Part shown: positions 1 through 64,000 of the stretch, in pieces | How positions within the stretch are numbered: the first letter of the stretch is position 1 | Layout of the letters: each line of letters starts with the position of its first letter | IMG/VR virus record: IMGVR_UViG_3300036766_002181 | Span: 1-64,000 of that record | Strand: one strand, 5' to 3' | Length of the DNA stretch: 64,000 bases | Program-made: the position numbers and the translations under genes | The notes under the pieces: model-generated | What the model saw: the letters and a program-made list of their open reading frames with translations, nothing else | Databases searched by the model: none | What the model was told of the DNA's origin: nothing

Positions 1-453
1 GTTGTCATTGGAACAAACGGGGGAGATGCCTATGCCTGTTTAGAAATGATGGATGCAATAAAAAGCTGTTCGGTGAAGGTTGCTACCATTGTTGAAGGCA
101 AGGCTTTTTCTGCTGGTGCCTTTTTGTTTTCCTGTGGAGCAGAGGGCCACAGATATATGGCCCCAAATGCAACTCTAATGATTCACCCACTTTCCATGGA
201 AAGTTTTGGATCAATTGGGGCTGTTAAAACCTCTACAGAAGAAGGCGACAGACTTAATGAAAAATTATTTAAGATGTTATCAAAGAATTGCAATAAACCA
301 GAAAGCTACTTTTTTGACAAATTAAAGTCAGACTATTTTAGTGCCGAATGGTACCTGGATCCAAAAGAGGCCGTTCGACACAATCTGACAAATCATATGA
401 AGGTACCCTTCTTTACAGTTGACGTTGGCATGACCTACAAATTTGGTCTATAA
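1..453 (+). CDS. clpP: ClpP-like serine protease, 5' end truncated by the window
   Basis: Frame is open from base 1 (VVIGTNGGDAYACLEMMDAI). ClpP motifs: GG loop, AFSAG (catalytic Ser), RYMAPNATLMIH (catalytic His), WYLDPKEA. Confidence 0.9.
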   Translation, partial: VVIGTNGGDAYACLEMMDAIKSCSVKVATIVEGKAFSAGAFLFSCGAEGHRYMAPNATLMIHPLSMESFGSIGAVKTSTEEGDRLNEKLFKMLSKNCNKPESYFFDKLKSDYFSAEWYLDPKEAVRHNLTNHMKVPFFTVDVGMTYKFGL

Positions 454-463
454 TCACAGGGGC

Positions 464-492
464 TTGACTATTTGAGCAATATCTGATATGAT
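464..492 (+). promoter_or_regulatory. sigma70-type promoter with extended -10
   Basis: TTGACT-N17-TATGAT with TGn before the -10; start codon GTG at 502 follows 9 nt after the -10. Confidence 0.75.
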
Positions 493-501
493 ACAATCAT
501 T

Positions 502-1275
502 GTGAACGACAACAGACCCTATCGGCAGGTTATTGTAGTGGGAGACACTCACGGGTGCTTGGTCGAGCTAAAGGAATTGCTTTATAGGGCAGAATACCGT
601 CCTGATGCTGATTTGGCAATCCTTGTTGGGGATATGACCGACCGTGGCCCGGATCCGGTCGGCATTATGCGATTTGCTCGTGAGAATAATATTAAGTCCG
701 TTCTTGGAAATCACGACAACAAGTACGTGAGATTCCGTAAGCATGAATTTAAGCGAATTGAATCTTCGGATGGGAAGTATAAGAATCCCATGAAGATGAG
801 CGAAAATAAAATGGCTGCCTATTTGCAAATGAATGAAGAAGATCACGTCTGGCTTGCCTCGCTGCCGAGTCGAATTCATCTTGAGGCCATCAATACCCTT
901 GTTGTGCATGCCGGAATTATTCCGAATAGGGATCCCTTTGACCAGGCAGACAACGTTTATCAATATTGCCGATATGTTTCCATGTCAGACAATTCCAAGC
1001 TTGTAAACTTGGGCCCCATGCTCGATCAACCAAAGAACAGTTGCTTTTGGGCAGACCGTTACGAGGGAGCCACGAATATTGTTTATGGCCACAATGTTCA
1101 TGGCATGGAAAATCCATATGTCAGAACCAATAGCCTTGGTGCCAAGACCTTTGGGATTGATACGGGATGTTGTTTTGGTGGACGTTTAACGGGAATTGTT
1201 TTCAAGGACTATCCCAACAGCGACAGACACGAATTTGTTCAGGTTCAGGCAGCCAGAGTCTATTATGGGCGGTGA
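502..1275 (+). CDS. PPP-family metallophosphoesterase (Ser/Thr phosphatase, PrpE or ApaH-like)
   Basis: Motifs GDTHG, GDMTDRGPD, GNHD, HAG, YGH, IDTGCCFGG. Confidence 0.9.
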   Translation: MNDNRPYRQVIVVGDTHGCLVELKELLYRAEYRPDADLAILVGDMTDRGPDPVGIMRFARENNIKSVLGNHDNKYVRFRKHEFKRIESSDGKYKNPMKMSENKMAAYLQMNEEDHVWLASLPSRIHLEAINTLVVHAGIIPNRDPFDQADNVYQYCRYVSMSDNSKLVNLGPMLDQPKNSCFWADRYEGATNIVYGHNVHGMENPYVRTNSLGAKTFGIDTGCCFGGRLTGIVFKDYPNSDRHEFVQVQAARVYYGR

Positions 1276-1823
1276 ACTATTTTCCCGTCAACCAATTCTG
1301 CGTCATTAAATACTTCATCAAAAAACGGAATAACAAATTTGTGTCCGTGATATTCGCTATAGAAGTCCTCTATATTCTTAACATTTGGTAGAACCACCCT
1401 AGAAGTGGCAATTGGTGCCCTGCCATTAAGAGTTATGAAACTGGCCAGCATGCCAGATCTGCTTCCTTCTACCTTCTTCACATAGATCACCGCCTCTTGC
1501 TCATACCCTTTTCCAAGGGCCAGCAAATCCCTTGCCCTAACATTTGGTACAACAAAGGGATGCTCTATATTTCCATAGCGTCCTGTAATTTGATAAAACC
1601 CATAACCCAATTCACGTAGATCCCTAGAGAGCTTAAGATTTCTGGTTCTGTTTTCTTTTGGTGATAATTCTTTGGCATTTGGATTTTCTGCTGTTAAAAT
1701 ACCAACGGAATTAATCTTTGGTTCCATACCGGCGAGGGAACGAATAAGCCTGGAATAACCACTTTCTTTTAATAGATAAGTTTTAATCTCATGCTCTACA
1801 AGAATTTTTAATGTATTTTGCAT
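1263..1823 (-). CDS. DUF3293-like protein
   Basis: ILTAENP...ENRTRNLKL...L...G...G.YG..E pattern typical of DUF3293; ATG at 1823 preferred over the TTG at 1835. Confidence 0.6.
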   Translation of the reverse strand: MQNTLKILVEHEIKTYLLKESGYSRLIRSLAGMEPKINSVGILTAENPNAKELSPKENRTRNLKLSRDLRELGYGFYQITGRYGNIEHPFVVPNVRARDLLALGKGYEQEAVIYVKKVEGSRSGMLASFITLNGRAPIATSRVVLPNVKNIEDFYSEYHGHKFVIPFFDEVFNDAELVDGKIVHRP

Positions 1824-1833
1824 TAATTGCGGC

Positions 1834-1847
1834 AATATTTAAATATT
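1834..1847. promoter_or_regulatory. Perfect 14-bp palindrome AATATTTAAATATT between divergent genes
   Basis: Self-complementary; gives the ATATTTA motif on both strands, directly before ATG 1848 (+) and 10 nt before ATG 1823 (-). Confidence 0.55.
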
Positions 1848-2363
1848 ATGATCAAAAGAAGACAGCCGAACAACGATTCTTTAATAGGCAATTTGGTTAA
1901 AATAAAACATAATAATGACAAAAAAGGAATGGATATTGTTATGACCGTGTTTAATGCCCTACCCAATATAAAAGACAAATGGGACAAGGAAGAGGCAGAA
2001 AGGGAAATATCCTCAGAAGAGATTACAAGCGGGATAGCAAGGGATCTTGCCACAATTGTTTATTTTTCAGCAATGCCAATTGATTTAATTAAAGAAGAAG
2101 ACCTGTTTTTTAATGATTTTTCTCGTGGACTAAGTTCAGAAGAATTAGAAAGATTTGAAAATATAAAAAAAGAATCCTATGCCATGATTGTCGGCGGCCC
2201 GATCAAAAAGATTTTACCATTTTTAAATTGGGAAACCGTTTTAAATTCTCTAGAGCAGCAACAACAAGAGAATAATGGGCCTGTTGTTTTTTATAAATTG
2301 CTTTTAAACAATAGGCTATATTGGGTTTGTGATACCTGTTTAATCTTCGATAATTTGAAATAG
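1848..2363 (+). CDS. Hypothetical protein
   Basis: Open frame with genome-like codon usage; ATG at 1848 directly after the palindrome. Confidence 0.7.
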   Translation: MIKRRQPNNDSLIGNLVKIKHNNDKKGMDIVMTVFNALPNIKDKWDKEEAEREISSEEITSGIARDLATIVYFSAMPIDLIKEEDLFFNDFSRGLSSEELERFENIKKESYAMIVGGPIKKILPFLNWETVLNSLEQQQQENNGPVVFYKLLLNNRLYWVCDTCLIFDNLK

Positions 2364-2837
2364 TTTAATTCCTGTAGAGGATGCAACCAAAAATGGCTCC
2401 CTATCCTCGTGAGCCTTAAGAAAGTAAATTTTCTTAATGCCGGAATTGGCAATAATCTTAAAACAATTCCAACATGGAGAAACCGTAACAAACATTTCTG
2501 CCTTATTGATGCTGGTTCCATTTCTTGCTGCCTGGGCAATGGCATTTTGTTCAGCATGCACGTCCCTGGAATAGGAAGAATTCTTACTCAGTTTATGACC
2601 ATGGGTGTTGCAATGAGGAAGACCTGAAATTGCTCCATTGTATCCTGTAGAAAGAATTGTTTTGTCTCTTACAATGACAGCACCCACTTGAAGCTTAGAG
2701 CAGGTAGATCTGGTAGAAATGACCCTTGCCAGATTCATGAAGTATTTTTCCCAAGAAATTCTCATTGGTGCAGGTGGTGGTGGTGGTGGTGGTGGTTGCT
2801 GCTGTTGAGCCCTTTTCTTTATTTTTGACACATTCAT
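2340..2837 (-). CDS. comEB: dCMP deaminase (ComEB-like); core probably starts at Met 2765
   Basis: SWEKYF, STCSKLQVGAVIV, GYNG, HAEQNAI, SPCWNC zinc-deaminase motifs. Confidence 0.92.
   Translation of the reverse strand: MNVSKIKKRAQQQQPPPPPPPPAPMRISWEKYFMNLARVISTRSTCSKLQVGAVIVRDKTILSTGYNGAISGLPHCNTHGHKLSKNSSYSRDVHAEQNAIAQAARNGTSINKAEMFVTVSPCWNCFKIIANSGIKKIYFLKAHEDREPFLVASSTGIKLFQIIED
2773..2796. repeat. (GGT)8 trinucleotide tract encoding poly-Pro, next to a CAG-rich poly-Gln stretch
   Basis: Eight perfect GGT units; reads QQQQPPPPPPPPAP on the minus strand. Confidence 0.95.
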
Positions 2838-2869
2838 ATATTAATATGGGTAAAATATAAAATAAACTG

Positions 2870-2877
2870 ATATTTAT
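2870..2877 (+). promoter_or_regulatory. Putative late-promoter motif ATATTTAT
   Basis: GATATTTATATG directly before ATG 2882; the same 12-mer precedes the terminase gene. Confidence 0.5.
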
Positions 2878-2881
2878 ATGC

Positions 2882-3424
2882 ATGGCAATAAAAACAAGAA
2901 TCACATCAAAGGGCATAATTCAAGAACATACTTCTGATATTTTATCAGAATTTGATATTGAGGTTAACCAAAAAGAGGGGCAGGCTCTTAGGCGCAGAAC
3001 CCTAGTCATAAGTCATGAAGATTTAACTGCCGATGACACCACCCAAACATTTTCGATGGGCGCGGCGTTCCCGGCGGGGGCGGTGGTTCAAGTCCTCGAT
3101 GTCGATGTAACGGCGGAGATTGTCGGGCTTACTAACCCGCACGTGAGGCTGGGAGTGCTGGGACAGCCGGGCGGCCCTGGCGAGTTTCTTGACTATGTGT
3201 TGGTCACTGACGGCGGCGTATTAGTCCAGCGAAAATCAATGCCGTACGACATTTCCGGGGATCCTCCAGGCAGCTCGAATAATGCTCTTCACGGCAGCAT
3301 CAGCGGCAGAGAGCCGACTGGCACCATCTCCGCCGACAACAACGTCAACAACGCCAGCGCCGGCAGCGTGACGGTGAACATCGTCTACATGCTTGCGGAT
3401 GATGTAACTCAAGACAATGGTTAA
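2882..3424 (+). CDS. Putative virion decoration protein with a GC-rich C-terminal beta-sandwich-like domain
   Basis: N-terminus MAIKTRITSKGII resembles that of 8232..9845; C-terminal FPAGAVV...V.V...VRLGV...GSVTVNIVY pattern resembles capsid cement/decoration folds (by eye). Confidence 0.5.
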   Translation: MAIKTRITSKGIIQEHTSDILSEFDIEVNQKEGQALRRRTLVISHEDLTADDTTQTFSMGAAFPAGAVVQVLDVDVTAEIVGLTNPHVRLGVLGQPGGPGEFLDYVLVTDGGVLVQRKSMPYDISGDPPGSSNNALHGSISGREPTGTISADNNVNNASAGSVTVNIVYMLADDVTQDNG

Positions 3425-3637
3425 TTGTCTTCTATCTCTTTAAAAAATCTATCTAAATTGGCTTCAATATAGCTGTCTATATCAAACGTAGACATGCGGC
3501 GGGGATGTATGGCCATCCCCCCGATAAGATCTCTTTTTGGTTTGGTTCAAACCAAGGTATATACAAATGCTTCCATATGGGCGCATTACACCGTTTTTAT
3601 CAATAGAAATATATAAGTTTCCAGGAACCAATGTCAT
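3421..3637 (-). pseudogene. Frameshifted small L-x-P-G-x-L-Y family gene (not in the ORF track)
   Basis: ATG 3637 gives MTLVPGNLYISIDK...GSICIYLG, which stops at 3482; the +1 frame continues GMAIHPRRMSTFDIDSYIEANLDRFFKEIEDN*, matching the C-terminus of neighbour 3634..3879. Removing one base from the G6 run (3517-3522) restores a 71-aa ORF. Confidence 0.8.
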
Positions 3638-3879
3638 GGTATTTCCTTAAAGGAAAGATTTAGATTATGTGCAGTATAGCTATCTGTTACAAACTCGGAT
3701 ACATACATTGTCTCAACAACAAGCATCCCATGCACAATTCTGTCATGACGTTGATCTTTATAAATTCCAAGATATAGACAAATGCAGCCCTTTGGTCTAT
3801 TAACATAATATCCAAACCTATCAATGGCAACATAGAGATTTCCAGGGATTAATTTTAAATCATTATTATTCATCGCCAT
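3634..3879 (-). CDS. Small hypothetical protein, L-x-P-G-x-L-Y family
   Basis: LKLIPGNLYVAID...GCICLYLG; overlaps both neighbours. Confidence 0.8.
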   Translation of the reverse strand: MAMNNNDLKLIPGNLYVAIDRFGYYVNRPKGCICLYLGIYKDQRHDRIVHGMLVVETMYVSEFVTDSYTAHNLNLSFKEIP

Positions 3880-4129
3880 TTATCTCCTTAAAGTATTTAT
3901 CAAGGTTTTTATTTGTTTGGCTGTTTTCAGCAAACTCAGAGATTTTCTGGGATTGGACAAGTAGCATTCTGTGAACAGATCCCTCGTGAAAGGTTAATTC
4001 AATTGGATTATTGAATAATCCAATATACATACAAACCGTTCCCGGAGATCTTCGAAGCATATAACCATGCCCCGCAAGACCGGGATTGGTGGCAGCATAT
4101 AATTTTCCTGGAATGAGTCTTTTAATCAT
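3866..4129 (-). CDS. Small hypothetical protein, L-x-P-G-x-L-Y family
   Basis: KRLIPGKLYAA...GTVCMYIG...NLDKYFKEI; paralog of the adjacent genes. Confidence 0.8.
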   Translation of the reverse strand: MIKRLIPGKLYAATNPGLAGHGYMLRRSPGTVCMYIGLFNNPIELTFHEGSVHRMLLVQSQKISEFAENSQTNKNLDKYFKEINGDE

Positions 4130-4371
4130 AACACTTTACTGTAAAATTTAGGAATATCCATTGGCGAAACAACCTTACGAAATGATCTGCCCTTGCAACA
4201 GTCATAAAAAACATATACATGCACAAGGTTGTTGAAATTACTAGGGCCTTTCAAAAGGCAAACTATAGTATTTGCGTTAATGCTTATGGTTTTGCCGTCC
4301 ATAGACCAACCATATAACAAATAATGAGTTCGATATAGATCGCCCTTAACAAGGGCCACTGTGTTTGTCAT
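4126..4371 (-). CDS. Small hypothetical protein, L-x-P-G-x-L-Y-like
   Basis: VALVKGDLYRT; 4-nt overlaps with both neighbours. Confidence 0.7.
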   Translation of the reverse strand: MTNTVALVKGDLYRTHYLLYGWSMDGKTISINANTIVCLLKGPSNFNNLVHVYVFYDCCKGRSFRKVVSPMDIPKFYSKVL

Positions 4372-4646
4372 AGTGAAATTATCTTGGCATTGTCAATAAG
4401 ATTTTGTTCTAACCAAGAACCTCTTACAACATAGTATATTTCTTTTTTGCCAATCAAATAAATCTTCCAACAACCATTGTGTTCGGTTGAATCAAACTCC
4501 TTGCCCAAAACAATAAAGGGTTCCTGGTTTCTAAACTTGTATCCTGCCGCCTCAGAATCCACAATTGTATAAATCTCACCAAGCTTAAACTTTATGGGAT
4601 TTGGTTGACTTGCGGGGCCTGTTTCAGGACGAAGAACCAAGGCCAT
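4368..4646 (-). CDS. Small hypothetical protein, related to the same family
   Basis: FKLGEIYTIV...FIVLG; coupled overlap with the downstream gene. Confidence 0.7.
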   Translation of the reverse strand: MALVLRPETGPASQPNPIKFKLGEIYTIVDSEAAGYKFRNQEPFIVLGKEFDSTEHNGCWKIYLIGKKEIYYVVRGSWLEQNLIDNAKIISL

Positions 4647-5664
4647 ATCCCCGTTCCCTTACAATTGCCTTAACCTGTTCAAGATACTCCTCATGAAATG
4701 CCCAGGTCTTTGTTGCAGGATTATAACGACGACCAGAATTGTCGGTAAGATTCTTAAACCTGTTAATCATGCCATACATCGCAGCATCAGGAGCATACCA
4801 GGGACAAAAAACCGTAAACCAGCTTCCAGCACGGGCCCCATAGACAGGAGCCTTGCTTTCAAGCGGCACAGTAAAGGTGGCAATTGGTTCACGACAAGAG
4901 AGAAGACGTTCAGGAGGAGGAGGAGCAGAGGCGGCAACATTGTCTGATAGTCCCTTTGTACGAGCCTCTTCTGCAATGGCCTCTATGTCTCCATCAATGA
5001 AGGGCCAGTAGCGCAAGGCAATCTCAATGAATCTGTCAGCATGCACAACCGAGGCCCTACAGGGCGTCCTGTCGCCACGATACCGGGGAGTGATGATGCC
5101 AGGAATGCTACGACGAAAGGCCCGCCAGCCATCCTTGGAGGACTTGCCAGACAAAACAATGTCGTTTCCTTCAATGGTCAATACGGCAGGAGTCATGCAA
5201 ACATCGCCCTTAAGAACACCGGCAAGGGCAGCATAACCAATGGCTTCGATAATATCGATTGCACGATTCCTAACAATCGTGGAGCAAGGAAAGGAAAGGG
5301 CACGATCAAACCAATCGGCAACAAAGCGCCAATCTCCACCACTAACCATGACACGAGTAATATCAGGATTCCGAGTCTGGGTTCGGGCAAGCTGGTGAAG
5401 AAACTTGATCTTAAGCCCCTCCTCAAATTCTGAGGCAACCTCAGAATGAAAATCTTGTTCAGGATCAAAAGACAAAAGCAGGGCAGCAGCCTTGGTCAGA
5501 TTGGCAGGCATCTGCCGAGCAAAGATTGCATTGTCCTTATGCCTGCAAACTGGACCCACCCCGTTCTCCCTAGAGGCAGCATCCGTCAATTCCTTACGAC
5601 AACGAGAACAGGCCCGGTAAACACTATCAGAAAACCGTCCAGCGGTGTTTTGATGAAAAGTCAT
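4624..5664 (-). CDS. DUF6011-like zinc finger plus C-terminal HARP-like domain protein
   Basis: N-terminal CSRCRKELTDAASRENGVGPVC; C-terminal PWY...INRFKNL...RRYNPATKTWAF resembles HARP domains. Confidence 0.65.
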   Translation of the reverse strand: MTFHQNTAGRFSDSVYRACSRCRKELTDAASRENGVGPVCRHKDNAIFARQMPANLTKAAALLLSFDPEQDFHSEVASEFEEGLKIKFLHQLARTQTRNPDITRVMVSGGDWRFVADWFDRALSFPCSTIVRNRAIDIIEAIGYAALAGVLKGDVCMTPAVLTIEGNDIVLSGKSSKDGWRAFRRSIPGIITPRYRGDRTPCRASVVHADRFIEIALRYWPFIDGDIEAIAEEARTKGLSDNVAASAPPPPERLLSCREPIATFTVPLESKAPVYGARAGSWFTVFCPWYAPDAAMYGMINRFKNLTDNSGRRYNPATKTWAFHEEYLEQVKAIVRERGYGLGSSS

Positions 5665-5668
5665 TATT

Positions 5669-5833
5669 TTAACCTCGGATCAAATAAGCAAGGGTCATAG
5701 AGAAGGCTGCCAGGCCAAGCTATGGGTTGCAAAGGCCGGCAGCAATACCAACGCCAGTGCCAATCGGCAGGGCAATGACAAGTCCAATCATGTCGTCCGG
5801 CAGAATCAGCTTTTTGCGGCTTTGAGTTGCCAT
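5669..5833 (-). pseudogene. 54-codon small membrane protein gene with an in-frame TAG (not in the ORF track)
   Basis: SD-like AGAGGG, ATG 5833, MATQSRKKLILPDDMIGLVIALPIGTGVGIAAGLCNP*LGLAAFSMTLAYLIRG*; TAG at 5720-5722; the final TAA lies 4 nt before the next gene's ATG. Confidence 0.6.
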
Positions 5834-5857
5834 GCATCCCTCTTCTTTCTGTCTCTC

Positions 5858-5885
5858 ATTATAGCAAATTCATTTGATTTGGCAA
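5858..5885 (-). promoter_or_regulatory. sigma70-type promoter with extended -10
   Basis: TTGCCA-N16-TATAAT with TGC before the -10, upstream of the 5833 to 3421 operon. Confidence 0.7.
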
Positions 5886-5936
5886 GATAAATCAGACCAT
5901 TTTATGCAAATAAATCTGGAAAGTCTGGAGAGACTT

Positions 5937-6347
5937 TTAAGGCCAATTTTTACCAGACAAACTGTCAGGACAGCCCTCTTCTTTCTCTTCCAACAACTCC
6001 CGAATTTTCTTATATTCCGCAGCATGGTGTTTTTCCCAGGTTCCCTGAAAGGCAAAGGATCTCCGAAGTGTAAGGGGCTTAAAAACGCCAGAAAGCCTGA
6101 CTCTTGCATCCTTGCAAGGAAAAACTGTAAGCTTTTGTAGGCATGGCCTCTTGTCAAGCCCATGAAACCGGGTCATGCCCTCTGTCTGTCCCAACCAGTC
6201 ACAGGGCTCAAGGGACAGCATGACAAGCATGGTACCAAAGGGAATATGCTCCATTTTGGAAAAGTCATCATTTCGGCCGGGAGGCGTATCAAGGATAACC
6301 CCTTGCCTTTTGGCCACAAACAAAAGTGTTCCAGGTACGTTTAACAT
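5937..6347 (-). CDS. Hypothetical protein
   Basis: 136-aa ORF directly downstream of a consensus promoter; VPGTLLFV start resembles the small PG family. Confidence 0.6.
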   Translation of the reverse strand: MLNVPGTLLFVAKRQGVILDTPPGRNDDFSKMEHIPFGTMLVMLSLEPCDWLGQTEGMTRFHGLDKRPCLQKLTVFPCKDARVRLSGVFKPLTLRRSFAFQGTWEKHHAAEYKKIRELLEEKEEGCPDSLSGKNWP

Positions 6348-6354
6348 GGCAAAG

Positions 6355-6383
6355 AATATAGCATATTCAAATTACTAAGTCAA
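6355..6383 (-). promoter_or_regulatory. sigma70-type promoter, predicted leaderless transcript
   Basis: TTGACT-N17-TATATT with TGC extension; ATG 6347 is 7 nt after the -10. Confidence 0.75.
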
Positions 6384-6513
6384 CAACAAGAAAAATAATA
6401 AAATATAATCGATTTAAGGCTTGACAAGACAAGTCCGTGTCAGGCTACCATTGGCCTGATTGGCTTGGCTCAGAATGGCGCACAGAGGCCGTAACAATGA
6501 AATTTATGAAGAC

Positions 6514-7053
6514 CTAGTGCCTTGTCTTTCGGCGGGTGTTCATTACCCAATCAAACCAGGGAAAGGAAACACACCAATTTTGATTTTGATTTCTTAGACA
6601 ATGATGCTCATAATGCCAGGGCATGAGAAATCCAAACTTATCATTGTTTGCATGGGACAGGGCATGGGCAATATAATAATACCAGGCAATCAGGAGATAG
6701 GCAATTCCAAGATACTTTGAGAAAAACAAGTAGGTAGGCAAGGCAATCAATAGATTTGAACCAAAGACAAGCCATAGCTCTTTTTTGATCATTCTGGAAA
6801 ACCTGCCGGATTTAAGCAATTGTTCATACTCAACATCTACATTGTCTCTTTTGTTTTCCTCTCTTTCTCGGCATCTCTTGTGATGCTCCCAGTGATAGTG
6901 AAAGAAGCTACCTTTTTTTGTGCCCAGCCTATGAAGAACATACTTGTGAAAGAACCATTCAGAGATATTTTGAGAAACAAGGGCAACAACCAATGCCCCC
7001 GAGAACATAATGATTTTATACAAGATCATTAAAGATATAATAAGCAAAGACAT
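6514..7053 (-). CDS. Fatty acid hydroxylase/sterol desaturase superfamily membrane di-iron enzyme
   Basis: His boxes HKYVLH, HWEHH, HALSH, HYEHH, terminal NWCVSFPWFDWVMNT, and hydrophobic segments. Confidence 0.85.
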   Translation of the reverse strand: MSLLIISLMILYKIIMFSGALVVALVSQNISEWFFHKYVLHRLGTKKGSFFHYHWEHHKRCREREENKRDNVDVEYEQLLKSGRFSRMIKKELWLVFGSNLLIALPTYLFFSKYLGIAYLLIAWYYYIAHALSHANNDKFGFLMPWHYEHHCLRNQNQNWCVSFPWFDWVMNTRRKTRH

Positions 7054-7054
7054 T

Positions 7055-7354
7055 TTATGTTGGATTTCCTCTTTTCATATCACGGCCAATACCTTCCCTT
7101 TTGAGTCTCATAATTCCTTTTATATTCATAGCAAGGGCCCAAACATTAACAATGTTCATAAATAGAAGGGCCATTTGTCCCGGAGCATTAAAGGCAACAA
7201 TAGTTTCGGTTATGAGATAGCCTGTGAAAATTATACAGTTAAGTCTATAGCTTAACCAAAGATTTCCATTTGAATATACCCAAAACTTAAAAAGCTGCAA
7301 GCATACAATGCATGCCGTTAAGATAGAAAGAACAACAGAGGTTTCTATAACCAT
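7055..7354 (-). CDS. Small membrane protein with about 3 TM segments
   Basis: 99 aa with three hydrophobic stretches; TATAAT 6 nt before its ATG; 1-nt gap to the hydroxylase gene. Confidence 0.7.
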   Translation of the reverse strand: MVIETSVVLSILTACIVCLQLFKFWVYSNGNLWLSYRLNCIIFTGYLITETIVAFNAPGQMALLFMNIVNVWALAMNIKGIMRLKREGIGRDMKRGNPT

Positions 7355-7384
7355 ATTATTATTATATGATAAAACTTGTTTGGT

Positions 7385-8185
7385 TTATACGAGTTTTTCT
7401 TTTAGGGATTTATAGAAATTTTCAGGGCCAATATCGGAAAGCCCACTCATATTTCCGTCATTAAGTTCGATCAAGATCCAGTCTCCATTTACTTTTCTGG
7501 CCACATCAAAAACCCAAAAACGAATATTCTTCGAAACCCTAGAAATAACTTTATCTATAAATTCTTTTGGCACTTCTTTAAAGGGATCATATTTTCTATC
7601 AAGTTCTTCTGTATGGGAAGACCAATAAAAGCCAGCATCAACAATCTGGCCATCCAAACAAAAAAATCTATATTCTTCAGAAATGGGAAGTTGATTTAAT
7701 CCCTCTGCTAATTTTACAAGCGGCTCGTATTGCCTAATATAAACTTGTTGCCAACCAACATAACCATCCTGAGAAAGTCTATGATAAACCTCTCCTGCCT
7801 CATAACGATCCCTGGCAAAAGCATGGGTATTCCACTGGTGCTTTTTGCTGTTGGTTTGACCCTTAAGAACAAATGGCCCTTCTTGCGGAATTTGGTCCAG
7901 GGCAAACCAGGTTCTTGGGGTTATGTCTTCTACGTCATAATACCAATTGCGGAGATCTGCCACATAACAATGCTCTTTATAGGAATTGATTATTGTGCTT
8001 CCAAGGGCCTCTATATCTTCACATAATTCTTTGTTATAGGGCAGCGCCGAATATCTTGGGATAACAAGTCTATTTGGTGGGATGGCCGTTCGCCTGTCCA
8101 CAACTTCAAAATAGTTTTTTGCTACTTCTCTTTCTTCTTCAAATTCTAAATTTGTAGAATTCCTAAAATATATTATTGGTTCCAT
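7385..8185 (-). CDS. ATP-grasp protein, R2K clade (DUF4343-like)
   Basis: FVLKG, YIRQY, EEYRFFCLDG, FWVFDVA, WILIELNDGNMSGL; ATG 8185 preferred. Confidence 0.85.
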   Translation of the reverse strand: MEPIIYFRNSTNLEFEEEREVAKNYFEVVDRRTAIPPNRLVIPRYSALPYNKELCEDIEALGSTIINSYKEHCYVADLRNWYYDVEDITPRTWFALDQIPQEGPFVLKGQTNSKKHQWNTHAFARDRYEAGEVYHRLSQDGYVGWQQVYIRQYEPLVKLAEGLNQLPISEEYRFFCLDGQIVDAGFYWSSHTEELDRKYDPFKEVPKEFIDKVISRVSKNIRFWVFDVARKVNGDWILIELNDGNMSGLSDIGPENFYKSLKEKLV

Positions 8186-8193
8186 AACAAACC

Positions 8194-8222
8194 AACGTAG
8201 CATAGAACTGGTATAAAATCAA
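8194..8222 (-). promoter_or_regulatory. sigma70-type promoter, near-leaderless
   Basis: TTGATT-N17-TACGTT with TGC extension; 8 nt to ATG 8185. Confidence 0.6.
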
Positions 8223-8231
8223 GCCTTGTTA

Positions 8232-9845
8232 TTAATCGTCAAAGAAGAAAGCCTTTGCATCATATTGGATATTCAGGGTATGCATATCATTATCAGCCGC
8301 CCCGGAAACCGCAAATGTCAATCCTGTTCCGCCTTCACCAATAGGCTCGATAATGTTAAATGCTTCCGGCGTATTTCCAAAAGAGGTACTAATAACCTGA
8401 ACAGGATTGTTGGCAAACATGTAAATTGTCCCAATAGAATCAAGATTCCCGATAGGGCCAGTAGCATGGGCATTATAATTTATTATTGCACCTTGATAAT
8501 CATCTGCATCAGATGATCCAAATAGCCTATCTGTTTCAAACCAGGCAACCAAGTCAGAACCCTTTACAGATAGGTTCTCACCGCCAGAGAAATTTTTAAT
8601 TTTTCTACCATTAAGATTAAACTTTGTTATATCTCCTTTGGCAGCCCCAACCTTAAAACTTGCCAGGCAATTGCTGCCATCATTGAGAGCCACGTTTCCT
8701 GAAGCCTCAATGGGATCTACCTCAAGGGTGAAATAATTTGGTTTTGTAAGATAATCAAGAGATTTAAAACCCTCTCCGTCAGCACCCATGTCGCCACGAA
8801 GATAAAAATTATTGGCACCACCATTATTAACAAACATCGCAAATATAGATCCGGTATAGGCAACAAGATATTGATTGCTATTTGGACCAAATGCAATGCT
8901 TCCTGTTACAAGGGTTCCAGAGGCATATGGAATTGCCTTAAGATATTCTGTATTTAGAATATTTCCGTTGTCGTATTGATCATCTCCACCATCATCAATA
9001 TTGTTTCGATTATAATCAGCATAAAGATCAAAATCAAAATTTTGATAAAGAGAGGATGTTAACGATGCAATAAGGGCCTCATAGGTTCCAGATAAATAAA
9101 ACTTGCTGGCGACCGATTCAAGATCTGTGTCAATTACAGGAGCCCCTCCATACAAAACATGATCAACATAGCTATGAAAAAATGAGGTTAATTGATCTGT
9201 CGAATAGGGGCTTGCACTTCCGGTTCCATAAAGAACAACATAATGAAATCCCCCTGTTCCTCTAAGACCCTCAATGCTCAGGTCATCTGAATTTGTATCC
9301 TGAGAAATCTTGGCAGGCAGACGCCTTGAATCAAAATACATAAAAAGCTGATTAACACTAGGATCATCGCCCCAGAATCTACAAGAAATCGCATTAACAC
9401 CTCGATACATATGATTGGAATCATTATCACATTCAATGGTTTTAACATCAAAAATTCCACCAATGGATTCATTATCGGCCTTATGAAGGTCTAGTTCATA
9501 TTTTGTGCCATTTTCAGCATTGCTTCTTAGGTTAAAGAAAAACTTTGATAAATCTTTTCCATCGGACGATTCGGCATTAAGTTTAATCTTCTCTATGTTA
9601 AAAAAATCAACACCATCCTGTTCGGGATTTTCTGAATAAACCTCGAATTCAACATTTCCTGTATTTCCTTCGCCAACAAGGCCTTGAGTCCAACTCTCTT
9701 GTTCAAACCCTGTACCGCCTATTTCTTCGCCGTCAATTGTGACAGGGCCCTCGATTTCTAAGATTGGAAGATTTGAACCTTCAGGAACCGTATCTGTAAC
9801 AACTCCACGATTTGCCGATATTCTTGTTCTTGTTTTGATAGACAT
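8232..9845 (-). CDS. Putative virion-associated protein (537 aa)
   Basis: Gly/Ser/Asn/Asp-rich, beta-type composition; N-terminus MSIKTRTRISANRGVV shared with 2882..3424; ATATTTAT motif upstream. Confidence 0.6.
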   Translation of the reverse strand: MSIKTRTRISANRGVVTDTVPEGSNLPILEIEGPVTIDGEEIGGTGFEQESWTQGLVGEGNTGNVEFEVYSENPEQDGVDFFNIEKIKLNAESSDGKDLSKFFFNLRSNAENGTKYELDLHKADNESIGGIFDVKTIECDNDSNHMYRGVNAISCRFWGDDPSVNQLFMYFDSRRLPAKISQDTNSDDLSIEGLRGTGGFHYVVLYGTGSASPYSTDQLTSFFHSYVDHVLYGGAPVIDTDLESVASKFYLSGTYEALIASLTSSLYQNFDFDLYADYNRNNIDDGGDDQYDNGNILNTEYLKAIPYASGTLVTGSIAFGPNSNQYLVAYTGSIFAMFVNNGGANNFYLRGDMGADGEGFKSLDYLTKPNYFTLEVDPIEASGNVALNDGSNCLASFKVGAAKGDITKFNLNGRKIKNFSGGENLSVKGSDLVAWFETDRLFGSSDADDYQGAIINYNAHATGPIGNLDSIGTIYMFANNPVQVISTSFGNTPEAFNIIEPIGEGGTGLTFAVSGAADNDMHTLNIQYDAKAFFFDD

Positions 9846-9877
9846 TGATTTTTAGTATCCAACTATTGCGAATATAC

Positions 9878-9885
9878 ATAAATAT
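9878..9885 (-). promoter_or_regulatory. Putative late-promoter motif ATATTTAT
   Basis: In the short intergenic gap, 32 nt upstream of ATG 9845. Confidence 0.45.
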
Positions 9886-9919
9886 TCACAAATTGCGATA
9901 TTCTGAGAATTAAACAAAT

Positions 9920-10246
9920 TTAACTTATTTTAATAAATAATTTGGCCGTTTTATTGGCCTTAACATACCATTTATTGGCTGGCATATTACAAACCTTGCC
10001 ATCAGACAAGTTTAATACCTTTATAAAGTACATGTCTTCAATTCTTCTAACTCCCAAATAAACCAGATAGATAGAAGAAGTGCCATGCTCGCCGGATAAC
10101 AGAGTAACCTTCTCGTTGCCGTAATAGTAATTGTTTAATACCTCTAGATCATCGCCGCAAATCAGAGTTACACGCTCCTGGCTTGGTATTTTATAGATTT
10201 CTCCCAAAACAAGATCTTTAAGAAACCTTGGTTTAAAAAATGTCAT
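9920..10246 (-). CDS. Small hypothetical protein, PG/LY family-like
   Basis: DLVLGEIYKIP...YLVYLG. Confidence 0.7.
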   Translation of the reverse strand: MTFFKPRFLKDLVLGEIYKIPSQERVTLICGDDLEVLNNYYYGNEKVTLLSGEHGTSSIYLVYLGVRRIEDMYFIKVLNLSDGKVCNMPANKWYVKANKTAKLFIKIS

Positions 10247-10250
10247 AAAC

Positions 10251-10472
10251 CTATCGGTCTGTTAATCTTGAAAATTGTTCTTTTATGTAGGCCTTGTTTG
10301 TTCTATATTTTGTATTGTTGGCAAAAAAGAGGACATCCTCAAATTTGTTATAAACTCCAATAAAAAGACAAATCTGACCTGCCTTACAGACTACATCAGA
10401 GGAAAACGAATCAATTGCCTCAAGGCCCTCGTAACGAATCAAATCTCCTGGTTTTAGGCTATCATGAATCAT
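10251..10472 (-). CDS. Small hypothetical protein, PG family (KOW/SH3-like start)
   Basis: SLKPGDLIRY...GQICLFIG. Confidence 0.7.
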   Translation of the reverse strand: MIHDSLKPGDLIRYEGLEAIDSFSSDVVCKAGQICLFIGVYNKFEDVLFFANNTKYRTNKAYIKEQFSRLTDR

Positions 10473-10483
10473 TGATTCTTCTC

Positions 10484-10897
10484 CTACAAAATTAGCCAGC
10501 AGTAGGTCAAAACAAGGGTGGCAATATGAATAAATTGATCAAAGCCAATGACCACAAAAAATTCATGACGCCTTTCCTTCTTCCACAGATAGCTTGTCAT
10601 TCTGCTTGTAACATAGTCTGTGGCTGTATGAGCCACGAAGTTAGCGACAAGAAAAGACAACATAACCGAAAAGGCCTTTGGCAGAATCGATGTACCAGAA
10701 AGAACATAAATTGGAAAATTGCATATACAAAGAAGAATTAAAAGCCACACGGTATATGAAATTGTATGAAAAAGAAGCCAGGAGTTTGACTTACTTTTGT
10801 TAATTGCCATCTTATCTGTTTGAAATACAAAGTCAGCAACAGTATGGGCAAAAAGTAACGAAAGAAGTGCTGAAATTCCAATTGTGGTTGTAATCAT
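10484..10897 (-). CDS. DUF3307 family membrane protein
   Basis: AHTVADFVFQT...K...LLFH...AHTATDY...GFDQFIH pattern. Confidence 0.85.
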   Translation of the reverse strand: MITTTIGISALLSLLFAHTVADFVFQTDKMAINKSKSNSWLLFHTISYTVWLLILLCICNFPIYVLSGTSILPKAFSVMLSFLVANFVAHTATDYVTSRMTSYLWKKERRHEFFVVIGFDQFIHIATLVLTYCWLIL

Positions 10898-10900
10898 GAT

Positions 10901-11455
10901 TTATTCTTCCTTTAGTTCGGCCAGCCAATATAAATAGGACCGCCAGGCATCAGGTGTTTTTGGAAAGTCAAAGTTAAATCTAATATAGGCTTCCTCAGAA
11001 GGAATGTTGGGTTTCTTTAAAAGAACCATCCCCGCCTGCTCTGGTGTTTTTTCGCCTTTTATAAAATTGCAACGGCGGCAACTGGATACAATATTGTGCC
11101 AATGGGTTGTTCCTCCCTGAACCTTGGGAACAACATGATCAAAGGTTAGCTCTTTCATGTTTGGCTTTTCACCACAGTACAGGCAAGAAAACTTGTCTCT
11201 CCTAAAAATGTTTAGACGAGAAAACTTTGGTCTAGATCTATAACCAACATGTTTAAGAAGCCTGATTACGGCAGGACACTTCATTGTAAATGAAATGGAA
11301 TTAAGATCAAAATCATCATATTCTTCCAGGATTTCAACCTTGTCAGAAAACCACATACAGATTGCTCTTTGCCAGGTCACAACCTTGAGGGGCTTAAAGT
11401 TAGAATTCAACAGAAGAGTCTGCTTGTGGTTTTCTAAATCTATAGTAGAAGACAT
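10901..11455 (-). CDS. HNH endonuclease (McrA-like)
   Basis: TLLLN..F.PL, IFRRDKFSCLYCG, TFDHVVPKVQGG...WHNIVSSCRRCNFIKG; ATG 11455 preferred. Confidence 0.92.
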   Translation of the reverse strand: MSSTIDLENHKQTLLLNSNFKPLKVVTWQRAICMWFSDKVEILEEYDDFDLNSISFTMKCPAVIRLLKHVGYRSRPKFSRLNIFRRDKFSCLYCGEKPNMKELTFDHVVPKVQGGTTHWHNIVSSCRRCNFIKGEKTPEQAGMVLLKKPNIPSEEAYIRFNFDFPKTPDAWRSYLYWLAELKEE

Positions 11456-11463
11456 TTGTGGCA

Positions 11464-11492
11464 AATATAACTTATTTTTGTTGTATTGTCAA
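11464..11492 (-). promoter_or_regulatory. sigma70-type promoter, near-leaderless
   Basis: TTGACA-N17-TATATT; 8 nt to ATG 11455. Confidence 0.75.
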
Positions 11493-11496
11493 GCTC

Positions 11497-11700
11497 TTAG
11501 CTGTTAAGCAGTATTCCAAACAAACATAAAAACACGGCCACAACACAAAAGCCTGAAGGAAGGAACAGGGCATGAATGTAGGTTTTATAACCAATTGCCG
11601 CAAATATAAGGCCAGCATATATCCAAAACTTTTTCATTAATTTGGGATTTTTAAAATGCCCAAAAAAATCTTCACAAAGTTCTTTTAACGTGTTAATCAT
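11497..11700 (-). CDS. Small two-TM membrane protein
   Basis: 67 aa with two hydrophobic segments; 4-nt overlap with the upstream gene. Confidence 0.6.
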   Translation of the reverse strand: MINTLKELCEDFFGHFKNPKLMKKFWIYAGLIFAAIGYKTYIHALFLPSGFCVVAVFLCLFGILLNS

Positions 11701-12080
11701 GGATTGTTTCCTCCGTTGCCACCACCGCCACTACCACCATTAGTTAAAAATCCCCAATAGGTAGGAATTCCTCCGTCCAGATCATCGGGATCAGGATCGC
11801 CTGATTTGTCAGGAGGATCTATTGCCAAGGGAATACCATATCCGGTTAACTGTCTACAAAGATCCTCTTCCAACCGCTTTGTTTCTTCTTCTTGAAGTCT
11901 CTTTTTTCTTCGGATTTGATCCTCATATTCAAAGTAGGCTTTTTGCTGTTTCTCTGAAAAAAACTTGCAAGACATGTTTGTGCATTCCACTTCATTAAAG
12001 CCAAAGTAGGCATTTGCGGTTTTGCAAATTGGGCAAGGACCATTTCCTGCCAATTCTATATCCTTGTCTTTTGTTGTCAT
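11697..12080 (-). CDS. Zinc-ribbon hypothetical protein
   Basis: CPIC...ECTNMSC, charged helix, and a D/P- and G-rich tail. Confidence 0.7.
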   Translation of the reverse strand: MTTKDKDIELAGNGPCPICKTANAYFGFNEVECTNMSCKFFSEKQQKAYFEYEDQIRRKKRLQEEETKRLEEDLCRQLTGYGIPLAIDPPDKSGDPDPDDLDGGIPTYWGFLTNGGSGGGGNGGNNP

Positions 12081-12088
12081 TATTATTA

Positions 12089-12631
12089 TTAGGGTAAGAA
12101 AGAGAAGGCTGCCTCTAATGGTTTAATTAGACAGGAAACAAATTTGGCATCAAATCCTTCAATAAGAGGATTTATTTTTAGGGCGGCCTTAAGATCTATG
12201 CTTGGAAGCTGTGGCAGCTTTTTCAGAATGCCAAGAAAAATATCAAACAGGGAAAGAAGAATGCTTAGAACGAAATCTTTGAGGGCCCCGATATTAAACA
12301 ACTTTGGATCTATTGTAATGTCGCCTAGTTTTGCAGTAATTCCACCTATGGAGATTGATATTGCCGGCATGCCCTTGGCCTGCAAATTGAACCCGTCAAG
12401 AATTACGCTTGGCAAATTGGCAATAAGATCTATAATCTTTTTTGGTAACTTTGGACTTTTAAGATCCAAGTCTAGAATAAGGCTTATTGGTCCAAGGGCG
12501 GCACCAATTGCTCCCATAATCACAGGATGGAAGCCCGGATTTCCAATTTCAAAAACAGGAGGATTGATACCAAGACAATCCCCAATTTTTGAACGAGATA
12601 CGAGATCTGCTGGTGTTGGTAAGGCGACCAT
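12089..12631 (-). CDS. Hydrophobic Pro/Leu/Ile-rich hypothetical protein
   Basis: 180-aa ORF co-directional with its neighbours; amphipathic composition. Confidence 0.65.
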   Translation of the reverse strand: MVALPTPADLVSRSKIGDCLGINPPVFEIGNPGFHPVIMGAIGAALGPISLILDLDLKSPKLPKKIIDLIANLPSVILDGFNLQAKGMPAISISIGGITAKLGDITIDPKLFNIGALKDFVLSILLSLFDIFLGILKKLPQLPSIDLKAALKINPLIEGFDAKFVSCLIKPLEAAFSFLP

Positions 12632-12737
12632 GGGGGGCTACTTTAGCAGTATTTAATTAAACCAATCAATTGTTTTGTTTTAAACAATTAGTTTACTTTT
12701 TTAAAATAATGAAATTCAATAATTCGCAAGTTATCAC

Positions 12738-12986
12738 TCATAAATAGACAAACTTGTCTCGTAGGAGAAATTGATACCAATAATAACTTTGCACAATGCC
12801 CTTGCCCGTAAAGATCACAATTTCATCTTTGGGCAGAAACCTTCCACCATTTGGTCCTTTATCAAAGGCTTTATGAGATTTAAAATTGAGGTTATAGCGA
12901 ACATAGGTATCAAGGTCTGAACGTAAGGCATAAGATTTATAAAGTTCTCCCCGAGCAAGATCTTGAATGTTTACACAATCTATCAT
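12738..12986 (-). CDS. Small hypothetical protein, PG/LY family-like
   Basis: DLARGELYKSY...IVIFTG. Confidence 0.65.
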   Translation of the reverse strand: MIDCVNIQDLARGELYKSYALRSDLDTYVRYNLNFKSHKAFDKGPNGGRFLPKDEIVIFTGKGIVQSYYWYQFLLRDKFVYL

Positions 12987-13006
12987 TTTAGAGTTTAATA
13001 AACTTT

Positions 13007-13366
13007 TTATATGGAAACCTTAGAAAATTTAAGGCATCTACCCGCACTGGAAGAGTAATTCTCGCCATAATACTCTATATAAATTTTTCTGCCGCACAAC
13101 ATAAATGACATGGAAAAAACTAATTGACCCGTGTAAAGAAAAGTTTCGCTTTGAATATAATATAGTATATTGTTTTCTATTAAAGTATCTGGTACTTTAT
13201 TAAGTAATATTTTTGTATTCTTTACAGAAGCATAATAATAAGCTCCGTAGCTATCCGTTACTTTCTCTGCTCTATATAATTCTCCTGGAATAGGCTCAAC
13301 ACTTTCTGGGATAAAATGCCGAGAATTGTTAGAGGTTTCCAAAGAAAAATTCCTTTTTATCTGCAT
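13007..13366 (-). CDS. Small hypothetical protein, PG/LY family-like
   Basis: EPIPGELYRAEK; start codon uncertain. Confidence 0.65.
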   Translation of the reverse strand: MQIKRNFSLETSNNSRHFIPESVEPIPGELYRAEKVTDSYGAYYYASVKNTKILLNKVPDTLIENNILYYIQSETFLYTGQLVFSMSFMLCGRKIYIEYYGENYSSSAGRCLKFSKVSI

Positions 13367-13808
13367 CCTCTAGAGAGGCTACACTCATAACCCCAAAGGT
13401 CTGATCATCGATCGTATAGAAGGCCTTCTTGATTCCATAGGAAGAAAGAATTTCTTGGCAAATCTTGCAAGGCCTTGCCAAACCAAGACCTCGACCTCCC
13501 TTGTTTGTGGTAGGAGTGGTAGGAGCCAGAATTCTTGCAATATACATCTTGGAGCCACGGAGATCAGTCTTGGCACGAGCCTGTACAATGGCATCCATTT
13601 CTGCATGGGTGCTAAGGCAGTAGGTTCTGTTTGCTCCACGAACCAAATCCGTATAGTGCTCTACAAAGGCATTTGTGTTTCTCTTATTGAAACCGACAGA
13701 AATAATGCTGCCGCCGCTAACGAGAACCGCACAAAGATGATAATCAAGAAATTCATCATAGTTGTTGGCCAGGGCATTCTTGACAGCAAGCTTAAAATAT
13801 CGATTCAT
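13329..13808 (-). CDS. Cytidine/deoxycytidylate deaminase superfamily protein (second, divergent)
   Basis: HLCAVLVSGGSIISVGFN, THAEMDAI, LARPCKIC. Confidence 0.88.
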   Translation of the reverse strand: MNRYFKLAVKNALANNYDEFLDYHLCAVLVSGGSIISVGFNKRNTNAFVEHYTDLVRGANRTYCLSTHAEMDAIVQARAKTDLRGSKMYIARILAPTTPTTNKGGRGLGLARPCKICQEILSSYGIKKAFYTIDDQTFGVMSVASLEDADKKEFFFGNL

Positions 13809-14149
13809 ATTACATTCTCAAATCCTTCTTTTCGTATCTGTCTATAAAAAACTCTTTTTCTTTCTTTCTCAAGATCCCTATCCACAAAATGAATAAGTCT
13901 TAAAAAATGATTCTGAACCTCTGAAGAGGAAAGAAAATTTTGTATCATGCCATCAGCTATTCTCAGGCAGCATACATTCAAATCATAGTGCTCCTCCTGT
14001 GCTCTCCTGGGCGTTACAGAGACTATCATAAGCAAGTTTTGTGGGATAGACACCCCGGCACTGGCGGCAACATCATTTCGAAAGCGTATCAGGGCTCCAG
14101 GCTTAAGAAGCCCGATGGTTTCCATTGTCTTGTGCCGTTGTCTACTCAT
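13805..14149 (-). CDS. Small hypothetical protein, PG family-like
   Basis: LLKPGALIRF; ATG 14149 is the first start downstream of the promoter. Confidence 0.65.
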   Translation of the reverse strand: MSRQRHKTMETIGLLKPGALIRFRNDVAASAGVSIPQNLLMIVSVTPRRAQEEHYDLNVCCLRIADGMIQNFLSSSEVQNHFLRLIHFVDRDLEKERKRVFYRQIRKEGFENVI

Positions 14150-14162
14150 TGCAATATTGACC

Positions 14163-14191
14163 ATTATCGCATATTTGTGTCGAGAAGTCAA
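14163..14191 (-). promoter_or_regulatory. sigma70-type promoter with extended -10
   Basis: TTGACT-N17-GATAAT with TGC extension; shares TTGACT...AATATGC with the 6355..6383 promoter. Confidence 0.7.
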
Positions 14192-14230
14192 GCAATTGAA
14201 CATATGGGCTTTTTGGCCTATATCAACCGT

Positions 14231-17200
14231 CTAGTCTCGACCAAACATCCATCTAAAAGGATCCCAGACCTGATTGTTGTAGTCGTGAACCTGGCGGCTA
14301 TTAAGCCCCCTGTGGGCCTCTGAGTCAAGATGCTTCCTATACTCGGTTGATCCAGGGGTTGCCCTTGTAACAGGCGAAGGAAGCGAGAAGAAGCCATCTG
14401 AAGTCTTTCCTGTAAGTGGATTTAAAACCCTTGTCTCGACAGACATACCCTTAACGAGAGCCCATTGAGCCTCTGTGTTTTGAAACTGGTTTCTACCAGA
14501 TGCCTCAAACAAGTCGCAGCCGATTGCAAGGCTATTTCCACTCCATACGGCTTTGCCATTTCTTTTTACAAAAAGAGTATGATTTTTATCCAGAATTAAA
14601 CAACCAACCTTTCCAGTATAAAACTGTTTTGTAGCCTGATTTTTTTCATGATGATTTATTCTTGGTTCGTTATGTCTTCGAGATATTGAAACAATATGAG
14701 TTTGATGTTTGCTACGAATTGTTCTTCCATTAATTGTTCCGCCAGTTTGTTTAAGATAGTTTGGGGGCGTAAGAACAATGGAGCTTAATCTAAGCTTTAA
14801 GACAAGCTCGACAACATCTGCTGCCAGGCCTGGGCTTGTTGTAACGTAGTTTGTTAATTCTCCCTTTTTGTTTCTACAACCATCACCTAAAAACAAACCT
14901 AAAAACAATTGTTCTAAAGCCGGGATGTCAAGATCAAGAAATTCTCTTGGTATTCTTTTCGTCGGGGCTATTCCCGGTACAAGGGCCTTTATAAACGTTG
15001 CCAGCCTTGTGTCCATTATTTCAAAACTATTATTTTGTGGCCTATATGCGTAACTGACACCAAGATCGCTTAATCTTTCCAAAAGCTCTTGCATGGGAAT
15101 ATATGCTTTTGATTTATAGCACTGACTTAAAAACAGACGATTTTTATTGCCACTTCCCTCAGATATAAAAAAACCTAAAAGCAACATAAAATCTTTCATT
15201 GGTAGTATTAGGTTTGGTTTTTTTCTTCCATTTTTGGAAGAAAAACCAGGAATTGTTATTGATTCTCTTTTATTACCTTGCCAATTATCTATATTTCTCT
15301 TTAAGCGAAAATGCTTTCCGGTAAGTTTTTCTGCTTCAACAAAGCTCCACGGACGATATGTGTTACCACCGGCACTAACTGAAACAAGCATTCTATGATT
15401 TTCGGTCACAAGCAAATCGACTTGTCTTGTATGGAAATTGATCATCGGCCGATCTACAACAAATTTGTCAACTGTTTCTAAATTGGTTGCCAATTCAAGG
15501 TTTCCAGTTTTTATGTTTAATGAATAAACCATGTCTCCTGACTTTACATCGGAGAAATACTTCCAGCCTTTTTCTGTTAAAACCTCTGTTTCTTGATCGT
15601 AACACATTACAAGATCATCATTTTTTCCTTTGATGGCCTGTGGCTTGTTTCTTTTCCAAATAAAGGTTTGAAGTTCTTCAAAAAGTCTTTTTGAATAAAC
15701 CTTAAGAAAACCATTTCTAAGATTATTTTCAAGCTTTGCCAAGATTTCTTCTCTTGTTCTTTGATTAACTGTTAGGCCAGGAAAATCATTTGGGCCCACC
15801 TCGTTAGAGACATAGGTCATATAAATGTTTTTTTGAAATTTCTCATAAAATAACTTTGGATAGGCGGCCTCTTTAAGTTTTTGGGCGCAGGCAACTCCAA
15901 CGCTGTTAAGTTCCTGACAAATCATGGCCGTGTTATATTGCCTGCCATATTGCATCAAAATTTCTGCAAATTCATCTGGTGGATTTTTTCCTTGAAAGTC
16001 TGCAACAACTTCTTCGGCGGTTGTATCAATAACATGAAATGCAGAAAAATCTTCTCCATCCCCTCTTGCAACGTCTCCAGAAACGATGTACTCGTGTCCT
16101 GGTTCAGGATACTTCCAAATCCACGTTTCATAACGTCCGTGTGCCCTTCTTTCTATTGGTTCCTTTACAGCCAACATAATTTTTTCAAGGGCCTCGCCTT
16201 TTAAAAATGTATCACCTGATGCTTGATAGAGGCAGTTGTGAACTATTAAACTATCTGCAATATAAGAATGATCGTCTTCGACTTCAAGATTATAAACCAT
16301 CTTGCCGCCCGCTTTAAGAGTAGCTTTTTGATATTGAAACCCACCAACAAAATATTCTTTTGGCAAAAGAAAGCTACGAGACGTTGGCCTGTCCAAAAAT
16401 TCTTTTGTATGTACCTGGTCTGTTAGTGTAAAAATATTTCTTTTTTTAGGATCTTTGATTTTTGTTAAACCATCAAATTCAAGATAAGATGGTTCATTAT
16501 TCCAGTAGCCAATTCTAGTGTAATGCCCAAATAACGAAAGAAAAGTTCTAAGCTGATAAAGCATTTTTTCAGACTTGCAAACAACTTTTAACTTATTGTC
16601 AAGATCGTGAAAAAATGGATGATCTCCATCTCCTTCAAAGTGACCAACGATTAGGCCTCGTATAAATTCTTTATTTGTTTTTATAATATTTTCCATATTA
16701 TAATGTTTTGTTCGAGCGTCACCATCATAAATAAAATGTCTTATAAGTGCTCTAGCAAACCTATTGCTACTCAAAATAACATAACATTTCGAATAGGATC
16801 TTTTACAATCAAAATAATTGTAACCAAGATTTGATAAATAATCTCGACAAAACTTACCAAGAGTATCGATTTCTTGGTGGTGGAAAGCCAGGCCGACTAC
16901 GTTATGTCTTACATGGCCTTCTGCGGCGCACAAACCAATAAACCGTCCCAAATTAAAATCAATTGGTATGTATCTTTTTGTTTTTAAACAACTCTTTTGC
17001 CTTGAATATTTTACAAAATTATCTGTTACGGTCTTATTGGCTACGTCGAATTGTGCTAAATCAATATATTTTTTCTTCCTTGAATTGTCTTCTAGTATGT
17101 TTTCAAATTGAAGATGTGGAAAAAGGCATCCGTAGATTACTCTTCGAGTGTGGTTTGTTTCATGCTTCCATAAAAGCAGGTCATCCAAAGATTCAAATTT

Positions 17201-18274
17201 ATTCTCAACCAAAAGATTTTTATGAAGTTTTCTAAAGTGCTTTTTATTGTTTTTTCCCTTTGGGACTTTAAAGGCATAGTTCAAAATTGGATGATTTCCT
17301 GTAATTAAAATATCGTTTTTTCTATTTCCTGGGGTTGAAACAGAATATAGGTTTTCATGTTCGCCAATTTGACGACAATAGGTTTTTTCAACTTTTTTAA
17401 ATCGTCCCTTGTGAGTTAAAACCAGATCCCCAATTTCAATATCCTTTATTTTTTTACAGCCATTTGAAGTTATTATGTTGGTATCTGGTCCCACACATAA
17501 TAATTCCTGCGCCACTCCCATCTCACCTTTTGCCTGGAGAAGGGCTTTTCTTTCTCTTTGAAACCACTTCTCATCTCGTTCAGGATGAACATGCCATGGA
17601 AGCTCAATTGAATGAAAACCATTCTCTCCCTGTTTGGCTCCTATCCATAGATCATAAAACAATCCTTGGGCTCCATTTGGTGTTGAAATAAAAATAACAG
17701 AGCCGCCGTTTGAAAGGGTTGGTTGCAAGCCAAGCCATAGGTCTGAAACGCCCTCAATATGTGCAGCCTCGTCAATAATCATAAGACTTAAGCTTTCAGA
17801 ACGACCTGCATCTGCCGAGGTTGGAATTGCCTTTATCTTTGAACCATTGCTAAAGCTTAAAGATTTTTTTGTATCCTCTGTAAGCTTTGGCATAACAAGC
17901 CAGTCGGGAAGATGATCAAGGGCTGTTCTTACTTTTCTTATGAAGTTCTGGGCCGTGTCTAGCTTGGTAGCAACAACAAGAATGTTTTTCTCTCTCTGAA
18001 ACAGTGCCAACCAGAGGGCATAGGCTGCTGAAGCCGTAGACAATCCAAGTTGTCTGCTTTTATTAACAATTACATACCTGTGTTTTTGAAATGCCTCTAG
18101 GCAGTCTTCCTGATAGGGAAAGGTATGAAACTTAACAAGGCCCTTTTTGGGATGGGATATTTTGACGTATTTGTTTGTGAAATACTTTACGTCAGTACCA
18201 CACTTATAAATCTCTTCGGTTTGTTCTTTCTTATTTGGCCAATAAGAACTTTCTTGGGATTTCAGCTTTGCCAT
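14231..18274 (-). CDS. terL: Terminase large subunit (T4 gp17-like) with two inteins; about 569 aa after splicing
   Basis: Walker A KSRQLGLST, Walker B LMIIDEAAH, motif III ISTPNG, nuclease SGDVARG and DDLVM/SLAI. Confidence 0.95.
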   Translation of the reverse strand: MAKLKSQESSYWPNKKEQTEEIYKCGTDVKYFTNKYVKISHPKKGLVKFHTFPYQEDCLEAFQKHRYVIVNKSRQLGLSTASAAYALWLALFQREKNILVVATKLDTAQNFIRKVRTALDHLPDWLVMPKLTEDTKKSLSFSNGSKIKAIPTSADAGRSESLSLMIIDEAAHIEGVSDLWLGLQPTLSNGGSVIFISTPNGAQGLFYDLWIGAKQGENGFHSIELPWHVHPERDEKWFQRERKALLQAKGEMGVAQELLCVGPDTNIITSNGCKKIKDIEIGDLVLTHKGRFKKVEKTYCRQIGEHENLYSVSTPGNRKNDILITGNHPILNYAFKVPKGKNNKKHFRKLHKNLLVENKFESLDDLLLWKHETNHTRRVIYGCLFPHLQFENILEDNSRKKKYIDLAQFDVANKTVTDNFVKYSRQKSCLKTKRYIPIDFNLGRFIGLCAAEGHVRHNVVGLAFHHQEIDTLGKFCRDYLSNLGYNYFDCKRSYSKCYVILSSNRFARALIRHFIYDGDARTKHYNMENIIKTNKEFIRGLIVGHFEGDGDHPFFHDLDNKLKVVCKSEKMLYQLRTFLSLFGHYTRIGYWNNEPSYLEFDGLTKIKDPKKRNIFTLTDQVHTKEFLDRPTSRSFLLPKEYFVGGFQYQKATLKAGGKMVYNLEVEDDHSYIADSLIVHNCLYQASGDTFLKGEALEKIMLAVKEPIERRAHGRYETWIWKYPEPGHEYIVSGDVARGDGEDFSAFHVIDTTAEEVVADFQGKNPPDEFAEILMQYGRQYNTAMICQELNSVGVACAQKLKEAAYPKLFYEKFQKNIYMTYVSNEVGPNDFPGLTVNQRTREEILAKLENNLRNGFLKVYSKRLFEELQTFIWKRNKPQAIKGKNDDLVMCYDQETEVLTEKGWKYFSDVKSGDMVYSLNIKTGNLELATNLETVDKFVVDRPMINFHTRQVDLLVTENHRMLVSVSAGGNTYRPWSFVEAEKLTGKHFRLKRNIDNWQGNKRESITIPGFSSKNGRKKPNLILPMKDFMLLLGFFISEGSGNKNRLFLSQCYKSKAYIPMQELLERLSDLGVSYAYRPQNNSFEIMDTRLATFIKALVPGIAPTKRIPREFLDLDIPALEQLFLGLFLGDGCRNKKGELTNYVTTSPGLAADVVELVLKLRLSSIVLTPPNYLKQTGGTINGRTIRSKHQTHIVSISRRHNEPRINHHEKNQATKQFYTGKVGCLILDKNHTLFVKRNGKAVWSGNSLAIGCDLFEASGRNQFQNTEAQWALVKGMSVETRVLNPLTGKTSDGFFSLPSPVTRATPGSTEYRKHLDSEAHRGLNSRQVHDYNNQVWDPFRWMFGRD
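14534..15604 (-). mobile_element. Intein 2 in TerL (357 aa) with LAGLIDADG homing endonuclease
   Basis: Begins CYDQETEVLT, ends VWSGN, +1 residue Ser; blocks LLGFFISEGS and FLGLFLGDGC; splicing restores NDDLVMSLAIG. Confidence 0.93.
16235..17497 (-). mobile_element. Intein 1 in TerL (421 aa) with LAGLIDADG homing endonuclease
   Basis: Begins CVGPDTNIIT, ends VYNLEVEDDHSYIADSLIVHN, +1 residue Cys; blocks FIGLCAAEGH and IVGHFEGDGD. Confidence 0.95.
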
Positions 18275-18281
18275 TACCCAT

Positions 18282-18289
18282 ATAAATAT
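18282..18289 (-). promoter_or_regulatory. Putative late-promoter motif ATATTTAT
   Basis: GATATTTATATGGGTAATG directly before the terminase start. Confidence 0.5.
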
Positions 18290-18298
18290 CTGAAAATA

Positions 18299-18745
18299 TT
18301 ATTTTATATCAGCAATTAGGCTTAGGCGATAAAACCCTCTCAGGGTTGGTCTGTGGTATGAAAATGAGATATTGCTGCCGGCATGAATAATCTCTATATT
18401 CTCATGCTCTGTTTCTGGCCTTATCTTAAATTCAATAGATTTTTCATCAGGGAAGGTTTCTTTAAAAAGCTTTGCGGCAGCCTTTAGACTTGCCTTAATT
18501 CGTTCGTGTGCCTCTTTGTTATAATCCTTCATAAAAGTTTCTGTAGAGGCCGTGGTAGGAATTGTTACGGCCATTTGAAACTTAATATTTACAAGCTCCT
18601 CGTTAAGAGCAACCAAGTTTACCTTGTGGGTAGTAACAGCAGGAGTATCTCCTGCGCCAGGACCAGGGGTTCCAAAGGTAAAGTTTAAAATCTGGGATAT
18701 CTGTGTAAATCTCTTGTAGTCTTTAACCGCTGCCATTTTTTGCAC
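18299..18745 (-). CDS. Hypothetical protein
   Basis: 148-aa ORF in the operon-like array upstream of terL. Confidence 0.7.
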   Translation of the reverse strand: MQKMAAVKDYKRFTQISQILNFTFGTPGPGAGDTPAVTTHKVNLVALNEELVNIKFQMAVTIPTTASTETFMKDYNKEAHERIKASLKAAAKLFKETFPDEKSIEFKIRPETEHENIEIIHAGSNISFSYHRPTLRGFYRLSLIADIK

Positions 18746-18748
18746 CCT

Positions 18749-19213
18749 CTATTTTAAATTAAATATGGGTCTGGCAGATATTGCACGTATTAACAGATAT
18801 TCGTGAAAGGATTTGTGCTTTTTAAGTTTTTCGACATTTTTAATAAGCCTTGATTTTTTCCATCTTTTTTCACAGTGTTCGCAGGCTCCAAGACTTCTAT
18901 ATGACATGCTGTCTTCCATTGTCTTCATTGGATATTCGCAAAGGGGACAAAATAGCGGAGTTCTTGTTTTCTCATAATCCTTTGGGGCGATTATAATAAT
19001 TTTCCCGCCTTCCAAAGACGACACCTGTCCGCCGCCGTCAACATCAGAAGAGAGGACTGTCCTTTCAGAAGATTGCTGTTCATCAACGAATATTGCCGGC
19101 ACCAAGGGTTTCAATGTTCGTTTAATGATTCCTTTATATCTTTTTAATCTGAGCTTTTTGCTTCTAAGATGTAGTTTTTTTCGTAGTTTCTTAAACTTGG
19201 TTGTATTGGCCAT
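18749..19213 (-). CDS. Basic hypothetical protein with a CxxC/CxxC zinc site
   Basis: FCPLC...ACEHC; Lys-rich N-terminus. Confidence 0.7.
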   Translation of the reverse strand: MANTTKFKKLRKKLHLRSKKLRLKRYKGIIKRTLKPLVPAIFVDEQQSSERTVLSSDVDGGGQVSSLEGGKIIIIAPKDYEKTRTPLFCPLCEYPMKTMEDSMSYRSLGACEHCEKRWKKSRLIKNVEKLKKHKSFHEYLLIRAISARPIFNLK

Positions 19214-19496
19214 TGGATTCTTCAGACAAAATATAGGACATTGTATTTTCTATATCATCACCTTCTAAAGCCAGAGTATAGCTATCTCTCCATAGATCCT
19301 CTAAAACTTTCAGGCTTTGCAAGGAAATCCTTTTTCTAATCTTAGAAACCTCCTCGTTTATTCTAAGAAAGTTGTCATGAGAATAGTTTGCATTCTCTAG
19401 CAGCCTAGAGATTTTGCCCAGTGACCTTTTTACAAGCATCAAGGTTGGTGCCGTTGTTATAGAGGGCATTGTGGTGGTATTATTTGATTTTGCCAT
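19191..19496 (-). CDS. Hypothetical protein
   Basis: 101-aa ORF tightly packed between co-directional genes. Confidence 0.6.
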   Translation of the reverse strand: MAKSNNTTTMPSITTAPTLMLVKRSLGKISRLLENANYSHDNFLRINEEVSKIRKRISLQSLKVLEDLWRDSYTLALEGDDIENTMSYILSEESNGQYNQV

Positions 19497-19501
19497 GATG
19501 A

Positions 19502-20065
19502 TTATAGTTTTACTCCATTTATTGTTAAGCTATCAAAAAGTATTTCACAAAAAACCTCTCTTGGTTGTTCTCGTAGCCCAAAGGTTATTTGGCCAAGGTC
19601 TATTGCCTTAATTCTTGCTCCTGCAAACTTCCATCTACTTTTAACCCTACCTTCTAACCTATCCTGTTTAAAGGCAATTTCAAAATTAAACTTTGGTTTT
19701 TTGGCTAGTTTTAATAAATTCTCACAACACTCGCCTATGTCGAACAGGCAAACAAAAAGATTTGTTTGCTCGTTTTTTGCATTGTTTGTTCCAAGACCAT
19801 TAAAGGCTGTTTTTGGCAACTCTATAAACTTAACATGTTTTGTGCTTATAAGATTGCCTTCAACCTTTAAGGCAAAGTTATCTCTAAAACGGGGCACATC
19901 CTCCATGCCTCCGTCCTCTTCGTTTGCGGCCTCAAATGCAAGGCGATCCTCTTCGTCCATAATTTTTTCTTTTATTAAATTTAATGCTGCTGGGTCGTCT
20001 TCCTCTGACTGCTGCTCAGAGGAATCTTTCTTTGCAAGAATTATACTTGGTCTTTTAACACTCAT
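19502..20065 (-). CDS. Hypothetical protein, possible tail-tube (gp19-like) fold
   Basis: C-terminal RWKFAGARIKAIDLGQITF...EVFCEILFD resembles the W.l.GA.......G.l......E....i.fD end of tail-tube proteins. Confidence 0.4.
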   Translation of the reverse strand: MSVKRPSIILAKKDSSEQQSEEDDPAALNLIKEKIMDEEDRLAFEAANEEDGGMEDVPRFRDNFALKVEGNLISTKHVKFIELPKTAFNGLGTNNAKNEQTNLFVCLFDIGECCENLLKLAKKPKFNFEIAFKQDRLEGRVKSRWKFAGARIKAIDLGQITFGLREQPREVFCEILFDSLTINGVKL

Positions 20066-23000
20066 AGTGATATAGAACTTTCTATTCCATTGTTCTTAAC
20101 CTCGATAATCTTATCGACAGCTTCTTTTATTACAGAGGAATGTGTTATAACAAAAATTGATTTGAAGTATTCTCTAAACATTGTTAACATCTTAATTCCT
20201 TTTTGAAGATTTTCATCATCCAAGAATCCAAAGGACTCGTCTAGAACAAAGATATCTGGTCTGGGCATTGATGAAAGATTACCAAGGGCAACTCTTATGG
20301 CCAGGCTACAAATGGTCTTTTCCATACCTGAACCAAGCTCGACTAGGCGCTTGCCCTTTCCATCATCAAGATAAATGTCCATAACATTGCCAGTCGTATC
20401 TGTTTCTAAAGAAATAGAGAAATCAACAAGGTTTCCTAAAATATTAGCAATTTCTGCATTTATGGCAGGCAACTGAGTTTTAAGCACCATAGCAGGGATG
20501 CCGTTCTTAGAAAAGGCAGATTGAATGCTATCAATAATTTTAAGCTTAGAAATTAAATCACGATTGTCTTCTTCTTGCTTGACAAGTTTTTGAAGAGTTT
20601 CCTTTCTTCTGCCAAACAAAACCAGACTATCATTTTTTTCTGCTGTCAATGCCGATAGGTCTATAACAATAGAAGCAAGCTGCCCCTGCTTCTTTTGGAA
20701 CTCCTCTCCTGCCACAAAATCAATAGAATCCTGAAGGGATTCTGTTTTGTTTGTTTTTTCTTTGATCTCTCTTTTAAGTGCATCAATTTTTGCTACCGTT
20801 TGTTCTATTGCTGATTTTAATTCTGAAATGGCAGATTTTTTAATAACGATGTTCATCGTTGTTTTTGTCTGTTCAGCCAATTGTTTTTCTATCTCTTCTG
20901 CAAAGTATTTCTTAAGAATCACATAATTTCCCTCATAGTCTGAAACGAGTTTGCCGACAAGTTCCTTTTGTATCTCAATGGTTTCTTTTGCCTTGTGACC
21001 ATCGATAATATAGGGACATTTAGGATATTCGTCACCGCAGGGGATTATTGTTAATTTTTTAACCGATCTTTCTTGAGACTTTAATTCTGATTTTTCCCTT
21101 TCTAGGGAAACCCGCAATTCTCCTACCGTGCTCTCAAGTTCCTTCATTTTTAGCTTATTATTGGTCAACTCGTCTATGTCAAATTTCTTTAATGCCTTTT
21201 CTAACAAACCAAGTTCTGAGATTTCATTTTTTAATTTGTCTTTCAAGTCTTTAAGTCTAACTTCAGCATCTTCCCACTCTCTTTGTGCTGTAAAGATATT
21301 CTGTCTTAACTCGTCTAGGTTTTTTAACTCAACCAAGTTTCCCTGCTGCTCATGGGAACGAAGCCAGACATTGAGGTCGTCTCTTTTGGTATTTAATAAG
21401 CCTAACTTCAATTCTAGCTTTTCTAGAGTTGCCTCTATCTTTGCAATTTCATTTTTGGTTCGTTCGGTTTCAGAGGTCCAATCATCAAGATCAAAGCCCT
21501 CATTTCTTCCATTTAACTTTGCAAAATCATCCTTTGCAAAATCATAAAGCTTGTCAAAGGCATCCAACTCAAGAAAACGATTAAGGGTTTCCTTTCTCTT
21601 TGTGGCCTTATTTTCAATAAACCTATTTAGATTTCCCTGAGAAGAAAAGGCCGTAAGAAGAAAGTCTTCGCCGGTGCCTATCATTTTCTTTATAATTTCA
21701 TCTGTTTCGTCTTTGGTAATCCCATTGATAGAAATCTTTAGCTCTGCTCCAACCTCATCCTTTTTTATTTTCCACAAATTTACCGAGGTAACAGACTTTT
21801 CCTTATCTTTCTTGTCTCTTTCGGTTCTTCGCTCAATCTCATAGTCTGCTCCGCCAACACTTATTCTCACAGCACCAGTGCAATAATCCTTATCTCTATT
21901 AATAATAAGAGCATTTTTAATCGATCCCCTGTCAGTCATATTAAAAAGCACATAGAGAATACCGGCGATTACTGAGCTTTTTCCCACCCTATTAGGACCA
22001 AGAATGCCAATAATACCACTAATCTTGCCGAAATCTAATTCGTTGTTCTCTCCATAGCCATAAAGATTATCAAATTTATAATCCTTAAGCGACCAAACAA
22101 CATTCTTTGCACTAGAGTTCTCTGGCGTTCTAAGAAGCTGCTGTAGATATTCGTGAATAAGTCTTGTGGCCTCAAGATATTGTTCCTCAGAAAGGCTATA
22201 AGAATCTCTGTTCTCGGCAACATAATCCAAGTATAGGCTAATAAGAGTATCAGGATCCTTCACCAGACTCTTTTTAAGAATCTTTATACCACCAGCATCA
22301 AAGAATTCCATCTTTGATGAAACGTCTGTTTTAAATGTAACTTCCGCAGCACCATTTTTTACAAGCTCCAGGGTGAGATTCTTTGCTTCGATCTGAGGAA
22401 TAAATTCTTTGGATATAATTCTAAATCTGGCTCCCTCAACAAATGATGTTTCTTTGTTATGCCAAATCTTTTTATATTCATCTATAGTTTCTTCTACAGA
22501 GCCCTTCCAATCAACCGAAACGAAAGGAGCAAAGTTTGGAATTTGCTTAAAAGTCACATCCCAATCATCTTTGGCTCTTAGATCCCATGTCAAATACCCC
22601 TTCTCTATAGACTCTCCATGATTCTGTTGAATTGTCGAGCCAACAAATCCAATCCAGGGCTTTTCTATTTTGTTTTTGTCAGGTCGATATCCCAAAAATT
22701 GTTTTTTATGGATATCGCCAAGTATGGTAAAGTCATAATCTTTAAAATAATCAACGCTTCTTTCTTCTTTTCCAAAACGCCAGTTTCCATCTGTTTCGCA
22801 ACCCGCCACAGGTCCATGATAAAGGGCTATATTGATTCGATTACTATTTTTATCTGGTTTAATGTCGTCCCAGGTTTCCTTGTCTAACAGGGAATAGGCA
22901 TAAAGATTGGTATTGCAAAAATCAATTTCATAAAGACCACTCTTTTCCATAAGAACCAGATTTGGATTCTTAAGAAGCCTGTGTACAGAAGAAACAAGGC

Positions 23001-23298
23001 TCTCTCTTGTTAAATTTCCAACAGAAATATCATGATTTCCTAAAAGTGTATAACAGGGAGCAATTTTTGCAAACTCCTCAAACATCCAGGCAAGTTCTTT
23101 GATGGACTCTGGCGTGATCCCCGCCATTTTGGTATGCCAAACATCACCACCATTGATTATTAGATCTGGCTTAACCTCTTCTCTTAGCTCTTGAAAAAGA
23201 TATTCAAAGGTTTTTCTGTATTCTCCATGACGAGCAATGCCACGCCAATGGATGTCGCTGATGTTGCAAATTTTTGGTCCCCTGTTGTTTTTAATCAT
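20062..23298 (-). CDS. sbcD-sbcC: Fused Mre11/SbcD nuclease and Rad50/SbcC ATPase (T4 gp47-gp46-like)
   Basis: SDIH, GGD, GNHD, YHG, GDIH phosphoesterase motifs, then Walker A GPNRVGKSS, coiled coil, hook PCGDEYPKC, signature GSGMEK, Walker B VLDESFG, H-loop ITHS, all in one 1078-aa ORF. Confidence 0.93.
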   Translation of the reverse strand: MIKNNRGPKICNISDIHWRGIARHGEYRKTFEYLFQELREEVKPDLIINGGDVWHTKMAGITPESIKELAWMFEEFAKIAPCYTLLGNHDISVGNLTRESLVSSVHRLLKNPNLVLMEKSGLYEIDFCNTNLYAYSLLDKETWDDIKPDKNSNRINIALYHGPVAGCETDGNWRFGKEERSVDYFKDYDFTILGDIHKKQFLGYRPDKNKIEKPWIGFVGSTIQQNHGESIEKGYLTWDLRAKDDWDVTFKQIPNFAPFVSVDWKGSVEETIDEYKKIWHNKETSFVEGARFRIISKEFIPQIEAKNLTLELVKNGAAEVTFKTDVSSKMEFFDAGGIKILKKSLVKDPDTLISLYLDYVAENRDSYSLSEEQYLEATRLIHEYLQQLLRTPENSSAKNVVWSLKDYKFDNLYGYGENNELDFGKISGIIGILGPNRVGKSSVIAGILYVLFNMTDRGSIKNALIINRDKDYCTGAVRISVGGADYEIERRTERDKKDKEKSVTSVNLWKIKKDEVGAELKISINGITKDETDEIIKKMIGTGEDFLLTAFSSQGNLNRFIENKATKRKETLNRFLELDAFDKLYDFAKDDFAKLNGRNEGFDLDDWTSETERTKNEIAKIEATLEKLELKLGLLNTKRDDLNVWLRSHEQQGNLVELKNLDELRQNIFTAQREWEDAEVRLKDLKDKLKNEISELGLLEKALKKFDIDELTNNKLKMKELESTVGELRVSLEREKSELKSQERSVKKLTIIPCGDEYPKCPYIIDGHKAKETIEIQKELVGKLVSDYEGNYVILKKYFAEEIEKQLAEQTKTTMNIVIKKSAISELKSAIEQTVAKIDALKREIKEKTNKTESLQDSIDFVAGEEFQKKQGQLASIVIDLSALTAEKNDSLVLFGRRKETLQKLVKQEEDNRDLISKLKIIDSIQSAFSKNGIPAMVLKTQLPAINAEIANILGNLVDFSISLETDTTGNVMDIYLDDGKGKRLVELGSGMEKTICSLAIRVALGNLSSMPRPDIFVLDESFGFLDDENLQKGIKMLTMFREYFKSIFVITHSSVIKEAVDKIIEVKNNGIESSISL

Positions 23299-23309
23299 TT
23301 ATTCTTTTT

Positions 23310-24353
23310 TTAAACAATTCCGTTTATTTGATTTTTCAGGAACCAGTCTTGATTGTAAACGATAGCATCCTTCAATAGGTTATTAAACTCAGTTTGATCC
23401 CTAAGACTTCCAATGTCTTTTTGATCATTACCAAGAAAAATTATCTTAACCGAAACTCCATTCTCAAAAAATTTCTTTGCAAGCCTGAAGGTACTTTTTT
23501 TGGCATCAGGATCCAGGGCAAGGACAACAGGAGTCTTGTTTGTTACAATTTCTTGAAAAAGTTTAAAATGAGTAGGCAACTCACAGCCAAGCAGGCAGGT
23601 GGCATTATCGGGGCATTTAAGAAGATCAAAGACGCCTTCTACAAGAATCAATTCTTCTTTCCAGTTTATGTTTAATTCATTAAAAACAATGTCATCTCTC
23701 CTAATATGAGGATTTTCATATTTGGGAGAAAGATTATCGCTAATTGCCCTGGCACTGTAGTAGTTAACTCGTCCCAGTTTGTCCAAGGAAGGCACGATTA
23801 CGCGCCCTGGGAGCCCTTCTGAGGCATTTGAGATGCCCAGCCGCCATCTCCATAGGGTTGACTCCTGGCTGGCTCCACGGTCTTTTAAATAATTCAGCGC
23901 AAAATCAACCCTTGGACTGTTTCTATCTGCCGTTGCCAATAAAATAAAGTCATCTGGCAGCTTAACAAACTGATCGCCCAACTGGGCTTCCTTGTCTTTG
24001 TTTCCGTTTATTAAGAGAATATCCTGCTCCAGAAAAGTCTTGGTATAGTGTACCAGAAATTCAGGCTTGTACTTCTTTATGAGAAATTTAAGATTCTTTC
24101 CTGAAAGACCACAAACCCAGCAATGAGAAACCTGAGAATCAATCATTATAGACAATTTCTTCTTAAAGTAAAAGTTTCCCTTTTCCTCCTTGCAGGCAGG
24201 ACAAACAACCTCTATATTCTTTCCGCCAGAAGTAAGTTTATAATCGCCAAAAACCTGATAGCAAAAATCAAGAAATTGACTTTCTGTATAGAGCGTTTGA
24301 TTATTAAATTTTTTGTTGTTATATGGCTTAGATACTATTGTTGTCATCGACAA
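23310..24353 (-). CDS. dnaG: DNA primase-like protein (zinc finger plus TOPRIM)
   Basis: CPAC...HCWVCG; LVEGVFD; LALDPDA; KDIG. Confidence 0.85.
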   Translation of the reverse strand: MSMTTIVSKPYNNKKFNNQTLYTESQFLDFCYQVFGDYKLTSGGKNIEVVCPACKEEKGNFYFKKKLSIMIDSQVSHCWVCGLSGKNLKFLIKKYKPEFLVHYTKTFLEQDILLINGNKDKEAQLGDQFVKLPDDFILLATADRNSPRVDFALNYLKDRGASQESTLWRWRLGISNASEGLPGRVIVPSLDKLGRVNYYSARAISDNLSPKYENPHIRRDDIVFNELNINWKEELILVEGVFDLLKCPDNATCLLGCELPTHFKLFQEIVTNKTPVVLALDPDAKKSTFRLAKKFFENGVSVKIIFLGNDQKDIGSLRDQTEFNNLLKDAIVYNQDWFLKNQINGIV

Positions 24354-24732
24354 TATCCGAAATTTGACCTATATGAATTATATAAATCTGATTTTCAATT
24401 AAAACCTCATACCAAACAAGGCCTGGTCTTTTTTTCCACCGGCCCAAAAGCATTCCAATCTTTGATGGTTCGAAAATTCTAAGAGCCTCAATTCGTTGGT
24501 AATAGTTTGGAAGACTGGCATCATCAACGGCACCAAGAGAAGAAGAAACAGGGCTGGCCGGTAAAGCGGCACCAACAAGAACCTCCTTCCAAACAAGAAA
24601 GCCTTCTAAGCCCGAAGACATGCTACCAGAAAGTAATGATGGCGAGGATAGTGAATCTTTGGTTTCCGGTTCATAGCCTACCCTTACCAGATCTCCTGGC
24701 TTCCATTTGATATTAAAAACGTCGTTATTCAT
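24328..24732 (-). CDS. Hypothetical protein with a KOW/SH3-like start
   Basis: WKPGDLVRV...IGMLLG...WYEVLIENQIYII; Ser-rich insertion. Confidence 0.65.
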   Translation of the reverse strand: MNNDVFNIKWKPGDLVRVGYEPETKDSLSSPSLLSGSMSSGLEGFLVWKEVLVGAALPASPVSSSLGAVDDASLPNYYQRIEALRIFEPSKIGMLLGRWKKRPGLVWYEVLIENQIYIIHIGQISDIVDDNNSI

Positions 24733-25330
24733 GTTTCTGTTTTAACATCTTTATTGTGGCAGCAGCAATCACCCAGGAATCGCATCTGTCTTCGTTGATT
24801 TTTGTTAGTCTTCTTGATTCTCCTTCTCCTTTATAAATCCATGGAAACTCTGGGTGTAAATTAACAACATGGTCAAGAACCTTCTGCTTGGTTCCCTTTG
24901 ACTTGTCTTTATAGTTTATCTTTATACCAAGTTGAGCCCTGGCAGACCTTACATTAATATAAGTTGGTTCTATGCCAAACTTAAGATACATAATATAGCA
25001 TAAAATGCCATTAAACTTGGCGAGGGTAAGAATTGTATCTGCGCTAGAAAGGCCAGGAGCAAATCTTTTTGCATTCTCTTCTACGGCAACAGTTTGTATC
25101 TGCCACAAATCATTAGTACAAACTCTTTCAAGGGCACTGCTCATATGATCTATTTTAGACCAAAAGCTTGGAAACTTCTTTTTGTTGTTCATTAATTCAT
25201 GGTGCATAACCAAAAGTTCTCCAGTATCGGCATCAACAACACATACCCCCGTGCATGTCGTCGAAATATCGAGCGAAACTAGTACGGGAGTTCTGCTTTT
25301 GCTTTTGTTTTCTTGTTGCTCTTGTGACAT
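24725..25330 (-). CDS. ruvC: RuvC-like Holliday junction resolvase
   Basis: SLDISTTCTG, VAVEE, DRCDSWVIA acidic triad of the RNase H fold. Confidence 0.8.
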   Translation of the reverse strand: MSQEQQENKSKSRTPVLVSLDISTTCTGVCVVDADTGELLVMHHELMNNKKKFPSFWSKIDHMSSALERVCTNDLWQIQTVAVEENAKRFAPGLSSADTILTLAKFNGILCYIMYLKFGIEPTYINVRSARAQLGIKINYKDKSKGTKQKVLDHVVNLHPEFPWIYKGEGESRRLTKINEDRCDSWVIAAATIKMLKQKHE

Positions 25331-25758
25331 TTTTCTCTAATTTTCTCAATTCCTTGAAGAGTTTTTATAATAGAATCTGTCCAAAATTCATAACTGGTAT
25401 TTTCCTGTTTGCTTGCCCATTCTCTTGCTGCTGTTGCTTTTTTAATTACCTTTTCTTGGTTTAGTGCAGAGGCTCTTTTTACTTCAATTAAAAGCTTCTT
25501 TCCGTTTTTGTAGGCAACCAAAAAATCTGGTATGTAGTTTCTTATTTTACCACTTCGAATATTTGATATATACGGAATTTTAAATGGCTCATAATAATAA
25601 CAGGCAACCTCGTTGTCAGAGTCTAGGAACCGTAAAACAGTCAATTCCCAGCTAGAGCGATATTTGATTGGCGAATTTAAACACTTATCACTTTTATGAA
25701 TACCAGTGATATACCCGCTCCGTCTCCTTCGTTTTCTTCTTCGTTTTTTTATAGCCAT
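25279..25758 (-). CDS. TnsA-like/T4 gp4-like head-completion nuclease
   Basis: YRSSWEL...LD, YEPFKIPY, YIPDFLV, LIEVK (PD-(D/E)xK); Arg-rich N-terminus. Confidence 0.85.
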   Translation of the reverse strand: MAIKKRRRKRRRRSGYITGIHKSDKCLNSPIKYRSSWELTVLRFLDSDNEVACYYYEPFKIPYISNIRSGKIRNYIPDFLVAYKNGKKLLIEVKRASALNQEKVIKKATAAREWASKQENTSYEFWTDSIIKTLQGIEKIREKCHKSNKKTKAKAELPY

Positions 25759-25762
25759 AAAA

Positions 25763-28213
25763 TCAAAAATCTATGCGTGTTTTAAACACAATCTTGTCTC
25801 CGCTGCGTTTCAAAACAGGCTGAGCAAGATTGCTTTTCATTATTACATTCATATTCTCATCGTGTATCAGAATTGATGAAATGTAGACAAATCTTTGATC
25901 CTGTTCGTTCTTTAAATCTGAATTTGCCTCAAGTGCCTCGTCAAAGGTTGGGTTTGAGGAAGAAACCAATTGTTGTGGTCTTGCATAAGCACTTATCGTA
26001 TATACGTGTATATTTTGAACCCCTCTAAAAGAAATATCAAAGCCTTCTTCACCAAAGAAGGATAGATTTGGGTGTTTAATCAAAACCAGGCCTTCATTAT
26101 AAAAGACATTGCCAACAGATGCCCAGGTTGCATGATCCTTATCAAGAGAATCTGCCCTATATAGATTTCCCATGCCATCATCCTTAAGGACCATCCCAAA
26201 CTTGTTGTCTGAACCTGACAAAATAGGATCTGTTAAAACAAGTGAGCCGGGCTTAATTTGTTTGCCATAAAAAAGATTGCTTATATCAAAAACAACAACC
26301 TGGTTAGAGGAGTTGTCTCTAAGTCTATGAAGAAGGGTTAAGGCCCCTGTAAATCCACGATTAAAATCTTCCGGGCTGGTTCCAAAAACATCATTTGTAA
26401 TATCGCTATTTTCAGATTGAATTGTTAGGGCAGAGGATACAAGGTTTCTTAAACTGACAAGCCCAAGAGAAGGATTGCCAAGATCATTTGAATATCTTCC
26501 ATTAAATGCCCCTGACATTTCTTCAAGAAACCCAAAATTTGGGATCCAGTTGCCGTGGTCACATGGAAGAACAGAATAAAGTCTTTTTTTGTTATTGCCG
26601 GCACATGAACTTGAGGTATATAGAAATTCATTTGCTGATGCCAACACAGAGTTTCCAGGAGAAAGCGTAGAACCTGTTAGGGCATATAGTCTAGGATAGT
26701 TCCCTGTAGCAAAGTCCCTAACATAATTCTCCAGGTTTGGATAAAGGCCGCCTACGCCAAAGGCCATATCTGCCGCATAGGGAGTCTCTGTGGAGCCATC
26801 TCTTTCTTCAAAGGGAGTAACAAACTCTCCACCATTTGAGCCAACGAAAGCCCTATAGGGAGACTCTGTTGTAAAGAAGGGAGGAATATATAACTTTAAG
26901 CCATCCAGGCTTGCGGGTGCCTTTTTGTTTAAAGAGGATATATCTTCAGAGGTTAAATATTTGTTATAGATTTTAAGATCATGAATCTCTGCATTAAGGG
27001 GATGATTAAAGGAAAAGCCAGTTGGTTCATCTGTATCGTCTGTCAGTTGCAATACTCCATCCCTGAGAGATGAATCTGGATTAAAGAATAGGTTTAACTC
27101 GTTATCTCCCTCAAAGAAGTTGCCAACACAAAGGGCAAAAGGCTCTAGAGTCTTTCCACTATCATAAAGTGCAAATCCAGGATCTGCCACAAAAAAGGTT
27201 CCTGCCCTCTGTCCATTTATGATAAAGGATCCAGAGCCATGGTTATAATCTGATCCGCCATAGCACAGGGCAACATGGTTCCATTCGTTTCGTTTTAAGG
27301 ATACACCAGCATCATCAGATGACAAAAAGACCCCGCTTAAAAGGTTCTCAGACAAGGGAAGCCTGCTTGGTCCCTTGCCAAGGGAGCCTGAACCAAGCTG
27401 AAGCATAATCCTAAATCTATCAGGCTTTCCATTTTCATCCTTTTGGGAACCGGAAACGACTGATATGGCATAGGCAGAAGAGAGATGAAGAACCGTGCCG
27501 GCCTTATATGGAACCTCTGAATATTTTGGATTTATCCAGAAATCAAAGGAAAAAGCCTCTCCTGACTTAAAGCCATAATTTGAATCATATTGCCCTGTTC
27601 CAACCTGTGAACCAGAAGGGTTGGGATAAACCAAGACAGAATCATTGGGTGTGGGAAAAGAGGTATCGGAGGTTGAGGCAGAAGAAAAGAAATGAAGAGA
27701 ATGATAGTTGGTATAGGCAAACTGTGCAGACAAGGGATAAGAGGTTCTATAGTAGGGTAAAAGATGGTCTACAACAAGATTCTTTCTTATCGTGTTTGAG
27801 GTAAAATTAAAGGTAGGAACAAATCGAATAATCTCTTGCTTTTTTTGCTTTCTTAGGCTTTCACTTGTATTTGTTACGGCAAGAAGGTAGGATTCAATTG
27901 GCGATTCTATATCTGTCAGGCTGGCGCTTAGATTAAGAATATTCTGTCTAAACTGTTCAAAGCCATGGTCTTCAAAAGCCGTTCTGTTTGTCGGCCCAAG
28001 AGGGTAGGTTTCTTTTTCAAATGGAGATCTTATGGCAAATACATTAACGGATCCTGTATTATCAAGAACCGCTTCAGGATTGCCAAAGGTTCCTGTGAAA
28101 TAAATCTTGGCACCAGAGCCGTCTCTTCTTGGTCTTGAAGAATAGGATCGAGAAGGATTTGTTTCTATTGAAAAAAATTCGGTGTTATCTGATGTTATTC
28201 TTTGAATGCTCAT
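25763..28213 (-). CDS. Virion structural protein with a LamG/concanavalin A-like domain
   Basis: FSFDFWINP, WNHVALCY, IINGQ, IHDLKIYNK; C-terminal YISSILIHDEN...SNLAQPVLK...FKTRIDF module. Confidence 0.75.
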   Translation of the reverse strand: MSIQRITSDNTEFFSIETNPSRSYSSRPRRDGSGAKIYFTGTFGNPEAVLDNTGSVNVFAIRSPFEKETYPLGPTNRTAFEDHGFEQFRQNILNLSASLTDIESPIESYLLAVTNTSESLRKQKKQEIIRFVPTFNFTSNTIRKNLVVDHLLPYYRTSYPLSAQFAYTNYHSLHFFSSASTSDTSFPTPNDSVLVYPNPSGSQVGTGQYDSNYGFKSGEAFSFDFWINPKYSEVPYKAGTVLHLSSAYAISVVSGSQKDENGKPDRFRIMLQLGSGSLGKGPSRLPLSENLLSGVFLSSDDAGVSLKRNEWNHVALCYGGSDYNHGSGSFIINGQRAGTFFVADPGFALYDSGKTLEPFALCVGNFFEGDNELNLFFNPDSSLRDGVLQLTDDTDEPTGFSFNHPLNAEIHDLKIYNKYLTSEDISSLNKKAPASLDGLKLYIPPFFTTESPYRAFVGSNGGEFVTPFEERDGSTETPYAADMAFGVGGLYPNLENYVRDFATGNYPRLYALTGSTLSPGNSVLASANEFLYTSSSCAGNNKKRLYSVLPCDHGNWIPNFGFLEEMSGAFNGRYSNDLGNPSLGLVSLRNLVSSALTIQSENSDITNDVFGTSPEDFNRGFTGALTLLHRLRDNSSNQVVVFDISNLFYGKQIKPGSLVLTDPILSGSDNKFGMVLKDDGMGNLYRADSLDKDHATWASVGNVFYNEGLVLIKHPNLSFFGEEGFDISFRGVQNIHVYTISAYARPQQLVSSSNPTFDEALEANSDLKNEQDQRFVYISSILIHDENMNVIMKSNLAQPVLKRSGDKIVFKTRIDF

Positions 28214-28234
28214 GATCTATGCCAGAATAACATT

Positions 28235-28241
28235 TAAATAT
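28235..28241 (-). promoter_or_regulatory. Putative late-promoter motif ATATTTA
   Basis: In the intergenic gap, 21 nt upstream of ATG 28213. Confidence 0.4.
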
Positions 28242-28304
28242 TTTCATTGCCAAATTTCTATAGACACCAAATTCAAATACAAACACATGAAATCATTTGG
28301 ATTT

Positions 28305-29468
28305 TTAAAAATCAAGACGAAGTTTTAGCGTGGTTTCACGATCATTTGCTTTCAAAATTGGTCGAGAAACCTTGGCCACGGCAAGCAGGTTATCATTGGC
28401 ATCATAAAGGCCAATTGAGGTAACAAAGGTAAAGGACTGCTGGGTTTCCTCTTGTCCCTCGTCAATAACAACAATTCTATTATCTGCATCTGTGTAGGTG
28501 GGATTACTTGAGTAGTTGAATTCGTCGGCTCCCAATCGAGCAAAGTAAATTGTTGAATTGATATTTGTAATATTTTGAAAGGTTATTGCCGTCTCGTCGC
28601 CTGAACCAGAGAATCTTGTTGAGGCCACATGGTCAACGATATCGTCAATGGAGGCAGAAACTAAAAGACTTCTAAAGGATCCTGTAAAATTTGGTTCAAA
28701 GCCATCGGCATTGACCGCATCGATAACCCCAGAAAGAGGCCCCTCAAAGTCAAGGCTTCTTGACATGTCAAGAACCAGGATTCCTCGATCAATAAATAAA
28801 AGACCAAGAGGGCTTGTAGTGTCGGCACTATTAACAACCGTCGAAACTTGCCCGCCAAAAGTATATAGCTTATTTGTGCTTGAGTTAATATCAGTTATAA
28901 TTTTGGTTGCAGGATCACCAAGAACGGCCAGGTTGCCACCTGTTGGACTGGCGCTGGCGCTTGGATTAAATCTAAGGGCAAAGGTTTCCCTCTTTATCTG
29001 ATCTCTTGCAAAGAGTCTCTTGAAACAAATAAATGCCGCTTCTTTAATTGGAAAGGTTGTTGAGTTATTGTTGGTGCTAAACACTTCATCGGCATCTCCC
29101 AGAAGATTTTGTGCCATCATGCGGTAGATATCCATCTTTTCGCGCATCATTAAGGTTTCTTGTGAAAAGAGATACTTTCCATTGGCATCAATTGTTGGAT
29201 TTTCTGCCGTGACAACCGAGCTTGAGGGAGACAGACCGACAGTCATATCAAAAACAGCATTTGCGGTTTGTAGTGTAAAGTCTTGATCAAAGACGGTTTG
29301 GAACAACGAGGATGTAACTCCGGGTCCAAGGCCGCCTGTTACAAAGACTTGATATTTTCTTCTGGAGGTTGATGAAGATATGTCTGTGTTAACAATATCA
29401 ATAAGCTGGTTTAGATAAGACTTACCTGTTTTAATGTCCTGTCCAGAAAATTCTTTAAATACGGACGT
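28305..29468 (-). CDS. Virion structural protein; probable start is ACG at 29468 (387 aa), 54 codons upstream of the ORF-track start
   Basis: Frame stays open upstream of 29306 (SVFKEFSGQDIKTGKSYLNQLIDIV...YQVFVTGGLGPGVTSSLFQ); AGGG lies 7 nt before the ACG; C-terminal TSIGLYDANDNLLAVAKVSRPILK...LRLDF. Confidence 0.75.
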   Translation of the reverse strand, partial: TSVFKEFSGQDIKTGKSYLNQLIDIVNTDISSSTSRRKYQVFVTGGLGPGVTSSLFQTVFDQDFTLQTANAVFDMTVGLSPSSSVVTAENPTIDANGKYLFSQETLMMREKMDIYRMMAQNLLGDADEVFSTNNNSTTFPIKEAAFICFKRLFARDQIKRETFALRFNPSASASPTGGNLAVLGDPATKIITDINSSTNKLYTFGGQVSTVVNSADTTSPLGLLFIDRGILVLDMSRSLDFEGPLSGVIDAVNADGFEPNFTGSFRSLLVSASIDDIVDHVASTRFSGSGDETAITFQNITNINSTIYFARLGADEFNYSSNPTYTDADNRIVVIDEGQEETQQSFTFVTSIGLYDANDNLLAVAKVSRPILKANDRETTLKLRLDF

Positions 29469-29491
29469 ATTGTTACCCTGTCTTTCTTTTT

Positions 29492-30205
29492 TTATGCCGT
29501 TTGATCTATTGTAACCTGAAACTCAATAACCGCTCCGCTTTGCACTCCCGAGACACGAACAAAGGTATTAATCTTTGATTTGTCTGCCACGGAACCATAT
29601 ATGCTAAATTGAGACTGTGAAATTGCCTTTGTTGCTATTGAAAAGGTTAGCTGAGAACCGCCATTGCTGGTTTCTGCCGAGTCTCTAATAAGAATATAGG
29701 TTGCCCTTTGTTGCCCATCAACGGAGTCTGGATGGGCCTGGCCAATAACCGAAAGAAACATGTTTGACATTTCAACAATGAAGGCTTGATCCCTAAGCTC
29801 AGGATCAATGGGTCCGCCATTGTTTTGAATTTCCTGAGAAAGCGTAAGTTGTCTTTGTCTAACCGTGGTATTTCCTATTGAAACCACATTGTTTGTTATA
29901 CCTGAACCGGCAAGGGTAAGAGAGGGCAAACGAATTAGACTTTGATCAGACACGCTAATAAGGCGATATTTTTGGCTAAGAGATCCATTGGTAAGGGCCT
30001 CAAAAATTGGAGTGTTTTTTTCGATCTTCTCCTTGCCCACGGTTCTGCCAAACTTTTGAATTATAGTATAATCGACCTCATCATCTCCAGGAGCAAACTT
30101 TACAATGGAAAAGCTTCCATCATTCTTTGCAAGTAACTGCCTGCCCTTATCTGTCAAAACGCAGTCTAAAATTATTGAATTTGTGTCATTTTGAAGGAAT
30201 GCCAA
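29492..30205 (-). CDS. Virion structural protein, tail-collar-like N-terminus
   Basis: DCVLTDKGRQLLA...IVKFAPGDDEVDY; TTG start; position in the structural block. Confidence 0.7.
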   Translation of the reverse strand: MAFLQNDTNSIILDCVLTDKGRQLLAKNDGSFSIVKFAPGDDEVDYTIIQKFGRTVGKEKIEKNTPIFEALTNGSLSQKYRLISVSDQSLIRLPSLTLAGSGITNNVVSIGNTTVRQRQLTLSQEIQNNGGPIDPELRDQAFIVEMSNMFLSVIGQAHPDSVDGQQRATYILIRDSAETSNGGSQLTFSIATKAISQSQFSIYGSVADKSKINTFVRVSGVQSGAVIEFQVTIDQTA

Positions 30206-30236
30206 TTTGTCTTATTCTCTTTCTTGTCTTCCTTGC

Positions 30237-30243
30237 TAAATAT
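30237..30243 (-). promoter_or_regulatory. Putative late-promoter motif ATATTTA(GCAA)
   Basis: Intergenic; the 11-mer ATATTTAGCAA also occurs upstream of 43911. Confidence 0.45.
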
Positions 30244-30285
30244 TTGGTTCATTTAAATTATTGGCCATGACTCTTTTATTGTATA

Positions 30286-32193
30286 TTATTTTCTCAGTCT
30301 AAATCGGCCGGCCTTGCTTTCAAGTCTGGTCTTAAACCTTGAAAGGGTTCTGTTTTGTAAAAGCTTGTTTTCTGTTCTATTCTCCTGGTCTATGTCCTGG
30401 CTAAATCTTTGTTCCACTAGATTTATTGATATATTCTGTTGTTCTTGCAAGTCTATGTTTATAACGTTTATTTGATAATCGGCATTATCCTTTGTCTTTA
30501 AAAGCTCCAAATCATTCTGGCTGGAGTCCACAACCCTCAAATATTCTGGATTAAAGACCACCCTGAGCCTGTTGTGGCCCGAATCTCTGATGGTGTCTAC
30601 AAAGGTATCCTGCTGAAGAAAGAAGTTAGGATAGGCTTTGGGAGCCCCTGAAAGGGATACCAGGGTCTTCTTTAGGATGTTTTTATATCGATCAAACTCT
30701 ACTTCAAACTGTGTACTATAGTTTGAGGACAATCCTCTCGCATCAGTTGAACAAACCGCATAAATACATTTTTTATCTTTATTAAAAGCATAGTCTAAAT
30801 AATAGCTTTTTGGAGAAGTCAGAGTTTCAATTAAAAAGCTTTCTGGAGCCTCAGATCCTTGATCCTTTTCTTTTATAATGCTGTCATCAAAATCATAAAC
30901 CTGAACAAGCTCAAACGGCTCATTAATTGAATTTCTCTTAAAAATTTGAAAGCCCTTAATATCCCTCTGCTTGTTTACGGGAAAATTCCATTCCAACATG
31001 GCGGCCCTTTCTTTTCCATGCCAACGAATATTAAAATCAGCAGGTGGAGGTGGAGGAATGGTTTCTATGCACTTGACCCTTGAAGCCGGGGAGGGTTTTG
31101 AGGTAACAAGGTATCTTAACAGTATCGAAAGGTTTCCTCTTTCTTTATCATGGGCAAAGGTTTTTGTTTCGAACATGGCTACAGATCTTATCGTGTACTG
31201 ATATACCGATCCATATTTGACCCTAAGATCTACAAACGAATCCCTTTTTGCTGATTCAAAAATTATTGGCTCATGAACAATCTCTTGCCCATTAGATGAT
31301 ATTTCTGTCTTCTCTATATAATAACCAAGAACCTTAAACTTTGGATCATAGGCAGTTGATGGATTTATCTCAGAATAACCAACATAGTCTTCAATATCCA
31401 ATTCATATTCTTTGCTATTGATTATAGAAGAATTGCTAGATCTTTTGGCCGATTGTTCTATTTCTTTCACCTGTCCGACAAGATCATTAATTTCATCAGC
31501 AAAGGCAGTAAAACTGTTTTCTTTTAAAGTAGAAAGACACTTGGTTAAAAACTTGTTATTAATCTGTGTATAAAACTTTGTTGAAGAAAGCCCCTCAAGA
31601 AGAGAAGGATTTTTTATTAGCTTTTCACCCTCTGTAAAAACAAACCCCTGATTATTTGAGTTAATTAATATCTCGGCCAACAGGGCAGAAGAAATCTCTC
31701 CCTCGCTATTATCTTCATTTTTTATAAGCTCCTTTGTTAGATCCATTAAAGAACCATTTTGATTAATTGAAGAGCCTACACCTGCTGATAAAAGCTTATT
31801 AACTGCATGGGTTAATTTGCCGTCTAGACCAGTGTCCTGAAACACAACCCCTGTAAAATCATCACTAACAAAGTCTTCTTCTTCATAAAGCTTTTCTATG
31901 TTATTGGCAATTTTAAAACTGGGATAACTGAAATTTTTCCCAAGTTCAAAAACTGGCGACCAGGAGATTCTGATATACCTGGATGTAAATCTGTTAAATT
32001 CGTCGGTTGTCGAAAATGGTACATCTAATCCTTCAGAAGATGATTTTTTTTGTATAAACTTGGCAGAAGGCACCCCAGAATCATTTGTCCTTTCGTCTGG
32101 TTGAAAAAAGTTATAAACAAACTCTGCATGAAGATTTTTTACTTCAGGCACGTCTGCTATTATTGTTTTTTTTGATGGTAAGGAAAGCGCCAT
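30286..32193 (-). CDS. Structural protein with fibronectin type III-like repeats
   Basis: VKYGSVYQYTIRSVA, PPPPPADF..W, YAVCSTD..G.SS patterns. Confidence 0.65.
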   Translation of the reverse strand: MALSLPSKKTIIADVPEVKNLHAEFVYNFFQPDERTNDSGVPSAKFIQKKSSSEGLDVPFSTTDEFNRFTSRYIRISWSPVFELGKNFSYPSFKIANNIEKLYEEEDFVSDDFTGVVFQDTGLDGKLTHAVNKLLSAGVGSSINQNGSLMDLTKELIKNEDNSEGEISSALLAEILINSNNQGFVFTEGEKLIKNPSLLEGLSSTKFYTQINNKFLTKCLSTLKENSFTAFADEINDLVGQVKEIEQSAKRSSNSSIINSKEYELDIEDYVGYSEINPSTAYDPKFKVLGYYIEKTEISSNGQEIVHEPIIFESAKRDSFVDLRVKYGSVYQYTIRSVAMFETKTFAHDKERGNLSILLRYLVTSKPSPASRVKCIETIPPPPPADFNIRWHGKERAAMLEWNFPVNKQRDIKGFQIFKRNSINEPFELVQVYDFDDSIIKEKDQGSEAPESFLIETLTSPKSYYLDYAFNKDKKCIYAVCSTDARGLSSNYSTQFEVEFDRYKNILKKTLVSLSGAPKAYPNFFLQQDTFVDTIRDSGHNRLRVVFNPEYLRVVDSSQNDLELLKTKDNADYQINVINIDLQEQQNISINLVEQRFSQDIDQENRTENKLLQNRTLSRFKTRLESKAGRFRLRK

Positions 32194-32202
32194 GATGAGT
32201 TG

Positions 32203-35200
32203 CTATTTTCTATTTTCTATTGTTATAAAAAACTGTTCAAACAAAATGTTTCTGTCGGTTCTTGGTTTAAAGAAAACTGCCCCATCTATCTTTCTTGTTT
32301 CCAATACGTCCCTATAGGTATAGGCATCAGTCGTAGATTGGTTTATCTCAAAACCATCAACATCAAGTGGTATATGAAAGACTCTATCGAAGATTTTTGG
32401 GCTTAGAATCTTATCCTTTAGATAGTTGGGCGCAAAAATAACATTGCCAGACTTAAAGTCAAAAATAAGGTCTTTGATGCTTTGCTTTGTGTTTGGACTA
32501 GCAAGAATCTCTTCTAGGGCTTGGTTTCCGGGAATATTTTCTTTTAATATTTTTCTTATGTAAGAAATCAAAAGCCTATCTAATCTGGGATCTGTTGCCC
32601 TTGTAATCCTTGTTTCTTCATTGACAATAAAGGTTTCTTCGTTTATTTTCATTCCTGTAGAAAGCCTAATATAGTTTTCTAACAAAAAACTAACAACGTG
32701 ATTTGAAAAGAGATGTTGTTTTTCTGAAGAGGCTAAGAAAGCATATTTCTCTTGCGACACCAGTTGGGATTTGGTATATTTTATTGGATTATTGGAATTT
32801 GCATAATCTACAAGAACATCTTGCTTTAAGATATCATTCCAGTCCTCTTCAGCATCTAGGTTTTTTACCATTTCAGATTCAAGCTGATATAGGCTTAAGT
32901 CAAAGATATATTTTCTTGGTTTAAAATTAATCCCCTCATAGGCAAGATTTTTTCTATATACATTTATGGTAATTACATCGGTTTCTTTTTGATTAAATGC
33001 ATTTGTTTGATTCTTTTCTGCCTCAGACAAGGAAACCCTGTCTAGTAGGTTTCTTGAAAATCCGGTAGGCAAACCGACTGAAAGAACCTTTACTCTTGTT
33101 TCTGCCTCATTTGCCGTCTGATACTTTGGCTCCATTAATAGGGTATAAAGAGCTTTTTTAACCTTTGCATGAACGGCATTTGTGATAAAGATATTCTCTT
33201 TTTTAATCTCTTTTGAGCTTATATCAAGTGCCGATCTGTTTAGGGTATTGGCAACCTTCCATCTAACATCCCTTAAGGCAACCTGGCTGTTTCTTATCTG
33301 AGATTCGTTTTTAAGAATTCTAAGATCATTTATGGTATGTTGATCTTCCAAAAAGGCCTGTAGAGTATTTGGATTATATGCATTTAAAGCCTTTGATTTT
33401 GCCTGCATTAGGCCCTCTTTAATTTTTGACAAAGAAAACAAGATGTTTTCTACTATGTGCCGTTCTTCAGATAGCTTTTTAGCAATCGAAACCAGATCTT
33501 CTACTATGGATTTTTGTGCAGCATTGTCCCCAATAGAGGCTATTGTTTTTTCTGGGGTTCTATTAATATGGCCTACAATTACCTCTCTTTCTTCCTTTTT
33601 TGATTTTTTGTTATTATCATCCTTGCCATTGTCAAGTTCGTCTACCCAGGATATAGAACCTATCATTTCATCAATGGCGCTATCCACCAACTCTGTATTT
33701 TTTATATTTGTTTTAATCGTTATGTTACCCTTTTCAGTATGAAATTCTGAAAAGGTAAAAGCCTTGGTTAGGCTTGTAAAAATTTCAAACATAATCAAAA
33801 GTTGTGTACTCGTGCTTAACAGATTAAATCTTGTTCTACCAGAATCATCATTAAGCAAATAATTTCTTTCGCCTGAAGATGAGGCAAGATTAGAAATCTT
33901 ATTAACAAAAAGAATATATTCCTCAATTAAATTGGTCTTGGTATCAGTTAGGGTTCCATTTACAATCTTTGTTAACACGGTTTTAATAAGAGAATCTGGA
34001 ATAAAGTGCTGAACCAACTCGCCCTGAACAACTTGTCTCAACGAGGATAGTGGTCCATTTTTAGCATCATCAATAATTTTTTTAGCATTTTTATCAGGCA
34101 AAAGAAGAATCTTTACTCTTAAATCTATTGCATCGATAACTTGTGAAATTACAGGCTTAACAATCCTTGCCGGATTCTTTCCAAAAATAGGAGAAAAGAC
34201 TTCAGACAAATCTCCACCAACCTGTCTAACAAAGGTTTTGATTGCTGGAAATTCTTCCAAGGATTTAAGTTCCTTTACAAGATCTGACCAAACGTTATTG
34301 TCGCCGTCTGAATTTAAGGTGATCCCCACCAATAAACAATATTGAAAAAGTAAACTTTTTAATTCTAAATCTTTATTTGCCAATTTTAATAGAGCAGCGG
34401 CCAAGACTTGTTCGGCTTCCATTTTTTTAATCTTAGTCTTGTTTATATTTTTAATTGAAACACTTTTATTATTATCCAAAACAGAAGATACTGTTGTCTT
34501 GAAAAGAGAACTCATTGTTCTAAAATAAAGCAAGTCAGAATCCAAAGAGTGCATTTTGGCATTCTTTCCCTTGGACAAGCTAAAAAATTCATAGGCAGAG
34601 TCTAATTTTGTAAAAGAATCAGAAAAAGAATTAACGTATTGCACAAGGGGGCCCGTATTAAAATCTTGTCTGTTTCCTTGTTGCTGTGTTCCTACTGTGG
34701 ACAAGTCAAATATCGTGTTAATATAATAGGATTTTCCAGGAATAAAGATTCTTCTACCGTTCTTGTCATTAACGGTATCGTCTATATGCTTGGATTCAAA
34801 GGGCAAAACTGTTAAATTAAAACTACGATTTTGGGCATCAGGTATATTTGGAATGCCGCCAACAATGGGCTGATGAATTAATCTCGCAAAAGAATTTTCT
34901 CCCTTAACCGGAATGAAAATAGAATTGCCAATAACTCCTATGAGATTGTCAAATGGAGTTCCAAAGGCGTCTTGTATGTCGAAGTTGTCTTGCAAGAAGC
35001 CAATAGTGTCCTTGGTCCCAAGCGCATTTGAGATTTTGTATTCTTTGCCTATAAGATTGAACAACAGCTTTAATCTGTTCTTCGCATTTCCTGGAAGGGA
35101 GTTTTGGAAGGAGTTGAAAAAGTCACGTTGTAGCGCATTTTTCGGAGCCTGAGTTGATCGAATTTTATCCACTTTAAATGTAAACCCATCTCTAAGGGTA

Positions 35201-35934
35201 TAGGTTGTATCTATGCCGGATGCGCTTTTATCACTTTTTCTATCAGAATCAATCAGGTCTAAAAGCTGAAAAGAGTAATTTTCACTTATGTTTTTAAAAT
35301 CTGTTAAAAGCTGTAAAAGAATTTTGCTATCTGTAAAAAGATTATATTGGGCCTCTGTGTAACCCATATATCTGATGAAAACGTCTTTTAGTGACAGATG
35401 GTTTGTTTTATCGCTTCTGCCGGCGGGGATATTCTTAATATTGAAAAATGAATTAATTTCACCAATATTGAATAGGGCGTTTTCATAAAAGCCAACCGTG
35501 CTAGAAGCCTCATCTAAAGACTTTGCAAAATTCTTTCTTATATGCTCAAACTCGGCCAAGGCCTGTCCCCTGTCTTCGGCCGCTTCTAATATATTTTTAA
35601 AGACAGTAGTAAGGGTTTCTTGTCTAATCAAAGAAGCCTGATGGGAAACTTCTATAAATTTTCCAGTAGAAGTGAAATCCTTTCTTTTTGGATCACCTGA
35701 AAAAATTGGACTAAAGCCTGTTATTGCAATAATCTCTGGTCTTGAAATGGATATGTCTGATATGGGCTCTGGTTGAAAATTTTTGTTTATTAATTCGTTG
35801 GTGGTCAGATCTAAAACATCATCAGAGTAAGCTGGGGTCTTTGCTTTCTTTTTTTTGTTTTGTTTTAATCTAAAGGCAGTCTTTTGAAGAGACTCTGTTA
35901 TGTCTTTAAGACCTGGAATCGTGATCAATGGCAT
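32203..35934 (-). CDS. Large hypothetical protein (1243 aa), probably structural
   Basis: Uninterrupted long ORF in the baseplate/tail block; no recognised motif. Confidence 0.8.
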   Translation of the reverse strand: MPLITIPGLKDITESLQKTAFRLKQNKKKKAKTPAYSDDVLDLTTNELINKNFQPEPISDISISRPEIIAITGFSPIFSGDPKRKDFTSTGKFIEVSHQASLIRQETLTTVFKNILEAAEDRGQALAEFEHIRKNFAKSLDEASSTVGFYENALFNIGEINSFFNIKNIPAGRSDKTNHLSLKDVFIRYMGYTEAQYNLFTDSKILLQLLTDFKNISENYSFQLLDLIDSDRKSDKSASGIDTTYTLRDGFTFKVDKIRSTQAPKNALQRDFFNSFQNSLPGNAKNRLKLLFNLIGKEYKISNALGTKDTIGFLQDNFDIQDAFGTPFDNLIGVIGNSIFIPVKGENSFARLIHQPIVGGIPNIPDAQNRSFNLTVLPFESKHIDDTVNDKNGRRIFIPGKSYYINTIFDLSTVGTQQQGNRQDFNTGPLVQYVNSFSDSFTKLDSAYEFFSLSKGKNAKMHSLDSDLLYFRTMSSLFKTTVSSVLDNNKSVSIKNINKTKIKKMEAEQVLAAALLKLANKDLELKSLLFQYCLLVGITLNSDGDNNVWSDLVKELKSLEEFPAIKTFVRQVGGDLSEVFSPIFGKNPARIVKPVISQVIDAIDLRVKILLLPDKNAKKIIDDAKNGPLSSLRQVVQGELVQHFIPDSLIKTVLTKIVNGTLTDTKTNLIEEYILFVNKISNLASSSGERNYLLNDDSGRTRFNLLSTSTQLLIMFEIFTSLTKAFTFSEFHTEKGNITIKTNIKNTELVDSAIDEMIGSISWVDELDNGKDDNNKKSKKEEREVIVGHINRTPEKTIASIGDNAAQKSIVEDLVSIAKKLSEERHIVENILFSLSKIKEGLMQAKSKALNAYNPNTLQAFLEDQHTINDLRILKNESQIRNSQVALRDVRWKVANTLNRSALDISSKEIKKENIFITNAVHAKVKKALYTLLMEPKYQTANEAETRVKVLSVGLPTGFSRNLLDRVSLSEAEKNQTNAFNQKETDVITINVYRKNLAYEGINFKPRKYIFDLSLYQLESEMVKNLDAEEDWNDILKQDVLVDYANSNNPIKYTKSQLVSQEKYAFLASSEKQHLFSNHVVSFLLENYIRLSTGMKINEETFIVNEETRITRATDPRLDRLLISYIRKILKENIPGNQALEEILASPNTKQSIKDLIFDFKSGNVIFAPNYLKDKILSPKIFDRVFHIPLDVDGFEINQSTTDAYTYRDVLETRKIDGAVFFKPRTDRNILFEQFFITIENRK

Positions 35935-35939
35935 GGCTT

Positions 35940-38417
35940 TTAGATAACTATCGGGGCAGCAGCTTCTTCGGGCCCTCTATTAAAATCATAAAATACTGGT
36001 ATTACGACGTACTTTAATTGGCCATGTTCACCATTGTCCAAAGTGTCAATAAACTTAAACTCGTTTGTTTCGCCTATGGCATGTGTTTTGCCAACAATCG
36101 TTCTCATTCCATTTATTTCCAAAAGAATCAAAAAATGATCAATTTTAGTAGAATTCCCTATAACCTTCCATTTGATAAGAATTGATTTTTCATTTAAGGA
36201 TCTGGCCCTTACTTCGCCTAGAACAGGAATGGATTTATTGAACTTAACATCCAGATATTTGATATCAGAAACCGCTCCCATTGTAAAAATAGAATTGGCG
36301 TGATTTCTCAATAGAGATTCATCTGACACAATGTTTCCTTCAGAAAGCGTAATTGGATGAAGAAACTTAGATGGTTTTAGTGTATAGGTTTGATTAAGAC
36401 CAGCTTGTACTTCTCTGGTTACAGTCGAAATCATCGACTCCGCAGTTCTGGCATAGGCGGTAATTGCGTATTTATAAGACGAGCCCGATCTCAGAGAAAG
36501 AACATTTTTTACAGCTCCCAAAGTCTTATCTGAAAAGCTCGTTCCATCTATTACTCCAAAATCTTCTATATCGCCAGACAACAGGTTAAACCTAAGAACT
36601 CTTATAAAGAATAGACTCTGTAGAAGCTCCTTGTTGTCTTTTATGTCGTCATCGTATTCCGTAATACCCTGAGAGGCTAAAACAGACTTAACAATATCCA
36701 AATCCCCAAGGGCAACGTTCTTAACAATATCAAAGGTTACATCTGGATTTTCTGAACCATTTTCATTTATTATCAGATTTTTAATCTCAATAGAGACGAC
36801 ATTTTTTATTATAGGAGTATATTCCACATGCAAGACGTTTCCGGCCGAGGACTTCGAGCCGTCTGCATATAAAAGCTCGCACCTATACTCGTAAATTCTT
36901 CTGGGTTTAACCAGGGTATCCACCACCTCCAAGGGCCGCTCTGTTGCAGATTTTAACAGAATTGTCTTTCCGCCAATTAGATCAAAACTCGATTGCCCAA
37001 TTGTCAAGTCTCTTTTTAAGATATCTAAACCAATTGGTCCATTTGGAAGATTATCAACAAATAGAACAACTCCATTTTCTCTAATTTCGTAAGATAGAGT
37101 CAAATAGCTTTGTCTTTTTAGATAGTTTCCACCAAGGGCCAATTTTTTATTGTTTCCACCAGAGATAACTGTTCCAGAAAAACATCCACCAAGCTCTCCA
37201 TCGGTTCCGACAGGAATGACCCTATAGAGCGTAGAGATGGCACTTGAGCCAAAATCTTCATATCTTGTTTCAGGATCTCCTGCCGAGGCATTAAGGGAGG
37301 CTACAAACTCATAGGGTGTGTCTAAAGAAAAAACACCTGATTTAATCTTCTTTCTATAAAGATCTAGCTTATGGGCATTTAAGTCTTCTTGCTTTAATTT
37401 GATTATATTTTTTCCAAACTCAGCAAAGGAAGCGCCTGAAATTCTTGGTGGCCTATTTGGTATTTTAAAGGCAGAAGAAATTTCTGCATGATTAACCAGC
37501 AGCTTTAAAATCTGAACCGTAAGACCTTGAAGATTCTTAAGCCTTAATTCTATATCAAAAACCGTTTGTCCTCTAAGCGTATCAACAGGAATTAGCAAGT
37601 CTTCGGATATTTCTATGAAAAGAGTCTGCTCTTTTACCGGAGCATTAATATAATGGATTGATTCATTTAAGTCTTGTTGACTCGTTGGTGCCTTCCCCGT
37701 CAGAAGAGATTTTCTTAGCACAACAGAATACTTGTCTTCTCGATCGGGTGTTGGTGCCCCTGATATGACTCCTGCAAATTGTTTCTTGGCAGGGACAATT
37801 GTATTACTTAAACTCCCGACAAATTCGCCAGGATCTATTCCTTCTAAAAACAAAAGATCCAAGGCAGCCTTTTGTAGGTCTTTGTCATCAGAACTTACTT
37901 CGTTTTCTTGTATTTTGTTATTGTTGATTTCAAAAACAGAGGCCACTCCATCTATTTCATTTATAGGCACGGCCTTAACGGTTATGGTTGTATTTGTTCC
38001 GGCGAGACTGGCCACGGAAGAATTAAATCCAGACTGTCTTGCCAGAGTCGAGGCCGCTTCATTCGAAATCTTTTTGGTTATATCGGAATTCTTTCTAAGA
38101 ATTAAATCATTTTCTTTTTTGTTTATTATGGCCTGTTCATTTTTTGCTCTATTAAGAATGTTTTCAACGACTTGCTCAGGTTGCTGTGAGGCTTCTTTAT
38201 CAAATATCTTGGCTTCTGTTTCTCTTGAGTTGCTCTTGAACACGGCAATTTCAACTTGTGTTCCGCCAAGATTTTTATCAAATATTTTTGCCAAGTTAGC
38301 CAAATACTTTAATCGATAATGAAATCTATGGCCTTTATTATCAATAAAAGATAGGCCAATAAAATTGGCCGGATCAACACTAATGGCATCTGAAGTTTTT
38401 GCCAAAACAACCTTCAT
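35940..38417 (-). CDS. Structural protein with Fn3/Ig-like domains
   Basis: YRVIPV, IYEYRCELLY, SYKYAITAY, LKYVVIPV strand patterns. Confidence 0.7.
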   Translation of the reverse strand: MKVVLAKTSDAISVDPANFIGLSFIDNKGHRFHYRLKYLANLAKIFDKNLGGTQVEIAVFKSNSRETEAKIFDKEASQQPEQVVENILNRAKNEQAIINKKENDLILRKNSDITKKISNEAASTLARQSGFNSSVASLAGTNTTITVKAVPINEIDGVASVFEINNNKIQENEVSSDDKDLQKAALDLLFLEGIDPGEFVGSLSNTIVPAKKQFAGVISGAPTPDREDKYSVVLRKSLLTGKAPTSQQDLNESIHYINAPVKEQTLFIEISEDLLIPVDTLRGQTVFDIELRLKNLQGLTVQILKLLVNHAEISSAFKIPNRPPRISGASFAEFGKNIIKLKQEDLNAHKLDLYRKKIKSGVFSLDTPYEFVASLNASAGDPETRYEDFGSSAISTLYRVIPVGTDGELGGCFSGTVISGGNNKKLALGGNYLKRQSYLTLSYEIRENGVVLFVDNLPNGPIGLDILKRDLTIGQSSFDLIGGKTILLKSATERPLEVVDTLVKPRRIYEYRCELLYADGSKSSAGNVLHVEYTPIIKNVVSIEIKNLIINENGSENPDVTFDIVKNVALGDLDIVKSVLASQGITEYDDDIKDNKELLQSLFFIRVLRFNLLSGDIEDFGVIDGTSFSDKTLGAVKNVLSLRSGSSYKYAITAYARTAESMISTVTREVQAGLNQTYTLKPSKFLHPITLSEGNIVSDESLLRNHANSIFTMGAVSDIKYLDVKFNKSIPVLGEVRARSLNEKSILIKWKVIGNSTKIDHFLILLEINGMRTIVGKTHAIGETNEFKFIDTLDNGEHGQLKYVVIPVFYDFNRGPEEAAAPIVI

Positions 38418-39361
38418 GTGCCCGTTCCATTTTCAAAAATCAAAGTAAACATGTTAACGAACGTTGGCTGGCTAAAGCCGTCTACAAAAACCTTGCCAAC
38501 AAAAAAGATATGTTTGGTAAATCCTGTTTTCTTTTCTGTAAAGTTGCCAAAATCTATAACATCTAGCTTTTTCAACGAATCATCTGCCTTCTCAAAAAAC
38601 TGACACATAACATTGTTTTGATTAGAGGTTTCTGTAAAAAGTACAGTTTTGGATTCGAACAGACTCAATTCTTTTTCGAGGTCTTCTAAGTTTTGAATTG
38701 GGGCCTGATTAAAGTTCACGTAGTTCCCAAGTTGAGTTCGCTCGGTTGCTCCGGCTTTTGCCCTGTTCACTGGTGGCAAGAACTTAAAGTTTGGAATGTG
38801 GCCTAATCTCTTATCCTGATAAAAGCTTTCAATATGATCAATTTTTGCCGTGCTTATTTCTTTCTTAGACAGTGGTTTATTATCATTAGTTGTAAATTCT
38901 ATTTCAGATCGATCCAGAATAAACTCTCTTGACTTATTATCAATTGGATCTGGGCTTTTTAAGATATACTGATTTTTAAAGGCATCTATAGAGTTGCTTA
39001 AAATTGTACCAGCAAGACTATTAAACTGAGAAGAAAGCATGGCGTTGCCTTCTGCATCAAATATCTTTCCATTTAAAACAACAATGTTTTGTGAATTTGT
39101 TCCACCAAAAAAGCCAACAAGCTTTCCGCTATCGTCTGCCTTAAAGGTAATTTGATCTTGCGGCAGATTGCCAGCCTCTAGCATGATTCGATATGTTGAA
39201 TCCAACCCGCCAGAAATAATGGTATCTTCATTATAAATCATTCCAAGGTCTGAAAATGAATAATAGGCAGCCTTAAGCTTTCCCTTTGAAAGCTGGCTTC
39301 TACCCTCTTGTGTAAGAATGGTGTCAAATATACGTGATTTAGATGAAAGTATGCCACTCAT
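38414..39361 (-). CDS. Structural protein, N-terminal paralog of 29492..30205
   Basis: DTILTQEGRSQLS versus DCVLTDKGRQLLA. Confidence 0.7.
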   Translation of the reverse strand: MSGILSSKSRIFDTILTQEGRSQLSKGKLKAAYYSFSDLGMIYNEDTIISGGLDSTYRIMLEAGNLPQDQITFKADDSGKLVGFFGGTNSQNIVVLNGKIFDAEGNAMLSSQFNSLAGTILSNSIDAFKNQYILKSPDPIDNKSREFILDRSEIEFTTNDNKPLSKKEISTAKIDHIESFYQDKRLGHIPNFKFLPPVNRAKAGATERTQLGNYVNFNQAPIQNLEDLEKELSLFESKTVLFTETSNQNNVMCQFFEKADDSLKKLDVIDFGNFTEKKTGFTKHIFFVGKVFVDGFSQPTFVNMFTLIFENGTGT

Positions 39362-39367
39362 ATTATT

Positions 39368-40996
39368 TTAGTCTTCATTTGTCCTATCGTTAAACGGCTT
39401 GCCAGATTTGCCTTCAAAGTCATAAATACCAGAATCATTAACGTTTAATAGATAGTTGGAGGCCGTTACGTGGGCCTGTGTGCCAGAGACGAAGGTTATA
39501 CTCACTGGTGTATAAGATCCGGCAGGTTCATTTAAATTTGGCTTTTCTATGTAAAATTTAGAAATTGGTCGCTGCTCAAGCATGTCTCTGAATTGACCAA
39601 ATTTAGATCTTCTCCAACAACAGAAGGAATAAGATGGATCGGCGTGGTAAACGCCATATTTCCATCCACTTGTTCTCAAAAAGAAATTATTAAAATCTAT
39701 AACCGCATATTGACTAACCGTGGCAGTAATCTTGTCGTCAACAGAAGAAAATAGTTCTACTCCACCATCTGGTGCAAAGCCATTACATGTAGGATGGACG
39801 GGAAATTTTCCACCATTTAATAATTGATTTTCTGGGAAAAATCTACCAAAACCATTATGCTTTAATTTTCTTGTTACGTTTGCAAACTCGCTTCCAGTAA
39901 AACCGGCAGAGGAACTTGGCGTTGTTCCTTCGGTTATGGAATCTCCTGGCAAGCCTGTTGACCATGGCGCAACCCCTTCCCCGTCAATACTAAGCATATA
40001 GGGGGGCGAGGCTCCTAGCTCTTTATAAAATCCATAAAATCCTTTATAAATAAAAGAAATATCTGGATAAAGATTGTTGTATATTGGTTTAAAAATACCA
40101 TTAGATGCAGAGGTTGGTGTTTTTAATAATGTTATATGTCTTTTGCGATTTGGCCATGGTTCCTTTATTCCTTTTGTGGCAAAGCAATATTGCAAGGTAT
40201 ACATTGAAGACTTAAAAGGAGAAGGATGATTAATACAAGACAGATCTAATCCACCAGAGGTTACAAACGCTACGCCTTCTGAGCCAGTTAAACTTTGAGA
40301 TAGGGCAATTATATATTTTTTATCAAACGAGGGCTTAAACAGCGGCGAAAGATGCCTATATTTTGATTCAAAGGGGAACGAATATGCCCAAACATCATCG
40401 GAAACTGCCAGGCCATCATCGCTGCTTGTTAGCGAACATTCGTGGCTGCCAAGCGTTAGGTTAAACATTCTTGGTTGCCTTTCAACTGCGCCAGATACAG
40501 GCGTTACTTCAAAAAATGAACCAACAAAGCTAAGCTGTTGCCCGTTTGGATATAAAAATTCGCCTATGCCTTCAGAAAACCTGGCTCCATTAACTCTCGA
40601 AATATCGGGCGGGCGAGGCAAAACCGTATCTGCAAACCTTTCTGTTGGGGAGAAAAGTTTTAATAATAAATTTTTAGAGGGTGAGGGTATGTTTTCTGGC
40701 AGCAGTATATGACTTCCTATAACTTCTGCAAAAACATTTACATTATTTATCGCATCTCTATAATTTATATCCGTTAATCCAATATGCAACCCCCTTCCAA
40801 ACAAAGGAGCCAAGTAGGTTAATGAGCCAAGCTTAAAGCCATTTTTAAAACTAGAAGTGACAGCAGGACTTGCATTGGACATAAAAATATTTCGGGTACC
40901 ATCAAAAATGCTTCCTGGCGTGAAAATGCCATCTGTATAAGAGCCCGAGTAATTATCTAAAGCTTCTACTTCAAATTGATCTGAAACATAAACCAT
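39368..40996 (-). CDS. Hypothetical structural protein
   Basis: 542-aa ORF in the structural block; Ser/Gly-rich. Confidence 0.75.
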   Translation of the reverse strand: MVYVSDQFEVEALDNYSGSYTDGIFTPGSIFDGTRNIFMSNASPAVTSSFKNGFKLGSLTYLAPLFGRGLHIGLTDINYRDAINNVNVFAEVIGSHILLPENIPSPSKNLLLKLFSPTERFADTVLPRPPDISRVNGARFSEGIGEFLYPNGQQLSFVGSFFEVTPVSGAVERQPRMFNLTLGSHECSLTSSDDGLAVSDDVWAYSFPFESKYRHLSPLFKPSFDKKYIIALSQSLTGSEGVAFVTSGGLDLSCINHPSPFKSSMYTLQYCFATKGIKEPWPNRKRHITLLKTPTSASNGIFKPIYNNLYPDISFIYKGFYGFYKELGASPPYMLSIDGEGVAPWSTGLPGDSITEGTTPSSSAGFTGSEFANVTRKLKHNGFGRFFPENQLLNGGKFPVHPTCNGFAPDGGVELFSSVDDKITATVSQYAVIDFNNFFLRTSGWKYGVYHADPSYSFCCWRRSKFGQFRDMLEQRPISKFYIEKPNLNEPAGSYTPVSITFVSGTQAHVTASNYLLNVNDSGIYDFEGKSGKPFNDRTNED

Positions 40997-40999
40997 AAA

Positions 41000-43009
41000 C
41001 TAGGTCTCGTCCTCTTCAGAAATGCTTCTGTTTGTAATAGAATCAGCGCCCTCAATTGCTTCGCCAACATTAATGCTCGTTAGCAATTGATTTAGAGTAT
41101 CGTGTTTTTCTTTCCCCTCTACTAAAATAGAGCCATAAAGTGTAAGTCTGGCAGGGGCAGCAGGAAAACTAAGCTCTGGTCCTTTTCCGGCATACACATT
41201 TTCAGAACCACTATTAACAAAGATCATAGAATCCAAACCCAAGTCTAATGGCACCTGCCACCCAAGAATCAAATTGTCTGTTGGTAATAGCAAATAGGGA
41301 TTATCTTTTGAATGACTTATTGGCAATACAAAAGTATCTCCAGGAACAAGGGCATTGTCTATACTTGAACTGATCCCAGGATTTCCATATGGATTAACAT
41401 AGTTTCTGCCATTTGAAATATCAAAGCCATTTCTTCCAAATGCATTTATTTTTGTTTTAACAAAAGTACGAACACCGGAAGTTAGGACGCCGGCTGGATC
41501 TGTATTTCCTCCAGCGGCCACATGAAACATGCTATAGTTGTCAACTCCATAAAGAGACTTTGCCGTAGCGGCCATAGTAAAATTGCCACGCCATATAGAC
41601 TCATTTGGCATCAGGGCTTCATCGACAACGACAAACCCCTCTCTACCAACCATTGTTTCTTTAAGATATTCGAAGACAAGCTCTGGCTGATAATCAAATA
41701 TACTAGTGTATGCCGGCCTTATTTCTGTAAATAAATTTATTGCAGCAATTTGCATATAGGTTAAAAGATCTCGACTATCTGACTTTCTCAAAGAACTACT
41801 TGGGATACTAAAACCAACATTATAATCAAAAAGAGTTGGCCCGTCAGTTTGAGAAGAGTGGTCTTCTATTGCCGAAACTGTCTGTTTAATTTCTCTGTTA
41901 AATGGGCCTCTTTGATTAAGAATAAAAAAAGTTGCTATATTTGTAAGAGTGCCATATTCGGGAGGTCTATTGCTGATAGATTGATTTAGGTTACATCCAC
42001 AGCTAACTTCAAGAACTGCCTTCTCAAAAAGAAAGGGTCTATCAATTAGGTCGCACATTGAAATCATATTTGAAGAAGAGGCATGAAACTTTTCGTGATA
42101 AGGAAAACCAAAAGTCGTTGTTGGTCTGGCAAATTGAGTTATGTTGTATCTTGTTGAATCAAATTCCAAAAGCTCAAAGCTGGCTCCTGCATCCATAGAT
42201 TTGCCAAAACCAATTGGCAGGTTATCCAGCATTGCCCTTAAAACCTTTTCTCTTTTTGGGGTGCCACCTGAGCCAAAAATTGTTTGATAATAATCGCCAA
42301 AGTTTATCCCGGACCCAACTCCTTCAAATCTCTTGGTTTCTTTGTTCCAATATGCCATTGGATAGTTTTGGTTGTCTGTTGGTGTGCCTTCATCTCCATA
42401 AACATAAAAAGAATGGGCCTCTGCTGGCGTTAGGTCGATTTCTATTTTTGTTTTTGCCCAAACTGGTTCATCTAAAAACTCGCCAAATTCTTCTGGCCTG
42501 CTTCCTGTTGCAAAAAATCTTGTAAGCTTATTTTTTTGTACGGCCTCAAGATGAGGAAACATTGTAAAAATATTTGTTAGGTCCAATGTGGGCTCTTCTA
42601 CGATCTCTCTGCTCTTTCCCATTGCGGCAGGCTGATGATGATCCCTGAAGGCCCCCAGAGGCTGTCTTGGCGAGACAATGGACACGAACTCGTCTACAAC
42701 TCCCTTGACAGACCTGGCTCCCAGGGAAGAGGAAAGACCAGTTATTATGTCGGCTCCCAACTCCTGATAGGCAAGAGATGAAGTAAGTGAATTTGGCACA
42801 TTTGCCCCCAAAATCACTTGTTCATTTCCATCCTCTGCAAAAAATGGAATTGAATTTAAATCATCAAAAAAAACAGGATATTTGCCTGTTCTTCCATCTG
42901 AGGCAATTCTGCTTATTGTTGGAAGAGATCCCCCCTTATCGCCCTTTATTCCCAACAATACCCTTGGTGGCAGTCCACGGATCCTGGTTTTCTTATTTTG
43001 TCTTGGCAT
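41000..43009 (-). CDS. Hypothetical structural protein
   Basis: 669-aa ORF in the structural block. Confidence 0.75.
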   Translation of the reverse strand: MPRQNKKTRIRGLPPRVLLGIKGDKGGSLPTISRIASDGRTGKYPVFFDDLNSIPFFAEDGNEQVILGANVPNSLTSSLAYQELGADIITGLSSSLGARSVKGVVDEFVSIVSPRQPLGAFRDHHQPAAMGKSREIVEEPTLDLTNIFTMFPHLEAVQKNKLTRFFATGSRPEEFGEFLDEPVWAKTKIEIDLTPAEAHSFYVYGDEGTPTDNQNYPMAYWNKETKRFEGVGSGINFGDYYQTIFGSGGTPKREKVLRAMLDNLPIGFGKSMDAGASFELLEFDSTRYNITQFARPTTTFGFPYHEKFHASSSNMISMCDLIDRPFLFEKAVLEVSCGCNLNQSISNRPPEYGTLTNIATFFILNQRGPFNREIKQTVSAIEDHSSQTDGPTLFDYNVGFSIPSSSLRKSDSRDLLTYMQIAAINLFTEIRPAYTSIFDYQPELVFEYLKETMVGREGFVVVDEALMPNESIWRGNFTMAATAKSLYGVDNYSMFHVAAGGNTDPAGVLTSGVRTFVKTKINAFGRNGFDISNGRNYVNPYGNPGISSSIDNALVPGDTFVLPISHSKDNPYLLLPTDNLILGWQVPLDLGLDSMIFVNSGSENVYAGKGPELSFPAAPARLTLYGSILVEGKEKHDTLNQLLTSINVGEAIEGADSITNRSISEEDET

Positions 43010-43017
43010 GTTTTTGT

Positions 43018-43911
43018 TTATCCGCCACGAACAATTCCGAGATATGCCAGGCTGTCTGTTCCATATATTCTTTGATTTGGTCCATAAGAATCCCAGCCTG
43101 CCGGCATAGAGGCAATCTCGTTAATTTCTCTTATGTCTTCATCAAGATTAAAAGACAAAGAAACCCTTGCCAGACTTAATAAAGTATTGTTTGTTGTTTG
43201 AATTTTGCTTATTATTTTTTCATTTCCAAGATCATCATATGGAGGAATTGTTGATATTCCTTCATTTAAAAACCCTGGAGTTATAATATCGTTCAAAATG
43301 CTGCCGTTGCCAATATAGGAAACCCCATCATCTAAAAAGGGAACAAAGTCTCGCTTGTCTCTAAAGTTAATAAATTGACTTATTCTGTCTGAATGTCCGC
43401 CAAGAAACCTCGTGTCCTGATTTCCCTCTTCCAGGGAAGCCCTTATATCATGAGCCGACTCCAAGTCTGTGCTTCTTTCCAGGAAGGGGATACTAAGCGG
43501 CCTGACAATGGCTTCTTGAGCCTGCGAAGGACCGTCATTAAACACAATTGGAAAGTTATAATTTTCTCCAAGCTCTATAAAGGCAACGGGATTAAACTTG
43601 TCATTTTCTTCCCAGGCCATACTATTTTCAAATTCTGTAAATGAAACAGGCTGGCCATATGTTATAACCCTGGTAATTCCCTTAAGCTGCCCAGACCAAA
43701 TCTTGTATAGGCCCTTAAATCTATAAGATTGCGTTGATATTTCAACACCTTGCCTAAATTGATCAACTTCTGATGTATTAATGGCTGGATTGCCAAGGGA
43801 CAATTCACTGTCTGTGGCTGCCTTGGATAGAGAAGAGCTTTTGGAGTCATCAAAAGGAAAGAACTCTGAGCTATCTGCGGTTGAAGCCTCGTCTAGAATT
43901 GAAACGGCCAT
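43018..43911 (-). CDS. Hypothetical structural protein
   Basis: 297-aa ORF; ATATTTA motif 5 nt before its ATG. Confidence 0.75.
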   Translation of the reverse strand: MAVSILDEASTADSSEFFPFDDSKSSSLSKAATDSELSLGNPAINTSEVDQFRQGVEISTQSYRFKGLYKIWSGQLKGITRVITYGQPVSFTEFENSMAWEENDKFNPVAFIELGENYNFPIVFNDGPSQAQEAIVRPLSIPFLERSTDLESAHDIRASLEEGNQDTRFLGGHSDRISQFINFRDKRDFVPFLDDGVSYIGNGSILNDIITPGFLNEGISTIPPYDDLGNEKIISKIQTTNNTLLSLARVSLSFNLDEDIREINEIASMPAGWDSYGPNQRIYGTDSLAYLGIVRGG

Positions 43912-43916
43912 GTTGC

Positions 43917-43923
43917 TAAATAT
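43917..43923 (-). promoter_or_regulatory. Putative late-promoter motif ATATTTA(GCAA)
   Basis: TATATTTAGCAACATG directly before the start of 43018..43911. Confidence 0.5.
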
Positions 43924-43957
43924 AATTGAACAACAATATGGGAATTTGTCTTATTTG

Positions 43958-46900
43958 TTAATATCGATTGAAATGGCCTTCAATCAATTGGAGAAGCAGG
44001 CTGTCTCGCAATCCGCTTCTTATATCTTCTCCAAGATATATGTCTTCAAACTTATAATCATATTTTGCCCTTTCGCAGATTGAGCTTTCTATAATATAGT
44101 TGCAGCCCAAAAATCTGGTCTTTCTTGGAATAAGTTGTGCAACAAAGGTTCCCATGTTTGTGTCGAACCACTTGTAAAACTCAAAGAAGCCCTTTAAATT
44201 AATTTTATCTTTAAGTTTGTTAAAATAAAGGTCACGAATTATATCAAGTTCTTTATATCCACAGGCAAACTGAAGTTCTGGATTTCCCAGAACATTGTTT
44301 AGTTCGTCAAGACTAGAAAATATTGTAATAATGTCCTGATCAAGACTATCAACAATAGAAAAGTCTATCGATAGCTTTGGACTGTCGGTTGCCTCTTCAT
44401 TTGGATTTATCTCATAAACTGGAGATGTTTCAATCCAGGGAGAAAGAGCTTGGGTAATCGTATCAAGGGATTGAAGGCCTCTAATGCGAACCTTGTTTTC
44501 TGTTGTTCCTTCATCAATTTTCGGAGACAAATAAGAGAAATAAAAATGCTCTGGCAAAATAGTCTCTTGACTTATTGGAAATCCTGTGCCAGATAGATGA
44601 AATTCATTTTGTGAGAAATCAGTAATTTCTATGCTGCCTGAAGAGTCTGAACTTAACACTATCTGGTCGGTTGAGGCATCTATACGAAGCCTTTCATAAG
44701 ATCCTGATACATCTACTGAGGCAAAGTTAAAATTCTTCTTGGGATCCCTTACGCCAACCGATCTATAGTTTAAGACATGCTCTAACCAGTCTTCTTCTGT
44801 AAGATACTTGGACCAAAATCTTATTTGTCCAATTCTGCCCTTAAAACTTCTCGTTTGCTCATCAGAGCCAGAGAGATGATCAGAAGGTGCCAGGGTAAGG
44901 CTAGAAGAACCCACGACCAACATGGGGCCAACTATTGAGCCTGTGGCATTTTGCCACCTAGAAGTAGATGGAAAATCTGCAAAATAAGAAGAGGTGGTAT
45001 ATGCCTCAAGTATTTCTCCATTATTCTGCTTTGCAGCCCGTAGAAAGTAGGACGAAGAAACATCTGAGTTTAGGCCAGGATAATCATTTCTTTGACGACC
45101 AAAAGAAATGTGCCATTGTTTTCCATCAAAAATATCTACCCCTGTTATTGGGAGCATGAAGGTTCTTGCTGCTGAAGAATCAGGGGCCGTATAAAGCTTT
45201 ATAGAAGAATCCTCAGAAGATGCAACAAGATTTGCCAGAATGTTTATTCCCGAGCTGCTGCTTAATTCTAGTCTGGCAAGACTTTGAGATGCAGGATATT
45301 CCATACTTGGAATAAAGCGATAAATTCCCTCTACAGAAAAAGAACCAGAGGTTAAAAGCGCATTGCTTGCCTGCGATGGACCAGCCAGAGGAACACCCGG
45401 CTCTACTCTGGAAGAAGATAGATATGGAGAGGTTATAAGCCCGCCCGAAACAAAATCCAACATGGTAGATACTTCAAATCTGTGCTCTCTATTAAAGCTT
45501 AGTGGTCTTTTTGTCGGGCCGCCATATTCTCTTATTCTGAAGTTTGAATCGGGATCTATGCCGGCAGAACGAATAAATGATTTGATCGAATGGATTGTTC
45601 CTTTTGACTTAAGAACATCTTGTAAATTAATCAAAATTCTGCGCCAGATTTGATTTTGAATATTTTGTAGACCAAGGATATTTGTCGAAAACCCTGTATC
45701 TAAATTTTCACCTTCAATGAATTGCTCAATGGTTGTTCCAACAAACAAAGATGGCAATTGAATTCCTTCCCTTCTTGCAAAGGCACTTAAAAAATCATTG
45801 GGTACTGTATCTGTTTCATCATATCCAATTTTGTTTAAGAACCCAAAATTTTGTATATAAAGCTTCATTTCATCAAAGAATTTTGCCCAGGTATAAAGCA
45901 GGGAAAGAAGAACCTGGGTAGAGCCCATCGTCGTATTTCTTGGCTCACTACCTGACATTGTTGTTACAATTTCTCCTTCTTCGGTAGATAGGCTATCCTG
46001 ATATTGACCTTCTTCAAGGTAGTGTCTAGGAATTAGCTTAGAAATCAAATTGGGATTGGCTTCGTCATAAATTGAGGCGCTTAATAAAAGATTTTCTCGC
46101 AAAGCCGCATTTCCTTCTACCCCTAAGAACAAAACAGGAGAAAACTCCAGGCGCTCAAGAAACATGGGAGTATCTCCTGAAGCAGAAAGAATCTCTCTAA
46201 CCCCAAGAGTCAATGCCCTGGTATTCAATCTTCCATGCAAAGAATTTTTTGAATAATCTAAAACAAGATTCGTATTACTACCAGAAGGCTCATTAAATCT
46301 GTAGTAAAGCTTTAAATTATCATCTGCAAAAATTGATTTTGTTTTAAATTCTTCTATTTGCTTTTTTGTTCTTAGACTGTGCCATATACGCAACTCGTCA
46401 ATTGAGCCAGAAAATGTACTATTCGGAGTATAAAGGGCTCCTAGCGAGCTTCCGCTGCCAATCAACATATCGCTTTGACCAGTTCCAAGCGAGCCAAACT
46501 CTATGGGCATCGAACTTGAAGTTTCTAACTTGCCATTTAAATAGCCATAAACAGTATGGGTTCCGGGAGATCTATCCCATGCCCAATGAATGTGATTCCA
46601 GGCTTCCCTTTCCAGATTTAACGTTACCTTGTCTTCATAGGCACCAGAGACGGCCAAAAAAGAAACTCCTGCCAGACTTGATCCTGTTAGTGATTCCAAG
46701 ACAACCGCAAATCCATTGTTTGATCCTGATTGTTTTGTTATAATTGATTGAGAAAGATTGCCGAGAGATTGACTTGGCACATATAGCTGCATCTCTATAG
46801 TCATTGAAGATAGCCCCGGATCTAGAACGGTTTCTCCTGTTTTTAATCTTGAGAGTTCTAAAAACTGACTGCCAGCAGAATCCTTAACAACAACCATGGT

Positions 46901-47344
46901 TCCGTCATCAGAGCCGACACCAGGAGCTGAACCTGAAAAAAATAAATATCCTTTGTTTTTTAAGAATTGATCATAAACGTATTTTTCAAAGCCCGTTAAT
47001 CCACCAAAGAATAACTCGTGTTCATTTTTTGTTCCATCAAATGGAAAATTATTGACTATCTTGTCAAAGGCAACATTGGTTTTTACTTGAGCACTATTAA
47101 AAAAGGTATGATTTGAAAACTCGCCGTAATTGACATTTAGCTGTTGAGTAGACTGTAGTCCTGTTCCTTGAATATTATATTTAAAGGAGCCTGTAGATCC
47201 TATCGATAGACCTTCCTCTTGGCTTGAATCTGAAAAATTAAGTCCTGGACTTTCTTCTATCTCCTGCTGTCCTCTAACGACGGTTGGTATAAAAAGCGGA
47301 GGTCTAAGCGTTCTAAGCCTTTCTATATTGCTACCAAAAGCCAT
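43958..47344 (-). CDS. Large baseplate-associated protein with two LamG domains
   Basis: WNHIHWAW...YLNGK...FSGSIDELRIW and WHISF...FKGRIGQIRFW; lies next to the gp6/gp25-like genes. Confidence 0.8.
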   Translation of the reverse strand: MAFGSNIERLRTLRPPLFIPTVVRGQQEIEESPGLNFSDSSQEEGLSIGSTGSFKYNIQGTGLQSTQQLNVNYGEFSNHTFFNSAQVKTNVAFDKIVNNFPFDGTKNEHELFFGGLTGFEKYVYDQFLKNKGYLFFSGSAPGVGSDDGTMVVVKDSAGSQFLELSRLKTGETVLDPGLSSMTIEMQLYVPSQSLGNLSQSIITKQSGSNNGFAVVLESLTGSSLAGVSFLAVSGAYEDKVTLNLEREAWNHIHWAWDRSPGTHTVYGYLNGKLETSSSMPIEFGSLGTGQSDMLIGSGSSLGALYTPNSTFSGSIDELRIWHSLRTKKQIEEFKTKSIFADDNLKLYYRFNEPSGSNTNLVLDYSKNSLHGRLNTRALTLGVREILSASGDTPMFLERLEFSPVLFLGVEGNAALRENLLLSASIYDEANPNLISKLIPRHYLEEGQYQDSLSTEEGEIVTTMSGSEPRNTTMGSTQVLLSLLYTWAKFFDEMKLYIQNFGFLNKIGYDETDTVPNDFLSAFARREGIQLPSLFVGTTIEQFIEGENLDTGFSTNILGLQNIQNQIWRRILINLQDVLKSKGTIHSIKSFIRSAGIDPDSNFRIREYGGPTKRPLSFNREHRFEVSTMLDFVSGGLITSPYLSSSRVEPGVPLAGPSQASNALLTSGSFSVEGIYRFIPSMEYPASQSLARLELSSSSGINILANLVASSEDSSIKLYTAPDSSAARTFMLPITGVDIFDGKQWHISFGRQRNDYPGLNSDVSSSYFLRAAKQNNGEILEAYTTSSYFADFPSTSRWQNATGSIVGPMLVVGSSSLTLAPSDHLSGSDEQTRSFKGRIGQIRFWSKYLTEEDWLEHVLNYRSVGVRDPKKNFNFASVDVSGSYERLRIDASTDQIVLSSDSSGSIEITDFSQNEFHLSGTGFPISQETILPEHFYFSYLSPKIDEGTTENKVRIRGLQSLDTITQALSPWIETSPVYEINPNEEATDSPKLSIDFSIVDSLDQDIITIFSSLDELNNVLGNPELQFACGYKELDIIRDLYFNKLKDKINLKGFFEFYKWFDTNMGTFVAQLIPRKTRFLGCNYIIESSICERAKYDYKFEDIYLGEDIRSGLRDSLLLQLIEGHFNRY

Positions 47345-47349
47345 TGATA

Positions 47350-48900
47350 CTATTTGGTTACCTTAAAAATAAAGCCCTTATTGTTAACGACAAAATCTTT
47401 TCCTTGATCATTTTTGATAATAAACTCTAGCTCATAAACTTCATTAATGTCTAGATCGCACGGAAATAGATCAAAATACATGCCATCGGAGTCTGTTGAT
47501 AGCCTTGTGTTTATAGAGAATGGAATAACTTCTTCATGCTTGGAATATGCCTTAATCAATCTCCATCTCATGTCTGGAACAATTAGTGGCCTTGTTGGTA
47601 CAGGATATCTTGTTGCAACCTGGCTTAAATCTCTGTCTTGCGCAAAAACTCTAATTCTTGCCTGCTCTTCCTTCTTATAGGATTGTTTAAGGTTGGTCGC
47701 ATTTACAACGTAGTTTTTTTCAAACGAGTTATTGTAGCCACCAAGAAGTTTTTTAAACTTAAAATAGTTTGTCGCAAGCGTCACCAGCCCAGAGGCATTC
47801 TTCCAGGTTCCTTTTAACTCGACTTCATTTCTGTTGGCGATGAAATTGTTAAGTTCAGAATCCGTTGTGGGGTCTAATATAAAATTTGAATAGTAAATAC
47901 CCATATCTAGTAATGAGCCAGAAAAGGATTGAGAGTAATAAACAACGCTTCTTGTAAGATGGTTTATACTTGCACTAAAGTTTGGCTGAAAACTGGAGGT
48001 CATAAATTCGATGCTTTTACTAGCGGCAAATTCAAGCTCAACACAATTTGCTCCTGTTATATCTGCGCCGCCAGAAACAAAGTTAATAAGATTTCCTTGA
48101 ACCTGGTTATAAACGAAAAAACTTTGACTTAAAGAAAATCTTGGATCACCAGAAGTGTCTGCAAGTCTGTCATCATCAAACTCGACAACAAGTCTTGGTC
48201 TTAGTGTGGAATTCATTGCCTGCCGTGAGCCAAATCTTTTAACAAATCTTGTTATTCCGTCTTGCTCTTGAGAATCTATAAAAGAAATTCTAAATCCATT
48301 GTTATCAACGATTCCAACAATCGAAGCAGAGACAAGCTTGGTTACATTGAAAAAGGCATCTTCATCGCCACGTTCAAATTGTTGAACAATGCCGAGACTT
48401 TCTGACCCAAATCCAAGATCACCAGAAACAAATATATCAATATTAGAATCTCCTATGTTTCCTTGGGCAGATGCTCCAGAAAGGCTCCAGGCAACGCCAT
48501 AGCTGGCAGATTCAAAATTTGCCGTATCTAAGTCTCTATAGGCTACAACATCAAATCCCCTGCCTTCGTCAAATGCTTTTGCTAGTGGATAGGCCACTAA
48601 GTCATAGTTTGAAGGAACGGTTTGCCCACCGTATACATCCTTCAATCTCAAAGAAGCCGTAAAGCTTGGATGAGAAACTCTCTCTATTGTTAAAAAATCT
48701 TCAGGATAATCGAATTTAAGCAAAAGTCTTGACAACTCTACGACAGGACCAGAAGAACCTGACAATGTAGACTCGTTATAAAGTTTATAGGCATCTAAGG
48801 TTCCAGCCTGGCCCGTATTGCTTGTAGAGGCTCGTTTGCCTGCAATAATTTTGTCTTGCAAATATGCGTCTTTAGAGGCACTTAAAAGTCTGTAGGTCAT
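47350..48900 (-). CDS. Structural protein, DNRLRE-like N-terminal domain
   Basis: ASKDAYLQD...SNTG...SRLLLKFD...ASLRL...RPRLVVEF pattern. Confidence 0.6.
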   Translation of the reverse strand: MTYRLLSASKDAYLQDKIIAGKRASTSNTGQAGTLDAYKLYNESTLSGSSGPVVELSRLLLKFDYPEDFLTIERVSHPSFTASLRLKDVYGGQTVPSNYDLVAYPLAKAFDEGRGFDVVAYRDLDTANFESASYGVAWSLSGASAQGNIGDSNIDIFVSGDLGFGSESLGIVQQFERGDEDAFFNVTKLVSASIVGIVDNNGFRISFIDSQEQDGITRFVKRFGSRQAMNSTLRPRLVVEFDDDRLADTSGDPRFSLSQSFFVYNQVQGNLINFVSGGADITGANCVELEFAASKSIEFMTSSFQPNFSASINHLTRSVVYYSQSFSGSLLDMGIYYSNFILDPTTDSELNNFIANRNEVELKGTWKNASGLVTLATNYFKFKKLLGGYNNSFEKNYVVNATNLKQSYKKEEQARIRVFAQDRDLSQVATRYPVPTRPLIVPDMRWRLIKAYSKHEEVIPFSINTRLSTDSDGMYFDLFPCDLDINEVYELEFIIKNDQGKDFVVNNKGFIFKVTK

Positions 48901-48902
48901 TG

Positions 48903-50795
48903 TTAAATGATTGATCCCTTTATATCAAATTCTGGGAATCTAAGTTCAAAAATTCCACCAGGAGGGGTAAACAGAATTCTGTTTTCTGTATTTGTTTTAA
49001 TATCATACTGCACATCGGAGTACATTCTTATTGCCGCATTCTTTTCATCGCCGGCAGAAGATATTTGTCCATAAATGTTTTCGATTCTTAAATCAGAAAT
49101 AGTAGCAACTCCTGCCGTATTGAAGATAATGTTTTCAATATCATTTAGGTAAACCGGCTGATCAATCTCGAAATTCTTGATATTAAAATACGTTTTTAGT
49201 TTGCTTATGATATTTTGCTTAACAAGGTTTTTGTTTAATCCAGGTTGGGCTGTTATTGAAAAATAAACAACAAAATTAATAACCCTTGCATCTAAAATAT
49301 CGATAGCATCATTTGACATTCTATATTTGTTCAAATAGGTAGAAAGGTTCTTTTTTAAACTGTCAGGCGAAACAATCAATTGACTATTTCTATTTCTAGA
49401 GATAATAAAAACATTTGAAGCCAATGGGTTATTGGCACTTGGTCTGACGCTGGCTCTGAAAACTCTGCCAAAATTGGCCGGCATCGTATAGATCCTTGCC
49501 AAGAGATCCTCTCTTGAGGCAATTCTAGACTGTGCTGCCTTTACGGCAGGAATACGAAGTTTTAGCTCATCTGAAGAAGGGGCATCTTCCCCGCCTGAAG
49601 ATTCCGTTTGATTAACAGTATCTATAGAAGCCCTGATAAACTGTGAAACTTCAGCAGTAGGATTCCCTGGAAAGCTCATTAAGAGAGTTGAAATATTTCT
49701 TATTGTTCGGGGGCCAACATTGTGTGTCAGACCGCCGCCGTGACGGAAGGCAACCGTTATTAAACTATTTGGAGCAATTACACCAAGGGTTGTTGAGCGA
49801 AGAAGATTGTTTGGGTTTAACGTAAATCTGGAGAAGTTTCTTTTTCCATAAAGCGGAATTGCAAATTCGCTTGGATCAGGAACAATATCATCATCTAGGG
49901 ATTGCGCCGAGCCACCACCGAATGTTAAGATTGTCAATCTGGTATTAAGCTGCATCTCAGAAATAAATCTATAGGGAGCTGGTACTATAGCCAAGGAATC
50001 CTTAACCAGCTCATTGTCTTCGTTTTTGTTTAAAATTGCCTGAAATATAGAATCTTGCGTAAGGTGGCCGACCTGATAATATTCGTTACCAAGGTTATCA
50101 TTTACTGAAATAATCTCTGTTACATTTTCTCTGCCAAGAGTATGGCGTTTAAATTGTTCAAAAGAACCAACAGAGATAGACTCTTCGGTTCTAAAACCAG
50201 AAATGCAAATACCTTTATTTAATTCTGGAGGATTAGAAAGAATAAACGTGGTTGGCTCACTATTTGCATTTGTTCTGCCTACGGCAATATTGCAAACAAG
50301 TTTGCCTGCTTTGTTTGTTTCTGAAAAATCAATATCCTCAACAAGCTCAAACTGGGTACCATTGCCAGATTGAACAACCGATCCTGCAAGAACAACTGGT
50401 AGGGCAACTGGACTTGGTACTAACTCTCCTGTTAGTACGTCTCTTGCTGCAGGAATCTCTACGTAGAAGGTTTGTTCCACAACCGCAGGAGAAGCACCAA
50501 CAATATCAACACCTGCCTGGCGTAAATGATTTTCTATATTTGCTACCTCTCTGGCCGTTTCAGGATTAAGTTCATGAAACATATGATCAAGGTAAAAAGA
50601 ATCTACATCCCCAACATAGGCAGCAAAGTCCAAAAGAAGGCCGCCGAGGCTTGTTTCTGAAAAGTCTTTTATATTGTTTGGAAAATGGATTCTTGCATAC
50701 TCTAAAAGGTCTGCCCTAAATCCATCGAAGTCTTTGTTAAGGTACTTTCTTTGTCTAACAGACTTTAAAATATCCTTCTTTGATGCAGTGCTCAT
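48903..50795 (-). CDS. Baseplate wedge subunit (T4 gp6/baseplate J-like)
   Basis: YLNKDFDGFRADL...DFSE.S.GG.LLD..AY.GD...FY.D; SGGEDAPS.DELK; R.ASREDL. Confidence 0.9.
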   Translation of the reverse strand: MSTASKKDILKSVRQRKYLNKDFDGFRADLLEYARIHFPNNIKDFSETSLGGLLLDFAAYVGDVDSFYLDHMFHELNPETAREVANIENHLRQAGVDIVGASPAVVEQTFYVEIPAARDVLTGELVPSPVALPVVLAGSVVQSGNGTQFELVEDIDFSETNKAGKLVCNIAVGRTNANSEPTTFILSNPPELNKGICISGFRTEESISVGSFEQFKRHTLGRENVTEIISVNDNLGNEYYQVGHLTQDSIFQAILNKNEDNELVKDSLAIVPAPYRFISEMQLNTRLTILTFGGGSAQSLDDDIVPDPSEFAIPLYGKRNFSRFTLNPNNLLRSTTLGVIAPNSLITVAFRHGGGLTHNVGPRTIRNISTLLMSFPGNPTAEVSQFIRASIDTVNQTESSGGEDAPSSDELKLRIPAVKAAQSRIASREDLLARIYTMPANFGRVFRASVRPSANNPLASNVFIISRNRNSQLIVSPDSLKKNLSTYLNKYRMSNDAIDILDARVINFVVYFSITAQPGLNKNLVKQNIISKLKTYFNIKNFEIDQPVYLNDIENIIFNTAGVATISDLRIENIYGQISSAGDEKNAAIRMYSDVQYDIKTNTENRILFTPPGGIFELRFPEFDIKGSII

Positions 50796-51271
50796 AATAC
50801 TGTTAGTACCAATTCTATTTGGTCCCTTTCGATATTTAGAGACTGAGAAGCATAAACAACTAGAATTTTAATTCTTCTCAGGGCGCTAAGATCCTCTTGT
50901 TTATCTAGAGTTGAATCAAACTCAAGTGGAACAACATAGGGCATAAACTTTGAAATTGCCGTATTAATCCTAATCATTGCCTCGGCATCAAAGTCATCCT
51001 TGTTGTTGTATTCTGCCATAAGTGGCAAAAGGTTTGCCCCAAGGTCAAATTGATTAATTCTTTCCCCATGATTTGTTAAAAGAAGATTTTTGATATTGTC
51101 CTTAATTTCGTCCTTGACGTTGTAATGCATTGTGAATATTTCTTTTTCAGTAGAATCAAGTGCCAATGGAGTCTTTATTCCTATTGGGGTTAGGGATTGG
51201 TTCTTTGTAATAACATCGTTTCTTCTAGAGTCTTCTCTTATGCCCACATTTTTAAAGCTAAGGGTTGTCAT
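50792..51271 (-). CDS. Baseplate wedge protein, gp25/GPW-like
   Basis: IKDNIKNLLLTNHGER...DLGANL...INTAISKFMP. Confidence 0.88.
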   Translation of the reverse strand: MTTLSFKNVGIREDSRRNDVITKNQSLTPIGIKTPLALDSTEKEIFTMHYNVKDEIKDNIKNLLLTNHGERINQFDLGANLLPLMAEYNNKDDFDAEAMIRINTAISKFMPYVVPLEFDSTLDKQEDLSALRRIKILVVYASQSLNIERDQIELVLTVL

Positions 51272-51337
51272 ATATATGATTAATGTTAATTAGAAATCTC
51301 TCAGATATTTGAATATAAGAAATTGGCGAATAGTTGA

Positions 51338-52939
51338 CTAGGTTCCAAAAATCTTCGTACTGCGCGAATCTAGGACGCTTGTAGACGTTTGTTCTTTAAG
51401 GGCATCCAAGGGCTTTAGATTCTTGGGAACGGCCTGTAGAGGTGCCAGGGCAGCCAGAAGGCTAGGAATGGGGGCTCCCAGATTTCCCCTTGCATTGCTA
51501 AAGGCAACATGTACGGTTTCGCTGGCAAGCTTGGTTAATTGATCTCTTAATAGGTCTATTTGATCCTGAAGTTTTTGAACCGTTGCCTGAAATTTGGTCC
51601 ACCTTATATAGGGTTCAATTTCCCCTGTGCTTTTGCCCAAATAGATCTTTTTGCTTTCGATTTGTATTAGGCCATTTTCGTCTATAAAAAAGTAACCAAG
51701 ATCCTCGTCGGGATCTCCTTCTCGAACAAGAAGAACGGTTCCCTTTATCCCAAATTCAGAATCTCTTCTGGCAATGAGACGAATATGATCAGATTTTTCA
51801 ACAATATGGGCCTTATTAAAGGTACCTGTTTTTCCGTCAACTGCTGGCAAAGAAAGGGAATCTTCCGGGTTAAGTTTTAGGTTAAAGTTCTTGTCTCCCT
51901 CTGTTTGCATTGAAACATAGATTCTTGAGGCATCATTTTCAAAGTCAGGATCTCCTTCTTTTGGGTTATCCTTTTTCGAGAATCCTTTGCGATGAGGCGA
52001 TTTATCTGTTTCTAGGTCGCCTCTTGTATTTTTTGCAATTCGTGGATCTGTTCTTTCAGGAGCGGAGTTGCCTTCTGTTTCCTTAAGTGGAGCCTTTCTG
52101 CTTCTACCAACAACGCAGTCTACTGTTCCGGCCTTTCCCTTGGCATCGTTTGGGTTACTAACCTGTCCGGTTCTATCTTCGCCTAGTGAAATAAGAGTAT
52201 TGTTTTTTCCTTGAATAACGAAATCTTGCGGGCGCTTCTTCCACCTTGGAACAGATTCTTGAGTTGTTAGAGGATAAGCTTTAGAGTTTTTCTTTATTTG
52301 CTCGTAGGGTTCAATTTTTTGAGCAGTATCTTGATCAAAATTTAATGTTAGGGTCTGCTTGGTATTGCCACCATTTGGAAAGCTCGGAGCCGGAACGTCC
52401 TTGCCGCCATTGGCTTCTATTTTTGCCCTTTCTTCAGTTGAATAGTTTCCAGGATTGATAGAAGGATCATATCTTCTATCAAAATGTGTGTAATTAACAT
52501 CCTCAATTGTTCTTTGGCTTGCTATTCTCGTAAACCAAAAACCCTGTGGACCATTGGTTTCCTGGTATGCCTCGTAGATTACATAAACAGTTTCACCAGG
52601 AGTTATTGGTAACATTATGTGACTTGAGAAAAAAGGAAACAATATTGTATTGTTTAGTGGACTTGTTCCACCTGCCTGACTAACAATTCTGGCGATTATA
52701 GAATTAATCGGCATTACGTCAACAATGTCGGCGTTGTCTACGGTGGAGGCAATTGCATCTAATTCTTCGTCTGTTAAAAGACCCGGATCTGAAATCACAT
52801 CTAAAACAACTGCTCGTTGAAGAGTTGGGATTTGGTTTCCGCCAAACTGCCTTACCTTCTCTAGGTCGTCACTAATATGGTTTGATGCCCTGCCTCCAAG
52901 AAGACTTCTCTGAACATTTTCTCCGATTCTTCTTGCCAT
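51338..52939 (-). CDS. Putative baseplate hub/central spike protein (gp5/VgrG-like N-terminal OB fold)
   Basis: VVLDV, FPFF...LPITPGETVYV, DFVIQGKNNTLISLG; adjacent to the gp25-like gene. Confidence 0.55.
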   Translation of the reverse strand: MARRIGENVQRSLLGGRASNHISDDLEKVRQFGGNQIPTLQRAVVLDVISDPGLLTDEELDAIASTVDNADIVDVMPINSIIARIVSQAGGTSPLNNTILFPFFSSHIMLPITPGETVYVIYEAYQETNGPQGFWFTRIASQRTIEDVNYTHFDRRYDPSINPGNYSTEERAKIEANGGKDVPAPSFPNGGNTKQTLTLNFDQDTAQKIEPYEQIKKNSKAYPLTTQESVPRWKKRPQDFVIQGKNNTLISLGEDRTGQVSNPNDAKGKAGTVDCVVGRSRKAPLKETEGNSAPERTDPRIAKNTRGDLETDKSPHRKGFSKKDNPKEGDPDFENDASRIYVSMQTEGDKNFNLKLNPEDSLSLPAVDGKTGTFNKAHIVEKSDHIRLIARRDSEFGIKGTVLLVREGDPDEDLGYFFIDENGLIQIESKKIYLGKSTGEIEPYIRWTKFQATVQKLQDQIDLLRDQLTKLASETVHVAFSNARGNLGAPIPSLLAALAPLQAVPKNLKPLDALKEQTSTSVLDSRSTKIFGT

Positions 52940-52945
52940 GTTTTT

Positions 52946-53470
52946 TTACTTATCTAGATTATCTATATTGCCCGTGATGTAATCTTCCTCTTCCTCTTCT
53001 TCCCCTTTGCTTTCGTCTTCTTTTGATTCTTCGTCGTCGTCTTCGATAACGGCACTAGAGGCCTCTATATCTTCCCTAACCAGATCATTCATTTTTTCTA
53101 GACGTTCATACATGCTTCCTTCGCTTGTTAATTCATTCTCGTCCTGTGAAACGGCCTCATCTAGAATGTTGGCCAACTGAATCAGTTGTTCATTTGACTT
53201 ATTAAGTCTTTCAAGATATTTCGCAAGAGTCGTTCCGTGGATTGCATGCTCTGTTGGATTTCCATGAACCTTTTCATATAGGTCATAAAACATAATGTAG
53301 GCATTTCTTCGATCAATTACAGAATTTTCATAAATCTGTTGCCAAAGCTGTTTCTTCTTGTCATGAAGGCTTGAAAGGCTATTTAAAACGCTATTAAATG
53401 CCCTGATTTTTTCCTTTGTTTCCTTGTCAAGATTTTTTACGTCATATTCATTGTTTTCTTTTTGTGCCAT
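52946..53470 (-). CDS. Helical hypothetical protein with an acidic tail
   Basis: 174 aa; C-terminal DDDEESKEDESKGEEEEEEDY. Confidence 0.75.
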   Translation of the reverse strand: MAQKENNEYDVKNLDKETKEKIRAFNSVLNSLSSLHDKKKQLWQQIYENSVIDRRNAYIMFYDLYEKVHGNPTEHAIHGTTLAKYLERLNKSNEQLIQLANILDEAVSQDENELTSEGSMYERLEKMNDLVREDIEASSAVIEDDDEESKEDESKGEEEEEEDYITGNIDNLDK

Positions 53471-54780
53471 TAGTATTTCTCGCTTGTTAGTTTTAAGTTA
53501 ATTTTATTCTCGGCTTCTTCTTTTGTTATATTCGGGTTATTGTACCAAAGCTCTTTTTGATAAATAAGAAGCTTGCCAAGTATTGGTCCTGGCTTAAGGC
53601 CATACTTTGCCATCAATTCTTCAGAAGAAAAATGAATAATGGGTCCGATAGAGAAAAAAGACTCTAATTCAGAAACCCTGCTGTTCAGTGGCTTTAAAAG
53701 ATCTATGTATCGTTTGTTATTGGATCTAAAAAGATCGGTTCCTGCCCTAAGAATGCTGGTATCAGAATAACTTTCTTTTTTAATTCTTTGAATTGCAATA
53801 ACAATTGCTCTTATTACCCCAAGCTCCTCGTTTGAGAATTTCAATTTAGAACCAATTTTTGATATACCTGTTATGGGATCTAAATGCTCAAACATTAAGG
53901 CCAATTTGCCAAGGTAGTCTTTTCCGGCATTAACTGCCAGTAAAGTACCCTGTTTGTCATTGGCGATTTGTGGAATCACATACGGCATCAATCCAAGATC
54001 ATAAAGATATGACATGCCAACCTCTGGATTTTTGCCTGTTAAAATCTTTTCCAGTTCTTCACGAATTCTTTCTCCTGAAATCAATTGCAGTTCTTTGGCA
54101 TTTTTCTTAATTGAGTCTTTCATAAAATCAGGAACAAAGTAGTTGTATCTTCCTGCAAATCTAGCGGCTCTAAGAAGACGAAGAGGATCCTCTTTAAAAA
54201 TCTTGTCTGGATCTGAAGGAGTCCTGATAATGCCGTTTGCTATGTCTTCTTTTCCATGGCCCGTAAGATCAAGTATCTCACCAGACATAAGATCCATCAA
54301 TAATGCGTTGATTGAAAGATCTCTTCTGGCCACATCACTAAAAATTGATCCAAATTTTGTTGTAGGCTTTCTGGAGCCAGGGTCATACTCCTCCTCTCGG
54401 GTATTGACCACTTCTATATCCACGCCGTCTAGTTTTATTCCGTTATGAACAACTTTATCCAAAGATACCTTTGCCGTTCCAAATTTGGGAAAGATTACAG
54501 GATTTGAATTGGGTCTATAAATTCCTAGATTTCTGGCAAGAAACTCTGCAAACTTAATGCCTCCATCCTCTAACTCAACAACCACATCTACATCCTTTGG
54601 GTCAACTCCCATAACCATGTCTCTAACCGCACCACCGGCCAAATATACCTTGCCAGCAAAAAGCTTGCTGTTTTTAACCGTTTTCTTTAAAAGATCAAGC
54701 GTTGCTGTAATCTGTTCTTTTGTCGGATCTTTGCCGGGTTGGCCTTCCTGAAGCAGAATTACGTCTTTCCAAATGCTCAT
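53470..54780 (-). CDS. cca: CCA-adding tRNA nucleotidyltransferase (class II, no HD domain)
   Basis: YLAGGAVRD...KDVD, REEEY...SRKP loop, RRDLSINAL, EDPLRLLRAARF, ISGERIREEL. Confidence 0.92.
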   Translation of the reverse strand: MSIWKDVILLQEGQPGKDPTKEQITATLDLLKKTVKNSKLFAGKVYLAGGAVRDMVMGVDPKDVDVVVELEDGGIKFAEFLARNLGIYRPNSNPVIFPKFGTAKVSLDKVVHNGIKLDGVDIEVVNTREEEYDPGSRKPTTKFGSIFSDVARRDLSINALLMDLMSGEILDLTGHGKEDIANGIIRTPSDPDKIFKEDPLRLLRAARFAGRYNYFVPDFMKDSIKKNAKELQLISGERIREELEKILTGKNPEVGMSYLYDLGLMPYVIPQIANDKQGTLLAVNAGKDYLGKLALMFEHLDPITGISKIGSKLKFSNEELGVIRAIVIAIQRIKKESYSDTSILRAGTDLFRSNNKRYIDLLKPLNSRVSELESFFSIGPIIHFSSEELMAKYGLKPGPILGKLLIYQKELWYNNPNITKEEAENKINLKLTSEKY

Positions 54781-54788
54781 ACTTCACA

Positions 54789-54803
54789 TTAAATATTGCC
54801 GCA
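54789..54803 (-). promoter_or_regulatory. Putative late-promoter element TGCGGCAATATTTAA
   Basis: Exact 15-mer also at 1828-1842 (+); lies 8 nt before ATG 54780. Confidence 0.55.
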
Positions 54804-54843
54804 TTGTATCTATTTTGAGGGCGGGCTTTGTTAAGAGTTTTTT

Positions 54844-55953
54844 CTAGTGGAGTTCTTTGGACTTTTTAATGTCTTTGTAGTGTTTTTTCAAACTTGACAA
54901 ACAAGTCGAAAGTTGCTTCCCGCTCAGGCCGCTGAGTTCTTTAATATATATCAAAATTGCCCTTTTATTAAGCAAATCAATATTGTCCAAATTGTCTGCA
55001 ATTTGTTTTATTGCACCTACACACAGAATCTCATTCTCTGTTTTAACCTTATGCGTAAGCTCGCCAATAACCTCATGAAGAAGTTTGTTTTGTTCGACCT
55101 TTGCAAGCATGTCCTCATAAGAAGGCACGACATTAAATGATTCAAACTGGTCTATATCATTTTTGGAAAAGGATTCTCTGTCGTCTGCGCTTATATAGGT
55201 CTTAATTCTTTTAACGTTTTGTTTGGATTTTATGGTTAACCAGTTTTTGCCAACAACATTAAAATAGGAAAAGGCCTTTGTTCCCTTTGTTGCATCAAAC
55301 TTATTAACCGTTGTATAGAGAAACTCAAGACATTCTGCCTTAAGATTTTTCTTTGATTCATAAAGAACCTTAAAGCCATAAACGTTTATTAGATTTTCTA
55401 CAAGAGAATCAAAGGCAGGGAGAATGTGCTTGACATATAACTCTTCTTTTTTTGCAGGGGTTTCTGCTTTTTGGTATTCAACTATATGCTCCTGGGTTTG
55501 CATATCGAAATAATTGTTTGACTTGGTGCCCGGCTTTCTTTTTATTATTCTTCTTTCTTTTTTATTATTGGCCACGCCCACCAGGACAGTTGGGCCTGCT
55601 GGCACAACGACGCTGTGTGCCATCGATAAGGATGCCTCTATGACTGGTAGTGGCGGCGTGGATTGTGCCTTGGAAGAAGCTTTAATTTTTTTGTTAGTAA
55701 TAGTGACAGTAGGCTTGCTTGTTTTTGTTTCTTGCCTAACAAGCTTAAAAGAAGAAGAGGGAGAGGAATGTGCTCTCTTTTTTGTGGCTTGTTTTTTGCT
55801 TGATAACCTTTTTGTTAATCTCTTTTTAACGGCCTTGATCTGATGATGGTGGCGGCGGCGGCGTTGTCTTGATTGATGCCTCTTGCCTTTTCCGGCACTT
55901 CTGGTGCCAGTCGTGTTGCTGTTGCCTTTTTTATTATTGGTTTTTTTCAACAC
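54844..55953 (-). CDS. RNA polymerase sigma-like factor with a long basic N-terminal extension; start uncertain (GTG 55953 or ATG 55623)
   Basis: Region 2-like ECLEFLYTTVNKFDATKGTKAFSYFNVVGKNWL; C-terminal helix-turn-helix-like KRAILIYIKELSGLSGKQLS. Confidence 0.7.
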   Translation of the reverse strand: MLKKTNNKKGNSNTTGTRSAGKGKRHQSRQRRRRHHHQIKAVKKRLTKRLSSKKQATKKRAHSSPSSSFKLVRQETKTSKPTVTITNKKIKASSKAQSTPPLPVIEASLSMAHSVVVPAGPTVLVGVANNKKERRIIKRKPGTKSNNYFDMQTQEHIVEYQKAETPAKKEELYVKHILPAFDSLVENLINVYGFKVLYESKKNLKAECLEFLYTTVNKFDATKGTKAFSYFNVVGKNWLTIKSKQNVKRIKTYISADDRESFSKNDIDQFESFNVVPSYEDMLAKVEQNKLLHEVIGELTHKVKTENEILCVGAIKQIADNLDNIDLLNKRAILIYIKELSGLSGKQLSTCLSSLKKHYKDIKKSKELH

Positions 55954-56413
55954 TATTGCCGCCTTTTTCTTTTTCTCTGTCCTCTGCCTGTTTGCGTAAC
56001 ATGGCCAGCTCTTCCTGCTCTTCGTCCTCTTCAATTATAATGTATTTCTGCTTGCTTCTATCAACAAACTTTTTGATCATGGTATTAAGATCAAATTTGG
56101 CCATTCTAACAGAATCCATAACCCCTCTGACAAGGTGCTGAACTTCTGGGGTATCGAAGAACATTTTCATCTCCAAGACTCCATTAACAGAATTCTCTAC
56201 ATTATTAAGGGAGTCAATAACCTGAGAAAAGTCATCTTCCAATATCATGATAATCATAACGAATCTATATAGATAAAAACAAGCCACGCCAAGTAGTGAT
56301 AGCAATACAACGATGGTTGCGATTAGGGGATAAAAATAAAATGAAAAGCCAAGTAGTCCAAGACAAAAGGTGGTTGAGGCAAAATAAAGAACATAATCAA
56401 AAAATCGTTTCAT
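55934..56413 (-). CDS. Membrane-anchored coiled-coil protein
   Basis: Two N-terminal hydrophobic segments followed by a charged helical region. Confidence 0.75.
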   Translation of the reverse strand: MKRFFDYVLYFASTTFCLGLLGFSFYFYPLIATIVVLLSLLGVACFYLYRFVMIIMILEDDFSQVIDSLNNVENSVNGVLEMKMFFDTPEVQHLVRGVMDSVRMAKFDLNTMIKKFVDRSKQKYIIIEEDEEQEELAMLRKQAEDREKEKGGNSVEKNQ

Positions 56414-56427
56414 AAAATCCGATTGGC

Positions 56428-57633
56428 CTATTCTTTGGCAATCAATTCATTAAAGAAATCATTATATTGTTTTTCAATTGCTTCTGGGCTATGAGAAATG
56501 AGAAGTTTCTCTTTTAATTCTTTTGCCCATCCTGCCGGTACAGAAGGGCTTTCAAAGAATTTTCTCATTTTTCTCTTGGCATCTGCCTCTACCGGATAGG
56601 CCCATCTTGCATCTTTAATAAAGATACTGTTGTCAATTCTACTTTGATGAATTGGTTTTAATTCGTAATCAACCTTAATATACTTTCCCTGCCTAAGAAA
56701 TTCTGTCTGGGCAGACCAATCTGTAACGATTACAGGCAAGCCACAGGTTGCTGCCTCTAGAGTTGGAAGTGAAAAACCTTCTCCGCGAGTAAGGTTTAAA
56801 AGGGCCTTTATCTTTGGATTGGTGTATAAGCTTACGACCTCTGTATCTTCCATGTGGCCATGAAGAAGATATACTTTTGCCTTGCTTTGAATCAATTTCT
56901 GACACTCTGCCACAATGGCGGCCAGGGTTCTCACAGAGGCGGCCTTGTCTGCCGTTGTGTTACGACCGAAGTTTGTTTTAACAACAAGTCCAACGGAAGG
57001 ATTATCCTTAAACTCTTCTAGGAACCACTTGATGGTATATGCAATATTTTTTCTATCATTTTCAGGATTGTTTCCTGTAAATTGAGAAACTACCAAAAAA
57101 TTAAAATCTGCCTCTGTTAAAAGGGATGTTAATTCTTGATTTTCTTTGGTTTCTGAGCCTGCTCGACAAGCCTCAAACCAGGATTCAGGAATAACCTTTA
57201 GAGGCACTTTAATTTGGCCAGAATTTTCAAGAGTTCTTTTTATGTGTTCTGAAGGCACAAGAACGGCACTCATTCTATTAATGCAATCAATCCACACGGG
57301 ATTGCATCTGTCTGTTTCAACCGCAGCAGTCAGACCAATATTGGCCTTTGCCAAAAATGGATCCCATTCATTTGGAAGCTGCAATTGAAAACTATAATCA
57401 TATATCGCATCTTTATTTTTGTTGCTATTTTGAATAATCTGACCAATTAAGCCATTACAGGCCTTTGGATCGACGAACCAGGGAGTTGTTCCCCAGGGAA
57501 CCGGATCAAAGACAACCTGAATATCTCGCTCTTGATTTTCTTGTCTATTTAAAAACCATCTAGCAATCTGTCGGGCGTGAACCCCATAACCTGCACCTGT
57601 GAGCACTGGTGCTCTGAAAATTATAGTTTTCAC
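56428..57633 (-). CDS. GT-B (GT4-like) glycosyltransferase
   Basis: RGEGFSLPTLEAATCGLPVIVT (EX7E motif). Confidence 0.92.
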   Translation of the reverse strand: MKTIIFRAPVLTGAGYGVHARQIARWFLNRQENQERDIQVVFDPVPWGTTPWFVDPKACNGLIGQIIQNSNKNKDAIYDYSFQLQLPNEWDPFLAKANIGLTAAVETDRCNPVWIDCINRMSAVLVPSEHIKRTLENSGQIKVPLKVIPESWFEACRAGSETKENQELTSLLTEADFNFLVVSQFTGNNPENDRKNIAYTIKWFLEEFKDNPSVGLVVKTNFGRNTTADKAASVRTLAAIVAECQKLIQSKAKVYLLHGHMEDTEVVSLYTNPKIKALLNLTRGEGFSLPTLEAATCGLPVIVTDWSAQTEFLRQGKYIKVDYELKPIHQSRIDNSIFIKDARWAYPVEADAKRKMRKFFESPSVPAGWAKELKEKLLISHSPEAIEKQYNDFFNELIAKE

Positions 57634-59036
57634 TTATGTTGCTCCCCTTCTTCGATGGCCTTTAGATTTATGGGAGTCAAAGTCCAATTGCCTCTCCCGG
57701 CCTTTTTCTTTTCTTTAAAGTCACCAATGCAGCCATCAAGAGTCTTGTCCCAATCTTTAATCATATTGTCATAGTTGAAGGCATAGTCGGCATAGTCTAT
57801 AACCTTGTTTTTCATTTTTTCTTTTTCTTCAAAAGTCATTTCAAACAGCCTCAAAAGTCCATTGGCAACGTCTTCGTCTGCTGCAAAGTCCTCGTAAATG
57901 TAAGGCACCAATTGCGAACCCACGAGAGATCTCTTAACAGGCTTAAGGGCAACTCCATTTTCAGAGCCATCTCTTGGATCAATTGCCTTGCTTGTTTCTC
58001 CGCCCGTGCAAAGAGCAACTACTGGCTTTCCACACTGTAATGCTATCAGGCCCTGAAGTCCATAACCCTCTGCCTTAGAAATGTTAATTGTTGCATCAAC
58101 CGAGTTTTGTAAAAGATTCATTTTGTCAAACTGAAGCTTCTCTGTAGAGAACCAAACGGTATCCTGAAGACCAAGAAGTTCGGTTATTGCAAATAGATTT
58201 GGGCCTTCTTTATCCTTTGGGTCTGTATGCATAATCAACAATGCGTTGTTATGTCCGTGCTTTGCCTGAAGCTTTTCTAAAAACTTCTTCCAGCATACAA
58301 GCAAGTCTCCTGGCATTTTTCTATGAGCATTTCTATTAACCCACAAAACCTTAAACCAATCTTTTTTATCTTCACCAAAATTTTCTGCCTTTGTCCTATC
58401 AAGATCTTCTGGTGGAATTGGAAAATAAACATTTTTTGGAAAGGTATGAGGAATATAGTGAGTTTTATCTGGAAAGTTTGGCTTAATAAGATCATAGGTT
58501 TTCTGTGCCAAGCAATTGATTAAATCAGTTGCCTCATACCAGGGATTATTAAATGCAGGATAGGGATCGTTATCCCAGACATGCCAATATGCAATAGGAC
58601 AAACCTGATGAATTTCGTCTTCCATTTCCCACAGCCAAACAAACTGTCTGGGATCTGTAAATATAACAATTGCATCTGGTCTTTCTGTAACCAACAGGCT
58701 TCTTAAAAGCTCCTTGGACCCAAAGCCATCAACAGGCTTTATTATAAAATCAGGATTGATGGCAACCGTATCATATTTTTCATGTTTTATTGCCCCGCCC
58801 AAACAACGAAAGGTATATCTTCCTGTTTTGATTAAGCCCTCAATAAGAAACCTAGACTGTACGCCAACCCCAGAAACACAAACCTGCATATCGGATATAA
58901 AGATGATTTTGTGTTTTTTTATTGGTCTAATAAACAAGTCATCATCATCATTGTCTTTTAAGATTGTATGCTGAGTATTTGATGTAATCAAAAGAGGTAA
59001 CTCGCCGCCGCTGTCTTCTGCCGGTGATATGGTCAT
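57630..59036 (-). CDS. GT-B (GT4-like) glycosyltransferase, degenerate EX7E
   Basis: SGVGVQ, VNRNAHRK, AEGYGLQGLIALQCGKPVV. Confidence 0.88.
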   Translation of the reverse strand: MTISPAEDSGGELPLLITSNTQHTILKDNDDDDLFIRPIKKHKIIFISDMQVCVSGVGVQSRFLIEGLIKTGRYTFRCLGGAIKHEKYDTVAINPDFIIKPVDGFGSKELLRSLLVTERPDAIVIFTDPRQFVWLWEMEDEIHQVCPIAYWHVWDNDPYPAFNNPWYEATDLINCLAQKTYDLIKPNFPDKTHYIPHTFPKNVYFPIPPEDLDRTKAENFGEDKKDWFKVLWVNRNAHRKMPGDLLVCWKKFLEKLQAKHGHNNALLIMHTDPKDKEGPNLFAITELLGLQDTVWFSTEKLQFDKMNLLQNSVDATINISKAEGYGLQGLIALQCGKPVVALCTGGETSKAIDPRDGSENGVALKPVKRSLVGSQLVPYIYEDFAADEDVANGLLRLFEMTFEEKEKMKNKVIDYADYAFNYDNMIKDWDKTLDGCIGDFKEKKKAGRGNWTLTPINLKAIEEGEQHK

Positions 59037-59091
59037 TATTTATCTCTCGCCCTTTATAATATGCTTTTTAAACTTGAAATTGTTTGCCTTT

Positions 59092-60246
59092 TTACCAGCG
59101 CTGCTCCCAAAAAGAATCTCCTGAGAGATTGTTTAATCTCTCCTTCTCTAAAACCTCTCGATAAATTCTTTCTATCTTGTTAATATTGGTTTCCAAGGAA
59201 AGATATTCGTTATATCTTTTTTTGGCATTAACACTTAATTCTTCTCTATACTCTGGGCTGTTTTTTAGCCTTAACATTTCAGCAATATAGTCTCCTTCTG
59301 TTTCCACAACATTACCGGCATTGCCAATAGTCTCTTTATGGCCCATTGCCGGGGCTACGTGGCTGATTACGGGCAGGCCGTGGTACATGGCCTCTGCTAT
59401 GGCCAACCCCATTGTCTCGCCGTCAGAACGCCCGTGGGCGAAGACATCGAGGGTTTCTAGAAAATCATTTTGGTCCTTCTCGTCGCCGGAATGAGAAATA
59501 TGATGAAAATTCTTTAAACCAAGCTCTTGTGCCTGTTTTTGATATTTGTCTCCCCCGCCCATTAAGACAAAGTGGGTATCTTCATTTTCGATTTTGCCAT
59601 AAGCCTGCAATGGAACAGGAGACATAATTCCATCATCTGCCCTTTGGTGCATCCCATAAACAAAGTCTGTTTTTGATATACCAAGTTTTTCTCTAAAACT
59701 TGATGCCTTATCAATTTCAGGAACCTCAGAACATATGGGAACAATTTCTATAAGACTAGAATTGCCGCCTGCCCTTACCCAAGAGTCTGCCTGCCACTGG
59801 CTTATATGAATTGATTTCTTTATAAGGGGATTTTTGTCTGCCATTCCTGGCAGGGTAATAATATCAATAATTGGAGTTTTCTTTATTTCGGTAAAGGGAT
59901 ATTCGGGATGACCAGCACGGCCTGTTTGGATTATGTCGTAATCCTCTTCTTTAAAAAGCGACCAAAAATTTGTATTAATCCAAGGATGGTGAGGCTTTGT
60001 TATATCCTTGGCTTCCAAATCAAACTTAACAAGTTTAACATTAGAATTTTCAACATAGGCCTTTCTGAAGGAATCCGTGTCAGGATGTTTCCAACTTGAT
60101 CCAACATAGGGGACAGAATCGCAATAAAAACAGGTTACATCGAAGTCCTCTTTTTTCTTGGCTAGATTTACGGCAATAGTCTGAAGAAACCTTTCTGTGC
60201 CGCCAGTGGCAAGAGCACAAAATTTCACTACTGCAACTTTAATCAT
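59092..60246 (-). CDS. GT-B (GT4-like) glycosyltransferase
   Basis: GGTER, DVFAH...GETMGLAIAEAMYHGLPVI. Confidence 0.92.
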   Translation of the reverse strand: MIKVAVVKFCALATGGTERFLQTIAVNLAKKKEDFDVTCFYCDSVPYVGSSWKHPDTDSFRKAYVENSNVKLVKFDLEAKDITKPHHPWINTNFWSLFKEEDYDIIQTGRAGHPEYPFTEIKKTPIIDIITLPGMADKNPLIKKSIHISQWQADSWVRAGGNSSLIEIVPICSEVPEIDKASSFREKLGISKTDFVYGMHQRADDGIMSPVPLQAYGKIENEDTHFVLMGGGDKYQKQAQELGLKNFHHISHSGDEKDQNDFLETLDVFAHGRSDGETMGLAIAEAMYHGLPVISHVAPAMGHKETIGNAGNVVETEGDYIAEMLRLKNSPEYREELSVNAKKRYNEYLSLETNINKIERIYREVLEKERLNNLSGDSFWEQRW

Positions 60247-60302
60247 TGTTGGCCACCATCACCAAATTGCTGAATAAAATCAATTTTGTATAACTTATAT
60301 CT

Positions 60303-60310
60303 ATATTTAT
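60303..60310 (+). promoter_or_regulatory. Putative late-promoter motif ATATTTAT
   Basis: 4 nt before ATG 60315 of the sulfotransferase. Confidence 0.45.
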
Positions 60311-60314
60311 TTTT

Positions 60315-61019
60315 ATGAACATTTTGGTTGCCGGAATGATGAGATCAGGAAGCACTTTGCTTTTTAACATGATTGTAAAAATCTATAAAACACAAATGCC
60401 AGCCAAGAAACTTCATATAAAAAGATTTGAGTGGCTAAAACAAAAGGCTGCCTCTGAGCCGACGAACGATATCGTTTGTACAAAGACGCACATGCCAAGT
60501 GAGCCTGGATTAAAATGGGCAAATCTTATATTCACAACAAAAAGAGATATTAGAGATTCTTGTGCCTCTGGTTGGCGAAGGCGAGAAAATGATTATAAAA
60601 AAAGAAAAACAAGAACTCTGGGTAAAAAAGATGAAGTTTTACAAACGCTATGCAAGCAAAATATAGCCTATTTTAATGAATGGAAAAAACATACAAGCTA
60701 TGAACTTGTTTATGAAAGATATATGACCGAGCCATTAGTGGTAATTGAAGAGGTTTCAAAAGTGCTTAATCTACCAATTAATGATCCGATAGCGCTTAAA
60801 TCAATTTATGATTATTTAGAATTCCTACCAACTGATAAAAATTTAAATGACAAAAAAGAACATCCTGAAACCTTATTATCAAAGGATCATAAAACAAACA
60901 ATGGAGAAATTGGTGGCTATAAAAAAACTCTAAACAAACAAGAAATAAAAGACTTACAGGCTCTTTGCAAAGATTGGCTTATAGAAAATGGCTATCCTCC
61001 TTCAGAAGACAATTCTTGA
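60315..61019 (+). CDS. PAPS-dependent sulfotransferase-like protein
   Basis: 5'-PSB loop AGMMRSGSTLL, KTH, 3'-PB motif KRDIRD...S, YERY. Confidence 0.8.
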   Translation: MNILVAGMMRSGSTLLFNMIVKIYKTQMPAKKLHIKRFEWLKQKAASEPTNDIVCTKTHMPSEPGLKWANLIFTTKRDIRDSCASGWRRRENDYKKRKTRTLGKKDEVLQTLCKQNIAYFNEWKKHTSYELVYERYMTEPLVVIEEVSKVLNLPINDPIALKSIYDYLEFLPTDKNLNDKKEHPETLLSKDHKTNNGEIGGYKKTLNKQEIKDLQALCKDWLIENGYPPSEDNS

Positions 61020-61915
61020 ATTTCTAAAATATGCCAGATCTGAAGACCTTTGAACTTTTCTACTCCGTGCTGTTTAATCATTTTTCTTATTTCTTGTAAG
61101 TGCCAATTATTCTTTCGATGATCTTCATAAAGATTTAAACTCGGAAGACAATTGGATTTTGACCGCCATTCTTCAGGTATGGCGGTCACTAGAGCATTCG
61201 GATCCTCCATGGTAATCTTATATGTTTGATTTATCGAATCATCCGACTTGTTGCTCAGGGTTTTTTCTATACATCTATACCAGGCTTGTTTTATTTGAAA
61301 GGATTTCCAATCAGAAAATTGATAATGAAATACTGCTCCATATTTTGGATTTAGGCGTATCAGCATATCTTCAGAATTGTTTCCTGGGGTTCTTCCTTTA
61401 TGGATTAGTCCCTCTTCTGCGGAAATTTTTCCATCATCACAAACAATAAAGTCTTTAAAATTGTTGCTCCATACACTTTTGTCATCTCTATAATGGTCCA
61501 GAGACTTCCACATGGCCAGCCATTGCATTGTTATTTTTTGTCCTGGCAAAAGAGTTTCCATAACCTTTTTTGCCTTGAGATGAAAATTGGCAGTAAAGGC
61601 CTCATCTGCATCAAGACAAACAAAGTGCGTTCCATTCCTCTGTCTTCCAAGCTCTAGGAGTTTTTGTCTAAGTTTCTCAACAGGATAATCTTTCTTTTCT
61701 GCGATTCCTGGACTTATAAGGATTGGAATTTTAAACTCTCTGCTTGCCTTTTCTAAAACTTCTACACTTCTATCTGTAGAAAAATCATCAATCGCAACAA
61801 TCTCGTCAACGACGCCTGTCAAAGAAGAAACAAGTGATTTAAGAAATTTCTCTTCATTTTTGAAGGCAAATAACGCAACTGGTCTAAATTTGTTCATCAT
61901 TTCCAATTTTGTCAA
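60992..61915 (-). CDS. GT-A (GT2-like) glycosyltransferase
   Basis: FKNEE, IVAIDDFSTDRS, CLDADE, FHYQ. Confidence 0.9.
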   Translation of the reverse strand: MTKLEMMNKFRPVALFAFKNEEKFLKSLVSSLTGVVDEIVAIDDFSTDRSVEVLEKASREFKIPILISPGIAEKKDYPVEKLRQKLLELGRQRNGTHFVCLDADEAFTANFHLKAKKVMETLLPGQKITMQWLAMWKSLDHYRDDKSVWSNNFKDFIVCDDGKISAEEGLIHKGRTPGNNSEDMLIRLNPKYGAVFHYQFSDWKSFQIKQAWYRCIEKTLSNKSDDSINQTYKITMEDPNALVTAIPEEWRSKSNCLPSLNLYEDHRKNNWHLQEIRKMIKQHGVEKFKGLQIWHILEIQELSSEGG

Positions 61916-62103
61916 GTATAAGGGGTGACTTTAACATCAACATCAGAAACGCACTGTAGAGGTGCTACCACCGATATCAAATAACATTTAGAATCACACG
62001 ATTGAATATAGTTTACAGCATCTTCTTTTGATTCATATGAAGTTGAATAAAGATCCTCGCTCTCGGTTAGCTCAATAACAACAAATTCGCCACCAACCCT
62101 CAA
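61912..62103 (-). CDS. Small acidic hypothetical protein
   Basis: 63 aa filling the gap between two GT genes, with an overlap on one side. Confidence 0.5.
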   Translation of the reverse strand: MRVGGEFVVIELTESEDLYSTSYESKEDAVNYIQSCDSKCYLISVVAPLQCVSDVDVKVTPYT

Positions 62104-62105
62104 AC

Positions 62106-62957
62106 CTAACCAACCTCCTTTGCATCACCAAAATTTATCATATGCCTTACATCATATCCTCTCTCTGCGACAGAAGCCACATATTGTTGAGATATTTTGT
62201 CTAAAATATTATATCTCAGTTCAATCATTGTTCTTTCAATGGGCTGAACACCATCTCCCCTGGTACTTAAGCCTTTTTGTTCATCAAGATAATATCCTAA
62301 AATTCCTGGGACCATTCCTATTTTATAGTTTTTTGCAAGTCTAATGGCAAAATCAAAGTCTGCTCCTGATTTTAGTTGCTCATCAAAATAACCAATTTTA
62401 TTAATTACTTCTTTTTTAAACATAAAAAATGGACCAAGATGCATTCCTCTTTCAAGCTCTTTTGGATTTTCAATTGTAAAAGAATGGTCTACAAGCTTGC
62501 CGGTTTTCAATCCTGGCTTATTCACGATAACAAAATTTCCATGAACCACATCATAATCCCTTTTATTAAACAAAAATTCTATTTGTTTAAAAATGCTATC
62601 AGGGGTTCTTAAATCATCCACATTCCAAATAGCCAAATATTCGCCTGAAGCCTCTTGAATACACCTATTCATAGAAACCCCAATTGGGTCCACAGGAGAT
62701 GCTATAATATGTCTGATTCTATTTGGATATTTTTCTTGAAATTCTTTAACCAACAAAATTTCTTCTTCAGAGGGTTCATTGTGATCAAGAACGACTTCTA
62801 GGTATTCGAAACAATGTTGCCTTGGAAGCTCTTCTAAGAAGAGCTTAAGATAATTCTTCATTTTATAACAGGGCGTAATTGTGCTTACTTTTATTCCCCT
62901 GTTATCATCTATTAAAACTTGTGTCATAATATGATAAGGCCTCCTTAACTCCAACAT
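62106..62957 (-). CDS. GT-A (GT2-like) glycosyltransferase
   Basis: VSTITPCY, N..IQEASGEYLAIWNVDD, IGYFDEQLKSGADFDFAIR. Confidence 0.92.
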   Translation of the reverse strand: MLELRRPYHIMTQVLIDDNRGIKVSTITPCYKMKNYLKLFLEELPRQHCFEYLEVVLDHNEPSEEEILLVKEFQEKYPNRIRHIIASPVDPIGVSMNRCIQEASGEYLAIWNVDDLRTPDSIFKQIEFLFNKRDYDVVHGNFVIVNKPGLKTGKLVDHSFTIENPKELERGMHLGPFFMFKKEVINKIGYFDEQLKSGADFDFAIRLAKNYKIGMVPGILGYYLDEQKGLSTRGDGVQPIERTMIELRYNILDKISQQYVASVAERGYDVRHMINFGDAKEVG

Positions 62958-63813
62958 CTAAAGATATGGTTGGTTTCCAGTCTGTAAAGGCCTTAAGGGC
63001 AAACCCCGGCTCTATCTTGGCATCCTTTTGAACTCTGTCTTTCTTTTGTGCAAATATCAGCTTGCACTTTGTTGCCTTTTCAAACATTTTAGCAAGGTCT
63101 TTTATTTTAACCCATTCTCCTGAAGAAATCTCAAAGGCTGATAAGTTGTTTGTTTTTAACCAGGTTTTTACATGCCTCTGCTTGTTGGCAAGTCTGATTA
63201 AGGCAGAGCAGGCATCTTTAACGTGCAAAAACTGTCTAGACTCTTCTCCGTCGGTTCTCGTTTCTATTTTGCCATTTTTTAAAGCAGAGATTGCAAAATC
63301 ATTCATAACATGATTTTTTTCTTTCTCATCAGGATGTTTATAGTTTATTCCATAAATGTTCCAAAATTGAACAGAGATCCCATCAACAGAGCCAACATAT
63401 CTTTCTCCAAGCAGTTTTAAAAGACCGTATGTTGACTTTGGAATTTTTGTCATCATGGTAGAAGTAAAAATAACAAGCTTATTTTGTTTCTTAATTTCAG
63501 CAAAAACGTTTTTCATTATTGAAATATTGTTTTCAATAAAGGCATATTCGTGTTCGTGCTTCTCAAGATAGTTTGCCCCGCCTACATCAAAGGCCAAGAA
63601 ATAAACCACGTCTGACTTTTTCATTAGACTTCGTAGAAGTTTTTTTGATGATTCCTTGGAAAGGTCTTGCCTAGTTTTATTATTTCTAATATCAAACTCA
63701 TGTACATTAAAGCCTTTTAGCCCAAGTTCCTGAACCAGATGTGAGCCAATTAGACCTTCGGAACCCAGGACAAGGGCAGAAGGTTTTTTTACTTTGTTTC
63801 TTTTGTGCTTCAT
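62905..63813 (-). CDS. NAD-dependent NDP-sugar epimerase/dehydratase (extended SDR)
   Basis: LGSEGLIG, YFLA, YGLLK (YxxxK), NIYG, RQFLHVKD. Confidence 0.9.
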   Translation of the reverse strand: MKHKRNKVKKPSALVLGSEGLIGSHLVQELGLKGFNVHEFDIRNNKTRQDLSKESSKKLLRSLMKKSDVVYFLAFDVGGANYLEKHEHEYAFIENNISIMKNVFAEIKKQNKLVIFTSTMMTKIPKSTYGLLKLLGERYVGSVDGISVQFWNIYGINYKHPDEKEKNHVMNDFAISALKNGKIETRTDGEESRQFLHVKDACSALIRLANKQRHVKTWLKTNNLSAFEISSGEWVKIKDLAKMFEKATKCKLIFAQKKDRVQKDAKIEPGFALKAFTDWKPTISLDVGVKEALSYYDTSFNR

Positions 63814-64000
63814 GACTCTTTTGACAAGATGTTAAGGTAATTTTCAGCGCCCTGTTTTAGGGTATGATTCTTTAAAATATAGTCTCTTGGAGAATATGTT
63901 TTTAAATTTGATAAAAAGAAGTCAAATTTTTCTTGCCGAAAAGAGGAGCGAATTGGTTCTTCGTCAAAAACATAGCCACAAAATTTATCGTCAAAATAGG
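63810..64000 (-). CDS. 3' end of a probable glycosyltransferase-like gene, truncated by the window
   Basis: CGYVF...FDFFLSNLKTYSPRDYILKNHTLKQGAENYLNILSKES*, with the stop overlapping the next ATG (ATGA); possible frameshift near 63980. Confidence 0.45.
   Translation of the reverse strand, partial: YFDDKFCGYVFDEEPIRSSFRQEKFDFFLSNLKTYSPRDYILKNHTLKQGAENYLNILSKES

What the first reader, a model, noticed from the sequence alone, without database searches (positions are those of the whole stretch)
56428..64000. Candidate phage virion glycosylation and sulfation system
Seen: three GT4-like, two GT2-like and probably a sixth GT gene, an NDP-sugar epimerase and a sulfotransferase in 7.6 kb (continuing past the window), immediately upstream of and co-directional with the sigma, cca and baseplate genes. 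The enzymes look soluble, and no flippase, polymerase or GtrA/B/C-like genes were seen. Established: serotype-converting phages use membrane Gtr systems; T-even DNA glucosylation uses one or two enzymes; some mycobacteriophages and giant viruses glycosylate their own virions. Inference: stepwise assembly of a multi-sugar, sulfated glycan on Ser/Thr-rich virion proteins, acting as a shield or adhesin. DNA hypermodification or host envelope remodelling remain alternatives.
Basis: partly seen in the sequence, partly recalled or inferred. Interest (0 to 1): 0.82.

Follow-up and report, generated by a model that had tools for sequence, protein, structure and literature searches.

The report
Jumbo phage glycan-building gene cluster
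A 245-kb phage from sediment carries about ten soluble sugar-handling enzymes next to its baseplate genes, built around a glycosyltransferase pair that a whole clade of aquatic phages shares; what the sugars are attached to (virion, host surface or DNA) is still open.

Summary
Window 56428-64000 holds three GT4-type and two GT2-type glycosyltransferases, an SDR sugar epimerase, a PAPS-type sulfotransferase, and the 3' end of a fourth GT-B-like gene. None has a membrane segment. Two corrections: the sulfotransferase is on the opposite strand, and the locus runs about 7 kb past the window, adding two GT2 genes, up to a PD-(D/E)XK nuclease gene.

The locus has two layers. GT4_468 and GT4_401 are ancient tandem paralogues. 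Both keep E-x7-E, and the nearest solved structure for both is chlorovirus B736L. They occur together in 77 of 78 related viral contigs and in cultured phages immuto, Mel-JY01 and RM378. They diverge in step with baseplate genes. All other enzymes lie in a hypervariable island. The sulfotransferase is found only in this contig.

The acceptor is not shown. I rate virion proteins about 0.37, host envelope about 0.28 and DNA about 0.13. Points bearing on this:
- No priming transferase or flippase-like protein appears among 719 flanking ORFs.
- No DNA base-modifying gene lies nearby, and published analysis of immuto DNA reports no glycosylated base.
- No Ser/Thr-rich acceptor tracts were found.
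- In distant relatives the pair sits among replication genes.

I class it as a new variant of a known kind, of moderate interest.

The parts
56428..57633 (-). GT4_401: retaining GT-B (GT4-like) glycosyltransferase; second member of the conserved core pair
   Evidence: Pfam Glycos_transf_1 at 32.7 bits. Present in 77/78 related loci. E285-x7-E293 conserved. AF2 pLDDT 93. Foldseek best hit 3oy2 B736L, E 2.9e-16. Paralogue of GT4_468 (hhalign 97%).
57630..59036 (-). GT4_468: retaining GT-B (GT4-like) glycosyltransferase; first member of the core pair and the most conserved gene of the neighbourhood
   Evidence: Present in 78/78 related loci at 37-63% identity. E323-x7-E motif. Family profile against PDB 3oy2, E 1.7e-13 over the full length. 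AF2 pLDDT 89. Foldseek 3oy2, E 7e-19. Identity to relatives tracks baseplate J (rho 0.69).
59092..60246 (-). GT4_384: accessory GT4 glycosyltransferase; first gene of the variable island
   Evidence: Pfam Glycos_transf_1 at 57 bits. Found in only 4/78 relatives.
60247..60314 (.). AT-rich 68-bp divergent spacer between the GT4_384 start and the sulfotransferase start. It must hold the sulfotransferase's own promoter.
   Evidence: Sequence read; gene orientations.
60315..61019 (+). PAPS-type sulfotransferase on the opposite strand; accessory gene unique to this contig
   Evidence: Pfam Sulfotransfer_1 at 47 bits. The motifs GMMRSGST, KTHMP and RDIRDSCAS are present in the translation. No relative in the viral-contig scan or in the 78 loci. 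Only 85 clusters at E<=1e-10 among 1.84 billion representatives. Relatives sit in NDP-sugar/glycan clusters. Lowest GC of the locus, 0.332.
60992..61915 (-). GT2_307: accessory GT-A (GT2) glycosyltransferase
   Evidence: Pfam Glycos_transf_2 at 29.2 bits. Found in 3/78 relatives.
61912..62103 (-). 63-aa ORF of unknown function between the two GT2 genes; may not be a gene
   Evidence: Listed. No family match. Not called by JGI or Logan.
62106..62957 (-). GT2_283: accessory GT-A (GT2) glycosyltransferase
   Evidence: Pfam Glycos_transf_2 at 40.1 bits covering the whole domain. Found in 4/78 relatives.
62905..63813 (-). Extended-SDR NDP-sugar epimerase/dehydratase
   Evidence: Pfam Epimerase at 80.4 bits. 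phrog_540, E 1.5e-37. GSEGLIG and YGLLK motifs.
63810..64000 (-). 3' end of a 337-aa divergent GT-B-like gene (contig 63810-64823)
   Evidence: Gene table. Sub-threshold Glyco_transf_4 hit. Atlas structural neighbours are GT-B/GT4 clusters, TM 0.63-0.82.
55934..56413 (-). 159-aa protein with one N-terminal hydrophobic segment, directly after the pair; conserved in part of the lineage
   Evidence: Hydrophobic segment at residues 16-41. Homologues in 31/78 loci at the same position.
54844..55623 (-). Conserved 259-aa protein after the pair; possibly a divergent phage sigma factor (lead only)
   Evidence: Found in 58/78 loci. No Pfam or PDB hit. Atlas feature neighbours include viral Sigma70_r2 clusters, score 0.98.

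Best explanation
The region is the downstream half of a phage glycan-assembly locus of about 14 kb (contig 56.4-70.7 kb), in a jumbo myovirus of about 245 kb from sediment. It has two layers.

(a) A core. This is a tandem pair of paralogous, soluble, retaining GT-B (GT4, B736L-like) glycosyltransferases. The pair is inherited vertically in a large clade of aquatic myoviruses.

(b) A hypervariable island between the PD-(D/E)XK nuclease gene and the pair. In this phage it adds two more GT-B enzymes, four GT2 enzymes, an NDP-sugar epimerase and a PAPS sulfotransferase.

Proposed mechanism (inferred). In the infected cytoplasm the enzymes use host NDP-sugars, partly re-tailored by the epimerase, to build an oligosaccharide step by step. 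The core pair lays down the conserved inner sugars. The island enzymes add a lineage-specific outer part, which in this phage alone is also sulfated.

Most likely acceptor (inferred, not shown): one or more phage-encoded virion proteins, modified before or during assembly. That would give particles a variable glycan coat.

Shown: the enzyme families, their intact motifs, their solubility, the core-plus-island architecture, and the vertical inheritance of the pair. Inferred: the order of action, the donors, the acceptor and the biological role.
For: Enzymes and motifs.

Structures. B736L of a chlorovirus is the best hit for both members of the pair.

The two members of the pair are homologous over their full length.

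Distribution of the pair:
- GT4_468 in 78/78 and GT4_401 in 77/78 IMG/VR relatives, in conserved order with the baseplate module.
- Also in immuto, Mel-JY01, a 484-kb phage and RM378. The known hosts span Bacteroidota, Cyanobacteria and Rhodothermus.
- GT4_468 is the most conserved gene nearby. Its identity to relatives tracks that of baseplate J (rho 0.69), as closely as structural genes track each other.
- In 185,579 species genomes the family was found only in MAG contigs, nearly all with phage synteny, and in no isolate genome.

The island:
- 63/78 relatives carry other sugar genes within 10 kb of the pair. The count is 96 SDR, 48 GT2, 25 WecE-like and 17 GT4.
- The 719 flanking ORFs fall into 402 clusters at 50% identity.

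No export or priming parts:
- 681 of 719 flanking ORFs have no hydrophobic segment, and only one small ORF has more than two.
- No Bac_transf, WecA, Wzx or Wzy family appeared among the families shown for the single-segment ORFs.

Against DNA as the acceptor.

Relatives of the sulfotransferase sit in glycan clusters. One of these is a flagellin-glycosylation-like island with Maf-type proteins.
Against: - No glycoprotein evidence exists for any phage of this clade.
- No Ser/Thr-rich acceptor tract was found in window ORFs, and the major capsid and tail proteins were not even identified.
- In immuto, Mel-JY01, RM378 and two huge phages the module lies among replication and nucleotide-metabolism genes, not structural genes. 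Adjacency to the baseplate is therefore weak evidence.
- The candidate promoter motif AATATTTA, found before four genes including cca, does not occur in the GT cluster. There are no expression data.
- B736L's own acceptor is unknown (PMC9614988). Fold neighbours are generic GT4 enzymes, many of which act on small molecules.
- The published reading of comparable jumbo-phage clusters is host surface modification (PMC7824862).
- Polysaccharide-pathway GTs are also soluble, so solubility does not discriminate.
Confidence: 0.37

Rival explanations
1. Host envelope remodelling. The phage enzymes act on the cytoplasmic face of the membrane on undecaprenyl-linked (or lipid A-core) intermediates primed by a host enzyme. 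The altered O-antigen, capsule or exopolysaccharide is then exported by the host's own machinery. This would block superinfection or stop progeny from being trapped on cell debris.
For: - This is the standing interpretation of multi-GT/epimerase clusters in jumbo phages and cyanophages (PMC7824862, section 3.4.10).
- The enzyme families seen here and in relatives are those of O-antigen and capsule loci: GT2, GT4, SDR, DegT/WecE, NeuB, hexapeptide acetyltransferases and FkbM methyltransferases.
- Hypervariability between related phages resembles surface-polysaccharide loci.
- GTs of such pathways are peripheral or soluble, so one search does not argue against it.
Against: - No polytopic membrane protein (flippase, polymerase or transporter type) was found among 719 flanking ORFs of 78 loci, and no priming-transferase family appeared among the families listed for ORFs with a hydrophobic segment.
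- The core pair is vertically inherited and is the most conserved gene of the neighbourhood, across phages whose hosts belong to different phyla with different envelopes. An accessory anti-superinfection function would be expected to be patchy.
- The family was not found in any isolate genome or cellular polysaccharide locus.
Confidence: 0.28
2. DNA hypermodification. The GTs attach a mono- to oligosaccharide to a hydroxylated or hydroxymethylated base of phage DNA to evade restriction, as in T-even phages, RB69/DLP3 and the metagenomic 5hmC-glycan clusters.
For: - GT-B enzymes of the BshA/MshA type and GT-A enzymes, with epimerases and secondary GTs, do glycosylate 5hmC with up to three sugars (bioRxiv 10.1101/2023.12.21.572611).
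- In distant relatives the pair sits next to nucleases, IMPDH, RNR and DNA polymerases.
- T4 has a loosely similar gene order, 55 (sigma) - a-gt - 47 - 46.
- B736L is also a top HHpred match of T4 alpha-GT (PMC6024577).
Against: - No thymidylate-synthase homologue, 5mYOX/TET, C5-methyltransferase or DpdA was detected in the families scanned in the window, or in the gene table up to contig 82.9 kb.
- tblastn with T4 gp42, alpha-GT, beta-GT, Dam and gp56, and with the immuto Dpd/Que proteins, gave no hit in the window or in about 100 related loci.
- hhalign of both pair families against T4 alpha-GT gave probability below 1%. No T4 GT appears in the Foldseek top 50.
- Published HPLC-UV-MS of immuto virion DNA, a phage that carries the pair plus five more GTs, shows canonical dA, dC and dT, and fdPreQ1 in place of dG (bioRxiv 10.1101/2023.04.13.536721).
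- Eight GTs plus a sulfotransferase exceed any known DNA glycan.
- Caveats: about 160 kb of this contig was not seen, and minor or digestion-resistant adducts could have been missed in immuto.
Confidence: 0.13
3. Another cytoplasmic acceptor. The core pair makes a soluble glycoside (of the sucrose-phosphate, trehalose, bacillithiol or mycothiol type) or glycosylates a host or non-virion phage protein to take over metabolism. The island would be functionally separate.
For: After B736L, the best sequence and fold matches of the pair are BshA, MshA, sucrose-phosphate synthase, TreT, OtsA and GlgM. All of these act on small soluble acceptors. The neighbours in distant relatives are metabolic genes such as IMPDH, AlaDH and RNR.
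Against: The pair is physically tied to further GTs and NDP-sugar tailoring genes in 63/78 relatives, and in immuto, Mel-JY01 and TJE1. This points to an oligosaccharide rather than a monoglycoside. No gene for an acceptor-making or phosphatase step was recognised.
Confidence: 0.12

Closest known systems
Sugar/'LPS' gene clusters of jumbo phages and T4-like cyanophages (e.g. the P-SSM2 15-gene cluster; Iyer et al. 2021, PMC7824862)
   Same: Several paralogous GTs of different families plus NAD-dependent epimerases/dehydratases. Content is polymorphic between related phages. There are no export genes, and the function is untested.
   Different: Here the cluster is anchored by a vertically inherited GT4 pair next to a PD-(D/E)XK nuclease gene. 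No sugar kinase or nucleotidyltransferase was seen in this contig. A sulfotransferase is present. The phage lineage is different (baseplate J only 28% identical to immuto and Mel-JY01).
Actinobacteriophage virion glycosylation (Freeman et al. 2023, Cell Host Microbe; recalled from my own knowledge, cited in PMC11256854)
   Same: Phage-encoded soluble GTs beside structural genes. This is the proposed way of working: a cytoplasmic O-glycan on virion proteins.
   Different: Those systems have 1-4 GTs, and their acceptors are Ser/Thr-rich C-terminal extensions of capsid and tail-tube proteins. No such tracts were found here. No sequence-level relatives appear among mycobacteriophages, and Arthrobacter phage GTs appear only as fold-level neighbours. 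The hosts of the cultured relatives here are not actinobacteria.
Autonomous glycosylation of giant viruses (chlorovirus GTs including B736L/A546L; clade-specific Megavirinae clusters; PMC9614988, PMC4691112)
   Same: Virus-encoded soluble GTs and NDP-sugar enzymes. Cluster content is specific to each clade. B736L is the nearest solved structure for both core GTs.
   Different: Those are eukaryotic viruses. Identity to B736L is only about 15-16%, and B736L's own acceptor is unknown. Virus-encoded glycan sulfation is not described there, to my knowledge.
Phage DNA glycan hypermodification clusters (T4 alpha/beta-GT; 5hmC-glycan BGCs, bioRxiv 10.1101/2023.12.21.572611; 5hoC arabinosylation, PMC13326640)
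   Same: GT-A and GT-B enzymes with epimerases and secondary GTs in phage genomes, often near replication genes.
   Different: The defining base-activating enzyme (ThyA homologue, or C5-MT plus 5mYOX) was not found. There is no similarity to T4 GTs. The DNA of a relative shows no glycosylated base.
Gtr serotype-conversion cassettes of temperate phages
   Same: Phage genes that alter a glycan.
   Different: GtrA, GtrB and GtrC are membrane proteins acting on Und-P-glucose and periplasmic O-antigen. Nothing comparable is present.

Membership tests
CAZy GT4-like retaining GT-B glycosyltransferases (core pair) | Two Rossmann-like domains (GT-B fold) | tested here: met
   AF2 models with pLDDT 89 and 93. 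Foldseek top hits are GT4 structures with E 1e-16 to 1e-19.
CAZy GT4-like retaining GT-B glycosyltransferases (core pair) | E-x7-E motif in the C-terminal domain | tested here: met
   468 family: AEGFGLSTLE with E323 invariant. 401 family: GEGFGLPLLE with E285 invariant and E293 at least 90% conserved. In RM378 p014 the second E is H.
CAZy GT4-like retaining GT-B glycosyltransferases (core pair) | Pfam Glycos_transf_1 above the gathering score | tested here: inconclusive
   GT4_401 scores 32.7 and GT4_468 scores 26.0 against a cut-off of 26.4. The family profile hits GT4 structures at E 1.7e-13.
CAZy GT4-like retaining GT-B glycosyltransferases (core pair) | Glycosyl transfer with retention from an NDP-sugar | not testable with these tools
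   Needs an enzyme assay.
Phage virion glycosylation system (actinobacteriophage type) | GT genes adjacent to virion structural genes | tested here: inconclusive
   Met in this lineage, where the baseplate module follows in at least 53 loci. Not met in immuto, Mel-JY01, RM378 or huge phages.
Phage virion glycosylation system (actinobacteriophage type) | Ser/Thr-rich acceptor extensions on capsid or tail proteins | tested here: not met
   No 40-aa stretch with S+T above 0.40 in any ORF of 100 aa or more. Only modest [ST][GA]S enrichment in the 1128-aa LamG protein. The major capsid and tail-tube genes were not identified.
Phage virion glycosylation system (actinobacteriophage type) | Glycan demonstrated on virion proteins | not testable with these tools
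   Needs glycostain or glycoproteomics. No such data were found for the clade.
Phage DNA sugar-hypermodification cluster | Base-activating enzyme (ThyA-type hydroxymethylase/hydroxylase, or C5-MT plus 5mYOX/TET) with the GTs | tested here: not met
   None seen in the families scanned in the window or in the gene table to contig 82.9 kb. tblastn with T4 gp42 and Dam gave no hit in about 100 loci. About 160 kb of the contig was not seen.
Phage DNA sugar-hypermodification cluster | GT related to known DNA glycosyltransferases | tested here: not met
   hhalign against T4 alpha-GT gave probability below 1%. No T4 GT in the Foldseek top 50.
Phage DNA sugar-hypermodification cluster | Glycosylated nucleosides in virion DNA | not testable with these tools
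   For the relative immuto, published HPLC-UV-MS reports dA, dC, dT and fdPreQ1 only.
Wzx/Wzy- or ABC-dependent surface polysaccharide locus | Priming phosphoglycosyl transferase, flippase/polymerase or transporter | tested here: not met
   No polytopic protein among 719 flanking ORFs. No such family among the families shown for ORFs with a hydrophobic segment. None in this contig.
Wzx/Wzy- or ABC-dependent surface polysaccharide locus | Several GTs plus NDP-sugar tailoring enzymes | tested here: met
Gtr serotype-conversion cassette | GtrA flippase, GtrB bactoprenol glucosyltransferase and GtrC membrane transferase | tested here: not met
   No membrane proteins of that kind. GT2 hits are to soluble types.
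PAPS-dependent sulfotransferase (Pfam Sulfotransfer_1) | Family match above threshold, with 5'-PSB loop, catalytic His and 3'-PB motif | tested here: met
   47 bits against a cut-off of 22. GMMRSGST, KTHMP and RDIRDSCAS are present in the translation; the motif assignment is from my own knowledge of SULT enzymes. Atlas fold neighbours are sulfotransferases, TM 0.79.
PAPS-dependent sulfotransferase (Pfam Sulfotransfer_1) | A glycan as acceptor | tested here: inconclusive
   3 of 4 informative contexts of the nearest relatives are NDP-sugar/glycan clusters. The N-terminal parts of fusion relatives have no informative Pfam family.

The most novel reading that the evidence does not exclude
A large, mostly uncultured clade of aquatic myoviruses coats its virions with a phage-made glycan. 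This would include phages of hosts outside the actinobacteria. The inner part of the glycan would be laid down by a conserved GT4 pair and the outer part diversified by a hypervariable island. In this phage it would include sulfate, which would be the first virus-encoded sulfated virion glycan.
Probability: 0.12. Interest if true: 0.85.

Novelty: new variant of a known kind. Interest (0 to 1): 0.55.

Why it matters
Multi-GT clusters in large phages are common, but their targets have hardly ever been tested. They are usually labelled 'LPS genes' by default.

This analysis shows that one such cluster is built on a conserved, vertically inherited GT pair. The pair is shared by about a hundred environmental contigs and by three cultured phages (immuto, Mel-JY01, RM378). 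The question 'what do phage sugar clusters glycosylate?' can therefore be tested directly in a laboratory system.

If the target is the virion, glycan coats would be a widespread and variable trait of aquatic phages. That would bear on adsorption, aggregation, grazing and defence evasion. If the target is the host envelope or DNA, the conserved pair would be a new core enzyme of that process.

A phage-borne sulfotransferase inside such a locus is rare.

Tried and rejected
- Megablast of the region against phage records found no match.
- Single-sequence PDB searches of five enzymes found no hits. Donor sugars could not be predicted.
- NCBIfam gave only far sub-threshold, mixed hits. No specific enzyme name is justified.
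- Sigma-70 promoter and terminator scans were not above shuffled expectation.
- The T4 late-promoter motif TATAAATA is not enriched. AATATTTA is a candidate motif, but with only four well-placed sites and none in the cluster.
- The search for expression data found only one DNA run, from a sediment metagenome, and no RNA.
- Net charge was tried as a test for DNA binding. The 468 family is acidic, but T4 alpha-GT is mildly acidic too, so this does not discriminate.
- The T4 gene order 55 - a-gt - 47 - 46 was checked. It was rejected as homology evidence, because the nuclease family and gene order differ and there is no GT similarity.
- The sulfotransferase fusion partners carry no informative Pfam domain.
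- The solitary GT4_468 homologues in two proteobacterial MAGs have uninformative contexts: a histidine-kinase-like ATPase, IS21 IstB and a Ser/Thr kinase.
- No papers were found on Mel-JY01 or on the RM378 glycosyltransferases.
- I did not walk the remaining 160 kb or so of the contig, because each look-up adds only about 10 kb.

Full report
**What the window is.**
The window equals the first 64 kb of a 244,715-bp metagenomic contig. The contig is JGI 3300036766 Ga0373622_0000067, also IMG/VR UViG_3300036766_002181, and a 40-kb Logan contig of one sediment-metagenome run holds the same region.

It is a large myovirus. The window holds a gp25-like protein, baseplate J, a T4-type large terminase with intein signatures, SbcC, a primase and a CCA-adding enzyme. 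It has no close relative among deposited phages. Baseplate J is only about 28% identical to those of Flavobacterium phage immuto, Microcystis phage Mel-JY01 and a 484-kb uncultured phage.

**Checking the observation.**
- three GT4-type genes (401, 468 and 384 aa);
- two GT2-type genes (307 and 283 aa);
- an extended-SDR epimerase (302 aa) with GxxGxxG and YxxxK;
- a Sulfotransfer_1 protein (234 aa), whose translation shows a PAPS-loop-like GMMRSGST, a KTHMP motif and an RDIRDSCAS motif.

The ORF that runs off the window end is a 337-aa protein. It has a sub-threshold GT4 N-domain hit and GT-B structural neighbours. No enzyme has a hydrophobic segment.

Three corrections are needed.
- The sulfotransferase is on the + strand. 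It diverges from GT4_384 across a 68-bp AT-rich spacer and overlaps the end of GT2_307 tail to tail.
- The locus continues beyond the window with two more GT2 genes and many small ORFs. It ends at a PD-(D/E)XK nuclease gene and an IMPDH-like gene.
- The 'sigma' gene is only a lead. It has no Pfam or PDB match, and the support is language-model neighbours that are viral sigma clusters.

**The locus has two layers.**
A viral-contig scan with GT4_468 returned 78 distinct related loci. tblastn of all local proteins against them gave these counts:
- GT4_468 in 78/78 and GT4_401 in 77/78;
- the PD-(D/E)XK gene in 62;
- the sigma-like gene in 58;
- gp25 and baseplate J in 53.

The order is fixed: nuclease, 468, 401, a small membrane protein, the sigma-like gene, two unknown genes, gp25, baseplate J. 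In most relatives the nuclease gene abuts GT4_468.

The other enzymes of the finding occur in only 0-12 of the 78 loci. They sit in an island inserted between the nuclease gene and the pair. The sulfotransferase and the CCA gene occur in none.

The two core proteins are homologous to each other over their full length (hhalign 97%). Both keep the E-x7-E motif. Both give confident GT-B models. Their best match, by profile and by fold, is chlorovirus NY-2A B736L, followed by BshA, MshA, glycogen, sucrose-phosphate and trehalose synthases.

**The pair is old and phage-specific.**
It is adjacent in immuto and Mel-JY01. It is also adjacent in Rhodothermus phage RM378, where the unannotated neighbour p014 belongs to the 401 family.

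GT4_468 is the most conserved protein of the neighbourhood (median 50% identity). Its identity to relatives tracks that of baseplate J (Spearman 0.69), about as well as structural genes track each other. The two GTs track each other at 0.87. This correlation uses one reference sequence and non-independent loci, so it is an indication and not a test.

A scan of 185,579 species genomes found the family only in MAG contigs of inconsistent taxonomy. Nearly all of these show phage synteny, and none is an isolate genome. Two solitary copies lie in high-GC proteobacterial MAGs next to IS and kinase genes.

**The island is a hot spot.**
Within 10 kb of the pair, 63/78 relatives carry other sugar genes. 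Iterative profile searches from annotated seeds found 96 SDR epimerase/dehydratase-like ORFs, 48 GT2, 25 WecE-type aminotransferases, 17 further GT4 and 3 PglD-like acetyltransferases.

The 719 flanking ORFs fall into 402 clusters at 50% identity. Pfam on a subset added NeuB, FkbM methyltransferases and hexapeptide acetyltransferases.

Immuto has its own island after the pair: GT2, two WecE genes, a methyltransferase, a mannosyltransferase, an acetyltransferase, an epimerase and another GT. Mel-JY01 has GT-A, methyltransferase and GT2 genes after the pair.

The GT2_332-GT2_247 couple of this contig recurs behind IMPDH and PD-(D/E)XK genes in a 461-kb contig and a 319-kb contig. The island here is slightly AT-richer than the rest (0.362 against 0.385), and the sulfotransferase is lowest at 0.332.

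**What is the acceptor?**
Nothing computed here shows it. The evidence on each candidate is as follows.

*DNA.*
- No ThyA-type, TET-type, C5-methyltransferase or DpdA gene was seen in the families scanned in the window, in the gene table to contig 82.9 kb, or by tblastn in about 100 related loci.
- The pair shows no similarity to T4 alpha-GT.
- Published HPLC-UV-MS of immuto virion DNA reports canonical dA, dC and dT, with fdPreQ1 replacing dG.
- Against dismissing DNA: multi-GT DNA glycan clusters with BshA/MshA-like GT-B enzymes do exist. In distant relatives the module lies among replication and nucleotide genes. About 160 kb of this contig was not examined.

*Host envelope.*
- This is the usual reading of such clusters, and the enzyme families fit.
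- However, no polytopic protein was found among the 719 flanking ORFs, and no priming or export family appeared among the families listed.
- A function aimed at host surfaces would not be expected to have a core that is vertically inherited across phages of Bacteroidota, Cyanobacteria and Rhodothermus.

*Virion proteins.*
- A phage-supplied acceptor explains the conservation of the pair and the all-soluble enzyme set.
- It has precedents in actinobacteriophages and giant viruses.
- It fits the position before the baseplate module in this lineage.
- The sulfotransferase's nearest relatives lie in NDP-sugar clusters. One of these is a flagellin-glycosylation-like island with Maf-type proteins and a GT41.
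- Against it: no Ser/Thr-rich tracts, no identified capsid or tail-tube genes, no expression data, and no glycoprotein data for any relative.
- B736L's own acceptor is unknown, and B736L is also a top match of T4 alpha-GT. That hit therefore does not discriminate.

**Verdict.**

This is a genuine phage glycan-assembly locus with a conserved GT4 pair and a variable island. A phage-intrinsic acceptor is somewhat more likely than the host envelope, and DNA is less likely. My estimates are: virion proteins about 0.37, host envelope about 0.28, DNA about 0.13, and another cytoplasmic acceptor about 0.12. The remainder is unassigned.

Sulfation is an accessory trait of this single phage. As a kind of system it is a new variant of the known phage sugar clusters. 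Its value lies in the conserved pair, which makes the acceptor question testable in cultured immuto.

Noticed in passing
window 53470-54780 (-): A CCA-adding enzyme gene sits between the sigma-like gene and the baseplate module. None of the 78 related loci has it. ARAGORN finds no tRNA gene in the 64-kb window.
   Followed up: partly
window 14231-18274 (-): The large terminase is 1347 aa and carries Hint, intein-splicing and LAGLIDADG signatures at two places. It probably holds one or two inteins.
   Followed up: no
window 9886, 28242, 30244, 54797 (minus strand): AATATTTA lies 15-45 nt upstream of four minus-strand genes, including cca and probable structural genes. These are 4 of its 6 minus-strand occurrences. 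It may be a phage promoter core. It does not occur inside the GT cluster.
   Followed up: partly
L086/L087 5678-8750; L088/L089 2760-8744: The block IMPDH-like - PD-(D/E)XK - GT2 (about 335 aa) - GT2 (about 248 aa) recurs in a 461-kb contig, next to a split DNA pol III alpha gene with an intein. It also recurs in a 319-kb contig labelled as a Paceibacterota MAG, followed there by FkbM/CmcI methyltransferases, GT2 genes, SIS, GT4 and an epimerase.
   Followed up: partly
L097 5908-7290; L098 60-1442: Solitary GT4_468 homologues (56-57% identity, 460 aa) occur in high-GC Lysobacterales and Burkholderiaceae MAG contigs. They have no GT4_401 partner and no phage synteny. Their neighbours are a histidine-kinase-like ATPase, IS21 IstB and a Ser/Thr kinase-TPR protein.
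   Followed up: partly
L002 4710-5318 (contig about 68496-69104, + strand of the contig): A reverse-strand gene inside the island encodes a protein with an N-terminal hydrophobic anchor and weak PDZ hits. Relatives carry N-terminally anchored Trypsin_2 proteins, mostly on the reverse strand, near the pair (6 of 32 ORFs scanned).
   Followed up: no
L092 1-16648: The nearest cellular relative of the sulfotransferase lies in a bacterial island. The island holds a TPR-GT41 protein, an epimerase, an HpcH aldolase, two MptE-like (Maf-type) plus FkbM methyltransferase proteins, and a sulfotransferase-radical-SAM fusion. It looks like a flagellin-glycosylation island that may produce a sulfated glycan.
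   Followed up: no
L090 7449-8726 (RM378 p014): The RM378 'hypothetical protein' next to its annotated glycosyltransferase is a full-length member of the GT4_401 family (hhalign 98.5%). The second glutamate of E-x7-E is replaced by histidine, so it may be inactive.
   Followed up: partly
window 55624-56034 (-): The longest ORF of the sigma-like gene (TTG start, 396 aa) would add a very basic K/R/S-rich N-terminal stretch of about 137 residues. This stretch is absent from all homologues (225-281 aa), and gene callers disagree (259 or 369 aa). The 393 nt between this gene and the upstream ORF are unexplained.
   Followed up: partly
window 6514-8203 (-): A fatty-acid-hydroxylase-like protein (179 aa, below Pfam threshold) and an ATP-grasp protein of the R2K clade (272 aa) lie side by side in the early/replication part of the window.
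   Followed up: no
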